Source: an uncultured Verrucomicrobiae bacterium
GTDB lineage: Bacteria; Verrucomicrobiota; Verrucomicrobiia; Chthoniobacterales; JAFAMB01
DNA length: 64,000 nt
Assembly: GCA_963762565.1 (NCBI GenBank)
Contig: CAVXLD010000003.1
Location: 768,001-832,000, forward strand
Reading direction: 5' to 3'
The notes beneath the pieces are model-generated. The model made no database searches. It was not told the origin of the DNA and saw only the letters and a program-made list of their open reading frames with translations. This document shows, one piece after another, positions 1 through 64,000 of the stretch. Both the position numbers and the translations under genes were made by a program. Within the stretch, counting starts at the first letter, position 1; every line of letters begins with the position of its first letter.

Positions 1-2435
1 GAATCGCTTAAGAACCGGTTCTTGCGGGAAGCCCGCGCCGCCGCATCGTTGCGGCACCCGTACGTCGCCTCGATCTACTATCTTGGGTCGACTGAGGCCT
101 CCTATTTCTACGCGATGGAGTTAATCGAGGGACAAACCCTCGACGCATATATCACCCAGCATGGACCGCTCGACGCTAAGTTAGCGCTAGAGATCACCAT
201 CCAGATTACTTCCGCGCTGGCCGCCGCTCATCAGGCTGGGCTCGTTCATCGCGACATCAAACCTGCCAACATTATCCTGACTCGGGACAGCCACGGCCAG
301 ATAACCGCGAAAGTCATCGATTTCGGGTTAGTCAAGTTGACCACTGGCGACGTTGAAGACTCGTCTGCTTCGGAGCCTGGGATTTTCTTGGGAACCCCCA
401 GGTATGCTAGTCCCGAACAGATCAGCTGCGGGGCGGTTGATATCCGCTCGGATCTATACTCGGTTGGGGTAACCTTGTGGCAGATGTTGACTAAATCGGC
501 GCCGTTCATCGGAACGCCTTCGGAAGTAGCCGCTCAACACTTGCAAGCGCCCTTGCCGATCAGCAAATTAAAATACTTCCCCCAGCCAGTGGTGGCGTTG
601 CTAACGCACGTACTGGAGAAAGACCCGAAAGACCGGCCGCAAACGCCGGATGATCTTGTTGGCAATACTCCGAGCAACGCAGCGGAATCTCACAGCTCCA
701 AAATCGCTGACATCCGCGAGTGCCGGTCCGATCCGAGCCCGATTCTACGTAGGCAAGGTAGGGTATGTCATCGGCGCAGCGGCCTCATTGTAGCTGCCGC
801 GTTAGCCTCTTATTTTTATTTTTATCGAGGCGCGCCCGCTCCCGAGATGACCGGAAGATCCGTCGCAATCTTGCCGTTTGATAACGTCGGCGGAGATAAA
901 CAGAACGATTATCTAAGCGACGGCTTAACTACCGAGGTGATTTTCGAGCTATCTAAAATGGCCAGTCTTCGGGTTATCTCGCGAGACTCCGTCCTGGGAT
1001 ACAAAGCTACGCCGGGAATTCCTAGGAAGTCGCTGCAAGAGATCGGAAAGGAACTAAACGTCGATACCGTCCTAGAGAGCAGCATCCAACGGTTGAATGA
1101 TCAAATCAAAATCATCGCCGTGCTCTATGACGCAAAAGCAATAAGCGGATTTGGGGTGCCGCCTACAACCGGGAAATGAAGGATCTATTCGCAATTCAGA
1201 CCGATGTAGCTGAAAATCTGGCTGCCGCCCTGCAGGTACGGCTGACGGCACTGGAGCGCGATCAAATCCAGCGGAAGCCAACGGAGAATTTCACCGCTTA
1301 TGACCTGTATCTTCAGGCTCAAGCTTACTACGGGCTTCGCCACAAAGACGACAATGAGAAAGCGATAGACCTTTTCCGCCAGGCCTTGGAATTGGATTCA
1401 AACTTCGCCCAGAGCTACGCAGGATTAGCGAGCGCCTACATCGATCGATATGTTCGATTTGGTCAGGAAGCGTTTTGGGTGGATTCGGCCATTGATGAAT
1501 GCAAAAAGGCAATATCGATAGACCAGAATCAGGCGTACTCGTGCGTGGTGCTCTCAGGGCCCTGGTTGAAGAACTTGTTTGACCAGGCAACCGAGGCGGT
1601 AAATCAAGCTTTGCGGTTGGCGCCGAACAACAGCGAGGTCAATTTCAGAGCCGGTAGCTTGATGTTAAATTCGGCGGTAAGCCCGGAAGCTTACGCCTTA
1701 CTGCGAAAAGCTTATTCTCTTGATCCCAACGATCCTCGGAAAGCGTATTTGTTGGCTTATATCTGCGCTATCATCGGAGAAGACGACTTGCGCGAGAAAT
1801 GGATGCAAAAAACGATCCAGCTCGAAAGCGATCCCGACCGACGCAAACTACTAGAATGTGAACGGCTGGTTCAAAGACGCGAATACCAAACGGCGTATGA
1901 GGCGTTGAAAAACCTACCCGACCAGCTAGTCGCCTACGGTCCGTCCGCTCTGGATTTACGAATCGAATGCGCAGAACGTTTGGGCGATTGGGCATCCGTG
2001 ATTCAGGGGGTACAGGCGAAAGCCGCCACCGATCTCTCGTCCCAGTTCCATCTGACTCTTACCTATCAATTATCGGGAAATATTACCAAGGCCAGTTCCG
2101 AGGCAACGACACTGCAGACGCGAGCGAAGGCAGTTCTCAGCATCCATCCCACTGATCGCGACGCGAAATATTATCTCGCTTTCAGCGACCGTCTCCTGGG
2201 GCGCAACAATGAAGCGAGCGAGATCTTGCGCCAGCTTTTCCCTGTATCAATCATCCCGTCACCGAATGCGCTGAGCTTATTGCGCGATGATCCTTCCCTG
2301 GATGTTTTTAAGCAAGATGACAGCTTTAAGGAATTGGTGGCGGGGGATGAAAGAGGGACAACGAAACCCGAACTCGTATTGTTGAGATCGAAAAAAACTC
2401 TCGCTAGTGAGACGTTGGCCCGTCGTATTTTTTAA
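1..2435 (+). CDS. Ser/Thr protein kinase with TM segment, TolB-like domain and TPR repeats (5' truncated by window; frameshifted)
   Basis: Kinase motifs HRDIKPANI, DFG and GTPRYASPEQ; hydrophobic LIVAAALASYFYFY; SVAILPFDN..DYLSDGLT TolB-like block; TPR-like helices (AYDLYLQA, AIDLFRQALELDSNFAQSYAGLA) in ORF 1176..2435. Frame breaks near 660-780, 1140 and 2350. Confidence 0.9.
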
Positions 2436-2542
2436 GTCCGCGATAGCGAGTATGGAAACTGTTGATGCACTACGAGAGATCAACTGCTGCATTGAAACTT
2501 CTGACGAGATTTGGTTTATATATTTTTTGAAACGCAACTGTC

Positions 2543-3196
2543 ATGCCTGGCCCATCATTTACAAAATCAAAAAAGGGCGGAGGAGTGCTACCGCTCGGTA
2601 AACGAAACCTTGAAGATCTCGCTACCAAGTTCCTCCCGAATGCTTATCCGACATTCCATAAGCTGGTGACCGACCGGGTCACGCATAGGCCCACCTCAGT
2701 AGCGGTATACGGGATTACTGCAACCAAGACAGGTTCTGATCCCCGATTATCAACACCGTTAGCGCAACTTACACTTGGGGACGTCATCGGACTCTTAGAT
2801 CAATTCAGTTTCCAGATCGATACCTATCTAAGTGGAACTAAGATAAAGGGCGATTCTTATGTGTTGAAAGGTGAATCCCCGAATCCGGGTGAGGCATTGG
2901 CGAACAAGCGCTCATTTACTACCAAGTTAAGCCAACTAAGCTTGCTCAATATTGTCGAATTGCTACCTCAAGCGACATTCTCTTTGAATTCCAAATCATA
3001 CATCATCTCGGGTGGAGTCGAGAACGATGTAGAAGATGAGGCGATAAAGAATTCTCATCTGAAGACCCCGGTTGCCACGCTGACTCCGAAATACCTTCTC
3101 ATACTAACTCGTTTCTTCCGATTTACGAGCATGCCTGCTAACCCTGGGCACGGGACGACTGGCATAGTTGCGTTCAACAAAGTTTTTGGCGAATAG
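2543..3196 (+). CDS. Hypothetical 217-aa protein with three degenerate internal repeats; candidate ATP-grasp substrate/precursor
   Basis: Clean ATG ORF ending 6 bp before the ATP-grasp-like gene. Repeats: LSTPLAQLTLGDVIGLL, FTTKLSQLSLLNIVELL, LKTPVATLTPKYLLILT. Confidence 0.75.
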   Translation: MPGPSFTKSKKGGGVLPLGKRNLEDLATKFLPNAYPTFHKLVTDRVTHRPTSVAVYGITATKTGSDPRLSTPLAQLTLGDVIGLLDQFSFQIDTYLSGTKIKGDSYVLKGESPNPGEALANKRSFTTKLSQLSLLNIVELLPQATFSLNSKSYIISGGVENDVEDEAIKNSHLKTPVATLTPKYLLILTRFFRFTSMPANPGHGTTGIVAFNKVFGE

Positions 3197-3202
3197 CTGC
3201 GC

Positions 3203-3940
3203 TTGATTCTATTAATTAGCCGCACGCAAGACGCTTTGTGCATCGACTTAGCCAGAGGGCTGCAAGAGTGCGGATGCCGGGTGCAAGTGATACCGGAGCT
3301 ATTTCTCAGTCCGGCGGAACTGTCCTGGTGGCTAGGCTCTGAAAGGGGGGCAACCAGCTACCGGTCGCAATCGGGAGAGATGATTTCCGATCAGGATATT
3401 TCTGGCGTTATTTTGCAAAGGAATCCATTCATGCAGGACGATGGGCAGGGGCTTAACGAAGATGTGTATGTCTATGCCGAAAAGGAAGCTGCTCTGCTCG
3501 GTTGGGTATGGGGATTAAGCTGCCCCGTCATAAACCGTTACCCTCCCGAGCTGTGGTTTGAGCCGATCGAATCATTGGAATTTTGGCGCGGGCGGGTAAG
3601 CGTTTCGGACTGGAATTGATAGCCGTGGGGGCCGAGCAAACGGCTTCCTGCTATTCGGTTGCCGTAATCGGTTCACGGGTTATCTGGGACCAAGGCGCCG
3701 CAGAGGCTAGAATGCACGAACGGTCCTCTAATTAAATTCACCAAATCGCTTGGTCTGGCTATCTCGTGCCGGATTACGGATTCCTTGGGTAAGCCGAAGA
3801 TTTCAGGAGTAGAGCCATTCCCGACGTACGATGGGTTCTGCGTGCCAAGCCGGCGGGAGATCGTTACTGAACTGATCCGTTTGATTACTGCGTCCAAAAG
3901 GGAAGTCTCCTCGCGTACCGCAGCCGACTCATGGTTTTAG
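3203..3940 (+). CDS. Degenerate/shortened ATP-grasp-like protein (frameshifted)
   Basis: N-terminus MILLISRTQD..DISGVILQR..AEKEAALLGWVWGLSCPVINR resembles the pre-ATP-grasp domain. Reading across shifts near 3600 and 3725 gives SVAVIGSRVIW..KSLGLA..KISGVEPFP..WF* ending at 3940, overlapping the next start. Confidence 0.65.
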
Positions 3941-4861
3941 TGTGTGGCGACCCATCCGAGCCGGTGACTGCATTCCTTTGCTGCAGGCTGGCGCTGCTCA
4001 AGATTGATTATCACGTATTGGACCTTGGCAAATTTCCGGGAGAATCTGCTTTAGAGTGGATTTGGGCCGATGGCCGGCCTTCCGGGTCAATATCGACCAA
4101 GGATTGGAAGATCGAGTTAGCACAGCTTAGCGGTGTCTATTTTCGAAGCGTCGACGTCGATGAATTGGACGCAGCAGGAGAGACAACGAAACCAACTGGC
4201 GGAGCCTACCCTCGGCCTGAGTTCAACTTGCCGCCATGCTGAACAGCCTCCCGTGCCGAGTCGTCAATCGGCCTGGGGCAACCTACTCAAATCGCAGCAA
4301 ACCTTATCAGGCCCTGATAATTCGCCAATTCGATTTCAATATTTCGCGAACCCTGATCACCAATGATCCTGAAAGCGCCCGAAATTTCTACGACGGATGC
4401 GATGGGAAGGTGATCTTTAAATCCATTGGCGGTCTAAGTTCGATGGTGCGGCTGATGAACAAGGAAGATCTCGAACGCTTGGCGCTCGTGGAGAACTGTC
4501 CGACCCAGTTTCAGGAATATATTCCCGGCGACAATATTCGGGTGCACGTCATCGGCGAGCCGGGCCTGTTTCCGGTCCGGATCCAGTGTGATGCTGTCGA
4601 CTACCGGTATGCGGGACAGGAGGGCTATGCCCGGACCATGGTTCCCACCAACCTTCCTGCGGGCGTCCAGAACAATTGCGTCAGACTCGCGAAAAAAGTC
4701 TTGGACTCGCCATGGCCGGAATCGATCTGAAAGAAACGCCGGCTGGTGAGTATTATTGTTTCGAGGTCAACACTTCTCCGGCCTTCCCGTTTTACGAGTC
4801 GCCGGTCCGACCAACCGTGGCAGATGCTCTAGCGGAATTTCTTGCTGGCAGGAACACTTAA
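3931..4861 (+). CDS. RimK/MvdC-like ATP-grasp ligase (frameshifted into three ORFs)
   Basis: Motifs VVNRP, SKPYQ, RTLITNDP, VIFKS, PTQFQEYI, RVHVIG, DYR, LGLAMAGIDL and YCFEVNTSP across ORFs 3931..4242, 4236..4730 and 4676..4861. Confidence 0.88.
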
Positions 4862-5248
4862 GGAAGTCAGCGCCCGGCCAGGTTTTAAAAACGAAAAACG
4901 CGAGGCTCAGAATCCTTTTCTGAAACCGCGTCTCCAAAAATCATTAATACTGAAACGGGACACCCTCCAATCCACTCGGTGCGGAAGTCCCAACATAGCG
5001 AGCCAGCGCGGGGATGACCCGCAACCAAAACGTAGCCGAATGGCAAAACAGGCCGCTCGGGTCGGAACCGCCCGAGCGGCCACGCTTCGCGAATAGCCAA
5101 TAGCCGATAGCCAATGGTTCTTCGGCGATGGTTTTAGAGGTTCCGAGCGAATCGAAAGGGAAGACCCAGCCATTGAAATGTTGCCAGGCCGCTCTTCGTC
5201 GGTTGGCTATCGGCTATCGGCTATTGGCTATTGGCTATGCGCGTAGCG

Positions 5249-5611
5249 CTAGAATGGCTTATACAGCGCGAGCCATGCTCCTAGCCCCACGAGCACGGCC
5301 AGGTACACCAGCATGGATACTTGGAACCGGGCGAAACGGCGGACCAAAACCGCGGAAGCGCCCGCCAACAACCAGATGATCACCTTGCCCCAGACCCAAC
5401 CCGGTAGGTTCTTGCCGATCCCGAGTTGGATCAACATGATGAATCCGGTAATTAAGAGGAGAATCAGTCCAATGCCGTGCGAGATGGCAAAGATCCGCCG
5501 GGTAGTAGAAGGACCCGGGGAAACCGCATTATAAGCAAGCGCCCCAGCCAACCCCATAAAGGTTAAGGCTAAGGCGATCAGGTGGAAAACTTTCAGGGTT
5601 AGATAGGACAT
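5249..5611 (-). CDS. Small 4-TM membrane protein (SirB2/DUF2269-like)
   Basis: MSYLTLKVFHL..SHGIGLILLLITG..WVWGKVIIW..LYKPF, four hydrophobic segments. Confidence 0.75.
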   Translation of the reverse strand: MSYLTLKVFHLIALALTFMGLAGALAYNAVSPGPSTTRRIFAISHGIGLILLLITGFIMLIQLGIGKNLPGWVWGKVIIWLLAGASAVLVRRFARFQVSMLVYLAVLVGLGAWLALYKPF

Positions 5612-5857
5612 GCGGCGAACTCGCCTGAAGCTCGTTCGCCGAATGACAAATGACAAATGGCAGATGACAAATGGACGATGCGCTGGGTCGCATCTGCGTT
5701 TCCGAATCTGTCATTTGTCATCTGTCATCTGTCATTCCGCCGGCAGCCGCTGATGGGTCAGCAGACAGAATGTGGTCCGTTATCATCCGGCCTGTGCTGC
5801 TGCACTGTCGGCGGCCGCTTGCTTTTACCGAGCCCGACCTGAATGCTGTAAACGCTT

Positions 5858-6664
5858 ATGGATGCTCAACCGATCACTGTTGTCGATGCATTTACCAATG
5901 TCCCGTTCGCCGGAAATCCAGCTGCGGTTTGTGTTCTTAAACAGGAACAATCAGCGGACTGGATGCAATCGGTTGCCAAAGAAATGAACCTTTCAGAAAC
6001 GGCGTTTCTGCTTTCTGAGGGCGACCATATTTATCGTCTTCGTTGGTTTACGCCGAAGGTAGAAGTGAAACTGTGTGGACACGCCACGTTAGCTTCGGCG
6101 CATGTTTTATGGGAGGAAGGTCAGGCAGTCAGCTCTAAGCCTATTCATTTCGAGACCTTGAGCGGGCGACTAACCGCCGAACAGAAGGAGGCAGGTTGGA
6201 TTGCTATGAATTTTCCTTCCCGATTTGTGAGCGACTCGGATGCTCCGCCCGAAGTCCGTCAAGGCTTGGGGGCTGAACCATTATTTGCGGCTAAATATGA
6301 TTCCGGGTACCTGGTAGAGCTCGCTAACAAAGAAGTTTTGCTAGGGATCAAGCCAGATTTTGCCCGGTTAGTCCAAAGCGGGTGCGGCCGCCTCATCGTG
6401 ACTACCCAGGCGCAACCCGGTGACGAATACGATTTCTTTTCCCGGTTCTTTGCCCCGGATGCAGGGATCGATGAAGACCCGGTAACAGGTTCCGCCCATT
6501 GTGTGCTCGGACCGTACTGGGCAACGAAGCTGGGTAAGACCGAACTCCGAGCGTTCCAATGTTCCGAACGGGGTGGGGAACTGCGCTTGTCGGTTCAAGG
6601 CGATCGGACCGTTTTGCAAGGACGCGCTGTGACCGTGTTGAAAGGGCAGTTGTTGGCAAGGTAA
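5858..6664 (+). CDS. PhzF family isomerase/epimerase
   Basis: VDAFT..FAGNPAAV, EMNLSETAF, LRWFTPKVEVKLCGHATLA, EDPVTGSAH. Confidence 0.95.
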   Translation: MDAQPITVVDAFTNVPFAGNPAAVCVLKQEQSADWMQSVAKEMNLSETAFLLSEGDHIYRLRWFTPKVEVKLCGHATLASAHVLWEEGQAVSSKPIHFETLSGRLTAEQKEAGWIAMNFPSRFVSDSDAPPEVRQGLGAEPLFAAKYDSGYLVELANKEVLLGIKPDFARLVQSGCGRLIVTTQAQPGDEYDFFSRFFAPDAGIDEDPVTGSAHCVLGPYWATKLGKTELRAFQCSERGGELRLSVQGDRTVLQGRAVTVLKGQLLAR

Positions 6665-7283
6665 CGGCGAATGGGCGATTGGGCGCACCGGCGAACCGGC
6701 GAAGGGGCGATCGAAGATGGGGAGGGATCGCGTCCTCGCGATCCGTGGTTCGAGGAGGCGCGCGTCGTCTGAGCCCAGGACGTTTCAAGATCTAACGGCC
6801 TGGAATCGTGGTTGGGTCGTTACCCAGTCATACGGCGTCGAATCGGTCTAATCTCGCCATATCCCGGACACACCTGTCGCTCCGCAAATAACGGATCGCG
6901 GGGACGCGATCCCTCCCGGCCTTCGGCCCAATCCCACACACATAAGCAACGCACCTGTCGGCTTTTGAACAGCGTTGCGCAAAAAACGCGACAGCGGACG
7001 GCAGAACGCCTCTTTGCGTATTCACCGCTCCCGGAGGTGGCGACCCCTTCGGCCTCGCAAGCGAGGCAGCGCTCCACGGGTGGCGACCCCTTCGGTCTCG
7101 CAAGCGAGGCAGCGCTCCACGGGTGGCGCCCCTCGGCTCGGCAGTCTTCTGGCACAACGAACCAATAGGCGCAATAGACTAGCGGCTCTGCGACACTTTT
7201 TAGGCCGTTCCGGAGCCTCGCCCCACCAAAGTACGCCTCGGCGCGGCACGCATCCCGCTGTAAGCCGTCTCTTTCGCCAGTTT

Positions 7284-8498
7284 ATGAATTTAGCTGACCT
7301 AAGACGTACGGGACATTGGCCCACTTTGTTGTCTGCTTTTCTTTATTTTGATCTGAGTTTCATGGTTTGGACGGTCCTCGGTCCGTTGGCGGCGCAAATT
7401 GGAGAATACCTCAAATTATCGCCTGGACCAGAAAGGGTTGATGGTCGCAGATCCCGATCTTGGCCGGCGCGGTCTTGCGGATCTTGCTCGGTTTGCTGGT
7501 GGACCGGATCGGCGCCAAGAACACCGGGATCCTGGCTCAACTCATTGTGATCGCCGGTCTTCTCCTGGCGTGGGCGATCGGGCTGAATTCATTTCCAGCG
7601 GCTCTCGCGCTCGGTGCAATCTTAGGTTTTGCCGGCGCAAGTTTCGCAGTCGCCTTACCGCAAGCTGGACGTTGGTACCCGCCCAATCTTCAAGGGTTCG
7701 TGCTGGTTTGGCTGGAGCCAGCAACATCGGGGTGGTGCTCGACAGCTTGCTTGCTCCTCGATTAGCGACCGCCTACGGCTGGCGAACAGTGTTTGGGCTA
7801 GCCGTGATCCCGGCGGTGGTTGTTTTGGTGATTTATGTGTTGGTCTCGCGCGGGAGTTCCGCGGACCGGAGCTCCGCCCAGACGGTTAACCGATTATCTT
7901 GTCCTTGTTACGTGATCAGGACGCGCATTGGTTCTGCTTTTATTATACGGTTAGTTTCGGCGGTTTTGTTGGGCTCGCCAGTTCGTACGTCCTCATCTTT
8001 AAGGATGAATTCGCGATTTCTCCGGTGAGTGCCGGCGACCTGGCCGCCGTCTGCACCTTTGCCGGTGCTGTCCTACGGCCAATCGGCGGTGGAACTGCCG
8101 ACCGGTTCGGCGGTATCCGGGTTCTCCATTGGTTTTATTTCGGGGCAGCCTTGTTCCTGATATTGAGTATACTTGTCTAGCCAGATCGCGACGAAACTGC
8201 TGTTCTTTCACCGCTGCATCTGGAGCTCTGGGAATGGCTAATGGAGCAGTGGTTCAGCTGCTTCCTCAACGTTTCGGGAAAGAAATCGGCTTGATGGCCC
8301 GGCCTCGTTGGCGCAGGCGGCGGAGTCGGCGGTTTTTATCTGGCGAGCTCACTTGGTTATTCCAAAGCCGTGACTGGCTCGTTCACGCTCGGGTTCTTAA
8401 TTTTTCCGGCTCTATGTCTGGTTGCATTGGGCGCTCTCGGCCTGGTGAAAGTTCGTTGGCGTGACGCGTGGGGAGCCATGGCTGATGCGCGGATATAG
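7284..8498 (+). CDS. narK: NarK/NasA family nitrate/nitrite MFS transporter (multiple frameshifts)
   Basis: GHWPTLLSAFLYFDLSFMVW, GAVLRILLGLLVDRIG, GFAGASFAVALPQAGRWYPP, YTVSFGGFVG, LRPIGG..ADRFGG and GMANGAVVQLLPQRF across frames. Confidence 0.88.
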
Positions 8499-8597
8499 GG
8501 GCCTCTTTCGTCCTCGTGCTCGGGGACGCAGGGCGCCTGGGAAAAATGTAGCGCGGAGTAAATGGAAAGGTGAGTGGAGTAACGGAGTGGTGGAGTA

Positions 8598-10218
8598 ATG
8601 GGGGAACTGGCAAAATCAACGATCACCGCAAAGCAGCTGATTGAAGAGGCTCTCGCCGAACAGCGGCTTTTCACGCCGGTAGCTGAGTTTAGTCGCAGGC
8701 ATCCAAAACGCTGGCGAGGGGGATTCAGTTAGTCTCAGTATCAAGATCTGATCCCGCTTTCCGCACCTGGTGCAGGGCGAACAATACGCGTTTACGGTAG
8801 ATCTTGATTCTTGCTCAGGTTGTAAAGCGTGTGTGAGCGCTTGCCATAGCCTGAACAGGCTGATGATGAACCTGGCGCGACGTCGGACTCCTCTTCGGCT
8901 CAACCGTTGACGGGTCGGTGCTACAGACAATCACCGCTGCCTGCCATCATTGTCTGGAGCCCGCTTGCCAACTCGGGTGCCCGGTGAAATGCTTATGATA
9001 AGGACCCAGTAACCGGCATTGTGCGGCACTTGGATGATCAATGTATCGGTTGCCAATATTGCATCTTCAAATGCCCGTATGATGTACCCGAATATTCGCC
9101 GGCGCGCGGCATTGTGCGGAAGTGCGATATGTGCCATCAACGGCTTGGCGTTGGGGAGGCTCCGGCTTGCGTGCAAGCCTGTCCCACTCATGCGATCCGA
9201 ATCACCAAGGTGAGTCGGGCTGAGGTCCTGGCGCAGTCACCCAGTCCACTCGTGCCTGGCGCCACTGACTCTGGGTACACCAAACCCACAACGCGTTACC
9301 TGCGACAAACACCGTTACCCGCCGCTTTGGAGACTCCTCCTGAGCGCTCCATTAGACGCGAGCACGCACACCTGCCTTTAGTGGCGATGTTATGTCTTAC
9401 CCAATGGTCCCTCGGCTGTTTCGTTGTTTTCCTCATCCTAAATCTACGAACGGCGGGAGCGCGTCCGCCTCGAGCCAGCTCACCGCCGCCTCTTTGTTGA
9501 CCGTGACCGGTGTGTTTACCCTTCTTGCCGGAATCGGGGCCAGCTTATTTCACTTAGGCCGGCCGTTTCAGGCCTGGAAAGCGTTTCTAGGTTTTCGGAC
9601 TTCGTGGTTAAGCCGCGAAATTGTGATGTTTGGTGTTTACGCATTTGCGTGCCTGGTATGGAACGTTTGGTTCTTGCGAGCTGCTCTCGGGTGTTTCACC
9701 GCGGTTGATCACGCTATGCTCACCACATTGATCGTTCTCGGTGCGGTCGCTGTTTATTGCTCGATCATGGTGTATGTCGATACCCGCCGCGCTTTTTGGC
9801 GCTGGGCGTTGACTGCTCCGAAATTCGCTGGGACCGCGATATTACTCGGTCTAGGGGCCGGATTTCTTTTTGTGATCGAGATGCGGTAATTGCGACCGGG
9901 TTGATGGCGGTATCGTTGCTCAAACTCGTTTTCGAAGCCGGGTTCCTCCTGATTCATGCCCGGAGCACCGATCGGAGCCCAAACAAACGGAGCGCCTCGG
10001 TCATGCTGCGGGCTTGTAGCCCAACCGTAATCTGGCGTTTCATCTTTGGAGTACTCGGCGGCGTTGTTATTCCGATGCTCGCACTAGGCGCTACACTTCC
10101 TCTCAATGTAAAATTGGTTGCGTTCTGTCTGTGTCTTTCCGGAGAAATTTTAGAGCGCGTTCTATTTTTTGAAGCGGTAGTCCCCGATCACATGCCAGGC
10201 ATATCGCTACGCGAATAG
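8598..10218 (+). CDS. 4Fe-4S ferredoxin domain fused to DmsC/YnfH-type membrane anchor (frameshifted)
   Basis: Cys motifs [26 protein letters not shown] and CDMC..ACVQACP, then [31 protein letters not shown] and [10 protein letters not shown]. Confidence 0.85.
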
Positions 10219-10541
10219 CCAATAGCCAATAGCCGATAGCCAAAATGGGGTCGCCACGCGTGGAGCGTTGCCTCGCTTGCGAGGCCGTGGTGAGCAGGGC
10301 TGAGGACGAGGCACTCCAATAGACGGGCTTCGCTCTCTCGTGCGTATAAACGGCCTGAACTGCGATACAGAGCGCTGACAACAATTGGGTATCCATCACG
10401 ATATTCCTTGTTCACCATCGGCCTCGCAAGCGAGGCAACGCTCCACGGGCCGCGGCCCATTTGGCTATTGGCTATCGGCTATGCGCGCAGCGCGCAGCGC
10501 CCGGTACGCGACCTGCTGATTACTAATCCAAGTAGTTAGGG

Positions 10542-12950
10542 ATGAACGTAAGACCTCTATTAAATCGTGCGGCTAGTTTTCTGCGTCGCTGGGACGGCCG
10601 ATTGACCCAGGAGCTGGTGCTGCATCCGAGCGAGTTCGGGTTAGGCAAGGTGCCCGCCCGGTTGCAACCGGACGATGTGACGTCAATGATCTGTGGGTTC
10701 TGTTCCACGGGATGTTCCCTCAATCTTCATCTGAAGAAAGGGCAAGCCGTTAATGTGACACCGGACCGCGATTATCCGGTCAACTTGGGCATGGCTTGTC
10801 CTAAAGGTTGGGAAGCGTTGACGCCGCTGAGCGCGCATGACCGGGCGACGAAGCCGCTGCTCCGCGGGAAGCAGGGAGATTTAGAGCCGGTCGATTGGGA
10901 TACTGCCCTTCAAGTATTCACCCTTCGGTTCAAAGCGATCATGGAACAGCACGGACCGGAATCAGTCGCTTTTATCAGTACCGGCCAAATTGTTTCCGAA
11001 GAAATGGCGCTCTTGGGTGCACTGGCCAAGTTCGGCATGGGGATGGTTCACGGTGACGGTAACACCCGCCAATGCATGGCCACAGCGGTTACGGCTTATA
11101 AAGAATCTTTTGGTTTCGATGCGCCTCCCTACACCTATCAGGACCTTGAAGAATCTGATGTGATCGTCTTGGTCGGCTCAAATCTTTGCATCGCCCACCC
11201 GATCCTTTGGCAGCGGATTTGCCGGAATCGTCATAACCCAGAAATCATTGTGATTGATCCGCGGGCCACCGAGACGGCGCTGGCCGCCACTCAGCATTAC
11301 GCGATTAAGCCAAAGTCTGATCTTCTGCTCTTTTACGCGTTAGCGAATCGATTCATGAAACGAGGATGGCTAAAGCGCGAGTTTATTAAGGCGCACACTG
11401 AAGGGTTTGCCGAGTTCGCGGACTACGTCACCCAAATTTCTCCGGAGCGGGTTTTACCCAAGATCGGTTTGACCACTGCCGAGTTTGCTTGCCTGGCTGA
11501 TACCATTCATCGAGGCCGTCGCGTGTCGTTTTGGTGGACCATGGGCGTGAACCAGGGCCACGAGGCAACCCGGACCGCGCAGGCCATCATCAATCTCGCG
11601 TTAATGACCGGTAACATCGGGCGGCCCGGGACCGGAGCGAACTCGATTACCGGCCAATGCAACGCGATGGGGTCACGGCTATTCAGCAACACCACTAACC
11701 TGTTGGGCGGCCATGATTTTGCCGATCCGGTCCATCGAGACAAGGTCGCTCATATTTTGCACATCAGGCCTGAGTTAATCCCGACCCGGAACAGCCTGGC
11801 CTACGACCAGATTTTGCAGGGTGTGGCTGACGGCAAAATCAAAGGGCTATGGATCATTGCCACAAATCCCGGCCATTCCTGGATCCATCAGAAGAGTTTT
11901 CACGAAGCCGCCAAACAACTCGATTTCTGCGTGGTGCAAGACATGTATCACACCACGGAGACGGCTCAGGTGGCGCACCTGCTATTACCCGCGGCTGGGT
12001 GGGGGGAGAAAGAGGGCACCTTTATCAATTCAGAACGGCGAATCGGGTTAGTAAAAAAAGTCTCACGGGCGCCCGGCGAAGCACTCGCTGATTTCCATAT
12101 TTTCAAGTTGATCGCCCAATATTGGGGCTGCGGTGATCTGTTCCGGCGCTGGACCTCTCCAGAAGCAGTCTTTCAGATCATCAAAGAGGTAACCCGAGGC
12201 CAACCCTGCGATATCACCGGAATCGAAAATTACCACATGATCGAAGCCGCCGGCGGCATCCAATGGCCGTACCCGGAGAACAACGTGCGCCAGACTTCGC
12301 CCGGTCGTTTGAAACTCCCGGAGGCTACGTCTGGCAAACCGGCGACAACGCCAGCTTGGAGGGGAGCCGCTTTAGCACGTGCGAAACGATCTCGTGAACT
12401 TAGTTCCAACGCTGACCCGGCCGGAAACCCCGATCAACAAGCGGCTCCCGGGAACGGCCCGGCGAAAAGCAATTCTATCGGCTCTCCCCAAGTCCCTAAC
12501 CAACGCCGTCTGTTCGAGGATGGCCGATTTTTTCATCGCGATGGCCGGGCCCGTTTCCGATTTGATCAGCCAACGCGCGCACCGGAATTGCCGGATTCCG
12601 AATACCCGTTCTACCTTTTAACCGGACGAGGAACCTCGGCTCAATGGCATACCCAATCGCGAACCGCTAAATCAGCTGTTCTACGCAAGCTATATCCCGA
12701 CCAGATCTATATCGAGATCAATCCTGACGACGCCAAACAATTAGGGACAGAAACCGGCGAACTGGTCCAGGTCAGTTCCCGGCGCGGCCAATTGGAAGCA
12801 GTGGCCTTTGTTACGGGCACGGTCGCACCGGGGCAGGTCTTCATCCCGATGCACTACGTAGCGACTAACCAACTGACCTTCCCAGCATTCGATCCCTGGT
12901 CACGCCAACCCTCCTATAAATCAGCCGCGGTGAAAATAGCTAGGTGCTAG
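10542..12950 (+). CDS. nasA: Molybdopterin nitrate reductase catalytic subunit (assimilatory NasA/NarB type)
   Basis: [12 protein letters not shown] Fe-S motif, [57 protein letters not shown]; downstream of narK. Confidence 0.93.
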
Positions 12951-13129
12951 GCACCCGGCACTTCGTTCTTCCGACTTCGCCAATGTTCTGGTTGTGGAGC
13001 GCGCCTCGCTTGCGAGGCCGACTTCGAGCGGTTGGCAACATAGAGCGTGGGCTTCGTCGGACAAGCTGTCCTCGAATCCGGTCGCGCGGAGTGCTGGAGT
13101 ATTGCGCCGGCCAGGGATGGAGATTTGGT

Positions 13130-13543
13130 CTAGCCGACGGTCCCATCCTTTCGGCGGTGCAAGGAAAACCTGTTCCCTTCACTGTCTTCGCATTGAGACA
13201 CGTAACAGACCGGGCCTTCGATCGTTGGTACATGGACTTTCCCACCGAATTGAGTCACGCGTTGCGTGGATGCTTCGACATCCTCGACCGAAATCATTGC
13301 TCCGCCACACTCTCGCCAGGGAAAAGAACTAGATAGACCCAGCCCGAAGGTTTGACCGGTCGGTAGCGTATATTCAACTCCTTGCCATTCGCCGGCCTCG
13401 TTGACGAACGTTGGCTGAAAACCGAGTCCTTGCTCGTAAAACCTTCTCCCTCGAGCGAGGTCCTTGACCATGTAGTAGACCGCGTCAATGCCGCGGGGGG
13501 AAGAAATCGGCGCAGATGTAGTGTCCACGCCCAAAAAAAGCAT
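13130..13543 (-). CDS. VOC/glyoxalase family protein
   Basis: YMVKDLARGRRFYEQGLG, ISVEDVEA..GGKV, DSEGNRFSLH; start uncertain. Confidence 0.85.
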   Translation of the reverse strand: MLFLGVDTTSAPISSPRGIDAVYYMVKDLARGRRFYEQGLGFQPTFVNEAGEWQGVEYTLPTGQTFGLGLSSSFPWRECGGAMISVEDVEASTQRVTQFGGKVHVPTIEGPVCYVSQCEDSEGNRFSLHRRKDGTVG

Positions 13544-13663
13544 AGATCCGGTGGCTGGCTACAAGGTTTAATGAAATCGCCGTATTATTTCGATCCTCAA
13601 AGAAGAAGAGTTAGCAATCACTTGTAAAACGCCAAAAAATTTGGTTTCTATTCCCGCATTCGA

Positions 13664-14065
13664 ATGGGAAAAATCGCTCGACGCCCGTTCAATCCAAAGA
13701 AAGAAGTCTCCGTCCTGGCCTGGATCGAAGATGACCAAGGAGGTGTCCTATTCGTTCGGCAAGCGTTAGGCCGAAGGCATTGGACACTGCCCGGTGGGAA
13801 AGTCAAACAAAGCGAATCACTTAAATCAGCTCTCTCGCGGGAGGTGCGCGAGGAAACCGGCCTGGCTGTAGCCACCTGTTCTTACCGGCAAATGTACGAC
13901 CGTCCAAAACGTGGCGCGATCACCATCCTTTTCCGAGTAATGGTTAAACGCCACGCAACCCGGTTGCTCTTTCCCACGCAAGAAATCGCCGACCTTGCAT
14001 TTTTCCGCCATCTCCCGGTACCCGCTACTCCATCTGCCAGATTCTTTTGGAAATCGGAACGCTAA
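13664..14065 (+). CDS. NUDIX hydrolase
   Basis: Nudix box GGKVKQSESLKSALSREVREETGL. Confidence 0.9.
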   Translation: MGKIARRPFNPKKEVSVLAWIEDDQGGVLFVRQALGRRHWTLPGGKVKQSESLKSALSREVREETGLAVATCSYRQMYDRPKRGAITILFRVMVKRHATRLLFPTQEIADLAFFRHLPVPATPSARFFWKSER

Positions 14066-14121
14066 AACGCCCCGTGAGGGCTTCGTTCTCGTTCTCGTCG
14101 TCGTCCTTCCGCCTTCGCCGA

Positions 14122-14430
14122 CTCCTTGGGGTGGCTTCGATTTTGCGGACAGGGCTCAGGGAGGTTTTTGTCCCGAAGGGACTACAGGACTCAGCCTGGG
14201 GTTTTAACCCCAGGAATACGTTCAAAAACGATCCGCCCTGAAGGGGCGGCAGAAAGTTGGGACCGGCGGCTTGTTTGGTTAGCGTCTTAACTATCTGAGG
14301 AACCGATTCTACCGCCCTCTTCAGGGCGGCGCCTTATTCTACCGACACCTGGGGTTAAAACCCCAGGCTAAGTCCTATAGTCCCTTCGGGACAAAGAGCT
14401 GACAGCTGTCCACAAAATCGAAGCCACTCC
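14122..14430. repeat. Long nested inverted repeat (REPIN/MITE-like)
   Basis: gtggcttcgattttg..gtcccgaagggac..cctggggttttaaccccagg..ccgccctgaaggggcgg is mirrored by ccgccctcttcagggcgg..cctggggttaaaaccccagg..gtcccttcgggac..caaaatcgaagccac. Confidence 0.9.
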
Positions 14431-14583
14431 GCTCGAACGGATTCAAGGACGAGGACGAGCACGAAGCGCCCTGATGAGGAACAACCTATTCATCGCGATA
14501 TTGCCAAGAAAGACGCACCCAGATACCATCGCGCGGTAGGGACCCTGCGAAGTCGCGGGTGGCTTCCGATGACCTTTCTATAA

Positions 14584-15030
14584 ATGAACAGTTGCTTAGT
14601 GCGAACCGTTCTCCGGACGAGGCGGTTGATTCCACTTCTTATCCTATCCGGACTCTTGTCCAGTTGTGGCGTGGGTTGGGAGAGCTACGTATACCTCCGC
14701 CACAATCCGAGCGTTCCGCCCAACGCGGTGGTTGCTGTTGTCGGCAAAATAAAAGGCGTATCGATTGTCAGTCCTCCTGCTAAAAAGTTGCCTCCAGACA
14801 CCGTTCTCAACAGTGTTCAGGTTAAGCGAGGAGACATCGTTGCCGTCGTTATGTTTCCGACGCGAGCTGGCTTGAAGAACCGCTTATCGTCAATCGTTAT
14901 TGGCACCCAAACGCAATCCGCCGACGGCAAGACCTTCGTGTCAGATCTCGCCGCCAAGCTGCAAGCGAGGTTTGGGGACCCCGCTCGTAAACCGGAGATC
15001 GCCCGATCGGTCAAAGATCATGGCCAGTAG
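14584..15030 (+). CDS. Hypothetical lipoprotein
   Basis: Basic then hydrophobic N-terminus with lipobox-like LLSSC. Confidence 0.65.
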   Translation: MNSCLVRTVLRTRRLIPLLILSGLLSSCGVGWESYVYLRHNPSVPPNAVVAVVGKIKGVSIVSPPAKKLPPDTVLNSVQVKRGDIVAVVMFPTRAGLKNRLSSIVIGTQTQSADGKTFVSDLAAKLQARFGDPARKPEIARSVKDHGQ

Positions 15031-15291
15031 TTGAACAGCGAGAAGGCGCCCAGGAGGGTGGCGCGGAAAGTAATCAGTAGGTCAGTAATCAGTGCGGAAA
15101 CGAAGGAAAACGAGCCCGCAGCGGCAGCCGTGAGGCGATTCGGGCAGCGCGTCTGGTTTCATATAGGTCCCATAGAGCCTGTCTGTTCCACCTCCCACGA
15201 TTAGTTCTGCCCCCGAGCTCTGCCACCACCCACCGCGAAACCGCCTCACCGATACCCTAGACACCAGCCGCGCCTGGACTACGATCTCTAA

Positions 15292-15867
15292 ATGATTCGC
15301 CAGGCGCTCCCCGACGACGCACCGGACGCCCTACCCTTGATCCTAGAAGCGATCGGATCGATCGCGTATGTTCTGGCCGGAACAAAGGTTCTGGCTGAGG
15401 CCATGTCGATTCTTGAGCGATTCTTTGAAGAGGAAGGGAATCGTGTCAGTCACCAAAACGCGTTGGTCATAGAAGAATCGAAACCGAACGTGGGAGGCCC
15501 GCGGATACTCGGTGTCGCCATCAGTTATGATGGGTCCGTGGCCAGGGAACTGGACGAACCCTTGGAAAGAGCCGCCCAGCTACAGTCCGGCTCTTCCGAC
15601 TATAAAATCCCGACTGAAGCCGAACCGGATGAGTTTTATTTGGATACCGTTAGCGTGAATCGCAATTGCCAAGGACGAGGAATTGGCCGGCAATTGATCG
15701 AAGCCGTGTGCGAGCGGGGACGTCAAGTCGGCCGCAAACGCATCGGCCTCCTTGTCGACGTAACCAATCCCGATGCCAAACGGTTGTACGAACGGCTGCA
15801 ATTCCGCGTAAACAAACGCAGAGAACTCGCCGGAGAAGAATACTTCCACATGATCCGCGACCTGTAG
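15292..15867 (+). CDS. GNAT family N-acetyltransferase
   Basis: FYLDTVSVNRNCQGRGIGRQLI and NPDAKRLYERLQF motifs. Confidence 0.93.
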   Translation: MIRQALPDDAPDALPLILEAIGSIAYVLAGTKVLAEAMSILERFFEEEGNRVSHQNALVIEESKPNVGGPRILGVAISYDGSVARELDEPLERAAQLQSGSSDYKIPTEAEPDEFYLDTVSVNRNCQGRGIGRQLIEAVCERGRQVGRKRIGLLVDVTNPDAKRLYERLQFRVNKRRELAGEEYFHMIRDL

Positions 15868-16276
15868 GATTGGCGCAGGGCCACAGCCTAGACAGGCTGC
15901 CGTGCCCGATTGGATTCCACACAGAAGCAGAGCCGCAACCAAATCGTGCTCGTGCTCGATAGGGAGCGTTCACCCGAAGCGCCTCGATCAAGTGTAAGAG
16001 CCTTGTCATGAGTAAGTACCTTCTGTGTAACCTCTACCCGCGCCAAATTCTCGGAGTACGAGCACGAAAAAATCCATAGATTTACCCGGGCAACTTTCTT
16101 CGATGGCTCTAATCTGCGTCCATCTGCGTTAATCTGCGGTTAGGTTTTCACTAGACGAGAACCAAGCGCCTAGTGACTCAAAACCCCTCAACTGTGGAAT
16201 TGCAGGACGAGCCATTTTGGCGGAGAGTACCCGTGGGTATGTGTAGGGATACGGATCCAATTAAAGGAGTCCTTCT

Positions 16277-16676
16277 ATGAAAGTGAAAGCTCTGTTTTTC
16301 TCGTTGTGTGTCGCGTTAACGCTCTTGTTTCTGCCCGCGCCTAGCTTTGCCTCTGGTGGTTGGCACGGAGGCGGTGGCGGTTGGCATGGAGGCGGCGGCT
16401 GGCACGGCGGTGGGTGGCATGGTGGTGGTTGGGGTGGCCGCGTTGGCGTGGGGGCTGGTATGGAGGCCGGTGGTATGGCGGCGGTTGGGGTTACCCGGGA
16501 TACTGGGGGGGTGGTTATTATCCTTATTATTGGGGCTATGGCTATCCTTATTGGGGCTGGGGCGGTGGTTACTGGGGCGGCGGTTGGGGCGGCTGGCGCG
16601 GGGGTTACTGGCGTGGCGGGTTCCATGGCGGCGGGTTTCACGGCGGCGGGTTCACGGCGGCGGTCACGGGCACTAA
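16277..16676 (+). CDS. Secreted Gly/Trp/Tyr/His-rich low-complexity protein (frameshifted)
   Basis: Signal peptide MKVKALFF..SFA, then GGWH repeats; other frames continue GGWYGG..GYYPYYWGYGYPYWG..GGFHGGGFHGG..HGH*. Confidence 0.8.
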
Positions 16677-16982
16677 GAATCGGCAAGCTGGAGGATTTTA
16701 CACAAGGTCACGAAGGCAGACTGCTTGGAGTAGAAGAAAAGCTAAGCTTCGACAATGGACTGAGCTGGCCGAATGCCCTGAGCTCAGCCAAAACGTCAAC
16801 AGACCTGAAAGAGTCTTAGCCGCCAGCTGGGAAGTCGGCGGATCTAACCTCCGTTTCCTCTGTTAGCTCCTGTTTAAAGGTTTTGTCTTCGTGTCCTCTC
16901 CGCCGACATCGCCTTGGCGATGTCTGCTTGCGGCCTTCTGGGTTAAGTCCGTAACGGCTCGCTAAAGACTTGGCCCCGACCC

Positions 16983-17399
16983 TCACTTCCTCTCGCGCTC
17001 CATTGCCGCGTCAGTCATTATCACTAGCAAGTGATGTTCAAAGGAATAGCGTGCACTGACTCCCGACGCGTTGTGCCAACTGTTGACAGGCCAGCCGGAT
17101 CCAACCCATTGACCTGGCGCATTCTCCTGCATCAGCGCCTTGAGTTCGTCATCAAAGAGATCGGCGCCTTTGTCGTAGCTAATTTCGTCCACTCTGCCGT
17201 CATAAAAATGGATGAGAATTCTGAAGCCGCCCTTGTTGAACAGCTGATAAACCCTTCCGTTCTCGGCGGTCAGCGTTTTCAGGCAACGACCATAGCGCTT
17301 GAGTACTTGGTCTAGGGTTTCGTCAATTCCGGCCCCTGAGGAATGGCAAAGGACCAGCCAGACAATTGCCGTCAAAAGCCAGGCCACGAAAGCTCTCAT
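16983..17399 (-). CDS. Hypothetical secreted protein
   Basis: Signal peptide followed by a globular-looking 115-aa region; start overlaps the upstream gene's stop. Confidence 0.7.
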   Translation of the reverse strand: MRAFVAWLLTAIVWLVLCHSSGAGIDETLDQVLKRYGRCLKTLTAENGRVYQLFNKGGFRILIHFYDGRVDEISYDKGADLFDDELKALMQENAPGQWVGSGWPVNSWHNASGVSARYSFEHHLLVIMTDAAMERERK

Positions 17400-17677
17400 C
17401 GATTCGGATCAGGGCTTTCACGGCTGCCGTCTCCTTCAAACTCTAAGTCAGATTCTTTTTGAGGCTCGCGGATCGTAAGGGCTCGGCAAGTGAAATAGAT
17501 CGCGATGATCAACGCGATCGTGGCAGCCCCAAGTGAGAACCAGGCAACGAGCCTCGATATCGCGCCAGTCTGGTCGCCTGCTGTGAGAGGGTCAGAAAGC
17601 CAGCCTAATCCCACCATCACGATGCAGACGATTCCCGTAATGAAAGCCCTTAAAACAAATGCATTCTTGGTAGCCAT
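17396..17677 (-). CDS. Hypothetical 2-TM membrane protein
   Basis: Two hydrophobic helices and an acidic tail; coupled to the next ORF. Confidence 0.6.
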   Translation of the reverse strand: MATKNAFVLRAFITGIVCIVMVGLGWLSDPLTAGDQTGAISRLVAWFSLGAATIALIIAIYFTCRALTIREPQKESDLEFEGDGSRESPDPNR

Positions 17678-17792
17678 GAGCGCCACGGGCGAGTCTCGTT
17701 TCCTTGGGCGCGTCTTACCATAAGGGTCACGTCTGAAAGGACAATGAAAACCTAACCGCAGAGGGTATTTCAATCTTGAGCCTAGACGGTCG

Positions 17793-18002
17793 TCACACTC
17801 TAGTCTGCTTTTCAATCGCTGACCTGAGGCTATCCAGGGCTTCGTTCTGAAGGATCAATATTTCTAACAGCCTCCGCAGCAATGTTCGGGTGTCTTCGTC
17901 CGGAACATTCGGGACGTGTGCCAAGACCTGAACACTGGTGATAATCTCGTGAGCATTGGCGATCGAACTAGCGGCCGCAGCCAAGTCTGAATTTTCAGGC
18001 AT
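17793..18002 (-). CDS. Hypothetical small helical protein
   Basis: 69-aa ATG ORF with amphipathic pattern. Confidence 0.45.
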   Translation of the reverse strand: MPENSDLAAAASSIANAHEIITSVQVLAHVPNVPDEDTRTLLRRLLEILILQNEALDSLRSAIEKQTRV

Positions 18003-18369
18003 GGTGGCAAATGTGGTCTCAAGCTTCTCAACGGACTATCTCAAACTTTAGACATTCAAAAAAACAGAAACAGATTGTGTTGACATGTCCAATCTGCAGA
18101 TACGTCCCATGGCCAACCCCCGTCTATTGGATGTTCGTCGAAAAGGGAAAACCGAATGATGCTGGGGAATAAAACGCGTATCCCTCGGTCTGCAACGTTG
18201 AGGAGTAAGTCAGTACCCCAACCAGCCACAAACCGGAACCGACCCTTGATGATTCCCATGATCTCGATCGTGACGACGATAGATCGGTGGTCAACGCAAT
18301 TTTCAGCCTCATACAGATGAGAGGTGCGCTACGGCACGCCCAACCCAGAAAACCACAGTACAAACAATT

Positions 18370-19479
18370 ATGTCAGAGTTTATCGGAACCATGCGGTTCA
18401 TTATGAAGTTCAATACGCAGGTTTGTAGGACTGCAGTCCCCGCTTGCGTCGGCCTAGTTCTTCTCATGGTCTCGGCGCTGGCTCACGCGCAATATCACCT
18501 TACGAATTTAGTTTCGAATCAAATCGATGAGAATGCCCCGAACACCGATCCACTGCTGGTTAACGCTTGGGGATTAGCCCGGGGCGCGAAATCGCCTTGG
18601 TGGGTCAGCGATAACCTCTCGGGATGGTCAACTCTCTACAATGGAAGCGGAACACCACAGGGGCTTAGGGTTTTGATTCCCACCGCCGGAAACGGACCGG
18701 CCTCGCCGACCGGCCTAAATGGCCCTGGCACACCGACGGGACTCGTTTTCAACGGATCGCAGACGGATTTCCAGATCCAGGGCAACGCCTCGGCTTTCAT
18801 TTTTGCGACCCTGGACGGCACGGTCAGCGCCTGGGCACCGGGCGTGAACGCCAACCAATCGATCATCGCGGTGGACAACTCGGCCAACAAAGCCATGTAC
18901 ACGGGCTTGGCCATCACTAGCAATCCCTCGGGGAACTTCCTCTACGCGGCGGACAACACCAACAATCATATAGATATGTTCGACGGCACCTTTACGCTGG
19001 TGAAGTCGTTTGGCGATCCGAGCATCCCATCGAAATACTCGGTATTTGGCATCCAGGACATCAATGGCCTGGTTTACGTCACCTATGCTGTACCGAACGT
19101 GGGTGCCAACGGTTTCGTCGACGTCTTCAACGAGGATGGTAGCCTCGTGAAGACATTGATACACGGACTGCCGCTAAATCAGCCCTGGGGCATTGCCCTC
19201 GCTCCTGGCAATTTTGGGCCGCTGAGCAATCTTCTGCTGGTTTCAAACAACTCCATCAAAGGCACCATCAACGGGTTCAGCCCTAAAACCGGGGAGTTTC
19301 TGGGTACGATACTGGACGAGCACGGGAACAAGATTGTCTTCAACCAAGCCTGGGCAATTGCCTTCGGTGGCGGAAACTCAGCCAATGGAGCACGAAACGA
19401 ACTGTTCGTCACCGTAGGCCCGGGTATTGCAGGACAAAACGAAAACGCCGGTACCTTTGCATCAATCGTCTTCCCATGA
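18370..19479 (+). CDS. TIGR03118 family secreted protein
   Basis: YHLTNLVSN, DPLLVNAWGL, PWWVSDN, PTGLVFN, FIFATLDGTVSAW, LNQPWGIALAP; start may be 18403. Confidence 0.9.
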   Translation: MSEFIGTMRFIMKFNTQVCRTAVPACVGLVLLMVSALAHAQYHLTNLVSNQIDENAPNTDPLLVNAWGLARGAKSPWWVSDNLSGWSTLYNGSGTPQGLRVLIPTAGNGPASPTGLNGPGTPTGLVFNGSQTDFQIQGNASAFIFATLDGTVSAWAPGVNANQSIIAVDNSANKAMYTGLAITSNPSGNFLYAADNTNNHIDMFDGTFTLVKSFGDPSIPSKYSVFGIQDINGLVYVTYAVPNVGANGFVDVFNEDGSLVKTLIHGLPLNQPWGIALAPGNFGPLSNLLLVSNNSIKGTINGFSPKTGEFLGTILDEHGNKIVFNQAWAIAFGGGNSANGARNELFVTVGPGIAGQNENAGTFASIVFP

Positions 19480-19761
19480 ACATAATGACGAGGGTGGCCC
19501 GAAATAGGCGTTTCATCAGTTAAAAGCTCTACCTTGCTTTGTAACGCCCGACCGTTTCGTTCGGCGACGCCAACGAATCGCAATCAGCATCGGAAATGCA
19601 CTCAATGGAACCGGTGAGGCAGGCCGCCGACCCGGTTCCAGTTTCTGACTTTTCTAGTTCAGGGCTAAACGGCTCCGACCGATCGGCCTCGCAAGCGAGG
19701 CAGCGCTCCACGGCTCTGTTCCCGGCGATGACGGCGTTCCCGGCGCTGCCGGCGTTAAAAA

Positions 19762-19834
19762 TGGCTAGGGGCGGAATCGAACCGCCGACACGAGGATTTT
19801 CAGTCCTCTGCTCTGCCAACTGAGCTACCTAGCC
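19762..19834 (-). tRNA. tRNA-Phe (GAA)
   Basis: Reverse complement GGCTAGGTAGCTCAGTTGGCAGAGCAGAGGACTGAAAATCCTCGTGTCGGCGGTTCGATTCCGCCCCTAGCCA forms a full cloverleaf with GAA anticodon; CCA not encoded. Confidence 0.98.
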
Positions 19835-19928
19835 GTTGACGGGGAGCGGGCAATATGAGTCACCCCAACCACGACGCAAGCGAAAATTGGCCGTGGCCAC
19901 TACTCTGGCCTCTGGTGTCCTGAAATGG

Positions 19929-20114
19929 CTAGGCTCGGGCGGTCTCGACCTGGTCGATGACTCCGGCGTGACATCCAACGATTAATTCAATCGGACGACA
20001 ACAGACCTGGCAGTCTTCGATCGTCGCATACCCTCCAGCTGAGGTGTCCACAAACGCGGTGAATATAGCTCCACAGTAAGGGCAGACCACCTCGACATCT
20101 TCTTCGAGGTTCAT
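19929..20114 (-). CDS. CPXCG motif-containing cysteine-rich protein
   Basis: CPYCG..VDTSAG..IEDCQVCCRPI. Confidence 0.9.
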   Translation of the reverse strand: MNLEEDVEVVCPYCGAIFTAFVDTSAGGYATIEDCQVCCRPIELIVGCHAGVIDQVETARA

Positions 20115-20437
20115 GAGAACAAAGTTTAACGCCAAGTGGGCAGCGGATCTACAGTAAAAGAGGGTGTAACGGAATATTTTTAAGTTGGACCGCTAGCCCA
20201 ACGCTAACACGCTCAATCCTCGTGAACCAAGTTCCCTGGCAATCGTCCTCGTGCTCATGCTCGTCCTCGTGCTCGAAAGTTCACCCAGCGCGTGCCACCT
20301 CAGCGGGCGTTGGTCTACCCAGCGCGATCGAATCAACACTTATTCGGCAGCGCTGGGCTATGGCAGAGCGGATCGAATCGAGCACGAGGACGAGCACGAG
20401 CACGATTGCCGCGGGCGTTGGTTGCGCTGGGTCGCTA

Positions 20438-22024
20438 TTATCCCCCCAGCGCTGTGAGAATCTTGGAGCCGTCAGGGCTTCCAAGACCCGTCGTGGCGTC
20501 CCAACCCGGCCCAGCGCTAAACGCGCCGTTATTCCCTGACACAATATCATTAAACGCGGACGGATTTTGGTACAGAGCAGCATTCACATACCCGACCCGC
20601 GATTTGTTTTGTTGCATCAACGCCTGATTAATCCGGGCGAAAAGCCCTGCATAAAGCGGCGCCACGGCGCTGGTTCCACCGAATATGTTCGAACTCCCGT
20701 CAATGATGACTTGATAACCGGTGACGGGGTCGGCATCGGCGGCAACATCGGGTACCCCGCGGCCTCCTCCGGAGGTGGTCGGGGCAGGGACATTCACCGA
20801 ATCCTGGTAGGACGGTTTCGGGAAATAATCGCTCACACCGCCACCCGTCGCCCCTTCGCCGCTGGCCGTCTCATTCCAAACGACCTCTGACGTAATCGTG
20901 TTTGTGGTGACATCGGCTTCCAGAGTGGTGCCGCCACACCCGACCACATACGGAGACGAAGCCGGGAAATCGACATGATTCTGGCCGTCCGTTTCACCGT
21001 CGGAAGACCCGCTATCACCCGCTGCCACAAAAACCGTTTTCCCCATGGTGCCGGCATCTTGGAAAGCCTGGTTGAAACTCGTAAACGCCTGAGTGGTCCA
21101 AGTCGATTCCGGACCGCCCCAGCTGATCGAGATCAGGGTTACGGTGGAATCGTTTACCGCGGTCGTGACTGCGTCGATAAAGCCTTGATCGGTGTTGGGC
21201 GCAAAGAACACTTTGATGGCGGCTCCGGGCGCAATCGAACCGGCAACTTCAATATCGAGTTCCACCTCGCCGTCCGGCCCGTCAGCACTTCCTGTAGGAC
21301 TGTTGGTGGCTCCATCGATCGACACCGCAGTTACCGTTGGCGCCGGACTGACGCCCAGCTGCTGGAAATAATTTGTGAGATCAGTCTGGTTATAGCCGCC
21401 GCCGAGCTCAATGATTCCGATCGTCTCACCCTGCCCGGTAAATCCGCCGGGAAAATCGTAAACCGCTGCCAGTTGCAGCGGAGTATAAGTCACGGCCGTA
21501 ACAGCTCCTGGAGCAGCCGTCTTTTTGCTGAGGACCCGAAAATGGGCCTGCGCTTGGGGCCGGTTATCGAGTCCGAAGACACCGGTGATGATGTTCGCAA
21601 AGCTGTTCGGGATCCTGATGGTCCCTTGCCGGAGCCGGTAAACACCACCGGCATAGCGGTAGTGCTGGAGATTCACGCCAAATGCTTCGTTCATACGCGC
21701 CGCAGTCCCCGATAAAGTCACGGAACGGCGTCCGAGATCGTGACCGATGATCTGAAGTTGCTGGCTATCCCCATAATTCGTTACGGCCTCAACATCGGCC
21801 GGATCGGCGCCGAATTTGTGCGCGAATTGTTGCGGCGTTAGATAGGTATGGCTCCCCGGTCCGGAGATTTGGTCGACATATTCTTGTAACCCGCTGGGAT
21901 CTTTGGAACGGAGATAGACCGTGACTTGGATCTGGGTATCGGCCGGGCAGGGGCCGACCAATTCTGCGTTTGGAGGGAGTTGGCGCTCGGAACCAGGCAA
22001 TGAGAAACCTTCTGAGTCCTTCAT
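20438..22024 (-). CDS. S53 (sedolisin/kumamolisin) serine-carboxyl peptidase with prodomain
   Basis: EVELDIE, SISWGGPE, AAGDSGS, GRGVPDVAADADP, GGTSAVAP, GWDATTGLGSP. Confidence 0.96.
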   Translation of the reverse strand: MKDSEGFSLPGSERQLPPNAELVGPCPADTQIQVTVYLRSKDPSGLQEYVDQISGPGSHTYLTPQQFAHKFGADPADVEAVTNYGDSQQLQIIGHDLGRRSVTLSGTAARMNEAFGVNLQHYRYAGGVYRLRQGTIRIPNSFANIITGVFGLDNRPQAQAHFRVLSKKTAAPGAVTAVTYTPLQLAAVYDFPGGFTGQGETIGIIELGGGYNQTDLTNYFQQLGVSPAPTVTAVSIDGATNSPTGSADGPDGEVELDIEVAGSIAPGAAIKVFFAPNTDQGFIDAVTTAVNDSTVTLISISWGGPESTWTTQAFTSFNQAFQDAGTMGKTVFVAAGDSGSSDGETDGQNHVDFPASSPYVVGCGGTTLEADVTTNTITSEVVWNETASGEGATGGGVSDYFPKPSYQDSVNVPAPTTSGGGRGVPDVAADADPVTGYQVIIDGSSNIFGGTSAVAPLYAGLFARINQALMQQNKSRVGYVNAALYQNPSAFNDIVSGNNGAFSAGPGWDATTGLGSPDGSKILTALGG

Positions 22025-22135
22025 ACGATGAGTGTTCGCCGAGGGATCGCGTCCGGCAAGTTCGAAGGTCGTGCGGGCTGGCTTTAATCGTCCTCGTCGT
22101 CGTCCTTGAGAGGGGGCGCGTTGATGCCTGGCGCC

Positions 22136-22402
22136 TGAAGGGGAGCCGCTTTGGTGTTAATCTCTCCGCCCTCGCAAATTTCGTCTCAACGCTGACTCCA
22201 ACCGAAAGGTGCAAAAACAGGCGGCTCCCGGGAACAACCCAACAGTTCACAGCTCTACGACCCTGTCCAAACGAGCCCCGGTAAATCGTCGCCCTGGGTT
22301 ATTCGCGGGAGCCGCCTGTTGCAACGTTTCGTGGTTGGATTGAGCGCTGAAACAAATATCGCGAGGCGGTCTGCCACGCGGCAAAACGGCTCCCCTCCAG
22401 GC
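22136..22402. repeat. Palindromic doublet of ~105-bp repeat family B (ggaggggagccgc..gcggctccc)
   Basis: Two inverted units. Related doublets at 31761-32032 and 59447-59720; single units at 23538-23634 and 12357-12452. Confidence 0.9.
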
Positions 22403-22469
22403 GTTGGGAGAACGACGACGATATGCCTGCAGCGCCACGCCGACACGCCGACACGCCGATACGCCCCAA

Positions 22470-23012
22470 CTATCCCGCTCGATAATGCAGACTAACCGCC
22501 CGATAAACATCGGTGTTTCGCTCTGCCGAATAGAAGAAGAGCTGAATACTGCTGCCTGGTTGTTGCCATTGATAACCAACCAGTGTCTCCATCACGTCAC
22601 CTTCCGGTTTCTTATCTCGGGCGAGAACAGTTGGCGGGCCATACTTAGCTTCCAGTTTCTGCCGGGCGCTGTTCAGAAAATCTTCATAGGCAACCAGATC
22701 CCATTCCGGTCGCTGATATTGGAGCTCCACTTCCACCAAGGTCTTTTCGGTCCCGAAATAAATGATGGTGCGTTTGAGACTGGGTTGGAGCAGACCTTCT
22801 ACCGTCCAGGCGTCCCGGCCCTGGATCACCTCCCGGTTCACAATGTGAGCCTCGGCTCTGCTGATGGTCGTCTCGAGTTGTTTTTCGGATTCACCCCAAT
22901 GAAAACCAAAAGGCGGGGTTATCTGTTCGGGGATAACATTCTGAGCCGAACTCGATTCAATCCCAGCGAACCAGATTAACGCGACTATCCATCCAGCAAT
23001 CCTCTTCAACAT
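22470..23012 (-). CDS. Hypothetical secreted protein
   Basis: Signal peptide (..SSA|Q) followed by PPFGFHWGES and a globular domain. Confidence 0.8.
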   Translation of the reverse strand: MLKRIAGWIVALIWFAGIESSSAQNVIPEQITPPFGFHWGESEKQLETTISRAEAHIVNREVIQGRDAWTVEGLLQPSLKRTIIYFGTEKTLVEVELQYQRPEWDLVAYEDFLNSARQKLEAKYGPPTVLARDKKPEGDVMETLVGYQWQQPGSSIQLFFYSAERNTDVYRAVSLHYRAG

Positions 23013-23237
23013 ATAGAACCGCTTCTGACAAAGCACCCTGCATCGCTTACCAATTTCGCCTCCTATTCCGTGATCAGAGTAGACAGCGTAAAAAGCGCCG
23101 TTGACGGTAGGTTGAAAATGTCGAACCGTCGAGGCGTTTTCAACCGCAAACCGCGAATAAAACTCGAACCGCAGCCCCTAAATCCTCCGGGGTGAAATGG
23201 ACGCAGATTGGAGACTGATCCGCAGATTACAGAGCAG

Positions 23238-23490
23238 ATTAAATATCCGCAGATTTCGCAGATTACGCAGATTACGGCTGGCGGTCGATTAACGCCGGAG
23301 GTCGATAGAAACCCTCACGGTAGCGGCTCGGTTTCCGTCAACAACTGATGTGACTTGACCCCAGAGTGAAATCCACGGAGGACTCAACCTATGGTTGATC
23401 CTCGGTGTTGCTACCGGGATAACCGTTGCATCGCGCAGCACCGTAGTCGAAGCCTAAGACGAAATCTGCGTAATCTGCGGATGTTTAATC
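23238..23490. mobile_element. MITE-like ~250-bp element, family D (atatccgcagattacgcagat termini)
   Basis: Terminal inverted repeats; related copies at 26462-26713 (inverted), 29723-29972 and 58418-58575 (shorter). The three long copies share internal ggcggtcgatt. Confidence 0.75.
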
Positions 23491-23761
23491 TTCTTCAATC
23501 TGCGGTTCGTCGCGAAATTGTCCTTTTGAGAGTTCAGTTGGAGGGGAGCCGCTTTACCGCGTCCCTCAAGACCTGACGCTATTTCTTCTATGGCATGTCT
23601 TGCCGAAACGGGTGAGAACAGGCGGCTCCCCTCCGGCGGAACTCCTTGAACTCCTAGTACTCCCCGACTCCGCAAAGCCTACGTCGCGGCGGGCCTTGAA
23701 CTCCTTAATTAACAATTTGCTTGGATTATGGCAGCGTAGCGGCGGTAATCGATAAACCACC

Positions 23762-24511
23762 ATGTTCAAGCGACTAGGAAATTTGATCAAGGGCTTCTTC
23801 GGTTTGTTTGTTAGCGGCTTGGAGAAGCAGAACCCTGAGGCGCTTTTAGAGCTCGAAAGGGAAAACCTGCGCAAACAGATTGCTCAATATAACCAAGGAC
23901 TAGCCGCGCATGCCGGGCTTTGCGAAAGGTTGATTACTCAGGTCAGAAAGTTAGAGACCGAAGAAAGGGAATTGCGCGCCAAGACTACCGCCATGCTGCG
24001 AGCCAATAGCCGGGACGCAGCCGGTCAACTCGCCCTCCGGTTACAAACCATTCAAAGGGAGTTGGGTGAAAACCATAAGCAATTGGAGCAGGCGGAAAAG
24101 ACCTATCAAGAGCTGATTCGAGCCCGAGACGTGGCGGTGAAGAATGCTCAGACGAAAATCGAGGCGCTCCGGTTCAGCCTGGATGACCTCAAGATAAAGA
24201 AGGCGACCGCCGAGCTCACCCAGATGGCTTCCGGGATGGTGACGCAGATCGGTGGAGCAGGGGACACTTTGGATCGCCTCCACCAGATGGTCGAAGAAGA
24301 AAGAGAGGTTGCCGCGGGTAAAGCAAGAGTCGCCCGGGATTCCTTGGACACAACGGGTTTGCATTTGAAAGAGGCAGAGCAAAAGGCATTGGAAGAACAA
24401 GCACTAGCCGACTTCGCAGCCAGCGAGGGTATCGCCTTTCAACCCACCCAGCAGCCCCCCGAGAAAACCGACGAAGGCGGCAGCAAAACCATGGGCCCGG
24501 TCTCGCAGTGA
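23762..24511 (+). CDS. pspA: PspA/IM30 family protein
   Basis: Amphipathic N-helix MFKRLGNLIKGFFGLFV, LEKQNPEALLE, long coiled coil, TLDRLHQMVEEE, ALADFAA. Confidence 0.85.
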   Translation: MFKRLGNLIKGFFGLFVSGLEKQNPEALLELERENLRKQIAQYNQGLAAHAGLCERLITQVRKLETEERELRAKTTAMLRANSRDAAGQLALRLQTIQRELGENHKQLEQAEKTYQELIRARDVAVKNAQTKIEALRFSLDDLKIKKATAELTQMASGMVTQIGGAGDTLDRLHQMVEEEREVAAGKARVARDSLDTTGLHLKEAEQKALEEQALADFAASEGIAFQPTQQPPEKTDEGGSKTMGPVSQ

Positions 24512-24706
24512 GCTTTAGCGTTCGGCGTTTGGCGTTCGCCGTTTGGCGTTCGGCGTTTGGCGTTTGGGGTTCGGCGTTTGGCGTGGCCCGGTCGTGCGAC
24601 ACCCGCGTCCTACATATAAGTCCTATCAGTCCCATAGGTCCTATCCGTGCCACGCCACAACCAGCCGCTTGATCCCCGATCACCACCACAATAAGCGACC
24701 ATCCTA

Positions 24707-26365
24707 ATGAGTTATCGTAGAGAGACATTGCCGGACTGGGCGAAAGAGATGGTGGCCCTTTATGAAAGTGATGCTGCCAGCCAGTTCATTCTCCACGGCA
24801 ATATCCATGACCGTTTTCTGTTAGGCACCACCGATGGAACCTCTTCCGGAGCACTTTTGGATTTCCTCAAAGAGGTCTTGATGCCGCAGTTCGACGTCAT
24901 CCTGCTCTACGATCTGGGGAACGGTCTCCGGGTCGACCGAGGAGGGGAAAAGTTCAAGGAATGGCCTCCCATGCAGATGAACGCAGAACTACCCCGGGCG
25001 CCGCGACCGGCGGTCGAATTGATTACCCGGTTCCTACGGTACTGCGCAAATTTGGCCAGATTGAATCGGGGCGATATCTCGGTCGGCGCCATGGTGGAAT
25101 CGGCTCATCTGGTGGCTCCGGCGGTGCCCGGTGTGCTCAATTATGATTTAAACGCGCTCGCCTTGCTTTTCCGGGAATGGGCCAGTAGCGAGTTCTTTCG
25201 AGGCCAAGCCATCGTGAGCTGTCTATTAACCGAGAACCTGAACGATCTGCATCCAATCGTGGTAAATAATCCGCGGGTCGCGAAAATCAAAATTCCGTTT
25301 CCATCCACCAAGGATCTGGAAGTCGCAATCGCACTGGCTCGAGAGAAGTTTTCGCTAGCGTTAGGCCCGTTCAATGAGCATCCGGAACGGCTGGCGCAAG
25401 GGCTCACCGGGATCACCATGAACGGCTTGGATCGTCTCCTATTGGTCAGGCAATACAAGAAGGAACCATTAGACGAGCAGGATGTCGTCGAGCAGAAACG
25501 GATCATTGTTGAAGAAGAATGTCAGGGGTTAATCGAGTTCATCGCCCCGCGGCGTACCTTGAACAATCTATACGGCCAAGAGAAATTGAAACAAATTCTG
25601 CGCCAGGATCTCGACCTCTGGAAGGTAGGCGATCTGCGAGCGATCCCGATGGGATACCTGATCTGTGGTCCGGTCGGTACGGGAAAGACGTACTTGGTAG
25701 AATGTCTGGCCGGTGAAGCCGGCGTGCCCGTGGTTAAGATCAAGAACTTTCGCGACCGCTGGGTGGGGAGCACGGAAGGAAATCTGGAAAAGATTTTTCG
25801 TCTGCTGCAAGCGTTGGACCGTTGTTACGTGTTCATTGATGAAGCCGACCAGGCGTTGGGTAAACGCGAGACAGGCGGACAAGATGCCGGCTTATCCGGT
25901 AGAATTTATTCCATGATGGCGGCCGAGATGAGCCGTCCGGAAAACCGCGGCCGCTTAGTCTGGATCTTGGCTTCGAGCCGGCCGGACTTGATCGAGGTCG
26001 ATCTAAAGCGACCGGGCCGGATCGACCTGAAAATTCCGATCTTTCCAACAGTGACACCGGAAGAAGGTTACCTGCTACTTAGCTCGCTAGCGAAACGCTA
26101 CGAACTTGAGCTCGCTCCGAGTTATGAAGGCATATCGGTGCCGGATCTGCTTACCCCCGGGGCAGCGGAGTCAATCATGGTGAAAGTTTATCGGCTTGTG
26201 CAAACCACCAAAGCGCCCGTCATGGAAGCGTTAAGGAAATGCCTTACCGAATACCAGAGCCCGGTTCTTCCCGACGTTATGGATGCCCAGATCCGTCTCG
26301 CGATCCAAGAAACCTCTGACATGGAGTTCGTCCCGCAGAAGATCCGTGAGCGCTTCGCCCGATGA
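24707..26365 (+). CDS. AAA+ ATPase (classical clade) with degenerate N-terminal ATPase-like domain
   Basis: Walker A GPVGTGKT, pore loop DRWVGSTEG, Walker B VFIDEAD, SRH SSRPDLIEVDLKRPGRID. Confidence 0.92.
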   Translation: MSYRRETLPDWAKEMVALYESDAASQFILHGNIHDRFLLGTTDGTSSGALLDFLKEVLMPQFDVILLYDLGNGLRVDRGGEKFKEWPPMQMNAELPRAPRPAVELITRFLRYCANLARLNRGDISVGAMVESAHLVAPAVPGVLNYDLNALALLFREWASSEFFRGQAIVSCLLTENLNDLHPIVVNNPRVAKIKIPFPSTKDLEVAIALAREKFSLALGPFNEHPERLAQGLTGITMNGLDRLLLVRQYKKEPLDEQDVVEQKRIIVEEECQGLIEFIAPRRTLNNLYGQEKLKQILRQDLDLWKVGDLRAIPMGYLICGPVGTGKTYLVECLAGEAGVPVVKIKNFRDRWVGSTEGNLEKIFRLLQALDRCYVFIDEADQALGKRETGGQDAGLSGRIYSMMAAEMSRPENRGRLVWILASSRPDLIEVDLKRPGRIDLKIPIFPTVTPEEGYLLLSSLAKRYELELAPSYEGISVPDLLTPGAAESIMVKVYRLVQTTKAPVMEALRKCLTEYQSPVLPDVMDAQIRLAIQETSDMEFVPQKIRERFAR

Positions 26366-26810
26366 AGACAGAAATTCACTACAGAGACACAGAGGACACA
26401 AAGAATGAGGCCTAACCGCAGATGGACGCAGACATGAAGTGATCCGCGGATTAGGAAGAAGATTAAATATCCGCAGATTACGCAGATTACGCAGATTTCG
26501 TTCTGGCGCTTCGATTACGGCGCTGCGCGATGCAAGCCGTTGTGGCGGTAACAATGTCGAGGACCAACCATGGGTTTGACCCATCCGTAGATTTTGGCCT
26601 GGGTTCAAGTCGCACCAGTTATGGATGGAACCGTGCCGCTACCTTGGGGTCGCCATCCGCCCCTGGCGTCAATCGACCGCCAACCGAAAATCTGCGTAAT
26701 CTGCGGATATTTACTCTTCTGCATGATCTGCGGACCATCGAAAGTCGCGTTTTTGTTCGTTAATCTGCGGTTGAGATTTGGTTCTGATTCGTGTCAATTC
26801 GCGTCCATTC

Positions 26811-28100
26811 GTGGTGAATAATCCCCGGCGAGCGGCTTTCATTGTTTTCGGCCTTTGGTTGGCGGTGATCCTCGGGGTGACGATGCGGGGGCTGGTTGCG
26901 CCGCATCAGAACTCGGTGTTCTTGGTTTTCAGGGACGCGGGCCGTGCTTGGCTAGCGGGGCAGCCGCTGTATTCGCATGTCGGTAAATATCTTTATAGCC
27001 CGCTGGCTGCTGCATTGTTTTCGCCTTTTGCGTTGATCCCCGATGGGGCCGCCTCCGCTCTTTGGCGCTTAGTCACCGGCTTGGCGTATCTGATCGCGGT
27101 CGTCTGCTGGTTCCTCCGATACACCGTGTCGTGCTCCCGACTTCGCCAGCCAATCGAGTTGGAAGCCAATGGGCCAAAGGCTTCGTCGGGCAAGCTGTTC
27201 TCGTCGTCGTCCTCGTCCTCGATCTGGTCCTCGTCCTCGGTTTACCCTGCCGTCCTCGCTCTCGCGCTTCTCCTCCCATTATCCATCGGAAACCTGAACA
27301 ATGGCCAAGCAAGCCCGTTGATTATCGCCCTGTTGATTTGCGGATGCCTGGCGGCGTTAGATGAACGTTGGACCTTAACGGCGGCTTGTATTTCAATCGC
27401 TGCCTTCTTCAAGATCTATCCGTTAGCCATCGGCCTACTAGTAGCGGTGATTGAGCCCCGGAAACTCGGTTGGCGGCTGGTACTGGGAATCCTGATCCTT
27501 GGCATCCTTTCCCTAGTGTTGCAGCGGCCTGATTATGTGATCAATCAATACGGCGATTGGTGGCGTAGCTTAGGAGCAGACCAGCGCCGGATCTCAACCG
27601 AGCTAGGTTCATGGCGAGATGCTTGGTTGTTGCTCCGGATCGCCCACGTACCGATCACGGTCGGCGCCTACGCAGTGTTACAAGCGGCTACCGCGATAGC
27701 GGCTGCCGTCTTTTGCTGGTGGCGATCAAAGGTCTGGAATCGAGCCGCAGTGATTTGGAGCGCGTTCAGTGTCGGTTGCCTTTGGATCACCCTATTCGGC
27801 CCTTCCACCGAGCTGGCGACTTATATCTTTTTAGCGCCGGCCGTGGCGTTTGCTTGCGCCCAAACGCTATTGCCTGTGATGCAAAAGCGACAGCCCTTCG
27901 GTTGGTTTCAATTCCTTCCCCTGGCCGCTTATGGGTTGCTTCTTTTGGCGGAAGCGTTGAATGCTTGGGTCCCTGTGATTCGACAGAATAACTATCTCCA
28001 CGCCATTCAACCCGTCGCGGCATTGCTTTTCTTGGGGTTCACTCCTTGTTGGAACCCGCTGAAGTCTGAGCCATCGAACACTAGCGTGTCCTCACAGTAA
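26811..28100 (+). CDS. GT87/DUF2029-like GT-C glycosyltransferase
   Basis: GQPLY..YLYSPLAAALFSPF, NLNNGQ, FKIYP; multi-TM. Confidence 0.85.
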   Translation: MVNNPRRAAFIVFGLWLAVILGVTMRGLVAPHQNSVFLVFRDAGRAWLAGQPLYSHVGKYLYSPLAAALFSPFALIPDGAASALWRLVTGLAYLIAVVCWFLRYTVSCSRLRQPIELEANGPKASSGKLFSSSSSSSIWSSSSVYPAVLALALLLPLSIGNLNNGQASPLIIALLICGCLAALDERWTLTAACISIAAFFKIYPLAIGLLVAVIEPRKLGWRLVLGILILGILSLVLQRPDYVINQYGDWWRSLGADQRRISTELGSWRDAWLLLRIAHVPITVGAYAVLQAATAIAAAVFCWWRSKVWNRAAVIWSAFSVGCLWITLFGPSTELATYIFLAPAVAFACAQTLLPVMQKRQPFGWFQFLPLAAYGLLLLAEALNAWVPVIRQNNYLHAIQPVAALLFLGFTPCWNPLKSEPSNTSVSSQ

Positions 28101-29713
28101 TGAGCCCTTCGACGCGCTTTCAGCTTGCTCAGGGCAGGCCCGCCTGGTTCCAAAATCGCTACCTGATTCTGACAGTGGTTCTTCTGACTGTGACCCTGTA
28201 CCGTCTCTGGTACTCCACCCAGCTGGAGCTCGTTGGGGATGAAGCTTATTATTGGCTGTGGTCGCGTCGCCTTGATCTGGCTTACTTAGATAAAGGGCCG
28301 GTAATCGCCTGGTTCATCGCTGCCGGAACCGCGTTGTTCGGTCAGACTGCTTTTGGGGTCAGATTTTTTGCGGTGATTCTTTCCACTGCGACCGGGATCG
28401 GCCTCTTTCTGTTGGCCCGGCGTTTGTTCTCGGACCGGGTCGGGTTCTGGACGCTCCTGTTAGCGGGTCTGTCACCGATGTTTGCGGCGGGATCGATTCT
28501 CATGACCATCGACACTCCGCTCATCTGTTTTTGGACGTTTGCTGCATTCGCTTTCTGGTGGGCTAAAGGTTCAACCCGGTTGCTGCCCTGGATCGTGACC
28601 GGGATTTTGGTCGGGCTCAGTACGCTCTCTAAGTATACCGGCGCCATTGAATTGATTTCGTTCGCGTTCTTTTGCCTCTGGTATGGTCCCAGCCGGAAAC
28701 AACTCCTGAACGGCCGTTTTCTGGTAATGCTCTTGGTCGTGGGCCTTTGTCTAGTCCCCGTGATTTATTGGAACTGGGAACACCAATGGCCGACGCTCCG
28801 GTTTCTGACGCATCGGGGTGCTTTAGATGAGAAGGCGCATTTCCGTCCGTTGGACGTCTTGGTTTTTTTGGGAGGACAAGCAGGGGTCATCTCCCCGGCC
28901 ATTTTTATTGCACTCGTTGTGGTTCTGTTCTGGCCAAGCTTGAAAACGACGGATGACGAAGGTCAGACCAGATTCTTGCTCGCACTTTTTCTGCCTTTGT
29001 TTCTGCTCTATTTCTTTCTCAGTTTTCAAAAGGCTAGTCAGGCGAACTGGCCCGCTGCCGCCTACGTTGCCGGCTTTATTTTTCTGGCGGCAAAATGGGA
29101 TAGACTAATGAAGCAGGTTCGCTGGGCGAGGTGGTTAGCGATCGCCGGCTTAGCGATCGCACTGATCGAGACCGTTGGCTTGCAGGAGACTCGATGGTTG
29201 AACCTGCCCCCAGGCAAAGATCCCCTCGACCGAGCTCGGGGAGCACGCGATCTCGCCGCTCAAGTTTCTGCTATAGAAACAGAGACTGGCATAAAGGTAG
29301 TGATTGCTAACGCCTATATGACCGCGTCGTTACTCTCATTCTATCTGCCGGGCCAACCGGACACCTACATGCCCTTGTCCAGTGCGCCTTACAACCAGCT
29401 GATCCTTTGGCCAACTTATCGTGAGGAACATCCGCACGAAGACGCCATCTTCATTTCCGAAACGAATCGAGTTCCCACTTCGTTAAAGGACGATTTTCCA
29501 AAGATAGAAGCTGGGAAGGTATTGACCATCACGCAAGATGGCCGAACCATCCGAAAGTTGTATGCGTTTGTGTGCCGGCGTGACGATCAGCACAAAGACA
29601 CAGAGACAAATCTTAACCGCGAATACACGCGAATGGAAACCAAGAGAGAAAAGACTAACCGCAGATGCACGCAGATTGACGCAGATCAGATTACGGACAG
29701 GTCCGCAGACTAA
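28100..29713 (+). CDS. GT39/ArnT-like (PMT_2) glycosyltransferase
   Basis: DEAYYWLWSRRLDLAYLDKGP, MTIDTP, LSKYTG; multi-TM. Confidence 0.9.
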   Translation: MSPSTRFQLAQGRPAWFQNRYLILTVVLLTVTLYRLWYSTQLELVGDEAYYWLWSRRLDLAYLDKGPVIAWFIAAGTALFGQTAFGVRFFAVILSTATGIGLFLLARRLFSDRVGFWTLLLAGLSPMFAAGSILMTIDTPLICFWTFAAFAFWWAKGSTRLLPWIVTGILVGLSTLSKYTGAIELISFAFFCLWYGPSRKQLLNGRFLVMLLVVGLCLVPVIYWNWEHQWPTLRFLTHRGALDEKAHFRPLDVLVFLGGQAGVISPAIFIALVVVLFWPSLKTTDDEGQTRFLLALFLPLFLLYFFLSFQKASQANWPAAAYVAGFIFLAAKWDRLMKQVRWARWLAIAGLAIALIETVGLQETRWLNLPPGKDPLDRARGARDLAAQVSAIETETGIKVVIANAYMTASLLSFYLPGQPDTYMPLSSAPYNQLILWPTYREEHPHEDAIFISETNRVPTSLKDDFPKIEAGKVLTITQDGRTIRKLYAFVCRRDDQHKDTETNLNREYTRMETKREKTNRRCTQIDADQITDRSAD

Positions 29714-30069
29714 AGTAAGAGCTTAAATATCCGCAGATTACACAGATTACGCAGATTACGGTTGGCGGTCGATTCATGTCGGGGACTAAGCAGCTTTTTG
29801 GGGCGCGGGTACGACCCCCAGCGGTGCTGGATGTCACCTGCCCATGACTCAAATCTGTGGATGGTTTAAGCCTGGGTTTGTTATTGGAAACCGCTAGTGG
29901 TTCAGCGGCATCTATCGGTCTACGTCGTAGTCGAAGGCCAGCGCGAAATCTGTGTAATCTGCGGATATTTTGATCTTCTACTTAGTCTGCGGACCTGTGC
30001 ATGATCTGCGTTAATTTAACCCCGGAGAATCTCCGGGCTGCGGTTCGTCTTCCGTCTTTCGCCCTTTCG

Positions 30070-30220
30070 CTATTGAGCTGGAAAAATTTTGATCACTGAC
30101 ACCGTGTTGTCGCTAGTGTTAGTCACGTATGCTTTCACTCCGTTGTGAGACATTGCCACGGCCACGGGCTGGTTCCCGACCGTGATTGGATTTCCGACGG
30201 GCGCACCGGTCGATGTGTCC
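30070..30220 (-). pseudogene. C-terminal remnant of a YVTN beta-propeller gene
   Basis: DTSTGAPVGNPITVGNQPVAVAMSHNGVKAYVTNTSDNTVSVI is a single YVTN repeat with no matching upstream sequence. Confidence 0.7.
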
Positions 30221-30477
30221 CCTTTGGCGTCAAGGTTTAAGAGACGAAACCGGTTACAACGCCAATCTTCCGAGTCCATGGTCCGTAGGTCCTGGGCGAG
30301 TAGATAGAGGATCGGGAAAGGTAGTGACAAGCAAAATCACGGCCGCGTGAATCTAGTTCGTTAGAGACTACTATCAAAAATAATGGACGTTAACGGGTTA
30401 CGATGCTCGCAAAAATTATGTCGTAAACATCGGCAGTTCCGCCGGCCACAGAATGGCTAACAAAAACCAGCCGCTCT

Positions 30478-30672
30478 TGTCCCGTAGGATCGAATGATGG
30501 TAGCGACTCGACCGAGCTCGCCGAAAGTCCTGGCAATTTATTGCCGAGAACCGGCCGAACAACGGATTCGTCCCATTAGGGTACGGCGTGATCGATTCGC
30601 AATATTCATTCCTGTTGTCGTGGGTGAAGACCAATCGCGACGTCACGAATCATACCGTTCCCTACGGGACAA
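30478..30672. repeat. REP-like element with ttgtcccgtagg / cctacgggacaa inverted ends
   Basis: Inverted termini resembling the gtcccgaagggac hairpins near 14170. Confidence 0.65.
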
Positions 30673-30709
30673 AGGCGCTTCGCGCCTACTCGCCGCATCG
30701 CCCTTTCGC

Positions 30710-31639
30710 CTACACCGTTTTCCTATGCAAAACCGACTTTGCTAATATCATTTTGCCGAGCAGTTCGGTCTGCGGAAGATAGAGGGGCGGTTGCAGCGAC
30801 GCTGCCAACCGAGCAATCTCAAGATTCAAAGACTCAATTTCGGTCTGTCTGCCATTCTTGATGTCCTGAAGAGTTGATATCAACTGCTTCGATCCGGTGC
30901 TGATGACCATGATCTGCTGCATGACCTCAGCTTCGCTGAGACCAACGTTCAACCGGTCCGTCAGCATGATGCACTCCTTCACTACCCGCTGGGCCAGATC
31001 AGCCGTTTCTTGATCCCGAACAAAAACGCCGTTGTCCACCTCGAGCAGGGGACAGATGGAATTGAATACCGAGTTGATAACCGCTTTCTTCCAAATCTGC
31101 TTTTGGATATCTGCGTCCGCCCGAAACGGGAATGCGTTGGTATTCAACTGTTCGACACATTTGACTAGCTCGGCTTCTGTTCCTTCGATCACGCCGATGG
31201 GCGATGCGGTGATGGGGCGAAACGAAAACTGAAATTCAAAGGTAGGCTGGGTCGTTACATAAAGCACGCAGCGGTAGACAGCCGTGAACCCGGCATCGAG
31301 GAACGGTCGCTCGACCCCAACACCATTTTGCATAATCACTAACGGGCCGGTTGCGTTTCGTTCTTTGAGGGCAAGCGCTAGCGCTTGGTTAGTATAGGAC
31401 TTAGTCGTGATCACCAAGGTTCCATCGAGATGGGTAAGCTTAGCTAACGAGATGGTCTCGATTGGAGTGGTCACCTGGTCAGTCCCACCTTGGACCATTA
31501 CGTTGACGATGCTCTGCGGCACATCATTCCTACTGGTTCGCACCGCCACGACGGTCCTGCCCGCATGCGTTAGGTAAGCAGCCAACGGGAATCCGACTGC
31601 CCCTGCACCCAGTATATAAATGGTTTTCTTAATATCCAT
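30710..31639 (-). CDS. panE: Ketopantoate reductase (PanE/ApbA family)
   Basis: ILGAGAVG, TTKSY, MQNGVG, IWKKAVINSVFN, STLQDIKNGRQTEIESLN. Confidence 0.88.
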   Translation of the reverse strand: MDIKKTIYILGAGAVGFPLAAYLTHAGRTVVAVRTSRNDVPQSIVNVMVQGGTDQVTTPIETISLAKLTHLDGTLVITTKSYTNQALALALKERNATGPLVIMQNGVGVERPFLDAGFTAVYRCVLYVTTQPTFEFQFSFRPITASPIGVIEGTEAELVKCVEQLNTNAFPFRADADIQKQIWKKAVINSVFNSICPLLEVDNGVFVRDQETADLAQRVVKECIMLTDRLNVGLSEAEVMQQIMVISTGSKQLISTLQDIKNGRQTEIESLNLEIARLAASLQPPLYLPQTELLGKMILAKSVLHRKTV

Positions 31640-32201
31640 GACTTAGCGAATCCAAGCCCGAGATGGTGCGTTGCGCAAGGCTACGAAGACTTAAAACCCA
31701 ACCGCAGATTGACGCAGATTGAATTTGCAGGCGCGATGCGATGTGCGACTGGCCAGTGCCTGGAGGGGAGCCGCTTTGGCGTGCGTCGCTCCGCCCTAGC
31801 GAATTTTGTCTGAATTCTGATCCGGCCGAAACAGGCGACAAGAGGCGGCTCCCGGGATAGACCCAACGGTTCGCTGCTCTACCGCCGAGTTATAAACGGA
31901 TCGGGCCTTGGGTCAATCCTCGCTCTGGGTTATTCGCGGGAGCCGCTTGTTGCAAAATTTTTCGGTCGGATTGAGCGCTGGAATAAATATCGTGAGGTCG
32001 CCTCGTGCATTCCAAAGCGGCTCCCCTCCACGCGCTGGGCGGTCGCACATCGCATCAGCGCTTCGCGCCTAGACGGTTTTATCTGCGTCTATCTGCGGTC
32101 ATCCGCCTCCGCAAAGCCTGCGGCGCGACAGGTTCTGCGGTTGGTGTTGTTTTCAGTTGTTTTTGGGGCGGACCGGGGTAAAGCCCTAGGACTTTTCAAA
32201 A

Positions 32202-33893
32202 ATGCCATTTTCGTCGATTGCTCAGGTCGTCCGCCAGATCACGACCCGTCCGACTCTGCTACAGGTTCTGGCGGTCTCCGTGTTGATCTGGGCCGGCATT
32301 TATCTTCCGGGACTCGGGTCGGTGGAGCTCAAGCACGAAGAACCGCGGCGGGCGCTGCCAGCAGTTCACATGATCGCAACTGGTGATTGGCTGGTTCCAC
32401 GGGTAGGGGAGTTACCGTATCTGCGAAAGCCGCCCCTCTTAAATTGGTTGATCGCCGGGATGTTCAAACTGACTGGTGGAAGGTCGGAATGGGCAGTGCG
32501 TTTCCCATCGGCATTGGCAACCCTGGCTTTAGCTCTCGGGATCGGGATAAGTAGTCAGCGTTGGCTGGGGCGTCTTGGCGGATTGATCGCTTCGATCTTC
32601 TTTCTTACCAATCTCGCGGTGTTGGAGTGCGGGCGTCTGGCGGAATTGGAGGCGGTTTACATCGGGTTAACCGGCCTGGCGCTCGTTATCTGGCTGGCTC
32701 GATGGTACGGTGGGACCATTGGTTTGCGCCTCTGGATCTGGCCTGCCATCCTGCTGGCGCTGGGTCTATTAACAAAGGGACCGACTCATCTCATTTTTTT
32801 CTACGGTGTGATTATCCCCGTGCTGGTCGCAGGCAAAGACCTGAAACTCCTCTTTCGTCCCGCGCATGCGCTGGCCTTGCTACTAATGTTGGCCATCTTC
32901 AGCCTCTGGGCGATACCCTGTTCGTTCGCGGTCGGCCAACATGGTCCGCTCGGCGTATGGCAATTCTGGATTCATCAAATCACCTCACGGGCTTCGGAGA
33001 CAGAAGCTTTCCGGTTTTCGACCTGGCTCCTGAATTTCCCGCAGACGCTAAAGAATTTCTTGCCCTGGACCCCGCTTCTAATCTTGCTGTGGACGAGCGG
33101 GATCGAACGCCGCGGAACCGGAGCGGCAGCTGGAGACACTCAGGGGTTTCGAGCCGCGGCTATTTTCTATGGGGCCCGTCTCGGCATGGTGATCACCTGT
33201 TTGTTGATGTGCCTGTTACCAAGCGGTTCTCCCCGTTATATTTACCCGCTTTTTGTGGTGCCCTGCCTTTTATTGGGGCAGGTCTTCGTTCAAGGAAAGA
33301 CCAATGCATTGACGCACGGCTACCTGAAATGGTGGCGATGGATTAATGCCGTCCTGGTGCTGGCGGGCACCCCGGCAGTGTTGGCGATTCCTTTCATTGC
33401 CGGGATCAACCCAGGTTCGCTCGTAGGTCTGGTGATTGGTATTGGTGCAATGATTCTCGCTTGGGTGAGTCAGCGTTTATCGGTTGAGGATTTTCACCCG
33501 ATGGAACTAGCCGCACGCGCAGCTTTGGTCACCGGACTTGTTTTCGCTGCCGGCATGATCACCTATGGAGCTGCGATTGTTCCCCGGGTGGATGCAATGA
33601 CCAAGAACGGGTTCCGGGAAGTCGCAGCCAGGATCCGGCACGAACTCCCTCCCGGCGCCATCCTCTGGGTTCAAGAGAACGAATACCGGCCTTTCTGGTA
33701 CTATCTGGAGCCGGACGTGCGCTATTTCCTTTCAGTCAGCGATATCTTAGCCGATGCCCGCTATTTCCTAGTGCCCGAGACAGCAGCCCCAGCGTTCGCC
33801 GCCGACCCGCGCCTTGCCGACCGGCATCTGCACGTCCTCGCTCAGGTGCATGATGGGGAGGGGCAGCGGTTTGAAATCCTAGGTGAAAAGTGA
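32202..33893 (+). CDS. ArnT-like GT-C glycosyltransferase
   Basis: EEPRRALPAVHMIATGDWLVP..YLRKPPLLNWL, EWAVRFPSA, LTKGP. Confidence 0.9.
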   Translation: MPFSSIAQVVRQITTRPTLLQVLAVSVLIWAGIYLPGLGSVELKHEEPRRALPAVHMIATGDWLVPRVGELPYLRKPPLLNWLIAGMFKLTGGRSEWAVRFPSALATLALALGIGISSQRWLGRLGGLIASIFFLTNLAVLECGRLAELEAVYIGLTGLALVIWLARWYGGTIGLRLWIWPAILLALGLLTKGPTHLIFFYGVIIPVLVAGKDLKLLFRPAHALALLLMLAIFSLWAIPCSFAVGQHGPLGVWQFWIHQITSRASETEAFRFSTWLLNFPQTLKNFLPWTPLLILLWTSGIERRGTGAAAGDTQGFRAAAIFYGARLGMVITCLLMCLLPSGSPRYIYPLFVVPCLLLGQVFVQGKTNALTHGYLKWWRWINAVLVLAGTPAVLAIPFIAGINPGSLVGLVIGIGAMILAWVSQRLSVEDFHPMELAARAALVTGLVFAAGMITYGAAIVPRVDAMTKNGFREVAARIRHELPPGAILWVQENEYRPFWYYLEPDVRYFLSVSDILADARYFLVPETAAPAFAADPRLADRHLHVLAQVHDGEGQRFEILGEK

Positions 33894-33935
33894 TTGGTGA
33901 TTAGTGATTGGTAAGGCTGCGGCCCCAATCACGTC

Positions 33936-34694
33936 TCACTTCTCACCAATCACTTCCTCCGTCGCCACCTCTTCCACTGGCACCCGTCGCGCTCTTCTCC
34001 GCGAAAACCAACAGACACCAAGCAAATCAACGGCGGGCCGCCAAAGAAAGACACGGAGGTTGTACTTGGCGACTCCGGATTTTCGTGGGCGATGATTGAC
34101 GGGGAATTCGGCGATGGAAAACCCGGCTGCTTTCGCCAAGGCAGGCATAAAGGAATAGAGCGTCTGCATCGGAATAAACGCATCAGCCACTTCTCGATGG
34201 AATCCTTTTAATCCACAGCCAGTGTCAGATACCCCATCGTTTGTGAAAAAGCGGCGGACAGAATTGGCAAACTGAGACATGAGCCTGCGTTTCAGGTCGT
34301 CATGCCGATGCACTCGGTGTCCAACCACGAACTCGTATCGCCCTAATAAACGCAGCGCTTCCGCGATATCACCGGGATCATTCTGTCCATCGCCGTCGAG
34401 CAGGATCACGTTTCGGCCAAACGCTTTTTTGATTCCGGCAAAGAGAGCCGCTCCTTGTCCGGCATTCTGGAGCAGATTAATGATTCGGACTGCAGGCCAA
34501 GTTGAACCGACCCCCTTCATTTGATTTAGCGTACCATCGCTACTGCCGTCATTAACCAGGATGACTTCGTAAGCGCGATGGTCGCGATCCAAGGTTTCCC
34601 GAAGCTCGGTCAGTACCGGGGCGATGTTCGTCTCCTCGTTATAGAATGGGATTACGACACTGTATTCTATGCCTGGATCAGATGGTACACTCAA
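33936..34694 (-). CDS. GT2 polyprenol-phosphate glycosyltransferase (DPM1/ArnC-like)
   Basis: SVVIPFYNEE, VNDGSSDGT, LDGDGQNDP, DTGCGLK, VNHRPRKSG. Confidence 0.93.
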   Translation of the reverse strand: MSVPSDPGIEYSVVIPFYNEETNIAPVLTELRETLDRDHRAYEVILVNDGSSDGTLNQMKGVGSTWPAVRIINLLQNAGQGAALFAGIKKAFGRNVILLDGDGQNDPGDIAEALRLLGRYEFVVGHRVHRHDDLKRRLMSQFANSVRRFFTNDGVSDTGCGLKGFHREVADAFIPMQTLYSFMPALAKAAGFSIAEFPVNHRPRKSGVAKYNLRVFLWRPAVDLLGVCWFSRRRARRVPVEEVATEEVIGEK

Positions 34695-35000
34695 AGTCAG
34701 TAATCAGTAATCAGTGGTCAGTAATCAGTGGTCAAGTAATTCAATGGGTAGCCGTGAGACCTCGTTCTCGGATTGTGGGCACGCCCATCGCCCGGGAGGG
34801 ACCGCTGCCTGTCCGACATAGCCTTCTCTTCCTGGTTTCTTTTCTCCCAGCTTTGGCGACGTCGGATCCTCGCGATCCTTGGTTACCGAAGCCCAGGACT
34901 TGTTGTGATCGTGGAGGAAAACACACCTTGGGTTGTTGGCACGCCTTCACGGCGCGCGGGGACGCGCGCCCTCCCCGAATTGGGCCGCGCCAATCACTAA

Positions 35001-36290
35001 TCACCTCTCAGAGCCCTTCACCACCCTGCGCCGCCTTTTGGCCGCTTTAGCAGGCTTCGGAGCCACGTAACCCGCCGGCGTTGTATCGCGCTGATCAAGT
35101 TCTTGCAGCACCAAACTGGCTGCGCCTCGAGCCCAGACTTCATCGCCCCAATGATGAATCATAAGATCGAAATTATCTCTTAGCGGCGCGATCACCATTT
35201 CCCGGATCGTCGAACGGAGACTTTCACCGTAGAGGTGCGAGCACGTCACCGCTCCTTCGCACACCACAACCCGCTCCGGATTAATGAGGTTTACCAAGTT
35301 CGCGATGCCGAGCCCGAGATATTGACCCATCCTTTGAAAGATCTTCCGATATCGTTGATCGCCGCTCTCGGCTCGTTCAACGACTTTGCGTAACAGGTCA
35401 AGCCGGTCGTGGTAATCCAGCTTTTTCGAAGGGATACGAAACCCGATCGCCTGAGCCTCCCGCAGGATAGCAAAACCCGCGGTATGCGTTTCCATGCACC
35501 CAGTTTGCCCGCATTGACACAGTGGGCCGTCGAACACCAGCTTGGTATGACCGAATTCGGCGCCCATCCCGCGAGCTCCCCGGAAAAGGCTTCCATTAAT
35601 AATGAGACCGCTCCCGGTGCCGTGCTCGATTGTGATGACACTGACATGCTTGAGTCCTTTCGCGAGGCCAAACCAATGTTCGGCCAGAGTCACCAGGTTC
35701 GCGTCGTTTTCGACAAAAACAGGTACATCGAACTTGGGACTCAGCATTGCCCCAAATTCGACATTCCGGCTTTGGAAGACCGGGCTCCAGTACACGGTTC
35801 CAGATCCGCAATCGACATAGCCCGGAAGACCAACACCGACCCCGCTGACCTGGGAAAACTCCATCTTAGCTTTCCTGACGCAGGCTCGGACCGCTTTTGC
35901 CACGAAATCGGCGAGCTGCGACGCGGTAAACTCAAGCGGCTCGCAAGAAATGTTTTCCGAAGTAAGCACGTTGCCGGTGAAATCGGTGAGCGACGTCACG
36001 ATCTGGTGAGTAGCGATCTTGACTCCAGCCACGTGCATGTAGTCGGGCGCTAGGCGCAAAGAAACCAGCGGTCTACCCCGGCCACGGATCGCTAAAGGAT
36101 GCGACCCTTCCTCGACCAACGCTCCTTCCTTGATCAAATGGCTAACAATACTAGAAATGGTGGCTTGGCTTAGCCCGGTAACTTCTGCCAACTCAGAACG
36201 TGAGATTTGGTTATCATGCAACCGGATAGCATGCAGAACATCGAACCGGTTAAGATTCCGGATGATCGCAGGACCGCGCGCCGACGACAT
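35001..36290 (-). CDS. ROK family transcriptional repressor (NagC/XylR-like)
   Basis: HTH ISRSELAEVTGLSQATIS, VENDAN, AEFGHT, CQCGQTGCME. Confidence 0.94.
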   Translation of the reverse strand: MSSARGPAIIRNLNRFDVLHAIRLHDNQISRSELAEVTGLSQATISSIVSHLIKEGALVEEGSHPLAIRGRGRPLVSLRLAPDYMHVAGVKIATHQIVTSLTDFTGNVLTSENISCEPLEFTASQLADFVAKAVRACVRKAKMEFSQVSGVGVGLPGYVDCGSGTVYWSPVFQSRNVEFGAMLSPKFDVPVFVENDANLVTLAEHWFGLAKGLKHVSVITIEHGTGSGLIINGSLFRGARGMGAEFGHTKLVFDGPLCQCGQTGCMETHTAGFAILREAQAIGFRIPSKKLDYHDRLDLLRKVVERAESGDQRYRKIFQRMGQYLGLGIANLVNLINPERVVVCEGAVTCSHLYGESLRSTIREMVIAPLRDNFDLMIHHWGDEVWARGAASLVLQELDQRDTTPAGYVAPKPAKAAKRRRRVVKGSER

Positions 36291-36599
36291 GGCAATAGGA
36301 TTGGACCTCAAAACACTTATTTACTCCAGGTTGGGGGCTCCTGGCAAGAAGAGGCGAACCGGCGAAAGGGCGAACCGGCGAATGGGCGATTGAGGTCCCT
36401 GATCGGTAGGGCGAAAATCTCGGCGCACATTCCGGCTCCGGAATCCACAGACAAAAAGACGTCCGCGGCGCGCCGAGATTTTCCCCCACCGTTTCACGGG
36501 CCGCATCGCCTCACTTCGCCCCTTCGCCGTTTCGCCCATTCGCCGTCTCGCCGTTGCGCCTCTCTGGATTCTGACTCCCGGCTCCTCTATAGATGTCCC

Positions 36600-37202
36600 A
36601 TGTCCCGCTGGAAAGAATTGGGTGAATCCATCCCGAAACGGTTACGGCAGCAGCTTCAATTCATCCTTGAGATCGACGATCTCAAAAACGTATTACGGCG
36701 CTCGTATTTGATTGATAGCGGCCGGCACGAAAACTCGGCTGAACACAGCTGGCACTTGGCGGTGGCGGCGATGGTGCTGGCCGAGCATGCCAAAGAGCAG
36801 ATCGACATCAGCAAAGTGATTCGCCTGGTTCTGGTTCATGACTTAGTAGAGATCGACGCCGGTGATACTTTCATTTACGACGACGCGGGCAATGTCGGCA
36901 AAGCAGCACGTGAACAGGACGCTGCTAACCGGCTTTTTGGGGTTTTACCGGAGGACCAGGCACAAAGCTTTATGGCGCTCTGGCGAGAGTTCGAGGATCG
37001 GCAAACTCCGGAAGCAAAGTTCGCTTTCGCGTTGGATCGGCTGATGCCGATTCTTCATAACGTCTTCACCCAAGGCGGCAGCTGGAAAGAGCATGGGATC
37101 CGGCAAGAGCAAGCACTCACCAAGAACCGTGGTATCGAAGAGGGTTCCCCGGTCCTGTGGCAAGTTGTTGAATCCTTGATCAAGCAAACCCTGACCGAGT
37201 AA
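36600..37202 (+). CDS. HD domain phosphohydrolase (HD_3/YfbR-like)
   Basis: ENSAEHSWH, LVHDLVEIDAGD, FALDRLMP. Confidence 0.93.
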   Translation: MSRWKELGESIPKRLRQQLQFILEIDDLKNVLRRSYLIDSGRHENSAEHSWHLAVAAMVLAEHAKEQIDISKVIRLVLVHDLVEIDAGDTFIYDDAGNVGKAAREQDAANRLFGVLPEDQAQSFMALWREFEDRQTPEAKFAFALDRLMPILHNVFTQGGSWKEHGIRQEQALTKNRGIEEGSPVLWQVVESLIKQTLTE

Positions 37203-37212
37203 CTCTTGGGCC

Positions 37213-37998
37213 ATGCATCATCCCAGAAACACGGTCATCTTTCTGATCGGAGCCTTAGTCGGGTTAATACCCCTCTCTGTTCAAAGCCAAAGTGTGCATC
37301 TTTCCGATGCCCAAGCTGACAAGATCGGCCGGCGCCTTTGGCAAATCGAATGCGCGGGTACGGTTTCGGGGCTCACCTCTTGGAACAGCGGCGAGAATTT
37401 CGCTTCTCTCGGGATCGGCCATTTTATTTGGTATCCGGTCGGTCAACGTGGGCCGTTCGAAGAAAGTTTTCCGCCACTGCTGGCCTACCTGAAAGAGTCC
37501 GGTGTCACCCTTCCGGCATGGTTAGCTGATTCTCACGGATGCCCCTGGCCCAATCGCAGCGCTTTCCTGGCGGATTTACATTCCGCTCGGTTGCAAGAAT
37601 TGCGCACAATTCTGGCCAACACGGTTACTCTGCAAGCCCGGTTTGCCGCTAACCGCCTCGAGGGTGCATTACCTAAAATGCTGGCGGCAGTTCCGGCCGA
37701 TGAACAGGCCAAGGTGAAGCAAAACTTCTATCGCGTGGCCGCAACTTCGAGCGGTATGTATCCGCTCGTCGACTATGTCAATTTCAAGGGTGAGGGGACG
37801 TCGCCAACCGAACGTTACCAGGGCCAAGGATGGGGCCTGTTGCAGGTCCTGGAAACAATGAATGACGGACCAGCGTTAGAACAATTCAGCAGCGCAGCCG
37901 CTCAGGTCTTGACTCGCCGAGTTCACAATGCGCCCCCGGAACGGCATGAAGAACGTTGGTTACCCGGCTGGCTGAGTCGGGTGCGGAGCTATCGGTAG
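37213..37998 (+). CDS. Hypothetical secreted protein, possibly lysozyme-like
   Basis: Signal peptide; WQIEC..WNSGENFASLGIGHFIWYP; DYVNFKGEG. Confidence 0.8.
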   Translation: MHHPRNTVIFLIGALVGLIPLSVQSQSVHLSDAQADKIGRRLWQIECAGTVSGLTSWNSGENFASLGIGHFIWYPVGQRGPFEESFPPLLAYLKESGVTLPAWLADSHGCPWPNRSAFLADLHSARLQELRTILANTVTLQARFAANRLEGALPKMLAAVPADEQAKVKQNFYRVAATSSGMYPLVDYVNFKGEGTSPTERYQGQGWGLLQVLETMNDGPALEQFSSAAAQVLTRRVHNAPPERHEERWLPGWLSRVRSYR

Positions 37999-38055
37999 GG
38001 CGAGGAGGCGGTCGGAGCCCGTGGAGCGCTGCCTCGCTTGCGAGGCCGTGGTCAT

Positions 38056-38333
38056 TGGTGGGGCGAGGCTCCGGATCTTCCTTAATGGATGCCAAGGCGG
38101 CTGTCCTGTTCCAATCTATCGCGGGCAACCCCTAAAGGTCGCCGAGCCGCGGCCCAGCGTATGCCCAGGTCTATGGTTCAGCCGAATCGCAACCTTGTAA
38201 AAGCTTCGTGCGCTGGATCGTAGCGACACCGTGGGCCCGGCTCGGCAACGCATCGGCCCTAAACACCAAATCTTCGTTCAACGTTGCAGTCCCTGGAATG
38301 CTGCAAAGGCCATGCAGGAGCCTCGCCCCACCA
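38056..38333. mobile_element. MITE-like ~280-bp element, family C (ggtggggcgaggctcc termini)
   Basis: Terminal inverted repeats; homologous bodies at 55863-56070, 61963-62070 and 62078-62357; flanked by an inverted pair of family A repeats. Confidence 0.8.
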
Positions 38334-38460
38334 TTGGGCAACGGCCTCGCAAGCGAGGCAACGCTCCAGGGTGCCGATCGCTCCTGCTGCCATTTGCATT
38401 CGCCCCGCCTTCATGTAATCCCTCACCGACAATGATGCTGAATCAATCAGGGAGTACGAA

Positions 38461-39120
38461 ATGAGCGGATCACAGGCGGTGAAGAAAACACCGTTTGTTA
38501 CTTACACCGTCATCGGTTTGTGCGTGCTGGTCTTTCTCTGGGAGTTGAACAACTATCCCGCTGTTGAAGCGACACTGGTTAACCCGATCGCGACCGGTGG
38601 CGTCTCGGCGCTTTGGACGCTCTTCACCATGACTCTGGTGCATAGCCGCAGCCAGATAACTCACATCGTGTTCAATTTAATGGCGTTTTCCGTGTTGGGC
38701 CGGTTGCTAGAAACGATCTACGGATCGTTTAGGTATGGCATACTTTTGATCGCCCTTGCTTGGGTTGCTTCATCTGCTCAGATCATATTTGAACACGGCA
38801 TCGGCATTGGGCTTTCAGGCGTTGTTTACGGTATCTTCGGGTTTATGATCGGGGCATCACCAAACAATCCGTTCCTGTGGTGGTTCGTTAAGAAGAACGC
38901 TCCGATGTTGATCGGCTGGGCTGTACTCTGTCTGGTACTGACTCAAATGCACGTGCTGGCCATCGGCAATGGCGCCCACTTTGGTGGCCTGATTTATGGA
39001 ATTATCTACGGTCTGATCTATGGCTTGCCCCGGTACCGCTATGCCTTCATCGGGTTAGCCGTTCTCACTCCTGTTGTTCTGGGCGCGGTGCTCGTACAAC
39101 TGATTACAGCCCCGGCGTAA
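38461..39120 (+). CDS. Rhomboid family intramembrane serine protease
   Basis: HIVFNL, GLSGVVYG and AHFGG catalytic motifs. Confidence 0.93.
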   Translation: MSGSQAVKKTPFVTYTVIGLCVLVFLWELNNYPAVEATLVNPIATGGVSALWTLFTMTLVHSRSQITHIVFNLMAFSVLGRLLETIYGSFRYGILLIALAWVASSAQIIFEHGIGIGLSGVVYGIFGFMIGASPNNPFLWWFVKKNAPMLIGWAVLCLVLTQMHVLAIGNGAHFGGLIYGIIYGLIYGLPRYRYAFIGLAVLTPVVLGAVLVQLITAPA

Positions 39121-39301
39121 GAGCAAAACCGGCGATTTAGCCGCGAAGCGGCGATTCAAGATATTTTTGCCATTCCTAGGGCTTCGCCCTAGGGCTATGA
39201 TGAACCGCCGCTTCGCGGCTGAAGCCTTTCGCGCTCCGTTCGCCCCATTTCGCTCGACACGCCCATACCTTAGCTATTGGCTATTGGCTATGCGCGCAGC
39301 G

Positions 39302-40234
39302 CTAAGCGCTCGCCGCGGACAACTTCACTATCTCTTCCTTACTTAGATGAACCTCCGCCGAACGTAACAAGGGTGGGAGTTGTTCCGGGGTCCTGGCGCT
39401 GGCGATCGGCGCGATCACCGTGGGTTGGGCAGCTAGCCAGGCTAACGCAATCGTGGCGACCGCTTCTTTTCGCGTTGCCGCAATTTCGTCGAGCGCTTTC
39501 AAAACGCCCCGGCCTTTGTCGTTCAGGTAGGCCGATGCGCCTTCCGCCCGTTTGCTATCAACCTTGCTGTCGTTCCGATATTTCCCGGTCAGAAACCCGG
39601 AAGCCAAAGAGAAATAGGGCAACGAAACGATCCCTTCGGCGGCAACCGTTTCTTCCAGTTCCCCTTCATACTTACCTCGTTCCATTAAGTTGTAGTGCGG
39701 CTGCAGAGCCACGTACTGGGCAAAGCCTTCCCTGCGAGAGATCCGGATGGCCTCGGCTAACCGCGGGCCGTTGTAATTGGAGGCCGCTATGTACCGGACT
39801 TTACCGGACCGGACTAAACCGTCGAACGCAGCCAAAGTCTCGGCCAAAGGCGTTGCCCGGTCATCCTGGTGCGCGTAGTAGAGGTCGATGTGGTCCGTTT
39901 GCAAGCGTTCGAGCGAATCTTCCGCCGCGCGCTGAACCGTTTTCGTGGAGAGGCCCAGCAGCCGAGGCAGGTTTCCGACCTTTGTCGCGACTACCATCTT
40001 GCCGCGGTTGCCGCGCGCTTTCATCCAACGCCCAATGATGGTTTCAGATTCGCCTCCCGAATTCCCCGGCGCCCAACAAGAGTACATGTCGGCGGTGTCG
40101 ATGAAGTTGCCACCGGCTGCAGCGTAAGCGTCGAGAACTTTGAACGACTGCTCTTCATTCGCAGTCCATCCGAACACATTTCCACCAAGTGATAACGGGA
40201 AGACATCCAAGTCAGTATGAGGCATCCTGGTCAT
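39302..40234 (-). CDS. Aldo/keto reductase
   Basis: LGGNVFGW, GGNFIDTADMY, SLERLQTDHIDLYYAH, QPHYNL. Confidence 0.96.
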   Translation of the reverse strand: MTRMPHTDLDVFPLSLGGNVFGWTANEEQSFKVLDAYAAAGGNFIDTADMYSCWAPGNSGGESETIIGRWMKARGNRGKMVVATKVGNLPRLLGLSTKTVQRAAEDSLERLQTDHIDLYYAHQDDRATPLAETLAAFDGLVRSGKVRYIAASNYNGPRLAEAIRISRREGFAQYVALQPHYNLMERGKYEGELEETVAAEGIVSLPYFSLASGFLTGKYRNDSKVDSKRAEGASAYLNDKGRGVLKALDEIAATRKEAVATIALAWLAAQPTVIAPIASARTPEQLPPLLRSAEVHLSKEEIVKLSAASA

Positions 40235-40428
40235 GACAGAATAGCGGGCACTCGTGAGCGGATATCAAGGGGAAAAGGGGAGCGCTGCGGCCCAAAATAG
40301 CGTCATCGAGGCCGCCAAGTAACCAGTAATCAGCGTTTTGCGAGGTTGCACCCGTTCCAGCGAAGACGAGACGACTCAAAAGGCGCATCTTCGCTCCGTT
40401 AGTCTCTCTTAGACAAAGTCACCAGGCC

Positions 40429-41621
40429 CTAAGGACTGATTCTATACACCGTCCCCAAACCGGCGGACCGCCTTCTTGTGTGGTCCCGTAAAGATTATTG
40501 TCGGAACCCACGACCAGCGGCCCGTTAGGAGTAATCCCGTCGTTCGACACGCTGCCATCCGCGAAGTTGTGCAAGACCGAATAGGAACTTCCGTCGGTCC
40601 GGAGTTCGTACACTGTTCCCCTGTTGGCGGTCCCTCCCGTGAGCGTCGTTCCATACAAATTTCCATTCGGACCCAACACGAGGCCGCTGGGCGCGGATCC
40701 GTCGGGCCCATTCCCAAATGAGTGGAGAGTCGTAACGACAAAACTCGTTGTCATTTTGAAGACGATACCGCTGCCGTATTGGCCGCCGTCGAAAGCTGTT
40801 CCATAGAAACTGCCATCTGCATCTTGGATCAAAGCGGCGTTTGGAGAAGTCAGGCTCGGGAATTGATAAATAAAGGCGACACTTCCTGCCGGGCTCGCCT
40901 GGAAGATCGTGCCGCCCAGGCCGGAATTGGAACTAAAAGCCGTCGTGCCATAGTAGTTGCCATCTTGCCCCAAAAGCAAACCCGCGGTTGGTGAATTCCC
41001 TCCCGTCGAACCGGAGAATAAGTATAAGAAAGTAAAGTCATGAGGCGCCTGTGGCTCCCGTCCGTAAATGCCACCGGCTCCTTCGGTGAGGGCGCCGTGA
41101 AGATCGCCATCGGAACCCACGATGAGCGCCCCTACCAGGTGATAAATGCGTCCGAAGGGGAATCCAGGCGAAACGGTGTCGCCCTCCAGCGAGGTTCGGA
41201 ATATACCCTTCGGGCAAACGTAGAAAAGTCCCCCTTTATAGAAAAGTAGGCTGTCTTTTGGGGCAGAGTCACTCTCCGGGTCGAAATGATGGATGATCGT
41301 TAGCTGGCCGCCTGAGCTCATTTGGAACACGGTGCCAGTGCGAGACTTCGTGACCGAAGCCTGCTTGGTAGTTGTCCCGTAGAAACTACCGTTAGGCGCC
41401 TGGATTAGTCCTCCAACAGGGACCGCTCCGTCATTCGGCACGGTTCCATCAGCAAAGCTATGCAAGATGGTTAGTTGCGCGTTGCTGAGGTGGATGGCAA
41501 CCCAACAAGTCAGCCCGAAAGCTGCGGCCAAAGTCAGATTATTTAACAAAATCCGCCGTGCGTGCCCACGAATCCGCGCATCCGACACGATCTCGCTGGA
41601 GCTGCAACAAGGCGTTTTCAT
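40429..41621 (-). CDS. Secreted beta-repeat protein with GloVer-like (TIGR03803) choice-of-anchor repeats
   Basis: Repeated LHSF..DGxxP..L..DGNxYGTT..GG..GTVF units; frameshift near 40470 restores GLGTVYRISP*. Confidence 0.85.
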
Positions 41622-41622
41622 T

Positions 41623-42966
41623 TCACTGTTGCCGCCCGGCCGGATTCGAGGACGAGGACGACGACGAGAACGAAGCGCCCATCTCCTCTGCGGGTCCCGT
41701 TGTTCCACGCCGGCGGACTAGCACGGTTGCGATGAGACCGAGGACGGCGGCGGCCGACATCCAGAGACCAGGCGTTGCCTGGTTCCCGGTCGCTTTAATG
41801 AGAGACTCACAGATGGCCGGGGTAAAACCACCGAATAAGGCCGTCGCCAAACTATAAGCTAAAGAGAAACCGGCAGTGCGTACCTCTTCCGGCATGATCT
41901 CGGTCAAAGTAACCACCATGGCCCCGTTGTAGCTGGCGTATAGAAACGAAAGCCACAGTTCAACGATTAGAAGGCGGGTGAAGGATGGCTCAGCTATTAA
42001 CCAGAGCATGGCTGGATAGGCGGTTAGCAACGTCACTATCGTGGCGCCCGCCAAAATCGGGATCCGGCCGATCCGGTCCGACAGAGCTCCCATAATCGGC
42101 AACAAGATAAAATTTGAGAGGCCGACGCACAGGGTGACCGTGAGGTACGCCGTGGGGGCAAGGTGCAACTCGTGTTTACCGAACGTGGGTGTGTAGGCGG
42201 TGATCAGGTAGAAGGACACCGTGGTCATTGTGACCAGCATCACGCCGATTAGAACAATGCCCCAATTCCGCACCAGCGTTTTCCAGATCTCGCCCGCACT
42301 AGGACGATGTTTGCGAGCTCGGAATGCTTCGGTTTCGGGCAAAAACCGCCGGAGGACAAAAAGGACAGGGATGATCAGACACCCAATCATAAAAGGAATA
42401 CGCCAACCCCATTGATCCAGCGCCTCAGCTGGTAACAACGCTCCTAAGATGACGCCCAGAAGGGCGGTGAACATCACGGCGGCTTGTTGGCTAGCCGATT
42501 GCCAGCTCACATAAAATCCTTTATGTCCGGGAGTCGCCAGCTCCGCTAAGTAAACCGAAACACCGCCAAGTTCGACCCCCGCGGAAAAGCCTTGCAATAA
42601 CCGGCTACACAAGATCAACAAAGGTGCGGCCAGGCCGATCACGGCAAACCCGGGCAGGAAAGCTAAACCAAACGTTCCGACCGACATCAGCGCCAGAGTC
42701 AAAATAAGACCGGCGCGCCGGCCGTGGCGATCGATGTATGCTCCCAAAACGATGGCGCCGATCGGCCTCATCAGAAAACCGGCGCCGAACGTCATCAGTG
42801 ACAACATCAACGAAGCAAAATGGTCGCCGCTCGGAAAGAATGCTTCTCCAATGGAGCCGGCGAAATAGCCGAACACCATGAAGTCGTACATCTCCAAGAA
42901 GTTCCCACTCGAAACTTGGATGACGTTGAGAATCTGAGATTTTCGGGACGGGGCGGGGGAGGACAT
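41623..42966 (-). CDS. citA: MFS citrate/tricarballylate-proton symporter (CitA/TcuC family)
   Basis: SGNFLEMYDFMVFG, GFLMRPIGA, RLLQGFSAGVELGGVSVYLAE, SWQSASQQ. Confidence 0.88.
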   Translation of the reverse strand: MSSPAPSRKSQILNVIQVSSGNFLEMYDFMVFGYFAGSIGEAFFPSGDHFASLMLSLMTFGAGFLMRPIGAIVLGAYIDRHGRRAGLILTLALMSVGTFGLAFLPGFAVIGLAAPLLILCSRLLQGFSAGVELGGVSVYLAELATPGHKGFYVSWQSASQQAAVMFTALLGVILGALLPAEALDQWGWRIPFMIGCLIIPVLFVLRRFLPETEAFRARKHRPSAGEIWKTLVRNWGIVLIGVMLVTMTTVSFYLITAYTPTFGKHELHLAPTAYLTVTLCVGLSNFILLPIMGALSDRIGRIPILAGATIVTLLTAYPAMLWLIAEPSFTRLLIVELWLSFLYASYNGAMVVTLTEIMPEEVRTAGFSLAYSLATALFGGFTPAICESLIKATGNQATPGLWMSAAAVLGLIATVLVRRRGTTGPAEEMGASFSSSSSSSNPAGRQQ

Positions 42967-43434
42967 CGCTGCGCGAATTCTAAATAGCAAATAGCAGATA
43001 GCAAATTGAGGCAAGGGCGAAACCGCGAAACGGCGAATGGGCGCACCGGCGAATGGGCGAAGGGGCGAAAGGGCGATACAGCGAGGAGTCGAGCTAGCAT
43101 TGGTGGGGCGAGGCTCCCGAAAGGCCTCACCGGGTTTTGTGGAACGATTGGTATTCGAGTGACAAAGGAAGGTCGTACACCCTATGCGCGCCGAGCCGTA
43201 CCCAGCGCTGGACTACGGCTCGGCGCGCTTACTGGCCTGGCCCATCCGAGTCAACTGGTATCCGTTCATTTTCCCTGGTTGAATGTTGCGGCCTCCCGGG
43301 AGCCTCGCCCCACCAATATCGGGGCCGGCCTATCATCCCATTCGCCCTTTCGCCGGTGCGCCCATTCGCCGTTTCGCCTATTTCGCGGCGCTTGATCGCC
43401 GCGACATCATCCCTTTAATTGACCGCTTTGCGAC

Positions 43435-44661
43435 ATGGAGACCGAAACAGGGAGCAGTCAGGCAAGTGCGGCCTTACCTAGAACCGAGAATAAAACGATT
43501 TTCGCGATTCTCGTTGCCGCTAGCTTTTCGCATCTGCTTAACGACACGATCCAATCACTTATCCCTGCTATTTATCCTGTTCTGAAGGACACCTTTGATC
43601 TGAATTTCGCTCAGATCGGTCTGATCACTCTTACGTTTCAGATCACTGCCTCCATGCTGCAGCCGGTCGTGGGTCTGTACACAGATCATCGGCCGCAGCC
43701 ATTCTCGCTCACGATTGGAATGGGGTTCAGTCTAATCGGCCTGATTTGTCTCTCCGCGGCCAGCAGTTATTGGATGATTCTTGGAGCGGCTGCCTTGGTA
43801 GGACTAGGCTCATCCGTATTTCATCCCGAAGCGTCGCGCCTTGCCCGAATGGCCTCCGGCGGTCGTTACGGTCTCGCTCAGTCCTTGTTTCAAGTTGGGG
43901 GTAACACTGGGTCATCACTGGGCCCGCTTTTGGCCGCTGTGGTCGTAGGTATCCGAGGTCAAGGTAAGATTGCCTGGTTTTCGGTGCTTGCGCTTCTTGC
44001 CATCTTCATTTTGTTCAATGCCGGGCGCTGGTATCAAAGCAACCTTCTCCGTCTTAAAAGCGTGAGCCGGCGACTGGCTGACGGCGTGCATCTGTCTCGC
44101 CTAACCATCCTTTCCTCGCTGGCCATCTTGGTAGCACTGATTTTCTCCAAGTTTTTTTATCTGGCCAGTATCACCAGCTATTACACGTTCTATTTGATCG
44201 ATCGTTTCCATCTCACGATCCAGCAGGCCCAATTGATGTTGTTCCTATTTACATTTTCGGTCGCTGCTGGAACGATCGTCGGCGGTCCGGTTGGAGACCG
44301 TATCGGACGAAAATGGGTGATCTGGGTGTCGATTCTGGGGGTAGCCCCGTTTACCTTGCTGTTGCCCCGTGCCAACTTACCGATGACCGCGGTTCTCAGC
44401 GTCATCATCGGCTTTATCCTTTCGTCAGCCTTTTCTGCGATTCTGGTCTATGCTCAAGAATTGATGCCGGGAAAAGTGGGCCTGGTTTCCGGTCTCTTCT
44501 TCGGTTTCGCTTTCGGACTGGGCGGAATCGGATCGGCGGTGCTCGGCCAGCTCATCGATCTCACCAACATTCGATTCGTATTCCAGCTCTGCGCTTTCTT
44601 GCCTCTGATAGGACTGTTGACCGTTTTCTTGCCGAATATTGAGCGAAAGCGCCCGGCTTAG
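43435..44661 (+). CDS. fsr: MFS transporter, Fsr (fosmidomycin resistance) family
   Basis: SHLLNDTIQS, FHPEASR, AQSLFQVGGN, SKFFY, SAILVYAQEL. Confidence 0.9.
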   Translation: METETGSSQASAALPRTENKTIFAILVAASFSHLLNDTIQSLIPAIYPVLKDTFDLNFAQIGLITLTFQITASMLQPVVGLYTDHRPQPFSLTIGMGFSLIGLICLSAASSYWMILGAAALVGLGSSVFHPEASRLARMASGGRYGLAQSLFQVGGNTGSSLGPLLAAVVVGIRGQGKIAWFSVLALLAIFILFNAGRWYQSNLLRLKSVSRRLADGVHLSRLTILSSLAILVALIFSKFFYLASITSYYTFYLIDRFHLTIQQAQLMLFLFTFSVAAGTIVGGPVGDRIGRKWVIWVSILGVAPFTLLLPRANLPMTAVLSVIIGFILSSAFSAILVYAQELMPGKVGLVSGLFFGFAFGLGGIGSAVLGQLIDLTNIRFVFQLCAFLPLIGLLTVFLPNIERKRPA

Positions 44662-45029
44662 CATCCAGTCGTTCTCTGGGTGTTATCAGCGGGGTCGTCG
44701 GAGCTCGCCAGGTCCGGAATAGGAGATCAACAAGGTGTCCGAACGACTTTGTCCGGAGAGAGGGCTCCATTGCTTCCTGATCCATATAGAAACCAGCACT
44801 GAATAAAATATTCAGACCTTCGATAACAGAGCGCACATTCTTACGATCATAATGCTCGCTTTGCCGTCCCGGAAGAACTAGGTTTCTGGTTTGGCTTATC
44901 GTCCCTTTGTATCAGGGAATCGGGTGCCAATTTCATAGGCGGCAGCCTGCCCTGCTCCCCGTTTCAGTAGCAAAAGGATTTCTGTTCTTCTGTCCTGGCT
45001 GAATTCGAATCGATGCCACTTCCGACTGT

Positions 45030-48000
45030 ATGAGAGAGATCACTTCAGGTAGTACCACGAGAACGATCGATGTCTTGGTTGTTGCCGCCTCGGATGTACA
45101 AACAGAAAGTGCCATCACCGAACAAGTGCTTCGTTCGGTCGCCGCGGAGTTCGCTCTCCCGGTCCGCGTCTCTTACTCCAATCCATTCCGGGGGTCCAAG
45201 GAGGACGCTGCCGTCGGACCTGCAGATCTTCAGGATGAATCAACTCCGGTCGTTCTGCCTCTCTTTTGGGACGATCCGACGTCAGCAAGAGATGAGTTGG
45301 CGGAACCGGATCTAACCCAATATGACCTCATCATTTGGCTAGTGTGGTCGAGATTTTCATCCGTCCCGGTCGAGAAACAAATCTTGCCGAACGGCAGTCG
45401 CGCTGGGTTCGCAACGAATGGCGAAATCGATCCCGTCCTGGGTCAGGCGCACCGAATTTTTGACCCCAAGAAGTTACGCGTTTACCGAAATCGTGCGACT
45501 CCCGATTCGCTGCTCGAACCGAAAGAAGCACGAGAAGAGATGTGCCGGCAGTGGGACACGGTACAGGATTTCTTCGCCAGATGGGAGAATGAGGACGAAA
45601 TACAGTTTCGCGAGCGGTGCTATGGATTTCTAGGCTTGGAGGAATTCGCGAATTCGTTCCGACAGCATTTTCGCAATTTTCTGGTCCAGCGGTTAGACGA
45701 CGGAGTTGCCCCGAATAAACCGCCATTGCAAAACCGGCTTCGGCGCTCGAACCCTTTTCGAGGGCTGGACTTTTTTGATTTCGAACACGCTTCCTTTTAC
45801 TACGGGAGAACAAAAGCCATCGGGGAAGTGCTCGCTGCTTTAAAGAAGCAGGCGAAGGCAAAAAAATCTTTCGTGCTGGTGCTTGGTCCCAGCGGTTCGG
45901 GAAAGAGTTCCTTACTTCGGGCGGGCGTTCTTCCCCTGTTGACTCAGGGAGGTACTCCCGTAGGCCACGGCCCGTGGCGCCGGCTGATCATCCGGCCTGG
46001 CATAGGGGATCCTATCGATACACTGACCGCTGCTCTATCAGCGAAATTTGCTCTTCCAGAGCTTCCTGATCCCGCGGCGCCAGACGATTCGTTGAGTCTG
46101 GCGTCCCGATTGAGAAAAGACCCGGAAAAAGCGGCTTCTCGGATAGCAGAGGTGTTGGGAAAGTCGAAGCTGCGGCTGGCGCTCGTTGTGGATCAACTGG
46201 AGGATTTGTTCATCGGGGTTTCGCCGGTGCTGCAGCAGAAATTTATCGCCGCGCTGTCGGCGTTAGCTCATTCTGAGGGAGTCTATGTTATCGCTGCATT
46301 GCGCACCGAATTTTACGCGCATTACCAGCGGTTCCCTGAATTGGCAAACCTGACTTCCGGTGGCGGAATGTATGAACTTCCAATGCCGGCAGAGCACGAG
46401 ATCGCCAACCTGATCCGGTTGCCCGCAGAGGCTGCAGGTCTGCATTTCGAACGGGACTCTAAAACAGGTCGGGGCGTGGACGAGTCCTTGCTCAATGGAG
46501 CGTTGAACAGCGCCGATCGGCTACCTTTGCTGGAGTACGTACTTTCAAGATTATACGATAAACAGCTCGAACGAAAAGACGGGGTGGTGCTTTGGTCTGA
46601 TTATACGCAATTGGGCGAATTCAAGAATGCGTTAGCGCAACATGGAGAGTTCGTCTACTTAACGTTGAATCCCGATGAACGGCAGGTTTTTAAGCTCCTG
46701 ATTCGCCAATTGCTGGCGCCTGGCGCCGCCAAGGAAAACGTCTTACGTCGGCGGCCGGTTCCCTACCACGATCTCGTTTCATCGCCCCAGTTTAATGATC
46801 GCCAGAGCGCTGCGGCCAGAGCGGTAATTGATCGTCTGACTAACGAGGGACTGTTGAACGCCGATACTGATTCAAAACACTGCCGATTAATCAGTCTCCC
46901 CCAGGACGCGTTGCTTAAAAGCTGGCCAAGGCTATCGCGGTTGTTGTCTGAAGACCAACAGTTTTTTAGGATGCGCGATCGGCTGGATGAAAGCCTAAGG
47001 CTTTGGCTCAGTCGAGGGAAGCACGGTCATCACTTGCTCTACGACCGAGTCGCCTTGGCCGAAGCGGCGACATTGGTCAGAGATTTCGGCGCGGAACTAA
47101 GCAAAAATCAGTTAGACTACATTCGTAGGAGCCTCGCCAAGCAAAAGCGACACGGTGGGACGCGAATTTATCTCGGGCTGGCAGCGCTGGTCGTTTTTGG
47201 CCTTTTTGCGGCAATCCTGGCTGCCCAACGATTCAACTCGGCCAATCCCGGCAATCAAGCCAAGCTAGAAGTCCAAGCGGCTCAACCGAATAAGCATCTT
47301 GGTAGCGAAGACACGACCGCACTGGAAGCACGGCTAAAGGAGGCAGAAGAGAAGGTACAATTGGCCCAACAGAATGCGGAACTCGCCAATCAAGAGCGCG
47401 CTGCTTTGGAAACGGAACTGAAGACGGCAGGGGACCAGTTGAAGCAACTGCAAGACGCCGAGTTGAGTGATAGCAACGGGAAGGCACTGCAAGCTCAACT
47501 GAAGGAAACAGAGGAAAAGCTGAAGCAGGCCCACGCAAATTTTGAAGATACATCCAGTCAGCTTACCGCCTTACAGGTCCAACTGAAGCAGGAGCAAGAC
47601 AAAGAGCAAAAAGCCCAAGCAAATGCCGATTCGTTAACGAGTGAACGGAACGCCCTGCAAAACCAACTCAAGGCAACCCAGGGAAAGCTTGAGCAAGCCC
47701 AGACAAATTCGGGCGATACCGCCGGCCAGCTTAGCGCTTTGCAGGCACAACTGAAGCAAGAGCAAGACAAAGAGCAAAAAAACCAGGCTAATGCCGATTC
47801 GTTAACCAGTGAGCGGAACGCCTTGCAAAACCAACTCAAGGCGACCCAGGGAAAGCTTGAGCAAGCCCAGACAAATTCGGGCGATGCTGCCGGCCAGCTT
47901 AGCGCTTTGCAGGCACAACTGAAGCAAGAGCAAGACAAAGAACAAAAAGCCCAGGCAAATGCCGATTCGTTAACCAGTGAGCGGAACGCCTTGCAAAACC

Positions 48001-50099
48001 AACTCAAGGCGACCCAGGGAAAGCTTGAGCAAGCCCAGACAAATTCGGGCGATGCTGCCGGCCAGCTTAGCGCTTTGCAGGCACAACTGAAGCAAGAGCA
48101 AGACAAAGAACAAAAAGCACAGGCAAACGCTGATTCGTTAACTAGTGAACGGATCGCTTTGCAAAACCAACTCGAGGCAACCGAAGAAAAGGCGAAGCTA
48201 GCCCAGGCTGATTCGGGGGATGCAGCCGGCCAGCTTAGTGCTTTGCAGGCGCAACTGAAGCAGGAGCAAGACAAAGAGCTGAAAGCGTACGTAAACTTGA
48301 ATTCTTTGACGAGCGAGAGAGACGCTCTCCAAAATCAGCTGGACCAAGCCGAAGCCCGAGCTTTGCTCGCACAGCAGAACGCCGACCTTGTTAACAGCCG
48401 GCGGAGCGAGGTGGAGACCGAGCTCGAGCAGGCAAACGAGAAGTTGAAGCAAGCCCAGGCAAATTCTGGTGATGCAGCCAGCCAGCTTAGCGCCTCGCAG
48501 GCGGAACTGAAACAGGAACAAGTCAAGGAGCAAAAAGCCCAGGCAAACGCTAATTCGTTAACTAGTGAACGGAACGCCCTGCAAAACCAACTTAAGGCTA
48601 CCGAAGAAAAGCTGAAATTAGCCCATGCGAATTCGGGTGACGCAGCCGGCCAGCTTAGCGCTTTGCAGGCACAATTGAAGCAGGAGCAGGACAAAGAACA
48701 AAAAGCACAGGCAAACGCTGATTCGTTAACTAGTGAACGGATCGCTTTGCAAAACCAACTCGAGGCAACCGAAGAAAAGGCGAAGCTAGCCCAGGCTAAT
48801 TCGGGGGATGCAGCCGGCCAGCTTAGCGCTTTGCAGGCGCAATTGAAACAGGAGCAGGAGAAGGGAAAGAAAGCGCAGGCAAATGCGGATTCTTTGACAA
48901 GCGAGCGGAACGCCCTGCAAAGCCAACTTAAGCAAGCCGAAGCTAAAGCATCGTTAGCACAACAGAACGCTGATCTTTTTAGCAGGCAGCGCAACACGGT
49001 AGAGACCCAGCTTAAGGAGGCGCAAGAGAAGCTGACGCAAGCCCAGGATGATTCTGACGCTACGGCTAACCAGTTTAGCGCTTTACAGGCGCAACTAAAA
49101 CAGGAGCAGGACAAAGAGCAGAAAGCTCAGGCGAACGCCGATTCTTTGACGAGCGAGCGGACCGCCCTGCAAAGCCAACTCAGGCAAGCGGAAGCCAAAG
49201 CAGTGTTAGCACAACAGAGCGTTGACCTTGTTAACAGCCAGCGCAGCGCGCTTGAGACGCAGCTTAAAGAGGGAGAAGAGAAGTTCAAGCAAGCCCAGGT
49301 GAATTCTGGCGATACCTCTGGTGAGCTTAGCGCTTTGCGGGCGCAACTAAAACAAGAGCAGGACAAACTAAAACAAGAGCAGGACAAAGAGCAGAAAGCT
49401 CAGGCGAATTTGGATTCATTGACTAGCGAACGAAACGCCCTGCAAAGCCAGCTCAAGCAAGCGGAAACCAAGGCGCTGCTAGCGCAACAGAATGCCAATC
49501 TCGCAAACAGCCAGCGGAGTGCGCTGGAGGCCCAGTTCAAGGATGCCCAGGAGAGGCTGAAGCAGGCCAACGCGAGTTCTGGCGATACAGCTGGCCAGCT
49601 CAGGGCTTTGCAAGCTCGGCTGTACTCGTCGCAACAGGCCTCTCCGACGCTATCGCCGTCCACTAGCTCATCCGACACGGCAAATCCTCCAGAGTCGCCA
49701 TCCAGTCGAAATGGCGAAGCCTCCGGGAATGCGGAGCCGTTGAAAGAGTTTGTTCTGGGGTATCTGCGAACGGTGGCAAGCGATGATACATCAGTGCAGC
49801 GAGGATATTTTGCGGATCGGGTCAGTTTTTACGGAAGAGGCGTTCTTGATACAGCGAGTCTCGAGGCCTCCACGGAGGAGTACCATCGTGAGTGGCCCAT
49901 CCGAGAATGGACGCCTCGGGGAGAAGCTACCGTAGAGCGTTCTAGCCACCGAGGTCGATTTATTGTCCATCAACCGTTCCGCTGGGTAGTCTCTGACGGC
50001 TCCCGGCACGCCCAGGGGAACGCAACGCTCTACCTTCTGATCCAGCAAGATTCTCAGGGCGAGCTCAGGATCATGAACGTCCATCAACTCGACCGCTAA
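45030..50099 (+). CDS. DUF4062-like + STAND (nSTAND1-like) NTPase + TM + tandem-repeat coiled coil + NTF2-like domain protein
   Basis: NPFRGLDFF..YGR, Walker A GPSGSGKSSLLRAG, Walker B LVVDQLEDLF, LPLLEYVL; TM IYLGLAALVVFGLFAAILA; repeated QLSALQAQLKQEQDKEQKAQANADSLTSERNALQ. Confidence 0.88.
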   Translation: MREITSGSTTRTIDVLVVAASDVQTESAITEQVLRSVAAEFALPVRVSYSNPFRGSKEDAAVGPADLQDESTPVVLPLFWDDPTSARDELAEPDLTQYDLIIWLVWSRFSSVPVEKQILPNGSRAGFATNGEIDPVLGQAHRIFDPKKLRVYRNRATPDSLLEPKEAREEMCRQWDTVQDFFARWENEDEIQFRERCYGFLGLEEFANSFRQHFRNFLVQRLDDGVAPNKPPLQNRLRRSNPFRGLDFFDFEHASFYYGRTKAIGEVLAALKKQAKAKKSFVLVLGPSGSGKSSLLRAGVLPLLTQGGTPVGHGPWRRLIIRPGIGDPIDTLTAALSAKFALPELPDPAAPDDSLSLASRLRKDPEKAASRIAEVLGKSKLRLALVVDQLEDLFIGVSPVLQQKFIAALSALAHSEGVYVIAALRTEFYAHYQRFPELANLTSGGGMYELPMPAEHEIANLIRLPAEAAGLHFERDSKTGRGVDESLLNGALNSADRLPLLEYVLSRLYDKQLERKDGVVLWSDYTQLGEFKNALAQHGEFVYLTLNPDERQVFKLLIRQLLAPGAAKENVLRRRPVPYHDLVSSPQFNDRQSAAARAVIDRLTNEGLLNADTDSKHCRLISLPQDALLKSWPRLSRLLSEDQQFFRMRDRLDESLRLWLSRGKHGHHLLYDRVALAEAATLVRDFGAELSKNQLDYIRRSLAKQKRHGGTRIYLGLAALVVFGLFAAILAAQRFNSANPGNQAKLEVQAAQPNKHLGSEDTTALEARLKEAEEKVQLAQQNAELANQERAALETELKTAGDQLKQLQDAELSDSNGKALQAQLKETEEKLKQAHANFEDTSSQLTALQVQLKQEQDKEQKAQANADSLTSERNALQNQLKATQGKLEQAQTNSGDTAGQLSALQAQLKQEQDKEQKNQANADSLTSERNALQNQLKATQGKLEQAQTNSGDAAGQLSALQAQLKQEQDKEQKAQANADSLTSERNALQNQLKATQGKLEQAQTNSGDAAGQLSALQAQLKQEQDKEQKAQANADSLTSERIALQNQLEATEEKAKLAQADSGDAAGQLSALQAQLKQEQDKELKAYVNLNSLTSERDALQNQLDQAEARALLAQQNADLVNSRRSEVETELEQANEKLKQAQANSGDAASQLSASQAELKQEQVKEQKAQANANSLTSERNALQNQLKATEEKLKLAHANSGDAAGQLSALQAQLKQEQDKEQKAQANADSLTSERIALQNQLEATEEKAKLAQANSGDAAGQLSALQAQLKQEQEKGKKAQANADSLTSERNALQSQLKQAEAKASLAQQNADLFSRQRNTVETQLKEAQEKLTQAQDDSDATANQFSALQAQLKQEQDKEQKAQANADSLTSERTALQSQLRQAEAKAVLAQQSVDLVNSQRSALETQLKEGEEKFKQAQVNSGDTSGELSALRAQLKQEQDKLKQEQDKEQKAQANLDSLTSERNALQSQLKQAETKALLAQQNANLANSQRSALEAQFKDAQERLKQANASSGDTAGQLRALQARLYSSQQASPTLSPSTSSSDTANPPESPSSRNGEASGNAEPLKEFVLGYLRTVASDDTSVQRGYFADRVSFYGRGVLDTASLEASTEEYHREWPIREWTPRGEATVERSSHRGRFIVHQPFRWVVSDGSRHAQGNATLYLLIQQDSQGELRIMNVHQLDR
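47480..49620 (+). repeat. Intragenic tandem repeat, 84/168-bp period
   Basis: ccaactcaagg recurs at 47663, 47831 and 47999 (168 bp = 56 aa); sub-units of 28 aa (4 heptads). Confidence 0.95.
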
Positions 50100-50144
50100 C
50101 CGATTTGCCGCTAAGGCCCCCAAGAAAGGGAAAAGGGAAAAGAG

Positions 50145-50180
50145 AAAAAAGGCGGCCCGAAAGGGCCGCCTTAATTTTTT
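50145..50180. terminator. Bidirectional intrinsic terminator
   Basis: aaaaaa-ggcggccc-gaaa-gggccgcc-ttaatttttt between convergent genes. Confidence 0.9.
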
Positions 50181-50210
50181 GATTCGAACACGCTTAGGGA
50201 TGCTAGCCGC

Positions 50211-50792
50211 CTACTGGTGGCCGCCCCACTTCTTGCCGCCCCACTTCTTGCCGCCCCACTTTTTCGTCTCAGCGCCTCCCCATTTACCGTGATGGGTCTC
50301 CACGCATGGAACAACTTCGGGGCGAACCAAGCGGCCGTCATCGAGAACGGCTGCGTATAGCTTTTGGTGGTCACCCCCAACTACGCCAGTCATTTCGACC
50401 AGGTAATAAGGGGTCGGTCCCTCGACGCGCTCCACATGGGTCGGATGCACCCATGCGGCGTTATAGAAACCTCCAGGAGTTTTCGAACCCAGGTTGGTTA
50501 AGGAATTTGGATAGTTGGAAACACCGGACGGCTTGTCAAACTCTAGCAGACCGCCAGCCCAACCCACCGCAGCCACTTCTGCCGACCCTGGATTAACCGT
50601 GGTCAACTTGCTGTAGGCCACGTCCGGATCGATCAGAGCACTAGGTTTCGGGGTGATTCCTCCAGGAACCTCTAGCGAATAACATTGGGTACCACTGTCG
50701 CTCCGGACCGCGAATGTTACCGCAAAGGCCTTGGAGGTGAACAGGGAAGCAGCAACCAGAATTGCGCCAAAACAGAATGTGGATGCCTTCAT
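50211..50792 (-). CDS. Hypothetical secreted protein with C-terminal KKWGG repeats
   Basis: Signal peptide MKASTF..AFA; tail GKWGGAETKKWGGKKWGGKKWGGHQ. Confidence 0.8.
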   Translation of the reverse strand: MKASTFCFGAILVAASLFTSKAFAVTFAVRSDSGTQCYSLEVPGGITPKPSALIDPDVAYSKLTTVNPGSAEVAAVGWAGGLLEFDKPSGVSNYPNSLTNLGSKTPGGFYNAAWVHPTHVERVEGPTPYYLVEMTGVVGGDHQKLYAAVLDDGRLVRPEVVPCVETHHGKWGGAETKKWGGKKWGGKKWGGHQ

Positions 50793-51054
50793 TGAGTAGA
50801 AGAGTGTATCATTGTTGATCTCAGATTGGAAGCCTGTTGAACCAATCAAATGAGCAAGTTACGAGGGAAAATTGAAGCGTTGCTGACATGTAACGCGCAT
50901 TTCGCGGTTCACGGTTCGCTGTTTTCCGTTCGCGGTCCGCGTGGAAAGACGTGAACCACGCCACGATCGGAATTGTCAATGACCGCGACGCGTTTGTGCA
51001 GATACTAAAAGCGTAGATTGCGAACAGTGAACTGTGCACCGTGAACTCCAAGCC

Positions 51055-51366
51055 GTGCGTCTAGCAATCGAAGAACTGATTCAAAAATGGCTCGCGGAAA
51101 ATCCAAATGAGCGTTTGCCCGGCGCTGGGCAGCCACTTGATTTGGATGAATACTTTCGCTGGCCTGAAGATCTGCGTTTGGCCTATTCGCTCCTCAGAAA
51201 CTCAGGACATGTACCTGAGGAAGTCGAACTTTTGCGCGAGATCGGTCGGTTAAAGCAGCGCCTGGCGGAATCAAACGACGAGTTGAGCAGAAAAGAATTG
51301 CGCACCCGTATCCAGGAACAGGAGGTAGCGCTCAACATCAAGCTCGAACGTCACCGGAAGAGGTAG
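51055..51366 (+). CDS. DUF1992 (DnaJ family-associated) domain protein
   Basis: IEELIQ..LPGAGQPLDLD..PEDLRLAYSLLRNSGHVPEEVELLREI. Confidence 0.85.
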   Translation: MRLAIEELIQKWLAENPNERLPGAGQPLDLDEYFRWPEDLRLAYSLLRNSGHVPEEVELLREIGRLKQRLAESNDELSRKELRTRIQEQEVALNIKLERHRKR

Positions 51367-51765
51367 TGTTTGCGAATGGGCGAGTGGGCGAAACGGCGAA
51401 GGGGCGACACGCGTGGAGCGCTGCCTCGCTTGCGAGGCCGATCGTAAGCAAGGCGAGATCGTGAAGCGCAAACCCACCGCCTACAAGTGCCCTGTGCAAG
51501 GACAGGGAACCCGCTCTGAGTGGATAACAACCGCCGGCGAATTCAGGGATGCCTGCGTTTAGCACGACAAGGCGCAGACAGATAACAGGCGGACCGCGCG
51601 ACCACCCTTGCTACCATCGGCCTCGCAAGCGAGGCAGCGCTCCACGGATCGCTTTCCGCATCGCCCCTTCGCCCAATCGCCGTTTCGCCCATTCGTTCGC
51701 TCGCTCGCCGATTCGCCTCACAGTTGCGTCTCCGGGCAAGGAATGCGATTGCGAATGCTTACGCC

Positions 51766-53229
51766 ATGATGGCTCTTTCCCAAGTCGGATCTCGTTTGCC
51801 ACTCAGAGTTCTAGTTCCAGTGATCGTCTCTTGCGCTCTCTTTATGGAGAACCTGGATGCGACGGTCCTATCGACAGCCTTACCGGCCATCGCCGGCGAT
51901 CTCCATCAGAGTCCAATTCAACTTAAGTTAGCGCTCACTTCCTACCTGCTGACACTCGGAGTGTTTATTCCGGCTTCCGGTTGGGTGGCGGACCGCTGGG
52001 GGGCACGCCTGATCTTTCGTTGGGCCATCCTTATATTCGCTCTGGGTTCAGCGCTCTGTGGTCTGGCCAATTCCATCCAATTCTTGGTAGCGGCTAGAGC
52101 GTTACAAGGCATCGGCGGAGCGATGATGGTGCCGGTCGGACGGTTGGTTATCTTGCGGAGCGTCTCCCGAGCCGACATGGTGAACGCCCTAGCTTGGCTC
52201 ACGATCCCGGCGCTGATCGGGCCAGTGCTGGGACCGCCATTAGGTGGATTTATTACTACCTTTTATACTTGGCGCTGGATCTTCTGGATCAACCTCCCCA
52301 TCGCAGGTCTGGGCTTGATCCTAGCCACACTCTTTATCCCAAATTTCCAGTCAGAAAATTCACAACGCTTTGATTTCGTTGGTTTTGTGTTGTCGGGACT
52401 TGCGCTTTCCACTTTGGTGGCCGGATCCAGTGCGGCCGACACCCCGGCTATCCCGGCCCAGTTTACCGTCGTTTTGTTCGTCGTCGGGATTACTTGCGCT
52501 GTTCTTTACTATCTACACGCGAGACGCGCCCCTAACCCGATTCTGGACCTAAAGTTGTTCCGGTTGCCGACCTTTCGAGCGGGCGTTGGCGGCGGCTCGC
52601 TTTTTCGGATCGGTATTGGCTCGATGCCGCTTTTGTTACCGTTGTTGTTTCAATTGGGATTTGGCTTCAGTCCGCTGAGTTCGGGACTCATGACCTTCGT
52701 GGCGGCAATCGGCGCGATGGGCATGAAAACCGCCGCCGGCTGGATTCTGCGAAAATTTGGGTTTCGCGTTACCTTAACCGTCAACGCCTTTATCTGCGCC
52801 CTCACCCTGCTTGCGCCTGCATTTTTTAGTCAAGCCACCCCGATCCTGCTGATGTCGTGTATTCTATTCGTCGGCGGCTTCTTCCGATCGCTACAGTTCA
52901 CCTGCATCAACGCGTTGACCTTTGCTGAAGTTGAGCAGCCTGAAATGAGCCAGGCCACGAGCCTGTCGAGTGTCGCTCAACAACTTTCTTTAAGCTTAGG
53001 AATCACGGTCGGTGCGGCGGCTTTGCAGTTAACGCTCAACGCCCACGGTCAACAACAGCTTACCATCCCGGATTTCTGGCCGGCGTTTGTTGCGGTCAGC
53101 CTGATCGCTGGCATTTCATTGTTCTCTTTCCTAAAACTCTCGAGCGACGCTGGCGAAGAGGTTGCCGGCCGGAAACGGGTGTCGTCGGTACAGGTCAATA
53201 TTAATAGCGTACGAGGGTCGAGAGGGTGA
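51766..53229 (+). CDS. DHA2 (EmrB/QacA/MdtD-like) MFS efflux permease
   Basis: FMENLDATVLSTALP, QGIGGAMMVPVGR, WRWIFWINLP. Confidence 0.93.
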   Translation: MMALSQVGSRLPLRVLVPVIVSCALFMENLDATVLSTALPAIAGDLHQSPIQLKLALTSYLLTLGVFIPASGWVADRWGARLIFRWAILIFALGSALCGLANSIQFLVAARALQGIGGAMMVPVGRLVILRSVSRADMVNALAWLTIPALIGPVLGPPLGGFITTFYTWRWIFWINLPIAGLGLILATLFIPNFQSENSQRFDFVGFVLSGLALSTLVAGSSAADTPAIPAQFTVVLFVVGITCAVLYYLHARRAPNPILDLKLFRLPTFRAGVGGGSLFRIGIGSMPLLLPLLFQLGFGFSPLSSGLMTFVAAIGAMGMKTAAGWILRKFGFRVTLTVNAFICALTLLAPAFFSQATPILLMSCILFVGGFFRSLQFTCINALTFAEVEQPEMSQATSLSSVAQQLSLSLGITVGAAALQLTLNAHGQQQLTIPDFWPAFVAVSLIAGISLFSFLKLSSDAGEEVAGRKRVSSVQVNINSVRGSRG

Positions 53230-53408
53230 GGGGAGATCGTGAAAGGTGATTTGTGATTGGTGATTGGTTGGCTCCCGCCTTCTCCGTCATATAAGTCCCA
53301 TTAGTCTTATAGGTCCCATTCGCGCCACCCCGCTTGATACCTCGCTGCCCAGCGCGCCCACTAATCACCAATCACAAATCACCAATCACGTCTCACAGTT
53401 TCCAGCCG

Positions 53409-54401
53409 TTACAGCTGGAAACTCCCCGCCAGCAACTCATACGACCGCACTCTCGCAGCGTGACTATGCGCTACCGTCATCACCATCAGTTCATCGGCTT
53501 GGCAGCGGCCGGCGAGCGTCATTAGGCGAGTTTTGAGTTCTGCGGGTGTACCGGCCATGAAATGAGCGCGAGCGACCTGAGCGAGGCGTTGCTCCAAATC
53601 GTTGTAGTGATAGTTCTGTGCATCTTCCGGACTTGGGAAAGGAGCGGGTTTACCGCTGCGGAGGCGGACCCAAGCCAGCTCAAGCGAGGAAGCAAGCCGG
53701 TTCGCAGCGTCCGCCGATTCGGCACAGATCGCCGACAGAGCCAGGATCACCCGAGGTCGATCCAGCCAAGCACTTGCTTTGAAAGTCTTCCGGTAGACTC
53801 GAGTCGCAAATTCGGCCAAGTCCGGGTTGATATGGTGTGCAAAAGCAAATCCGACCCCCAAGTCCGCGGCAATCTGGGCGCCGTCTTCCGTCGATCCAAG
53901 CATCCAGATCGGAGGAGAAGGGACATCCCGAGGGATTGCCTCGATCGAATCATCGGTGTCCGGAGCGCGTAAATAATGGATCAGCTCTGCGAGCTGTTCC
54001 GAGAAATCATCGACCATCAACCGCTCTCTCGAACGCCGCAACGCTAGCGCTGTGGCCTGGCTCGAACCGGGCGCTCGTCCAAGTCCAAGATCAATCCGCC
54101 CGGGATGTAACGCTTCCAGAACCCGGAATTCTTCCGCTACTCGCAAAGGAGCATGGTTCGGTAACATAATCCCACCGGCGCCGACCCGGATCCGATTGGT
54201 CACCGAGGCGACGTGGCCGATCATAATCTGCGGCGCTGTGCTGGCCACGCTCGGAATGCTGTGATGTTCAGCCAGCCAATAGCGCACGTACCCGAGCCGA
54301 TCAGCGGCCTTGGCCAGATCCAAGGTATTAATAAGCGCTTCAGAATCTTTCGACCCGGCAGCGATCGGAGAAAGATCGAGAACCGAAAGCGGGAAAACCA
54401 T
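53409..54401 (-). CDS. LLM class (luciferase-like) flavin-dependent oxidoreductase
   Basis: LSVLDLSP, RYWLAEHH, RVGAGGIMLPNH, GRIDLGLGRAPG. Confidence 0.94.
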   Translation of the reverse strand: MVFPLSVLDLSPIAAGSKDSEALINTLDLAKAADRLGYVRYWLAEHHSIPSVASTAPQIMIGHVASVTNRIRVGAGGIMLPNHAPLRVAEEFRVLEALHPGRIDLGLGRAPGSSQATALALRRSRERLMVDDFSEQLAELIHYLRAPDTDDSIEAIPRDVPSPPIWMLGSTEDGAQIAADLGVGFAFAHHINPDLAEFATRVYRKTFKASAWLDRPRVILALSAICAESADAANRLASSLELAWVRLRSGKPAPFPSPEDAQNYHYNDLEQRLAQVARAHFMAGTPAELKTRLMTLAGRCQADELMVMTVAHSHAARVRSYELLAGSFQL

Positions 54402-54690
54402 TTACTAGCCCTCCGGCAGGTGGCGGGGGACGTCAAGGGCGGGGACAGAGATGTGAAGGGTGATTGGTGATTGGTGATTGGTGATTAGTGATCGGTAGAA
54501 TGGCCAGACCTTCGGCCTCGCTGCCCATTGGGCCCTAGGCTTGGCGAAGCAGAAGCGAAGCAGCGTTCCACGGCTTCACCACTAATTACCAATCACCAAT
54601 CACTAATCACCACCTCCTAGCTCCTATCGCTTGAACTCCTGTTTCGAATTTGTCATTAGCGAACGATGCGCTTCGCTGCTAAGACACGCT

Positions 54691-54879
54691 ATGCGCAAAG
54701 TACTACGATCTGCTCAAGGCCCGCAGGAGATCCCGCCGCAAGACAAATCAGTTTGGATCTGTATGTGTGGGTTATCGAAAAATCAGCCGTTCTGCGACGG
54801 CTCTCATAAACAGACGCGGGAAGAGGCCGAGGGTAAGACGTACGAATACGACGCGGAAGGTCATCGCTCGGAGGTTTAG
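54691..54879 (+). CDS. CDGSH iron-sulfur domain protein
   Basis: ICMCGLSKNQPFCDGSH. Confidence 0.93.
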   Translation: MRKVLRSAQGPQEIPPQDKSVWICMCGLSKNQPFCDGSHKQTREEAEGKTYEYDAEGHRSEV

Positions 54880-54898
54880 CCGCCGTCTATTCTAGCAA

Positions 54899-55762
54899 AT
54901 GCAGCTAACTAAACGGGGAACCAAACGGCTGGCCACGGCGCGCCAACCGATACTCAAACGCCTCGACACTTCATTGTCGGCATTGTCGGCGCTCGCTGCC
55001 CTAAGGTTGGCGGCGTTGTTGGCAGTGACGGCGTTGCCGGCGTTATTCGTGGGTTGTGCGAGTGGTCCAAGCGGCTCCCGTCTGGGTGCGCCAAAAGGAG
55101 GCTTTACCACAGTCATGATCGACCCCGGACACGGAGGTAAAGATAACGGTGGCACCAGTGGGCGCTTAACTCCGTTCCAAAGAGAAAAGGATCTCACTCT
55201 CGATACAGCGAAACGCGTTCGCGACGAATTGAAGCGCGCCGGTCTGCGCACCTTAATGACTCGGGAGGATGATCATTTTGTGGAGTTGGACAATCGGGTC
55301 GCCATGGGTAATCAACTGGGCGCTGGCGCAATCTTGGTAAGTATCCACTATAACGCGACCGGCAGCAGGGAACCGAATGGAGTGCAGACCTATTTCTGGC
55401 ACGCCAATAGTCACGGACTCGCCATGCGTATCCAGGGGGCTGTGGTCAGCAGCACTGGGGAGGCTGACAGTGGAATCATTCGTCGCCGGCTTCGGATGAC
55501 CCGGAACCCGGAAATTCCTTGTGTGCTAGTAGAATGCGCCTTTCTGACGAACCCGGCCGACAACGCAAAAGTCGCCCAGGATAGTTACCGGGAATTGATC
55601 GCGAACGGCATCGCGAATGGAATCCTGCAACAGTACCGCCTCGGAGACGAAGGCATTACTCCCGTGCCCGAAATCTGGGCGCCACTTTCAAAAGAGTCGG
55701 ATCGATACGTACCGTCGAGGAAGCATAAGAAGCGCGTGAAGCACACGAGCCATTCGGGGTAG
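54899..55762 (+). CDS. N-acetylmuramoyl-L-alanine amidase (Amidase_3), probable lipoprotein
   Basis: MIDPGHGGKD, EKDLTLD, VSIHYNA, VLVECAFLTN; lipobox-like FVGC; start uncertain. Confidence 0.92.
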   Translation: MQLTKRGTKRLATARQPILKRLDTSLSALSALAALRLAALLAVTALPALFVGCASGPSGSRLGAPKGGFTTVMIDPGHGGKDNGGTSGRLTPFQREKDLTLDTAKRVRDELKRAGLRTLMTREDDHFVELDNRVAMGNQLGAGAILVSIHYNATGSREPNGVQTYFWHANSHGLAMRIQGAVVSSTGEADSGIIRRRLRMTRNPEIPCVLVECAFLTNPADNAKVAQDSYRELIANGIANGILQQYRLGDEGITPVPEIWAPLSKESDRYVPSRKHKKRVKHTSHSG

Positions 55763-56407
55763 GGTTGCGAAACGGCGTGTGGGCGTATCGGCGAATGGGC
55801 GAAAGGGCGAAGGGGTAGCCACCGGTGGAGCGCTGCCTCGCTTGCGAGGCCGACTGCACAATGGTGGGGCGAGGCTCCGGATCTTCCTTAAATCGATGCC
55901 AAGGCGGCTGGCCTGCTCTAAATCTATGGCGGACGACCCCGAAAGGTCGCCGAGCCGCGGCCCAGCGTGTGCCCAGGTCTATGGCTGACCAGAATCGCAA
56001 ACTTGTAGGAGCTTCGTCCGCTGGATCACAGCGACACCGTGGACGCGGCTCGGCAGCGCATCGGCCCTAAACACACCCTAGCACAGGCAAAGAGGTCAAA
56101 CATCCGAATCAATATGTGTTTTGGGATGGTTTCCATCCAACCACCCGGGTGCACAAGTTAGCGGCTAAAACCTTTAAAAAAGGTGCAGCCTCTCTGGATG
56201 TAATGCAGATCGGAGCTAACCCATAGCGCCGAGAGTCGGAGTGAGAGGTGAGAAGTGATTGGTGATTAGTGGAGCGCTGCCTCGCTTGCGAGGCCGTGGT
56301 GAACGGAGCGTTATCGGCAAGTCGTGCCCCTTACTTGCCGCGCTCTATCGTTCTCAGTGAGAAAGTGTCAGCGATTCGGTGGTCGTGCGGATCGGCGTTG
56401 TCGGCGC

Positions 56408-57151
56408 TCACGGCGATACCGGCGATGTCGGCGTTGCGGGGGTTGCCGGAGTTCCCCGGGCCAATTTCTCAATCAAGACATTGACGATCAGACGGGCCGC
56501 TAGTCCGAACCCGCTTCGAGCGGTGTTGATGGTTAAATCGTAATTGGTCGGATCTTCCGTATCAGCTTCGAAATAGGTGCGAACATAGCGGCGGCGGCGT
56601 TCATCAGTTTCCCGGACTAGTCGCTCCGCTTTGTCCTGAGGGAGCTGATGATAGTCCGCGAAATTTCGGACCCGGTCGGGAAGGGGAGCAACTAAACGGA
56701 CGTGCAAGACATGAGGAAGCTGCGCCGTGATCGCGCTGGAGCCGCGCCCAACCAAAATTACATTTCCTTGCGCCGCCAGCCGGCGGATCGTGTCAACCGT
56801 ATGCTGCCGCAGCAGCCAATAAGAGGGATGTAGCCCCAGAACGGACTCCAATGCGTCCGTCAATGGGAGCTTAGCGTCTTCCGCTATATAACGTTCCATG
56901 CTGGTCGACAGCTGATGTTCTTGCAGGATGCGTAGCGCCAGATTCCGATCGAAGACCGTCCAAGCACGAGGAGGGTCACCCTGGTAATCCAGGTTCAAAT
57001 GTTCGGCAACCAGATTAGCGACCGTTAAAGCCCCTGCGCCGCTTTGCCGCGACAGGGTGATAGCTGGTTTTGGTCGTATTTCCGGTTTCTCGACGGGCGA
57101 AAACTGTGCACCCAGATAGCGCGCGAAGACGTCGGCTGACTTTCTGCTCAT
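56408..57151 (-). CDS. Cytidylate kinase-like family protein
   Basis: ITLSRQSGAGA, VILVGRGS, HVRLVAP, YDLTINT. Confidence 0.88.
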   Translation of the reverse strand: MSRKSADVFARYLGAQFSPVEKPEIRPKPAITLSRQSGAGALTVANLVAEHLNLDYQGDPPRAWTVFDRNLALRILQEHQLSTSMERYIAEDAKLPLTDALESVLGLHPSYWLLRQHTVDTIRRLAAQGNVILVGRGSSAITAQLPHVLHVRLVAPLPDRVRNFADYHQLPQDKAERLVRETDERRRRYVRTYFEADTEDPTNYDLTINTARSGFGLAARLIVNVLIEKLARGTPATPATPTSPVSP

Positions 57152-57735
57152 AGCCTAGTACCTCAGATGTTTGGGGGAACGAAGTTCCGGAGAAGCGTAC
57201 ACCCATTTCGGAACGCCGACAACGCCGTGATCGCCGCCAACGCCGACATTTGGTGGGGCGAGGCTCCCGCATACCGGAGGTGTCACGCAACGCTCAAGAC
57301 GACTTGTTCCTTTTGGCGTGCCGTCCCCTAACGGCTGCCGAGCCGCGTTCTGTAGTGTGCCACTGCCCAGTGCGCTTTCCCGTGCTTGGGTTAATCGTGT
57401 AAGGAACACGAAGGTGCCGAGCGCGTCCTCCTCGGTGCAATGATACGCAGCCCCGACGGCTCGGCAGCCTTCTGGCATAGCGCAGAGAAAAGGTGGAGCA
57501 CATCAAATGCGCCGTTGGCGTCTGTCGGTATTACCGGAGCCCGCCTCCGCCAAGCCTACGGCGCGGCAGGCCCTCGCCCCACCAATGCTGACCGGCGTTA
57601 CCGGCGTTACCGGCGCTGACGGCGTTGCACAGCGGGTCCTAAGGCACTACGTTTTCCGGACCGGCGCTCCGGTCGCGTTGCTGGGAACAAGTCGATGGAA
57701 ACGAACGCAGCTAAGGATGCCGGCAGGAACGACGT

Positions 57736-58398
57736 ATGCGGTTTCCAGACCGGTCTACAGCGGGTCAATTGTTAGCTCAAAAACTCGCCGGTTACGCTAA
57801 TAATCCGGACGTTGTGGTTTTAGCATTACCCCGGGGAGGGGTGCCGGTGGGCTTCGAGGTTGCCAAGTCCCTAAATGTTCCGCTGGATATTATCGTGGTT
57901 CGCAAACTAGGGGTGCCTGATCACGAAGAGTTAGCCATGGGAGCAATTGCAAGCGGCGATGTGCGCGTGCTGAACCATGACACCATCGATTGGTTACAGA
58001 TCCCGCAATGGATCATTGATCGAGTAACTGAATCAGAAAAAATAGAATTGGATCGCCGTGAAAAGACCTACCGAGGAAGCATTCCGCCACTCGATCTGGC
58101 GGAGAAAATTGTCATTCTGGTCGATGACGGCGTTGCAACCGGCTCCACTATGCGTGCCGCCGTGGCAGTGGTGCGTTCACGGAATCCACGACGCGTGGTG
58201 ATTGCTGTCCCTACCGCGCCGGTTTCAACCGCTGAAGAACTCAGAAATGTGGCGGATGACTTCGTTACTATAATTGCCACAGATGCCTTCGTCGGGGTAG
58301 GGCAATGGTATGAAAATTTTCGCCAGGTATCCGACGAAGTAACCCGTGAACTGTACGAACGCGCCAGATGTCGGCAGCTGCCGACCACGCAACCGTGA
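57736..58398 (+). CDS. Phosphoribosyltransferase family protein
   Basis: FPDRSTAG, LALPRGGVPV, ILVDDGVATGSTM, VGQWYENFRQVSD. Confidence 0.93.
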   Translation: MRFPDRSTAGQLLAQKLAGYANNPDVVVLALPRGGVPVGFEVAKSLNVPLDIIVVRKLGVPDHEELAMGAIASGDVRVLNHDTIDWLQIPQWIIDRVTESEKIELDRREKTYRGSIPPLDLAEKIVILVDDGVATGSTMRAAVAVVRSRNPRRVVIAVPTAPVSTAEELRNVADDFVTIIATDAFVGVGQWYENFRQVSDEVTRELYERARCRQLPTTQP

Positions 58399-58614
58399 AT
58401 CCACGGACAAAGATAAATTATCCGCAGATTAACGCAGATTACGCAGATTTCGCTCTGGGCTTAGTTCACGCTGCAGACCAATGGAAACCGCTGAGCTACG
58501 CACAGGTCTCTAGCACCCTGATGTAATCGGCCTTTGAAACGTAATCTGCGTAATCTGCGTAATCTGCGGATATTATCTTCAGTTTGAACGTCAGCGAAGC
58601 CCAAGAGTCACGTC

Positions 58615-59334
58615 ATGATTCCAGAACCGTGTGTAGAACCCAGAAAAGCACTTTTGCTAGTTTATCGGCGAATTGACTTTGTGGGTAGATCTCAGGGCAG
58701 GAGTTTCAGACATTCGCTCTCGGATGTCGAAGTTGAAGATGCCATCGAATCATTTCGGCATTTTCCGGAATTAGTTACGGAACTGACTCACGGGTTGGTG
58801 GTTATCGAATGCGACATGGTGTCGGTGGAACGAAGCCTCGTCACTTTGACGGCGATCGGGCCTGATCAATACTGGCCGTCGCCAGACGACACGCGTCCGG
58901 AGCTCGACTCGTTTGCTCCGCGTGATCGTTACGATTCCGTCTTTGTTCTTTGGCCGCAGACCGACTTTTCAGCAGGACTCTCAATTCCCTCGGCTGGCTG
59001 GGGATTGGCTATTGCCGCCGGTCCTTGGTCGAATTGGGCAACCTACGCGACTGTCGCTAACGCGCGCTCAGCGACCTGGAAAGTGCCGCGGATCGGTGAA
59101 GTCTGGCTACATGAATGGTTGCACGGTGCGTGCGCCTACTTCGCAAAGCGAGGTTACCAGATGCCGGACGGCGATGCCGACGGTGGCGGCAGACACGGCT
59201 ACAAACAATTACCAGAGTCAGGTTGGAGCAACTATTATCGCGATCTCATGAGCGCCAATGTGTTGGAGAACGGCCGGCGCCTGGGAATTCCGTTGGAAGC
59301 ATGGCCAACGTGGGGAAGAGGAGCTAGGAGCTAG
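58615..59334 (+). CDS. Hypothetical protein with HEXXH motif
   Basis: VWLHEWLHGAC in a clean 239-aa ORF. Confidence 0.75.
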   Translation: MIPEPCVEPRKALLLVYRRIDFVGRSQGRSFRHSLSDVEVEDAIESFRHFPELVTELTHGLVVIECDMVSVERSLVTLTAIGPDQYWPSPDDTRPELDSFAPRDRYDSVFVLWPQTDFSAGLSIPSAGWGLAIAAGPWSNWATYATVANARSATWKVPRIGEVWLHEWLHGACAYFAKRGYQMPDGDADGGGRHGYKQLPESGWSNYYRDLMSANVLENGRRLGIPLEAWPTWGRGARS

Positions 59335-59840
59335 GAGCTAGAATCTAGGAGCTAGAAGGGCGTGCTGCGGCTCGGCGACAATCGTTCTCGTCGTCGTCGT
59401 CCTCGAAAGAGTTGCGGGTCGATGCGGTGTGCGATCACCCAGCGCCTGGAGGGGAGCCGCTTTGGCGCTCATCTCGCCGCCCTAGCACATTTCGTCGCAA
59501 TGCCAATCCGGGCAAGGCGTGTGAAAACAAGCGGCTCCCGGAAACAACCCAGTGTGATGCATTTACCCGTGACTTTCGATTCGTTTAAACGCGGCCTGTA
59601 GAGCTGCGAGCCGCTGGATTATTCGCGGGAGCCGCCTGTTGCGATATTCTTTGGCCAAGGGAGCGCTGAACCAAATATCGCGGGGTCACCTATTGCGCGC
59701 CAAAGCGGCTCCCCTCCACGCGCTGGGTGATCGCACACCGCATCAACCCGCGACTCTTTCGAGGACGACGACGAGAACGAGAACGACTGTCTGCGAGCTG
59801 CAGCACGTCCTCCTACCTCCTAGCTCCTAGCTCCTCATCA

Positions 59841-61823
59841 TCAGAATCGCAATGAACCGTCCATGAAATGATACGTCTGACCGAACCACAACAGGACCCC
59901 GCATGCGGCAAGCAAAAGCAAAGTGTGGAGCCGGTTGAGCACGGTACCCTGTTGCCCGATCCAGAAATACAACGTCGCAATTCCGATCACGGCCACACCA
60001 CCGCCGGGGCCGATCCAGGCAAGCCAGTGGATTGTATTCAGCCAACGGTCCTGAGAAGAAGAGATCTGGGCTACATTATTGCTGATCTTGGCAAAGAACA
60101 GAAAGACCGCGACGGCAAAGGCGACGATGACCAAACACCAGAGTCGGGTAAGCAGATACAAGACCTTGGCTCCAGCATTGCTTTCGAACAAAGGCCGCTG
60201 ATATCGCCACCGAACGATCATGGCTAACGGAAACAACAGAGCGGTAATGCCAATCAGAGCAGCCGCCGCGCCGACCAGCCAAAGCACAAACGGACGGGAC
60301 TGTGTGAAGCTGACCCTTTGAAATACCCAGATCGGCCAAGAGGGGACGAGATCCGAGATTTCTTCATTCTGGCCATGGCGAAAGCCAATCATCTGTTCGC
60401 CATTAACTTCGCGATAGATCAAAGGAGCGACTTCCTGCCACCGGATCACTGTTCCTCGGTTGTCTTTAAACAAATCGATCGTCAGGACCCCGTTTGCGTC
60501 GGCATCCACTTTAACCTGCTGCGCTAGTCCCACCGAGCGCAGAATGCTGGATTCAGACCGGATACTCGGCTGGTAATAACCTTTCACCAACTCCCCGTCT
60601 TTGCTTTGCGATGTGATCGATTCCGTTGTGGTGGCCGGAGCCGGATAGTACCGGTCGAGGAATGCTTGAACGATTTCTTCCGGATTTAGTGTTTTATCAT
60701 TACCGGCGCTGTTGAGCGAAACGAAAAACCCGACCTTTTCGTCCGGAATAAGAATGAGATCGCTGTGGAAGTAGACAGTGTCACCTCCGTGTCCAATGAT
60801 TCGCGGGCCGGCCGGCCTTCGTTCTATGAATACAAGGCCCATGGCATTTAGTTTGGGATCAAGCACTAACACACGATCCTCCATTTTTTGCAGAGAATCC
60901 GGGTTGATAATCTGAGCGCCTTCTAATGCTCCTTCATTCAACAGCGCCGCCATGAAATGGCCCATATCGATACCGGTAGTCGAAAGGGCGCCAGCCGGAA
61001 CCGCCTGTACATATTCGAAACCACCGGGCGCATCCGTTGCCGTTTTGTATCCGTTGGACAGGTCGGGTAACAAGTCCTCCGGCAACGGTTGATCAAAGGT
61101 GCTGTGCTCCATCTGCAAAGGCCGGAAAATTTGATATCGGATATATTCCTTATAGGGCACACCGGATACCCTTTCGAGGATGTAGCCGGCGAGGGCCAAG
61201 CCGTAATTAGAGTAAGCAGGGACAGCACCCGGGGAGTAAATCCGATCCGGCATTTCAGCGATCAAGTAGTCTCTCAGCGGACGGAGCTCTTCGCGCCGGC
61301 TCACAAAGAGATTTCGAAGCCGCAGATCAAAACCTGCCGAGTGGGTGAGCAGGTTCCGCATCGTGATCGGCTGAAGGAACGTGGCTGGGATCTTGAAATC
61401 CAAGTAGTCATTAATGTCCCGATCCAGGTCGATTTTGCCATCCTCAACCAACTGCATTACTGCGATAGCCGTAAAAAGCTTGGTAATTGAGCCAGGACGA
61501 AACAGGGTACGATCGGGCACCACCGTTTGCCGGCGGGCGAAATCGGAGTAACCGAAACCTTTGCAGAGCAAGACTTGTCCATCCTTAACCACGGTAACAA
61601 CGCCTCCGGCGATATTGCGCCTGGCCAACTCCACGTTCATGAGCCCATCCAGGAAAGGTTCTAGATCCTGCGCCGTCAGTTTCACGGCAACGGGTTGCGG
61701 CGCCGGTGGCGGAGTTGCTGTCGGAAGAACGAACGGAGTAGGAGAGGCCGTTGATTGGTCAGTTTCTTGCGCGAGACCGGCAAAAGGGAAGAGCGCCAAG
61801 AGAAGTACAAAATAGCGATTCAT
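59841..61823 (-). CDS. Serine hydrolase (beta-lactamase/AmpC-like) with C-terminal TM helices
   Basis: Signal peptide, FRPGSITK (SxxK), YSN, GHGGD, three C-terminal hydrophobic helices. Confidence 0.92.
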   Translation of the reverse strand: MNRYFVLLLALFPFAGLAQETDQSTASPTPFVLPTATPPPAPQPVAVKLTAQDLEPFLDGLMNVELARRNIAGGVVTVVKDGQVLLCKGFGYSDFARRQTVVPDRTLFRPGSITKLFTAIAVMQLVEDGKIDLDRDINDYLDFKIPATFLQPITMRNLLTHSAGFDLRLRNLFVSRREELRPLRDYLIAEMPDRIYSPGAVPAYSNYGLALAGYILERVSGVPYKEYIRYQIFRPLQMEHSTFDQPLPEDLLPDLSNGYKTATDAPGGFEYVQAVPAGALSTTGIDMGHFMAALLNEGALEGAQIINPDSLQKMEDRVLVLDPKLNAMGLVFIERRPAGPRIIGHGGDTVYFHSDLILIPDEKVGFFVSLNSAGNDKTLNPEEIVQAFLDRYYPAPATTTESITSQSKDGELVKGYYQPSIRSESSILRSVGLAQQVKVDADANGVLTIDLFKDNRGTVIRWQEVAPLIYREVNGEQMIGFRHGQNEEISDLVPSWPIWVFQRVSFTQSRPFVLWLVGAAAALIGITALLFPLAMIVRWRYQRPLFESNAGAKVLYLLTRLWCLVIVAFAVAVFLFFAKISNNVAQISSSQDRWLNTIHWLAWIGPGGGVAVIGIATLYFWIGQQGTVLNRLHTLLLLAACGVLLWFGQTYHFMDGSLRF

Positions 61824-62598
61824 TTTGAATGGACCGTTTCTCGAACGTCGTCGGCTCAATTGAGCCGCCGGGCAATATAGTAGACGACGGAAGTCGCTCC
61901 CAGTTTCTTTGCGCCTAATTGGTGGGGCGAGGGCCTGCCGCGCCGTAGGCTTGGCGTAGGCGGGCTCCGGATCTTCCTGAAATGGATGCCAAGGCGGTTG
62001 CCCTTCTCGAATCTATGGCGGACAACACCGAAAGATCGCCGAGCCGCGGCCCGGCGTGTGGCCACATCCACAGTTTTGGTAGGGCGAGGCTCCGGATCTT
62101 CCTCAAAGCTTGATCAAGGCCATTGCGCTTACCAGATCTGCGGCGACCATCGGCGAACGGTTGCCTAGCCGCGGCCCAGCGCCTGTCCAGATCCACAGTT
62201 GACCCGAATCGCAACCTTTGTAGGACGTTCGGGCGCTGGATCAGAGCGACACCGTGGGCGCGGCTCGGCGGCGGATTGGCCCTAAATACGAAATCATGGC
62301 TCAACGTTGCAGCCCTTGGAATGCTCCAAAGGCCATACGGGAGCCTCGCCCCACCAATGTCTTTCGCGGTTTCAATATCGCCAACCCGCTACGCGGATGC
62401 TTTTCGGACTTGGCGCAGTACTCCAACACTCCCGCACTCCATCACTCCGCGAGGCCGGATTCGAGGACAGCCTGTCCGCCGTAGCCCACGGTCTATGTTG
62501 CCACCGCTCGAAGTCGGCCTCGCAAGCGAGGCGCGCTCCACACCAAGGAGTCGGCGAAGGCGGAAGGACGACGAGGACGAGAACGAAACGCCCATAAC

Positions 62599-63708
62599 CT
62601 ACAACCGATGATCCCCGAACGGCCCGGAATACGCCGCTGCAGTTTGCTTCGGCAAATGGTCCACCGGCAGCAAAGGAAACAGCAATTCCGCGACCCGATA
62701 GGCCTCTTCCAAATTGGGGTATCCCGAAAGAATAAAACACTCGATTCCGAGCGCGGCGTATTCTTTCATTCGAGTTGCCACGGTCTCCGGATTTCCGACT
62801 AGCGCGGTGCCGGCGCCGCCACGGACTAAGCCGACTCCCGCCCAAAGATTCGGACTAATTTCCAGGCGGTCGCGTCTCCCACCGTGCAGTTGGCTCATTC
62901 GTTTCTGCCCTTCGGAGTCGAATCGCGCAAAAGTCTTTTGGGCAGCAGCGATACTTTCGTCGGAAACGTAACGCAAAAGATCATCCGCCGCTTGCCAGGC
63001 TTCTTTGTCGGTCTCACGGACGATGACGTGCACCCGCAAACCAAACCGCAAAAATCTCCCGAAGGAGGCGGCTAACTCCTGTACTTCAGCGATCTTAGCC
63101 GCAACCGCATCAGGTGGTTCTCCCCAGGTGAGTGAGACATCCACATGCTCGGCTGCGATCCGATGGCCCGCCGGAGAAGCACCGCCAAACCAGAGTTCTG
63201 GATATGGCTTTTGCACGCCGGGTCGAAAAAGTTTTGCATCCTGCACCTGCAAATAAGCGCCATTGAAATCGACCGACTCACCCGCAAGTACCCGACGAAA
63301 GATTTTGAGAAACTCACCCGTCAGCGCGTATCGCTCATCATGTTTCAAATGTAATCCGTCTCCGGCAAGTTCCACCGGGTCGCCGCCAGTAACAACGTTG
63401 AGCAGCAATCTGCCGCCGGAGTACTGGTCGAATGTCGCCACCATTCGCGCGGCCATCGTCGGCGTCATTAATCCAGGCCGGACCGCGATCAAAAAACGCA
63501 TCTGTTGGGTGCACGAGATGAGCGCAGACGCCGCGATCCAAGAGTCATCGCAGGTTCGGCCGGTGGGCAATAAAGCACCGTAAAAACCCAGGCTATCGAC
63601 CGCCTCAGCAATCTGGCGCAGATAGGCAAAGTTGGTATCTCGCGCTCCAAGAGCCGACCCGAGGTGCCGGCCATCGCCGAAAGTTGGGAGAAACCAGAGT
63701 AATTTCAT
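62599..63708 (-). CDS. ssuD: FMNH2-dependent alkanesulfonate monooxygenase
   Basis: [52 protein letters not shown]. Confidence 0.95.
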
Positions 63709-63735
63709 CTAACGTTTCGTTCTTGTGGGCTAGGG

Positions 63736-64000
63736 CTAGTCTGGAATCCGCACCACAGCGTCTGCGACCTGGATCGTTTTCGGAATCAGTTTTAACCCAA
63801 AAAAGGTATCGCCGATCGTCTGTTGATCAGAAACGACCTGATCGCTGATGGATTGAAATCCCCACGGCGTGGCGCGGACCACTTTGTTGATCACTGCTTC
63901 GCTCATCCCGAGCTGCGGAGCCAAGTAGTGAACTACCTCCTCAGGCTTCGTCGTTACCCAGGTTCCAGACCGGTTAACGGCATCCCGGACAGCTAACAAG
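63736..64000 (-). CDS. ssuA: Aliphatic sulfonate ABC substrate-binding protein, C-terminal part
   Basis: DQQTIGDTFFGLKLIPKTIQVADAV, directly upstream of ssuD. Confidence 0.8.
   Translation of the reverse strand, partial: LLAVRDAVNRSGTWVTTKPEEVVHYLAPQLGMSEAVINKVVRATPWGFQSISDQVVSDQQTIGDTFFGLKLIPKTIQVADAVVRIPD

Follow-up and report, generated by a model that had tools for sequence, protein, structure and literature searches.

The precursor of plesiocin is a short leader followed by four TTxxxxEE repeats, not a 23-kDa protein. A different ATP-grasp enzyme, the glutamate ligase RimK, acts on a whole protein, ribosomal protein S6, which it extends at the C-terminal Glu. For PsnB, the plesiocin enzyme, a preprint reports that within the dimer a single subunit binds the core while its neighbour supplies Arg101, and that Arg213 and the DFR loop are conserved and required for activity. 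Corallotide CorA (group 15) is a protein of about 22 kDa, in which five K-x-x-x-D repeats are converted to Lys-Asp isopeptides by CorB, an enzyme of the TIGR04187 type (PMC13097080). Makarova et al. 2022 (PMC8939145) described a truncated, inactive ATP-grasp partner in their "branch 8" and traced it to Iyer et al. 2009. Our literature search found no study on the role of a dead ATP-grasp partner, and Makarova et al. 2022 was the only source found to mention a truncated ATP-grasp. Relatives of the enzyme pair treated here are listed with their precursors as predicted graspetide group 39 by Carter et al. 2026 (PMC13097080; Carter, Ramesh, Saad, Mubarik and Mitchell, ACS Chem Biol); in the part of that paper drawn on here, none of the group's members is a characterised system, and what the dead ATP-grasp does is not taken up.

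Here we describe three adjacent genes from a Verrucomicrobiota-like bacterium (Table 1), found in a 64-kb window, which is the whole stretch of DNA that was analysed. We propose, with a probability of about 0.5, that they form a graspetide-type crosslinking module in which gene 1 most likely encodes the substrate and the products of genes 2 and 3 act as a heterodimer.

Results

The three genes are co-directional and tightly coupled, as the earlier note had it. Genes 1 and 2 are separated by 6 nt (3197-3202), and the TAG stop codon of gene 2 (3938-3940) overlaps the gene 3 start at the ATG at 3931, in the string ATGGTTTTAG. Gene 2 is read in frame 2, then frame 1, then frame 2 again. The motifs of gene 3 are spread across three reading frames, covering 3931-4239 (frame 1), 4236-4727 (frame 3) and 4676-4861 (frame 2). 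All three genes are intact in an orthologous Verrucomicrobiota locus, L001 (record JAFAZK010000244.1), where their order and spacing are identical to those in the window. Gene 1 is a conserved, repeat-bearing neighbour that is kept with the pair in the one available orthologous genome locus. Chance adjacency of the three genes was rejected because the trio recurs in L001. Three more pairs of gene 1 and gene 2 homologs agree in the length of their longest contig (9427, 3431 and 2739).

Table 1. Positions of the three genes, the gene 1 repeats and the frameshifts in the window.
Feature	Position (nt)	Strand	Description
Gene 1	2543-3196	+	Intact, 217 aa; candidate substrate
Gene 1 repeat 0	2585-2728 (aa 15-62)	+	Weakest helix-plus-hairpin copy; hhalign against repeat 1, E 0.06
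Gene 1 repeat 1	2729-2890 (aa 63-116)	+	Nearly invariant G-T-K-I-K-G-D (K100...D104)
Gene 1 repeat 2	2891-3046 (aa 117-168)	+	Acidic patch ENDVEDE at its end
Gene 1 repeat 3	3047-3193 (aa 169-217)	+	Invariant K213-x-x-x-E217 at the C-terminus
Gene 2	3203-3940	+	Shortened ATP-grasp paralog; intact orthologs are 247 aa long; two compensating frameshifts here
Gene 2 frameshift 1	about 3595-3601	+	Frame 2 to frame 1
Gene 2 frameshift 2	about 3721-3728	+	Frame 1 to frame 2
Gene 3	3931-4861	+	PsnB/MdnC-type ATP-grasp ligase by similarity; 308 aa in orthologs; two frameshifts here
Gene 3 frameshift 1	about 4221-4239	+	Frame 1 to frame 3
Gene 3 frameshift 2	4692-4697	+	Frame 3 to frame 2, at an A6 run

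The immediate neighbours of the trio encode a kinase-TPR protein, a 135-aa membrane protein and a PhzF-like protein. No protease, peptidase or exporter gene adjoins the trio in its immediate flanks in the window, and no transglutaminase-fold protein lies beside it in the window or in L001. Scans for promoters, terminators and Rfam families gave no signal tied to the trio. An anti-phage defence system was also considered and was rejected because PADLOC gave no match.

Gene 3 had been singled out by a series of ATP-grasp motifs (SKPYQ, RTLITNDP, FKS, FQEYI, RVHVIG, DYR, GIDL and FEVN), and all of them are present. Searching with its largest piece returned 1896 cluster representatives at E ≤ 1e-3. 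The family profile matched PsnB (7drm) over its full length at E 7e-49 (170 bits), followed by MdnC, PruB (9bou), AMdnB, CdnC and MdnB at E 5e-39 to 9e-33, with MdnC at 5e-39. RimK-type chains reached E 3e-13 to 5e-12 (about 50 bits) and LysX about 2e-8. Among NCBIfam models, the ortholog P0043 scored highest with TIGR04187 (125.6 bits against a curated cut-off of 350), then with MvdD (TIGR04184; 111.8 against 475) and MvdC (TIGR04185; 82.6 against 425), and rimK_fam ranked fourth (57.7 against 143.4), so that every score lies under its cut-off. The pieces of gene 3 in the window scored 20.1, 60.4 and 26.9 bits with TIGR04187. The HMM comparison that the earlier note had called for and the profile search group gene 3 with the graspetide macrocyclases and not with RimK, LysX or GshB (E 7e-49 for PsnB against about 1e-12 for RimK).

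The residues predicted to matter for catalysis fit this placement. K164, Q195, D264, E277 and N279, assigned to nucleotide or Mg binding, do not vary among 30 family members, and the window pieces carry all five. In total, these pieces retain R72 and 20 of the 21 residues that are invariant in the family. R204, also invariant in the family, aligns with PsnB Arg213, and the PsnB DFR loop is matched by the invariant D223-Y224-R225, in which Tyr replaces Phe/Trp. R72 falls in G-V-Y-x-R, and its equivalence to PsnB Arg72 was judged by eye because the HMMER register is off by 3 there. At the level of sequence, gene 3 is assigned to the graspetide-type (PsnB/MdnC-like) ATP-grasp enzymes rather than to the RimK type.

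The earlier note had called gene 2 a pseudo-ATP-grasp, and profile comparison bears this out. The gene 2 and gene 3 profiles align with an hhalign probability of 98% (E 2.7e-13) with the central segment deleted, and gene 2 lacks both the central nucleotide-binding part and the catalytic residues. It carries P and A at the positions of gene 3 R204 and H206, and D264 and N279 are not retained. The best PDB matches of its AF2 model (pLDDT 64) were PsnB (E 4.7e-8) and then MdnC. Among 13 longer homologs, 10 are 246-262 aa in length, and Pfam, NCBIfam and PADLOC gave no match to gene 2. We classify gene 2 as a degenerate paralog of gene 3 that is predicted to be catalytically dead. Among the 77 related loci that had enough upstream sequence, 65 have a gene 2-like ORF immediately before the ATP-grasp gene and in the same orientation, and these loci come from many phyla. 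In the 558-aa protein P0079, a gene 2-like N-terminal half is followed by an ATP-grasp domain at residues 264-555 (layout judged by eye). Given the constant adjacency of the two genes, the existence of natural fusions and the asymmetry with which the PsnB homodimer acts, their products would most likely form a fixed asymmetric heterodimer.

The gene 1 product is a protein of 23.5 kDa with a pI of 9.55 and neither Cys nor Trp. It is rich in Ser, Thr and Lys (26.7% combined, against 10.7-18.2% in 7 other window ORFs) and contains the acidic patch ENDVEDE, both in agreement with the earlier description, which had also termed it repeat-containing. Alignment with hhalign supports the repeats to differing degrees, with repeat 1 matching repeat 2 at 92% probability (E 7e-7) and repeat 3 at E 0.004, in addition to the repeat 0 match in Table 1. 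AF2 modelled gene 1 poorly (pLDDT 49), and the secondary structure given for the repeats is taken from that low-confidence model. The protein has 29 homologs at 56-96% identity, and a profile search with the gene 1 alignment returned the same tight family (30 proteins, 1 of them new) with no bridge to the type A proteins described below. Lys213, the C-terminal Glu217 and E160/D162/E164 of the acidic patch are invariant. Pfam, NCBIfam and PADLOC gave no match to gene 1, neither Pfam nor NCBIfam revealed a PqqD or other recognition domain, and the best score in an ESM Atlas search (0.83) was under the tool's lead level. Conservation extends over the whole length, with a mean column identity of 78%; this pattern resembles a folded protein, not a leader with a variable core, and speaks against gene 1 as a substrate.

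Three K-x-x-x-D/E pairs are conserved in gene 1 (K40-D44, K100-D104 and K213-E217), where simple arithmetic on the residue counts gives about 0.7 conserved pairs expected by chance; the pairs were chosen after the corallotide precedent was known. Compared with graspetide precursors in general, gene 1 is adjacent to the enzymes, has four repeats and conserved K/S/T and D/E residues, and shows no clear leader motif and a weak match to type A proteins.

The earlier note expected related ATP-grasp pairs to share a conserved upstream partner. This did not hold for gene 1 itself, which stands beside only 1 of 80 related ATP-grasp loci (L001), but some third component is present in 66 of the 80. In these relatives, it is a downstream protein of 130-190 aa, or short peptides together with a PqqD adaptor. 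A third protein with a PqqD (RiPP recognition) domain occurs in 24 of the 80 loci, separate short precursor ORFs lie near 22 of these, and P0062 is a direct fusion of ATP-grasp and PqqD. Type A proteins and the type B PqqD proteins share an N-terminal P-F-[VI]...R-P motif (hhalign 92%, E 8e-7), which hhalign did not find in gene 1. One type B locus, L031, also encodes a lasso B2/Transglut_core3 protein. Type A proteins of the sister loci show no conservation at the C-terminus and lack a final Glu. In a quick tree, which contains a long branch (1.07), the L001 enzyme nests in a clade where a type A protein is encoded downstream in every member (SH-aLRT 97). HMMs for type A, type B, type C and short precursors had no match at E ≤ 1 in the 64-kb window, and no conserved short ORF was found in the window or seen in L001. 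The gene 1 repeats give weak, short hhalign matches to the type A motif DTPxSELxVRDL..IL (E 0.022, 0.19 and 0.076, the last for repeat 0), and we treat homology between gene 1 and type A proteins as a lead, not a result.

Complex prediction on the L001 trio, in which gene 1 was scored as the partner, gave 0.41 (0.41, 0.02 and 0.57 in the separate runs). The best of three controls scored 0.01, and the verdict was "weak support". Contact agreement among the runs was at least 27%, and the partner pLDDT was at least 68. Of 157 solved complexes, 116 pass the mark used for this score, as do 2 of 215 mismatched pairs; 18 of the 157 and both of those mismatched pairs pass it with a score of 0.60 or less. 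Together with its adjacency and the analogy to known systems, this weak score makes gene 1 a reasonable candidate for the substrate.

Discussion

We hypothesize that the trio works by the chemistry of its enzyme family. Gene 3 would use ATP to phosphorylate the side-chain carboxylate of an Asp or Glu, and a Lys amine or a Ser/Thr hydroxyl of the same polypeptide would then attack, giving an isopeptide or ester crosslink. Gene 1 would in this way gain intramolecular crosslinks, possibly at its three conserved Lys-Asp/Glu pairs, and the product may remain a crosslinked protein, not a cleaved peptide, because no protease or exporter adjoins the trio. We also entertain a bolder version, which we consider unlikely. 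Here gene 1 would be a protein-sized graspetide made by an obligate heterodimer of a live and a dead ATP-grasp, and each of its four repeats would carry its own docking helix (TPLxxLxLxDVxxLL) and one Lys-Asp/Glu (i, i+4) isopeptide staple. The product would be neither cleaved nor exported and would remain inside the cell as a covalently stapled protein, and the dead paralog would fix an asymmetry that is transient in PsnB homodimers.

Gene 1 could instead be an accessory or adaptor of the ATP-grasp pair (a scaffold, activator or recognition subunit), with the true substrate encoded elsewhere. The third protein of type B loci is a PqqD adaptor, not a substrate, so a third component need not be one, and the short precursor ORFs near most PqqD loci and the PqqD fusion in P0062 fit such an arrangement, as does the full-length conservation of gene 1. 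Makarova et al. 2022 (PMC8939145) predicted no precursor for the branch with the truncated partner and suggested that its substrates lie elsewhere, and graspetide synthetases that depend on partner proteins exist (Carter et al. 2026, PMC13097080). However, gene 1 has no detectable recognition domain, neither a conserved short ORF nor a match to the precursor HMMs was found in the window and no such ORF was seen in L001, and gene 1 is rich in residues of the kind that are crosslinked. In the nearest enzyme clade, RODEO scores the third protein as a precursor. We consider the adaptor role improbable, and the substrate role remains our preferred assignment for gene 1. Far less probable still is that gene 3 acts like RimK, adding amino acids such as Glu to the C-terminal Glu217 of gene 1 and forming no internal crosslinks. 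The ATP-grasp fold, a whole protein as substrate and an invariant last Glu are features that the trio would share with RimK, Lys213 is invariant along with Glu217, and the RimK-family matches are significant though weaker (57.7 bits for rimK_fam, E about 1e-12 for RimK chains). However, the similarity to macrocyclases is far stronger and spans the full length (170 against about 50 bits), the Arg213 equivalent and D-Y-R loop typical of macrocyclases are invariant, and the type A proteins of sister loci lack a terminal Glu.

Whatever the role of gene 1, the frameshifts in genes 2 and 3 mean that the module may no longer work in this organism. If the frameshifts are real, the trio would be a decaying remnant and no modification would take place here, whatever the family does elsewhere. 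There are four frameshifts inside 1.66 kb, and just one of the four sites has a homopolymer of at least 5 bases. The rest of the window, from 10.5 to 64 kb, holds long intact ORFs, one of them 1689 aa, so the assembly is not uniformly error-prone. Within the first 10.5 kb, however, unrelated neighbours are broken as well, which points to locally poor sequence. The broken neighbours are the kinase-TPR gene (at about 1134-1179), an MFS transporter (6975-8500) and Fe-S/DmsC genes (9021-10218). Gene 1 is intact, the two shifts in gene 2 cancel each other, and the pieces of gene 3 keep nearly all of the family-invariant residues. Local sequence errors are the more likely explanation of the four frameshifts, and decay of the module is the less probable one.

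The earlier note had proposed an undescribed class of modifying locus. This is not supported, because the live and dead pair is widespread (65 of 77 loci), its relatives are already catalogued as group 39, and both the truncated partner of branch 8 (Makarova et al. 2022) and the large substrate CorA have been described. The module is better seen as a lineage-specific variant of a widespread enzyme-pair family that probably corresponds to the RODEO-predicted graspetide group 39. The link of the trio to group 39 is indirect and runs through sequence. Rows of the Carter et al. supplement hold short Nitrospirota precursors that are letter for letter the small ORFs of locus L028, and the L001 enzyme nests in the type A clade of the same enzyme family. 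The supplement also gives a Bradyrhizobium type A protein as a precursor and places accession pairs under "multiple graspetide synthetases in BGC". In one row, from Verrucomicrobiota, the precursor is 65 aa long and, by eye, looks like a docking motif joined to one repeat of the gene 1 type; the gene 1 motifs RFFRF and IENDVE had no match among the group 39 supplement rows listed. Gene 1 differs from the group 39 relatives in its upstream position, its four repeats and its lack of the N-terminal P-F-[VI]...R-P motif. Group 39 also co-occurs with transglutaminase-fold proteins (PMC13097080), whereas none lies beside the window trio.

Among the other described systems, branch 8 resembles the window trio in that a truncated, catalytically inactive ATP-grasp adjoins an active one. 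Its listed members (Streptomyces 304 aa, Cellulomonas, a beta-proteobacterium) agree in taxon and length with our type C and unclassified clade, Streptomyces L072 (303-304 aa) being one example. This clade is the sister of the one with the window's enzyme, its identity with branch 8 being suggested by taxa and lengths only. Branch 8 is linked to peptidases, whereas none adjoins the window trio. The microviridin enzymes MdnB/MdnC (MvdC/MvdD) likewise come as two adjacent ATP-grasp genes with a ribosomal substrate and a shared fold, but both are active, one forming esters and the other the amide, and neither the PFFARFL leader nor the TxKxPSD core of microviridin is found in gene 1, as the earlier note had pointed out. 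PsnB (plesiocin, group 2; PDB 7drm) is the best solved relative of gene 3, which keeps equivalents of R72 and R213 and the D-x-R loop. The PsnB dimer is asymmetric, as the window pair would be, but it is a homodimer of active subunits, whereas the window pair has one shortened, dead partner. If the heterodimer is real, its fixed asymmetry would offer a natural test of the half-of-sites mechanism that has been put forward for PsnB.

What is new here is the third component, a lineage-restricted 23-kDa protein of four repeats encoded upstream of the pair. One enzyme pair occurs with a swappable third component, which may be a repeat protein, a coiled-coil protein, a small protein of 100 aa, or a PqqD adaptor together with short peptides. 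If the present reading holds, this would make the family well suited to the study of how RiPP enzymes switch from one substrate to another. On the substrate side, corallotide offers a precedent, as compared by description and not by sequence. Gene 1 is similar to CorA in size and has three conserved K-x-x-x-D/E pairs, whereas the corallotide clusters contain, in addition, genes for a 2OG oxygenase and a beta-lactamase-fold protein, are confined to Corallococcus and have no dead ATP-grasp in the account given by Carter et al. Corallotide is the only large graspetide known to have been characterised so far, and if gene 1 is indeed an apparently uncleaved, 23-kDa substrate of four repeats, it would extend graspetide chemistry further from peptides towards whole proteins.

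Layout of the locus and quality of the local sequence

The earlier note described three coupled genes encoding a 217-aa repeat protein (gene 1), a shortened ATP-grasp protein (gene 2) and a full ATP-grasp enzyme (gene 3). This description is borne out by the layout, the motifs, the homologs and an intact counterpart of the trio in another Verrucomicrobiota genome (locus L001). All of the ATP-grasp motifs it listed are found in gene 3, distributed across three reading frames: frame 1 (3931-4239), frame 3 (4236-4727) and frame 2 (4676-4861). Gene 2 starts and ends in frame 2 and is read in frame 1 between ~3601 and 3721; the overlap of its stop with the gene 3 start falls within the string ATGGTTTTAG.

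Window positions of the three genes and of the frameshifts within them
Feature	Position	Strand	Remark
Gene 1	2543-3196	+	intact ORF, 217 aa
Gene 2	3203-3940	+	frame-shifted as it stands; 6-nt gap after gene 1
Gene 3	3931-4861	+	frame-shifted as it stands; start overlaps gene 2 stop
Gene 2 frameshift	~3595-3601	+	
Gene 2 frameshift	~3721-3728	+	
Gene 3 frameshift	~4221-4239	+	
Gene 3 frameshift	4692-4697	+	A6 run

Frameshifts are concentrated in window positions 1-10500, where a kinase-TPR gene is split at ~1134-1179, an MFS transporter gene (6975-8500) is fragmented in at least three frames and Fe-S/DmsC-like genes (9021-10218) are fragmented in overlapping frames. Between 10.5 and 64 kb the window has long, uninterrupted ORFs. 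Because unrelated genes in the first 10.5 kb are also broken and the rest are not, we favor locally poor sequence over specific decay of genes 2 and 3, a reading tempered by the finding that only one of the four trio frameshifts lies in a long homopolymer. The intact part of the window includes a 1689-aa ORF (45030-50099, + strand) whose product has an nSTAND1 NTPase domain (E 1e-77) and a convergent pair of Acido-Lenti-1 RNA motifs (RF01687) at 14169-14214 (-) and 14348-14393 (+), ~135 nt apart, which score 39.8 and 40.2 bits (gathering score 37).

Gene 3 is a predicted macrocyclase and gene 2 its predicted dead paralog

The largest piece of gene 3 matched 1896 cluster representatives at E≤1e-3, 661 of them at E≤1e-10, and the best match is P0043 (308 aa, 73% identity). 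The gene 3 family profile aligned with PsnB (7drm) over its full length (E 7e-49, 170 bits), followed by MdnC, PruB (9bou), AMdnB, CdnC and MdnB (E 5e-39 to 9e-33), compared with E 3e-13 to 5e-12 for RimK-type ligases and ~2e-8 for LysX. Among NCBIfam models, P0043 ranked TIGR04187 (125.6 bits) above MvdD, MvdC and rimK_fam (57.7), with all scores well under the curated cut-offs. Residues invariant in the family include K164, Q195, R204, H206, D223-Y224-R225, D264, E277 and N279, and in a HMMER alignment R204 corresponds to PsnB Arg213 and DYR to the PsnB DFR loop. The PsnB preprint reports that Arg213 recognizes the ring-forming acid and that the D(F/W)R loop is required for activity. The three gene 3 pieces in the window keep R72 and 20 of the 21 invariant residues, the exception being P139, which is changed to S. 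Since similarity to PsnB is far stronger and the Arg213 and DYR equivalents are kept, gene 3 does not group with RimK, LysX or GshB, and the graspetide-type assignment of the earlier note stands: by sequence, gene 3 is a macrocyclase-type ATP-grasp.

The same kind of comparison identifies gene 2 as a shortened, predicted catalytically dead ATP-grasp paralog of gene 3. Its N-terminal piece has 13 longer homologs, ten of which are 246-262 aa, the length of the window's gene 2 once read through. Profile-profile alignment places its residues 1-236 on gene 3 residues 1-308 (probability 98%, E 2.7e-13), with gaps at the SNxSKPYQ segment, the K164 strand, the QFQE hinge and the DYR loop; R204 and H206 are replaced by P and A, and D264 and N279 are lost. 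In a PDB search, an AF2 model of gene 2 (pLDDT 64) came closest to PsnB (E 4.7e-8) and MdnC, with low TM-scores (0.31-0.40).

The pair is conserved and its third component varies

Scanning one genome per species gave at least 581 confirmed gene 3 relatives, of which the best 80 were analyzed. Upstream sequence of at least 800 nt was available at 77 of these loci (it was too short at the other three), and 65 of the 77 have, immediately upstream and in the same orientation, an ORF matching the gene 2 HMM (E<1e-3), which often ends 3 nt beyond the ATP-grasp start. The remaining 12 loci have no match to this narrow HMM, some of them apparently due to broken frames. The live and dead ATP-grasps are shown to be a conserved, widespread unit. 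Natural fusions also occur: the 558-aa homolog P0079 joins what by eye is a gene 2-like N-terminal half to an ATP-grasp domain (264-555), and P0062 joins an ATP-grasp to a PqqD domain. Another homolog, P0052, has a ~275-aa C-terminal extension with no Pfam match.

Sorted by HMMs built in this analysis, the third components of the best 80 loci are type A at 33 (two of these calls, L050 and L067, are oddly placed and may be artifacts), type B at 24, type C at eight, gene 1 at one (L001) and none of these at 14. Type A proteins (130-190 aa) are encoded directly downstream of the ATP-grasp and have an N-terminal K-[QE]-P-F-[VI]...D-R-P-E-V, then D-T-P-x-S-E-L-x-V-R-D-L..I-L-G, a low-complexity Lys/Glu-rich middle and a coiled-coil-like C-terminus. 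They had no match in Pfam or NCBIfam. The type B third protein is a PqqD-domain protein, and 22 of the 24 type B loci also carry short precursor-like ORFs. Type A and type B PqqD proteins have in common an N-terminal motif, [KR]-[QE]-P-F-[VI]-x(3)-[DL]-R-P (hhalign 92%, E 8e-7), within the first 25-40 residues (type A L002-L026; type B L005, L028-L055), and are otherwise unrelated. This motif may dock on the ATP-grasp pair. Type C (L045, L046, L062, L063, L066, L069, L071 and L073) is a conserved ~100-aa protein encoded directly after the ATP-grasp, ~900-1250 nt from the ATP-grasp start, with an N-terminus like V-E-N-W-S and no match in Pfam or NCBIfam. A quick maximum-likelihood tree was made from 73 of these enzymes, omitting seven whose match-start translation was not 270-360 aa; three clades in it follow the third-component types. 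The eight type C enzymes form one clade (SH-aLRT 95), and the L001 enzyme is nested among those of type A (SH-aLRT 97), on a long branch (1.07).

Type B loci (L028-L044 and other Nitrospirota, e.g. L031:959-10116) resemble lasso-peptide clusters, with a lasso-type PqqD chaperone, lasso B2 protease, HprK-related kinase, NTP_transf_5 nucleotidyltransferase, ABC transporter and 1-6 short precursors with the leader Y-x-x-P...T-G. General inspection of their 6-kb flanks found the ATP-grasp pair and noticed no asparagine-synthetase-type cyclase; our literature search found no description of this arrangement. An Acidobacteriota locus (L027:6850-9610) has short precursor-like ORFs in tandem (motif search finds five, HMM search six), with the near-identical leader Y-T-Q-P-L-L-T-K-H-E-P-L-L-N-L-T-G and Lys/Asp/Glu-rich cores.

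Gene 1 is a narrow repeat family that travels with the pair

Among 354 candidates, 29 gene 1 homologs were found (56-96% identity; 28 of 217-238 aa), none with a family name and one labeled Verrucomicrobia. A profile search with their alignment returned 30 proteins, of which one was new; this is a narrow family. Gene 1 (23.5 kDa, pI 9.55) is basic, 26.7% Ser+Thr+Lys, and has neither Cys nor Trp. Its internal repeat unit is ~45-55 aa by hhalign: repeat 1 (aa 63-116) matches repeat 2 (117-168; 92%, E 7e-7), repeat 3 (169-217; E 0.004) and repeat 0 (15-62; E 0.06). A low-confidence AF2 model (pLDDT 49) suggests that each repeat is a helix then a hairpin. Against the type A D-T-P-x-S-E-L-x-V-R-D-L motif, the helix elements of three repeats give weak matches (repeat 1, E 0.022; repeat 2, 0.19; repeat 0, 0.076), and hhalign found no gene 1 counterpart of the N-terminal P-F-[VI]...R-P motif. 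HMMs for types A, B and C and the short precursors had no match in the 64-kb window at E≤1. Three i,i+4 pairs (K40-D44, K100-D104 and K213-E217) are among the conserved Lys/acid positions; they were picked with the corallotide precedent known and exceed chance by little.

At L001 the trio is intact, with the same order, spacing and flanks as in the window (a kinase-TPR gene and a 135-aa membrane protein). Three further pairs of gene 1 and gene 2 homologs have identical longest-contig sizes (9427, 3431 and 2739), which suggests that each pair shares a contig. Gene 1 is shown to travel with genes 2 and 3 in this lineage. In the window (1-2435) and L001 (1531-4389), the two close relatives available for comparison, gene 1, with its Ser/Thr-rich product, directly follows in the same orientation a gene for a Ser/Thr protein kinase whose C-terminal half is TPR. 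When gene 1 was scored as the partner in a complex prediction of the L001 trio, the result was 0.41 (0.41, 0.02 and 0.57 in the single runs; best control 0.01). Of solved complexes, 116 of 157 pass the mark, as do 2 of 215 mismatched pairs; passing scores ≤0.60 come from only 18 of the 157 and from both passing mismatches. Contact agreement among runs was at least 27% and partner pLDDT at least 68, and the tool grades the predicted complex as "weak support".

Proposed working and alternatives

We hypothesize, with a joint probability of about 0.5, that the products of genes 2 and 3 form a heterodimer with gene 3 as sole catalytic partner, that gene 1 is the substrate, its side chains crosslinked via acyl-phosphate intermediates, and that the product is possibly left uncleaved. 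Such a heterodimer would lock in the asymmetry that PsnB dimers show (PsnB preprint). Neither a protease nor an exporter is encoded beside the trio, and the product may therefore stay a stapled protein. PqqD proteins fill an adaptor role in type B loci, and with this precedent gene 1 could be an adaptor rather than a substrate, which we consider unlikely. The C-terminal Glu of gene 1 is invariant and might be extended by gene 3 in a RimK-like manner; however, the gene 3 profile matches PsnB far above RimK-type ligases, and we regard such an activity as highly improbable.

Comparison with published relatives

The interpretation in the earlier note holds for a graspetide-type enzyme, a dead paralog and a linked gene 1; its proposal of an undescribed class is not supported for the pair, which probably belongs to a catalogued graspetide group of predicted members, "graspetide group 39" in the supplement of Carter et al. 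2026 (PMC13097080). Group 39 rows give accession pairs under "multiple graspetide synthetases in BGC", they include Nitrospirota precursors that match the L028 small ORFs exactly, and a Bradyrhizobium type A protein is listed as a precursor. A 65-aa precursor in a Verrucomicrobiota row combines, by eye, an N-terminal F-I-P-P-N-D-R-P with one gene 1-like repeat unit, and two gene 1 motifs had no match among the supplement table rows listed. The main text describes groups 33 and 39 only as having transglutaminase-fold proteins. A full-text literature search found no experimental study of a live/dead ATP-grasp pair or of the dead partner's role.

A truncated, inactive ATP-grasp is typical of the "branch 8" loci, for which no precursor was predictable (Makarova et al. 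2022, PMC8939145); compared by taxa and lengths, these loci fit the clade of type C and unclassified loci found here. Live and dead pairing is a general feature of the family that includes the window's enzyme pair. Corallotide is made from a ~22-kDa precursor with five K-x-x-x-D isopeptide repeats by a TIGR04187-type enzyme (PMC13097080). Alongside these catalogued systems, the 217-aa protein of gene 1 stands as a third component that is both new and lineage-specific.

Follow-up and report, generated by a model that had tools for sequence, protein, structure and literature searches.

A pspA-like gene adjoining a tandem AAA ATPase gene in a Chthoniobacterales-like genome: a candidate bacterial counterpart of the ESCRT-III/Vps4 pair

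Introduction

The oligomeric state of chloroplast VIPP1 is under ATP-dependent chaperone control by HSP70B-CDJ2-CGE1, which, in contrast to the gene pair studied here, is an Hsp70 system and not a ring unfoldase, and is not gene-linked. The closest described counterpart of the pair was found by genome comparison. Ravi et al. (mSystems 2024; PMC11237479) describe a dyad of PspA and an "inactive classical AAA + classical AAA" protein, which is proposed to act like Snf7/Vps4. Genome surveys had already predicted the dyad as an ESCRT-III/Vps4 counterpart, and the idea of the pair is not new. According to a 2025 review on ESCRT-III in bacteria and archaea (PMC7619361), an ATPase of the Vps4 type "appears absent in bacteria". 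A literature search judged by titles and the starts of abstracts, with subscription journals outside its scope, turned up no experiments on a tandem AAA ATPase linked to PspA.

An earlier note on the locus analyzed here had stated that PspA-AAA neighbourhoods were noted computationally before, which is correct for the dyad of Ravi et al. The note read the pair as a membrane-remodelling polymer with its own recycling ATPase, a view that is partly supported by the analysis reported below.

Results

The window, i.e., the whole stretch of 64,000 nucleotides that was analyzed, contains the two adjacent, co-directional open reading frames described in the earlier note, both on the + strand. The genes, the spacer between them and the conserved C-terminal elements of the first gene product are as follows:

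23762..24511, + strand: pspA-like gene (ORF, 249 aa), encoding a divergent PspA/IM30 (ESCRT-III superfamily) protein
24401..24430, + strand: ALADFAASEG, PspA residues 214-223, where the last helix ends; conserved, with ALADFAAxEGI as family consensus
24485..24499, + strand: KTMGP, PspA residues 242-246, conserved motif of the disordered tail, a candidate tag by which the ATPase would recognise PspA
24512..24706, + strand: spacer of 195 nt, in which a 7-nt unit is repeated in tandem about ten times (24514-24584; TRF)
24707..26365, + strand: tandem AAA ATPase gene (ORF, 552 aa)

The first gene had been called PspA/ESCRT-III-like, and its product indeed gave a whole-length match to the Pfam family PspA_IM30 (PF04012; residues 2-220 on profile positions 3-216 of 220, E 4.1e-9), scoring 36.8 bits where 33.9 are required, a small margin, and 37.3 bits in the genome scan. 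It is the only PF04012 match in the whole genome. In the predicted structure, helices span residues 2-23, 25-80, 84-163, 170-187 and 200-222 and the tail (224-249) is disordered, so that the model displays the N-terminal amphipathic helix, the long helical hairpin and the shorter helices (alpha0-alpha5) by which membership is recognized. The pLDDT is above 85 for residues 31-140, lower elsewhere and below 50 for residues 224-249. When the model was compared with the PDB using Foldseek, the top 11 matches were Vipp1 chains, followed lower in the ranking by PspA, Asgard ESCRT-IIIB, CdvB and Snf7, all with weak E values (>=1e-3). No solved PspA or Vipp1 chain was found when the PDB sequences were searched with the subfamily profile (E<=1), and the PADLOC defence models gave coiled-coil noise only. 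It is concluded that the window PspA is a divergent subfamily member of PspA/IM30, an assignment that leans on a Pfam score barely above the cut-off and on weak Foldseek E values.

The window had been described as having no pspBC or pspF, and this was confirmed by Pfam scans of 50 window ORFs, among which pspB, pspC and pspF are absent, and by genome-wide profile searches. The PspB/PspC profiles PF04024 and PF06667 had zero matches across the genome (completeness 93.7%), and none of the 15 sigma-54-activator matches found genome-wide lies inside the window (C3:768001-832000).

The second gene product consists of two AAA-like halves, with the conserved motifs in the second one. Residue conservation was taken from an alignment of 33 members:

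24707..25471, + strand: ATPase D1, about residues 1-255; the fold is AAA-like but the P-loop lysine is missing, predicted inactive
25472..26365, + strand: ATPase D2, about residues 256-552, classical AAA module predicted active, with lid and conserved C-terminal helix
25667..25690, + strand: Walker A GPVGTGKT, residues 321-328; G324, G326 and K327 invariant
25757..25768, + strand: pore loop 1 RWVG, residues 351-354; R349 and G354 invariant, family consensus NFRDKWVG
25832..25849, + strand: Walker B FIDEAD, residues 376-381; D378, E379 and A380 invariant
25973..26026, + strand: SRH with arginine fingers, SSRPDLIEVDLKRPGRID, residues 423-440; R435 and R438 invariant, R425 nearly invariant

The Pfam family AAA (PF00004) matched residues 318-444 with an E value of 9.4e-24. 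Walker A, Walker B, an aromatic-hydrophobic-Gly pore loop 1 and an SRH with arginine fingers, which together define a classical AAA protein, are all present, and the RWVG pore loop and the intact SRH named in the earlier note could be located at residues 351-354 and 423-440. That note had also described a degenerate ATPase-like region at the N-terminus, which is confirmed. Residues 1-300 contain no GK[ST] P-loop, with LHGNIHD standing at 29-35, and Foldseek recovered a tandem AAA fold. The AlphaFold model (pLDDT 90, pTM 0.84) aligned with both halves over ∼570-610 columns to Drg1/Afg2, Rix7, p97/Cdc48 and NVL (E ∼5e-21 to 1e-19), and the TMq against tandem type-II AAA proteins reached up to 0.58. 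Among solved structures, D2 is closest in sequence to the D2 domains of VAT, Cdc48 and p97 (E ∼1e-31). For D1, the domain family counts 721 clusters when E<=1e-3 is required and 292 when the limit is E<=1e-10. Among the NCBIfam models, CDC48 scored 65.5 bits (cut-off 802.65), FtsH 63 and CdvC 29.3 (cut-off 650). Ycf46, which the earlier note had proposed for comparison, does not occur in the names of the 120 homologues listed for the ATPase. The Pfam scan of the ATPase gave no MIT, sigma-54 activator (PF00158), DNA-binding or protease domain, and among the PADLOC defence models only a generic AAA similarity to IetA (39.7 bits) was seen. The protein is therefore classified, from its sequence and predicted model, as a tandem AAA ATPase in which D1 is dead and D2, which is Cdc48-D2-like, is predicted to be active.

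To describe the surroundings of the ATPase gene in relatives, 104 related loci were fetched, 79 of which were informative. Roseibacillus ishigakijimensis KCTC 12986 and R. persicicus KCTC 12988 represent cultured carriers among the loci. In 59 of the 79 informative loci the ATPase gene is preceded by a PspA gene on the same strand, which is adjacent in 34, separated by one gene in 24 and at a distance of 3 kb in one. Because this gene order recurs, the adjacency in the window is not due to chance. The two ORFs abut or overlap in at least nine loci when the longest ORFs are called. A third gene, for a helical protein with two TM helices, often accompanies the pair. Its product (two TM helices and a helical domain) belongs to no Pfam family at E<=0.01 and has no profile similarity to PspA (hhalign probability 0.6%). 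The window locus is without this third gene, and one query did not find it in the window's genome. Across the 104 loci, the pair has no conserved protease gene as a neighbour.

The remaining 20 of the 79 informative loci have no PspA gene upstream; 11 of them belong to one clade of metagenome contigs, and these counts cover loci, not their genomes. Neighbours in such loci include FecR-domain proteins in four (L068, L083, L093, L107), with translational coupling to the ATPase gene in L068 and L083 only, and a Band-7 protein in L081. Further neighbours in the PspA-less loci L107, L072 and L099 showed no relation to PspA or to the third gene product. In the ATPase tree, the PspA-less loci fall mainly in two clades nested among PspA-linked ones, a topology that would fit secondary unlinking.

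In 401 sampled genomes of the class, the occurrence of the PspA subfamily and of the close ATPase was cross-tabulated by eye. Both genes were found in 29 genomes, the PspA subfamily only in four and the close ATPase only in one, which is 86% complete. This near one-to-one co-occurrence includes unlinked genes: in 13 of the 29 genomes with both, the two genes are on different contigs or 409 kb apart. Likewise, all five Roseibacillus-type genomes in which the ATPase gene has no PspA neighbour encode one full-length subfamily PspA elsewhere. In ten of the 401 genomes, subfamily PspA is missing and the ATPase is represented by distant relatives only. The conservation of the neighbourhood, proposed as a check in the earlier note, thus holds for linkage and for co-occurrence.

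The C-terminal end of PspA was compared between the same groups. In 25 aligned AAA-linked PspAs, A214, L215, A216, F218, A219, A220 and G223 are invariant and G245 is nearly invariant. A[LM]A[DE]FA[AS] was found in all 59 linked PspAs and the K-[ST]-M-G-P-like pattern in 55, the remaining four having near-variants. In 28 of the 29 ATPase-bearing genomes the match to the subfamily profile extends to at least position 246 of 252, whereas in the four ATPase-less genomes, which represent three lineages only, every match stops at 231-240 and none enters the tail. When tails were read directly, K[ST]MGP was missing in G096, G471, G346 and G408. The PspA tail of G081, in which the ATPase gene is unlinked, retains K[ST]MGP, and the ATPase-linked PspA of G340 is divergent and has no clear K[ST]MGP. 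Canonical PspAs from ATPase-less genomes have different C-terminal ends and score zero on the subfamily profile. Because the profile match to the tail tracks the ATPase (28/29 versus 0/4), the tail is a candidate recognition tag; as the genomes of one class are not independent, the tail-ATPase and co-occurrence correlations are descriptive only.

The spacers of the closest relatives contain G/T-rich heptad runs similar to that of the window. No Rfam match (E<=0.1) was obtained for positions 22000-27500, the RNA fold of the spacer was not better than that of shuffles (z -0.38) and no terminator-like sites lie inside it. Promoter and terminator scans did not rise above shuffles, with one promoter-like site versus 2.2 expected and seven terminator-like sites versus 5.1 expected, four of these seven being a repeat element. 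A putative sigma-54 promoter (TGGCA-N9-GC, ∼20 nt before the pspA start) was rejected, since it is too near the ATG and is missing in L007, L009, L012 and L013.

Discussion

The locus resembles the dyad of Ravi et al. (PMC11237479), in which a PspA gene likewise adjoins a gene for a two-AAA protein with an inactive N-terminal AAA, and a membrane-anchored helical protein accompanies the pair, as it does in relatives of the window locus. From the matching description we infer family identity with the example proteins AEY64320.1 and CKH37208.1. Compared with the contexts described there, the window holds a minimal two-gene form, without the genes for a TM helical protein, an ABC transporter and PBPB-OmpA, and its pair sits in a Chthoniobacterales-like soil genome. 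The third gene of the relatives might correspond to the "divergent Snf7" of Ravi et al., but its product has no profile similarity to PspA.

As with ESCRT-III and Vps4/CdvC, an ESCRT-III-superfamily polymer is encoded alongside an AAA ATPase of the classical clade whose pore loop is aromatic, and the conserved C-terminal element of PspA may be comparable in role to the MIM of ESCRT-III. In contrast to Vps4/CdvC, the window ATPase has no MIT, and in place of a single AAA module it has two in tandem, of which D1 is dead. Together with the low CdvC score (29 bits versus 650) and a D2 nearer to Cdc48, this bears out the wording "Vps4-analogous" of the earlier note: relative to Vps4, the ATPase is analogous and not orthologous. 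The tandem D1-D2 fold over the whole length is shared with Cdc48/p97/VAT, Drg1/Afg2, Rix7 and NVL. Unlike Cdc48/p97/VAT, however, the ATPase begins at D1, without an N-terminal double-psi-barrel substrate/adaptor domain, its D1 has no Walker A lysine, and it scores far below the CDC48 family cut-off. In the PspF-PspA system of Proteobacteria an AAA+ protein is functionally tied to PspA, as is proposed here; PspF, however, belongs to the sigma-54 enhancer-binding proteins and carries an HTH, and the window ATPase has neither domain.

The preferred reading is an ATP-driven extraction or disassembly of PspA polymers by the neighbouring ATPase, analogous and not homologous to Vps4, to which a probability of roughly 0.5 is assigned. 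The observations behind it are the folds and motifs of both proteins, a linkage that is conserved, the joint occurrence of the genes and a tail that correlates with the ATPase. Like other ESCRT-III superfamily proteins, PspA would assemble into polymers on the cytoplasmic membrane, at its inner face. The ATPase would form a two-tier hexamer, in which the D1 ring is probably structural and the D2 ring would hydrolyse ATP and drag polypeptide through the central pore via the R-W-V-G loop. It may engage the disordered PspA tail at the K-[ST]-M-G-P-like motif that follows the ALADFAA helix; PspA subunits would then be extracted or unfolded, and the polymer disassembled, remodelled or recycled. A Vps4-type role for ESCRT-III would in this way have been reached independently from a Cdc48-like ancestor. 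A broader and more tentative proposal, rated somewhat below an even chance, is that bacteria have ATP-driven ESCRT-III dynamics in which a Cdc48-derived motor would read the K-[ST]-M-G-P tag and strip subunits, the tag decaying once the motor is lost.

PspA could instead be an adaptor or platform that recruits the unfoldase to the stressed membrane, with the tail as docking site and other proteins, e.g., damaged or mislocalised membrane proteins, as clients. Cdc48-type motors generally use adaptors, relatives of the ATPase adjoin other membrane-associated proteins (FecR-domain in four loci, Band-7 in L081), and distant members of the ATPase family occur in ten of 401 genomes that have no subfamily PspA. 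Furthermore, Ravi et al. interpret PspA contexts as chaperone-like membrane assembly machinery (PMC11237479). However, within the close subfamily both genes are present in 29 of the 34 genomes having either, disordered tags at a terminus are found more typically on threaded substrates than on adaptors, and the non-PspA neighbours differ from locus to locus, with FecR coupling in two loci only. An adaptor role is considered unlikely.

Less likely still, the ATPase could set the assembly state of PspA without threading, either by keeping PspA soluble or inactive until stress, in the manner of PspF-PspA in E. coli, or as an assembly or loading chaperone. PspA-AAA+ regulatory complexes are known in Proteobacteria (PspF; PMC7619361), and since PspB, PspC and a local PspF are missing here, another regulator of PspA would be needed. 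On the other hand, the ATPase has no sigma-54 activator or DNA-binding domain and carries the full equipment of an unfoldase, with aromatic pore loop, SRH and Walker B.

AAA+ unfoldases recognise degradation tags, and conserved terminal motifs on disordered tails, such as that of PspA, resemble such tags. The ATPase might thus deliver PspA to a protease, the tail being a degron for regulated turnover, without recycling of the polymer. This is judged improbable, as among the 104 loci no protease gene is conserved beside the pair, the third gene that recurs there encodes a two-TM helical protein without a Pfam family and the ATPase itself has no protease domain. That the two genes are chance neighbours without shared function, for which the repeat-containing 195-nt spacer and the broken linkage in 13 of 29 genomes could be cited, is already disfavoured and very improbable, given the linkage in 59 of 79 loci with abutting ORFs in other lineages, a co-occurrence that survives unlinking and a tail that correlates with the ATPase.

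Extraction of PspA by its neighbouring ATPase stays the preferred reading, and the gene pair is an obvious candidate answer to the question of how PspA/Vipp1 polymers come apart. The window offers a very simple version of it, with two genes, of which one encodes the genome's sole copy of the membrane-repair protein PspA, while PspB, PspC and a local PspF are missing. What the present analysis adds to the published dyad is the correlation between tail and ATPase: the short conserved PspA tail motif, which tracks the ATPase across genomes, provides a precise and cheap experimental handle. If the proposed mechanism is true, the pair would represent an independent invention of the Vps4 principle in bacteria.

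Sequence and predicted structure of the two proteins

The window belongs to contig C3 of its source genome (6.1 Mb, 15 contigs, completeness estimate 93.7%). Close homologues bear Chthoniobacterales and Verrucomicrobiota names, and the window DNA is present in soil metagenome runs. An earlier note had described two co-directional ORFs, and both could be found where it had placed them.

23762-24511, + strand: pspA-like ORF, encoding P0001 (249 aa)
24707-26365, + strand: ATPase ORF, encoding P0002 (552 aa)
P0002 residues 321-328: Walker A, intact
P0002 residues 351-354: pore loop RWVG, intact
P0002 residues 376-381: Walker B, intact
P0002 residues 423-440: SRH, intact
Upstream of the pair, opposite strand: kumamolisin-like peptidase gene and ORFs without a family (Pfam)
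Downstream of the pair: GT87 and PMT_2 glycosyltransferase genes (Pfam)

P0001 matched the Pfam family PspA_IM30 over its whole length with 36.8 bits (E 4.1e-9), barely over the 33.9-bit cut-off, and the source genome has no other PF04012 match. Its AlphaFold model (mean pLDDT 73, high in the hairpin) contains helices at residues 2-23, 25-80, 84-163, 170-187 and 200-222, followed by a disordered tail (224-249). Foldseek searches with this model returned Vipp1 chains at ranks 1-11 and then PspA, Asgard ESCRT-IIIB, CdvB and Snf7, with E values that were weak (≥1e-3), as is usual with long helical proteins. PspA or Vipp1 was not found when the profile of the PspA subfamily of P0001 was compared with the sequences of solved structures. 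P0001 is accepted as a divergent member of the PspA family. The lack of pspBC and pspF in the window, reported previously, was confirmed: PspB and PspC models gave zero matches in the whole source genome, and none of its 15 sigma-54 activator matches lies within the window.

P0002 contains a single Pfam AAA domain (residues 318-444), in which the RWVG pore loop and intact SRH of the earlier description were recovered; the motif residues, including those of Walker A and B, are invariant or near-invariant in a 33-member alignment. The confident model of P0002 (pLDDT 90, pTM 0.84) aligns over its whole length to the tandem type-II AAA unfoldases Drg1/Afg2, Rix7, p97/Cdc48 and NVL (E ~5e-21 to 1e-19, TMq ≤0.58), and therefore the first 255 residues are taken as a second AAA-like domain. 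In this N-terminal half (D1) the P-loop lysine is absent and LHGNIHD occupies the expected P-loop position, in agreement with the degenerate ATPase-like region noted before. Among solved structures, those most similar to P0002 in sequence are the D2 domains of VAT, Cdc48 and p97 (E ~1e-31). Against the NCBIfam models P0002 stayed far under the family cut-offs, with 65 bits (CDC48), 63 bits (FtsH) and 29 bits (CdvC). A Vps4/CdvC relative was ruled out by the CdvC score and a Cdc48 orthologue by the absent N domain; a PspF-like protein was also ruled out. The N-terminal domain on its own gives a family of 721 clusters (50% identity) with a threshold of E≤1e-3, of which 292 remain at E≤1e-10.

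Intergenic sequences and surroundings

The spacer between the two ORFs is 195 nt long and contains ~10 copies of a 7-nt repeat, with G/T-rich heptads (TTTGGCG/GTTCGGC) followed by GTCCTAT/GTCCCAT-like repeats at 24514-24584. Similar heptads fill the spacers of the related loci L007, L009, L010 and L031; this form is restricted to the lineage of the window, and spacers elsewhere measure 0-70 nt. The repeat had no Rfam match and its RNA fold was not unusual. Directly 5' of the pspA start, a conserved stretch (23700-23761; TTAACAAT..GCTTGG..TGGCAGCGTA..GGTAATCGATAAACCACC) is common to L010 and L031 and partly to L012 and L013; its resemblance to a sigma-54 -24 element was unconvincing.

A MITE- or REP-like element, intergenic and ~260-300 nt long, occurs at 23205-23510, 26425-26740 and 29690-29990, with a partial copy at 58544-58571. 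Two copies flank the pair and the third lies 3' of a PMT_2 gene. Its inverted termini (~45 nt) are conserved and its interior has diverged; the termini carry the core ATCTGCGTAATCTGCGGAT and repeats of the 9-nt CGCAGATTA, and the core gave 10 matches versus 0 expected (≤2 mismatches). The membrane glycosyltransferase cluster 3' of the pair (26778-29713 and 32202-34694) encodes GT87, two PMT_2 and GT2 proteins. The product of 45030-50099 (+ strand) is 1689 aa long and contains an nSTAND1 NTPase domain (E 1.1e-77).

Linkage in related loci

The ORFs of 104 loci (24 genome and 80 metagenome) encoding relatives 45-95% identical to P0002 were searched with profiles built in this analysis. PspA was located directly upstream on the same strand in 34 loci, with one gene in between in 24 and 3 kb upstream in one; it was absent from 20 despite at least 1700 nt upstream, and in 25 the upstream DNA was too short for judgement. 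Linkage, the conservation of which the earlier note had wanted checked, therefore holds in 59 of the 79 informative loci. The ORFs of the pair directly adjoin or overlap each other in at least nine loci.

A quick ML tree was computed from 98 ATPase sequences. Most of the 20 PspA-less loci grouped there in two clades that lie within PspA-linked ones: one of 14 rows (11 PspA-less metagenome contigs and three too short upstream) and a Roseibacillus-type clade with seven PspA-less loci. FecR-domain genes adjoin PspA-less ATPase relatives at L068:6362-7183, L083:2245-3234, L093:6303-7118 and L107:4841-5656, those of L068 and L083 overlapping the ATPase ORF by 1-4 nt, and Band_7 and GntR genes lie upstream of the relative in L081.

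A third gene, whose product of ~275 aa has two N-terminal TM helices and a helical domain, recurs in 44 of the 104 loci (e.g., L046:4111-4944, L016:5180-5980, L074:6634-7485). In 25 loci it separates the PspA and ATPase genes, and in 12 it directly follows the ATPase; in seven further loci the contig is cut. The product has no Pfam family and no profile similarity to PspA. The gene is absent from the window locus and was not found in the source genome with one query.

Co-occurrence in genomes

Among 401 evenly drawn genomes of the class, 33 matched the PspA subfamily profile (E≤1e-20) and 40 the ATPase N-domain profile (E≤1e-10), 30 of the latter closely (≥277 bits) and 10 with distant members only (≤138 bits). 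The two lists were cross-tabulated by eye, and the counts are uncorrected for the kinship of the genomes.

Co-occurrence in the class sample
PspA subfamily and close ATPase: 29/401 genomes
PspA subfamily without close ATPase: 4/401 genomes
Close ATPase without PspA subfamily: 1/401 genomes (86% complete)

In this last genome (L124, G487:C119), a 344-aa ORF without a Pfam family (2698-3732, minus strand) shares 4 nt with the start of the ATPase ORF. The two genes are adjacent in 14 of the 29 genomes and one gene apart in two; in the other 13 they are found on separate contigs or at a distance of 409 kb. All five Roseibacillus-type genomes whose ATPase has no PspA neighbour hold exactly one full-length subfamily PspA elsewhere (384-394 bits). 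Of 151 genomes sampled across the phylum, seven contain the ATPase family and 12 have a PF04012 match of any kind. Canonical PspAs were found there without the ATPase; it is therefore this PspA subfamily to which the ATPase is specifically tied.

The C-terminal tail of PspA

In an alignment of 25 ATPase-linked PspAs, the C-terminal region is conserved at two places. The last helix closes with ALADFAAxEGI, in which seven positions are invariant, and past a variable linker a K-[ST]-M-G-P-like motif stands close to the terminus. The former type of motif is present in 59/59 linked PspAs; the latter was matched by a regular expression in 55, with near-variants in the other four. Of the 29 ATPase-bearing genomes of the class sample, 28 have a subfamily profile match that extends to at least position 246 of 252, the exception being G340 with a divergent PspA adjacent to its own ATPase. 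The match ends at 231-240 in all four ATPase-less genomes, none of which has K[ST]MGP in its tail on direct reading. Two of these, G096 and G471 from one genus, have lost the ALADFAA pattern too, and no ATPase N-domain was matched in G096 even at E≤0.01. G081, with its ATPase gene unlinked, retains both motifs. The canonical PspAs of genomes that lack the ATPase have a different terminal motif and do not match the subfamily profile. With ATPase losses few in the sample (three lineages), this sequence pattern is what would be expected if the tail existed for the ATPase, and the tail is a candidate recognition tag.

Discussion

The best reading is a PspA polymer with a dedicated unfoldase. Beyond the two genes belonging together, we infer every step: the ATPase would form a hexameric two-tier ring that captures the disordered PspA tail, and pore loops of its C-terminal half (D2) would pull subunits out of the polymer, which would thereby be dismantled or remodelled, as ESCRT-III is by Vps4.

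There is some support for PspA being a membrane adaptor, with the ATPase extracting other clients: FecR-domain proteins lie beside ATPase relatives in four loci, two of them translationally coupled, a Band-7 protein lies beside one, and the ten genomes with distant ATPase members only have no subfamily PspA. Other rivals are that the ATPase controls PspA assembly without threading, or that it delivers PspA to a protease. That the genes are unrelated neighbours is the weakest, since their retention after unlinking argues for shared function more strongly than adjacency does.

PspA-AAA neighbourhoods had, as the earlier note said, been noticed computationally: in the passages on the PspA/two-AAA dyad, Ravi et al. 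(2024; PMC11237479) proposed Snf7/Vps4-like ATP-dependent remodelling and described a membrane-anchored divergent Snf7 and transporter genes as occasional companions. The window pair fits the description of this dyad and is the minimal two-gene form of a module already predicted in print. In its passage on the subject, a 2025 review (PMC7619361) states that a Vps4-like ATPase 'appears absent' in bacteria, and no experimental study of a PspA-linked tandem AAA ATPase was among the papers listed by full-text searches. The feature first noted is real and was correctly described, and its interpretation is sensible; added here are the correlation between the PspA tail and the ATPase and the observation that both genes are kept once they have become unlinked.
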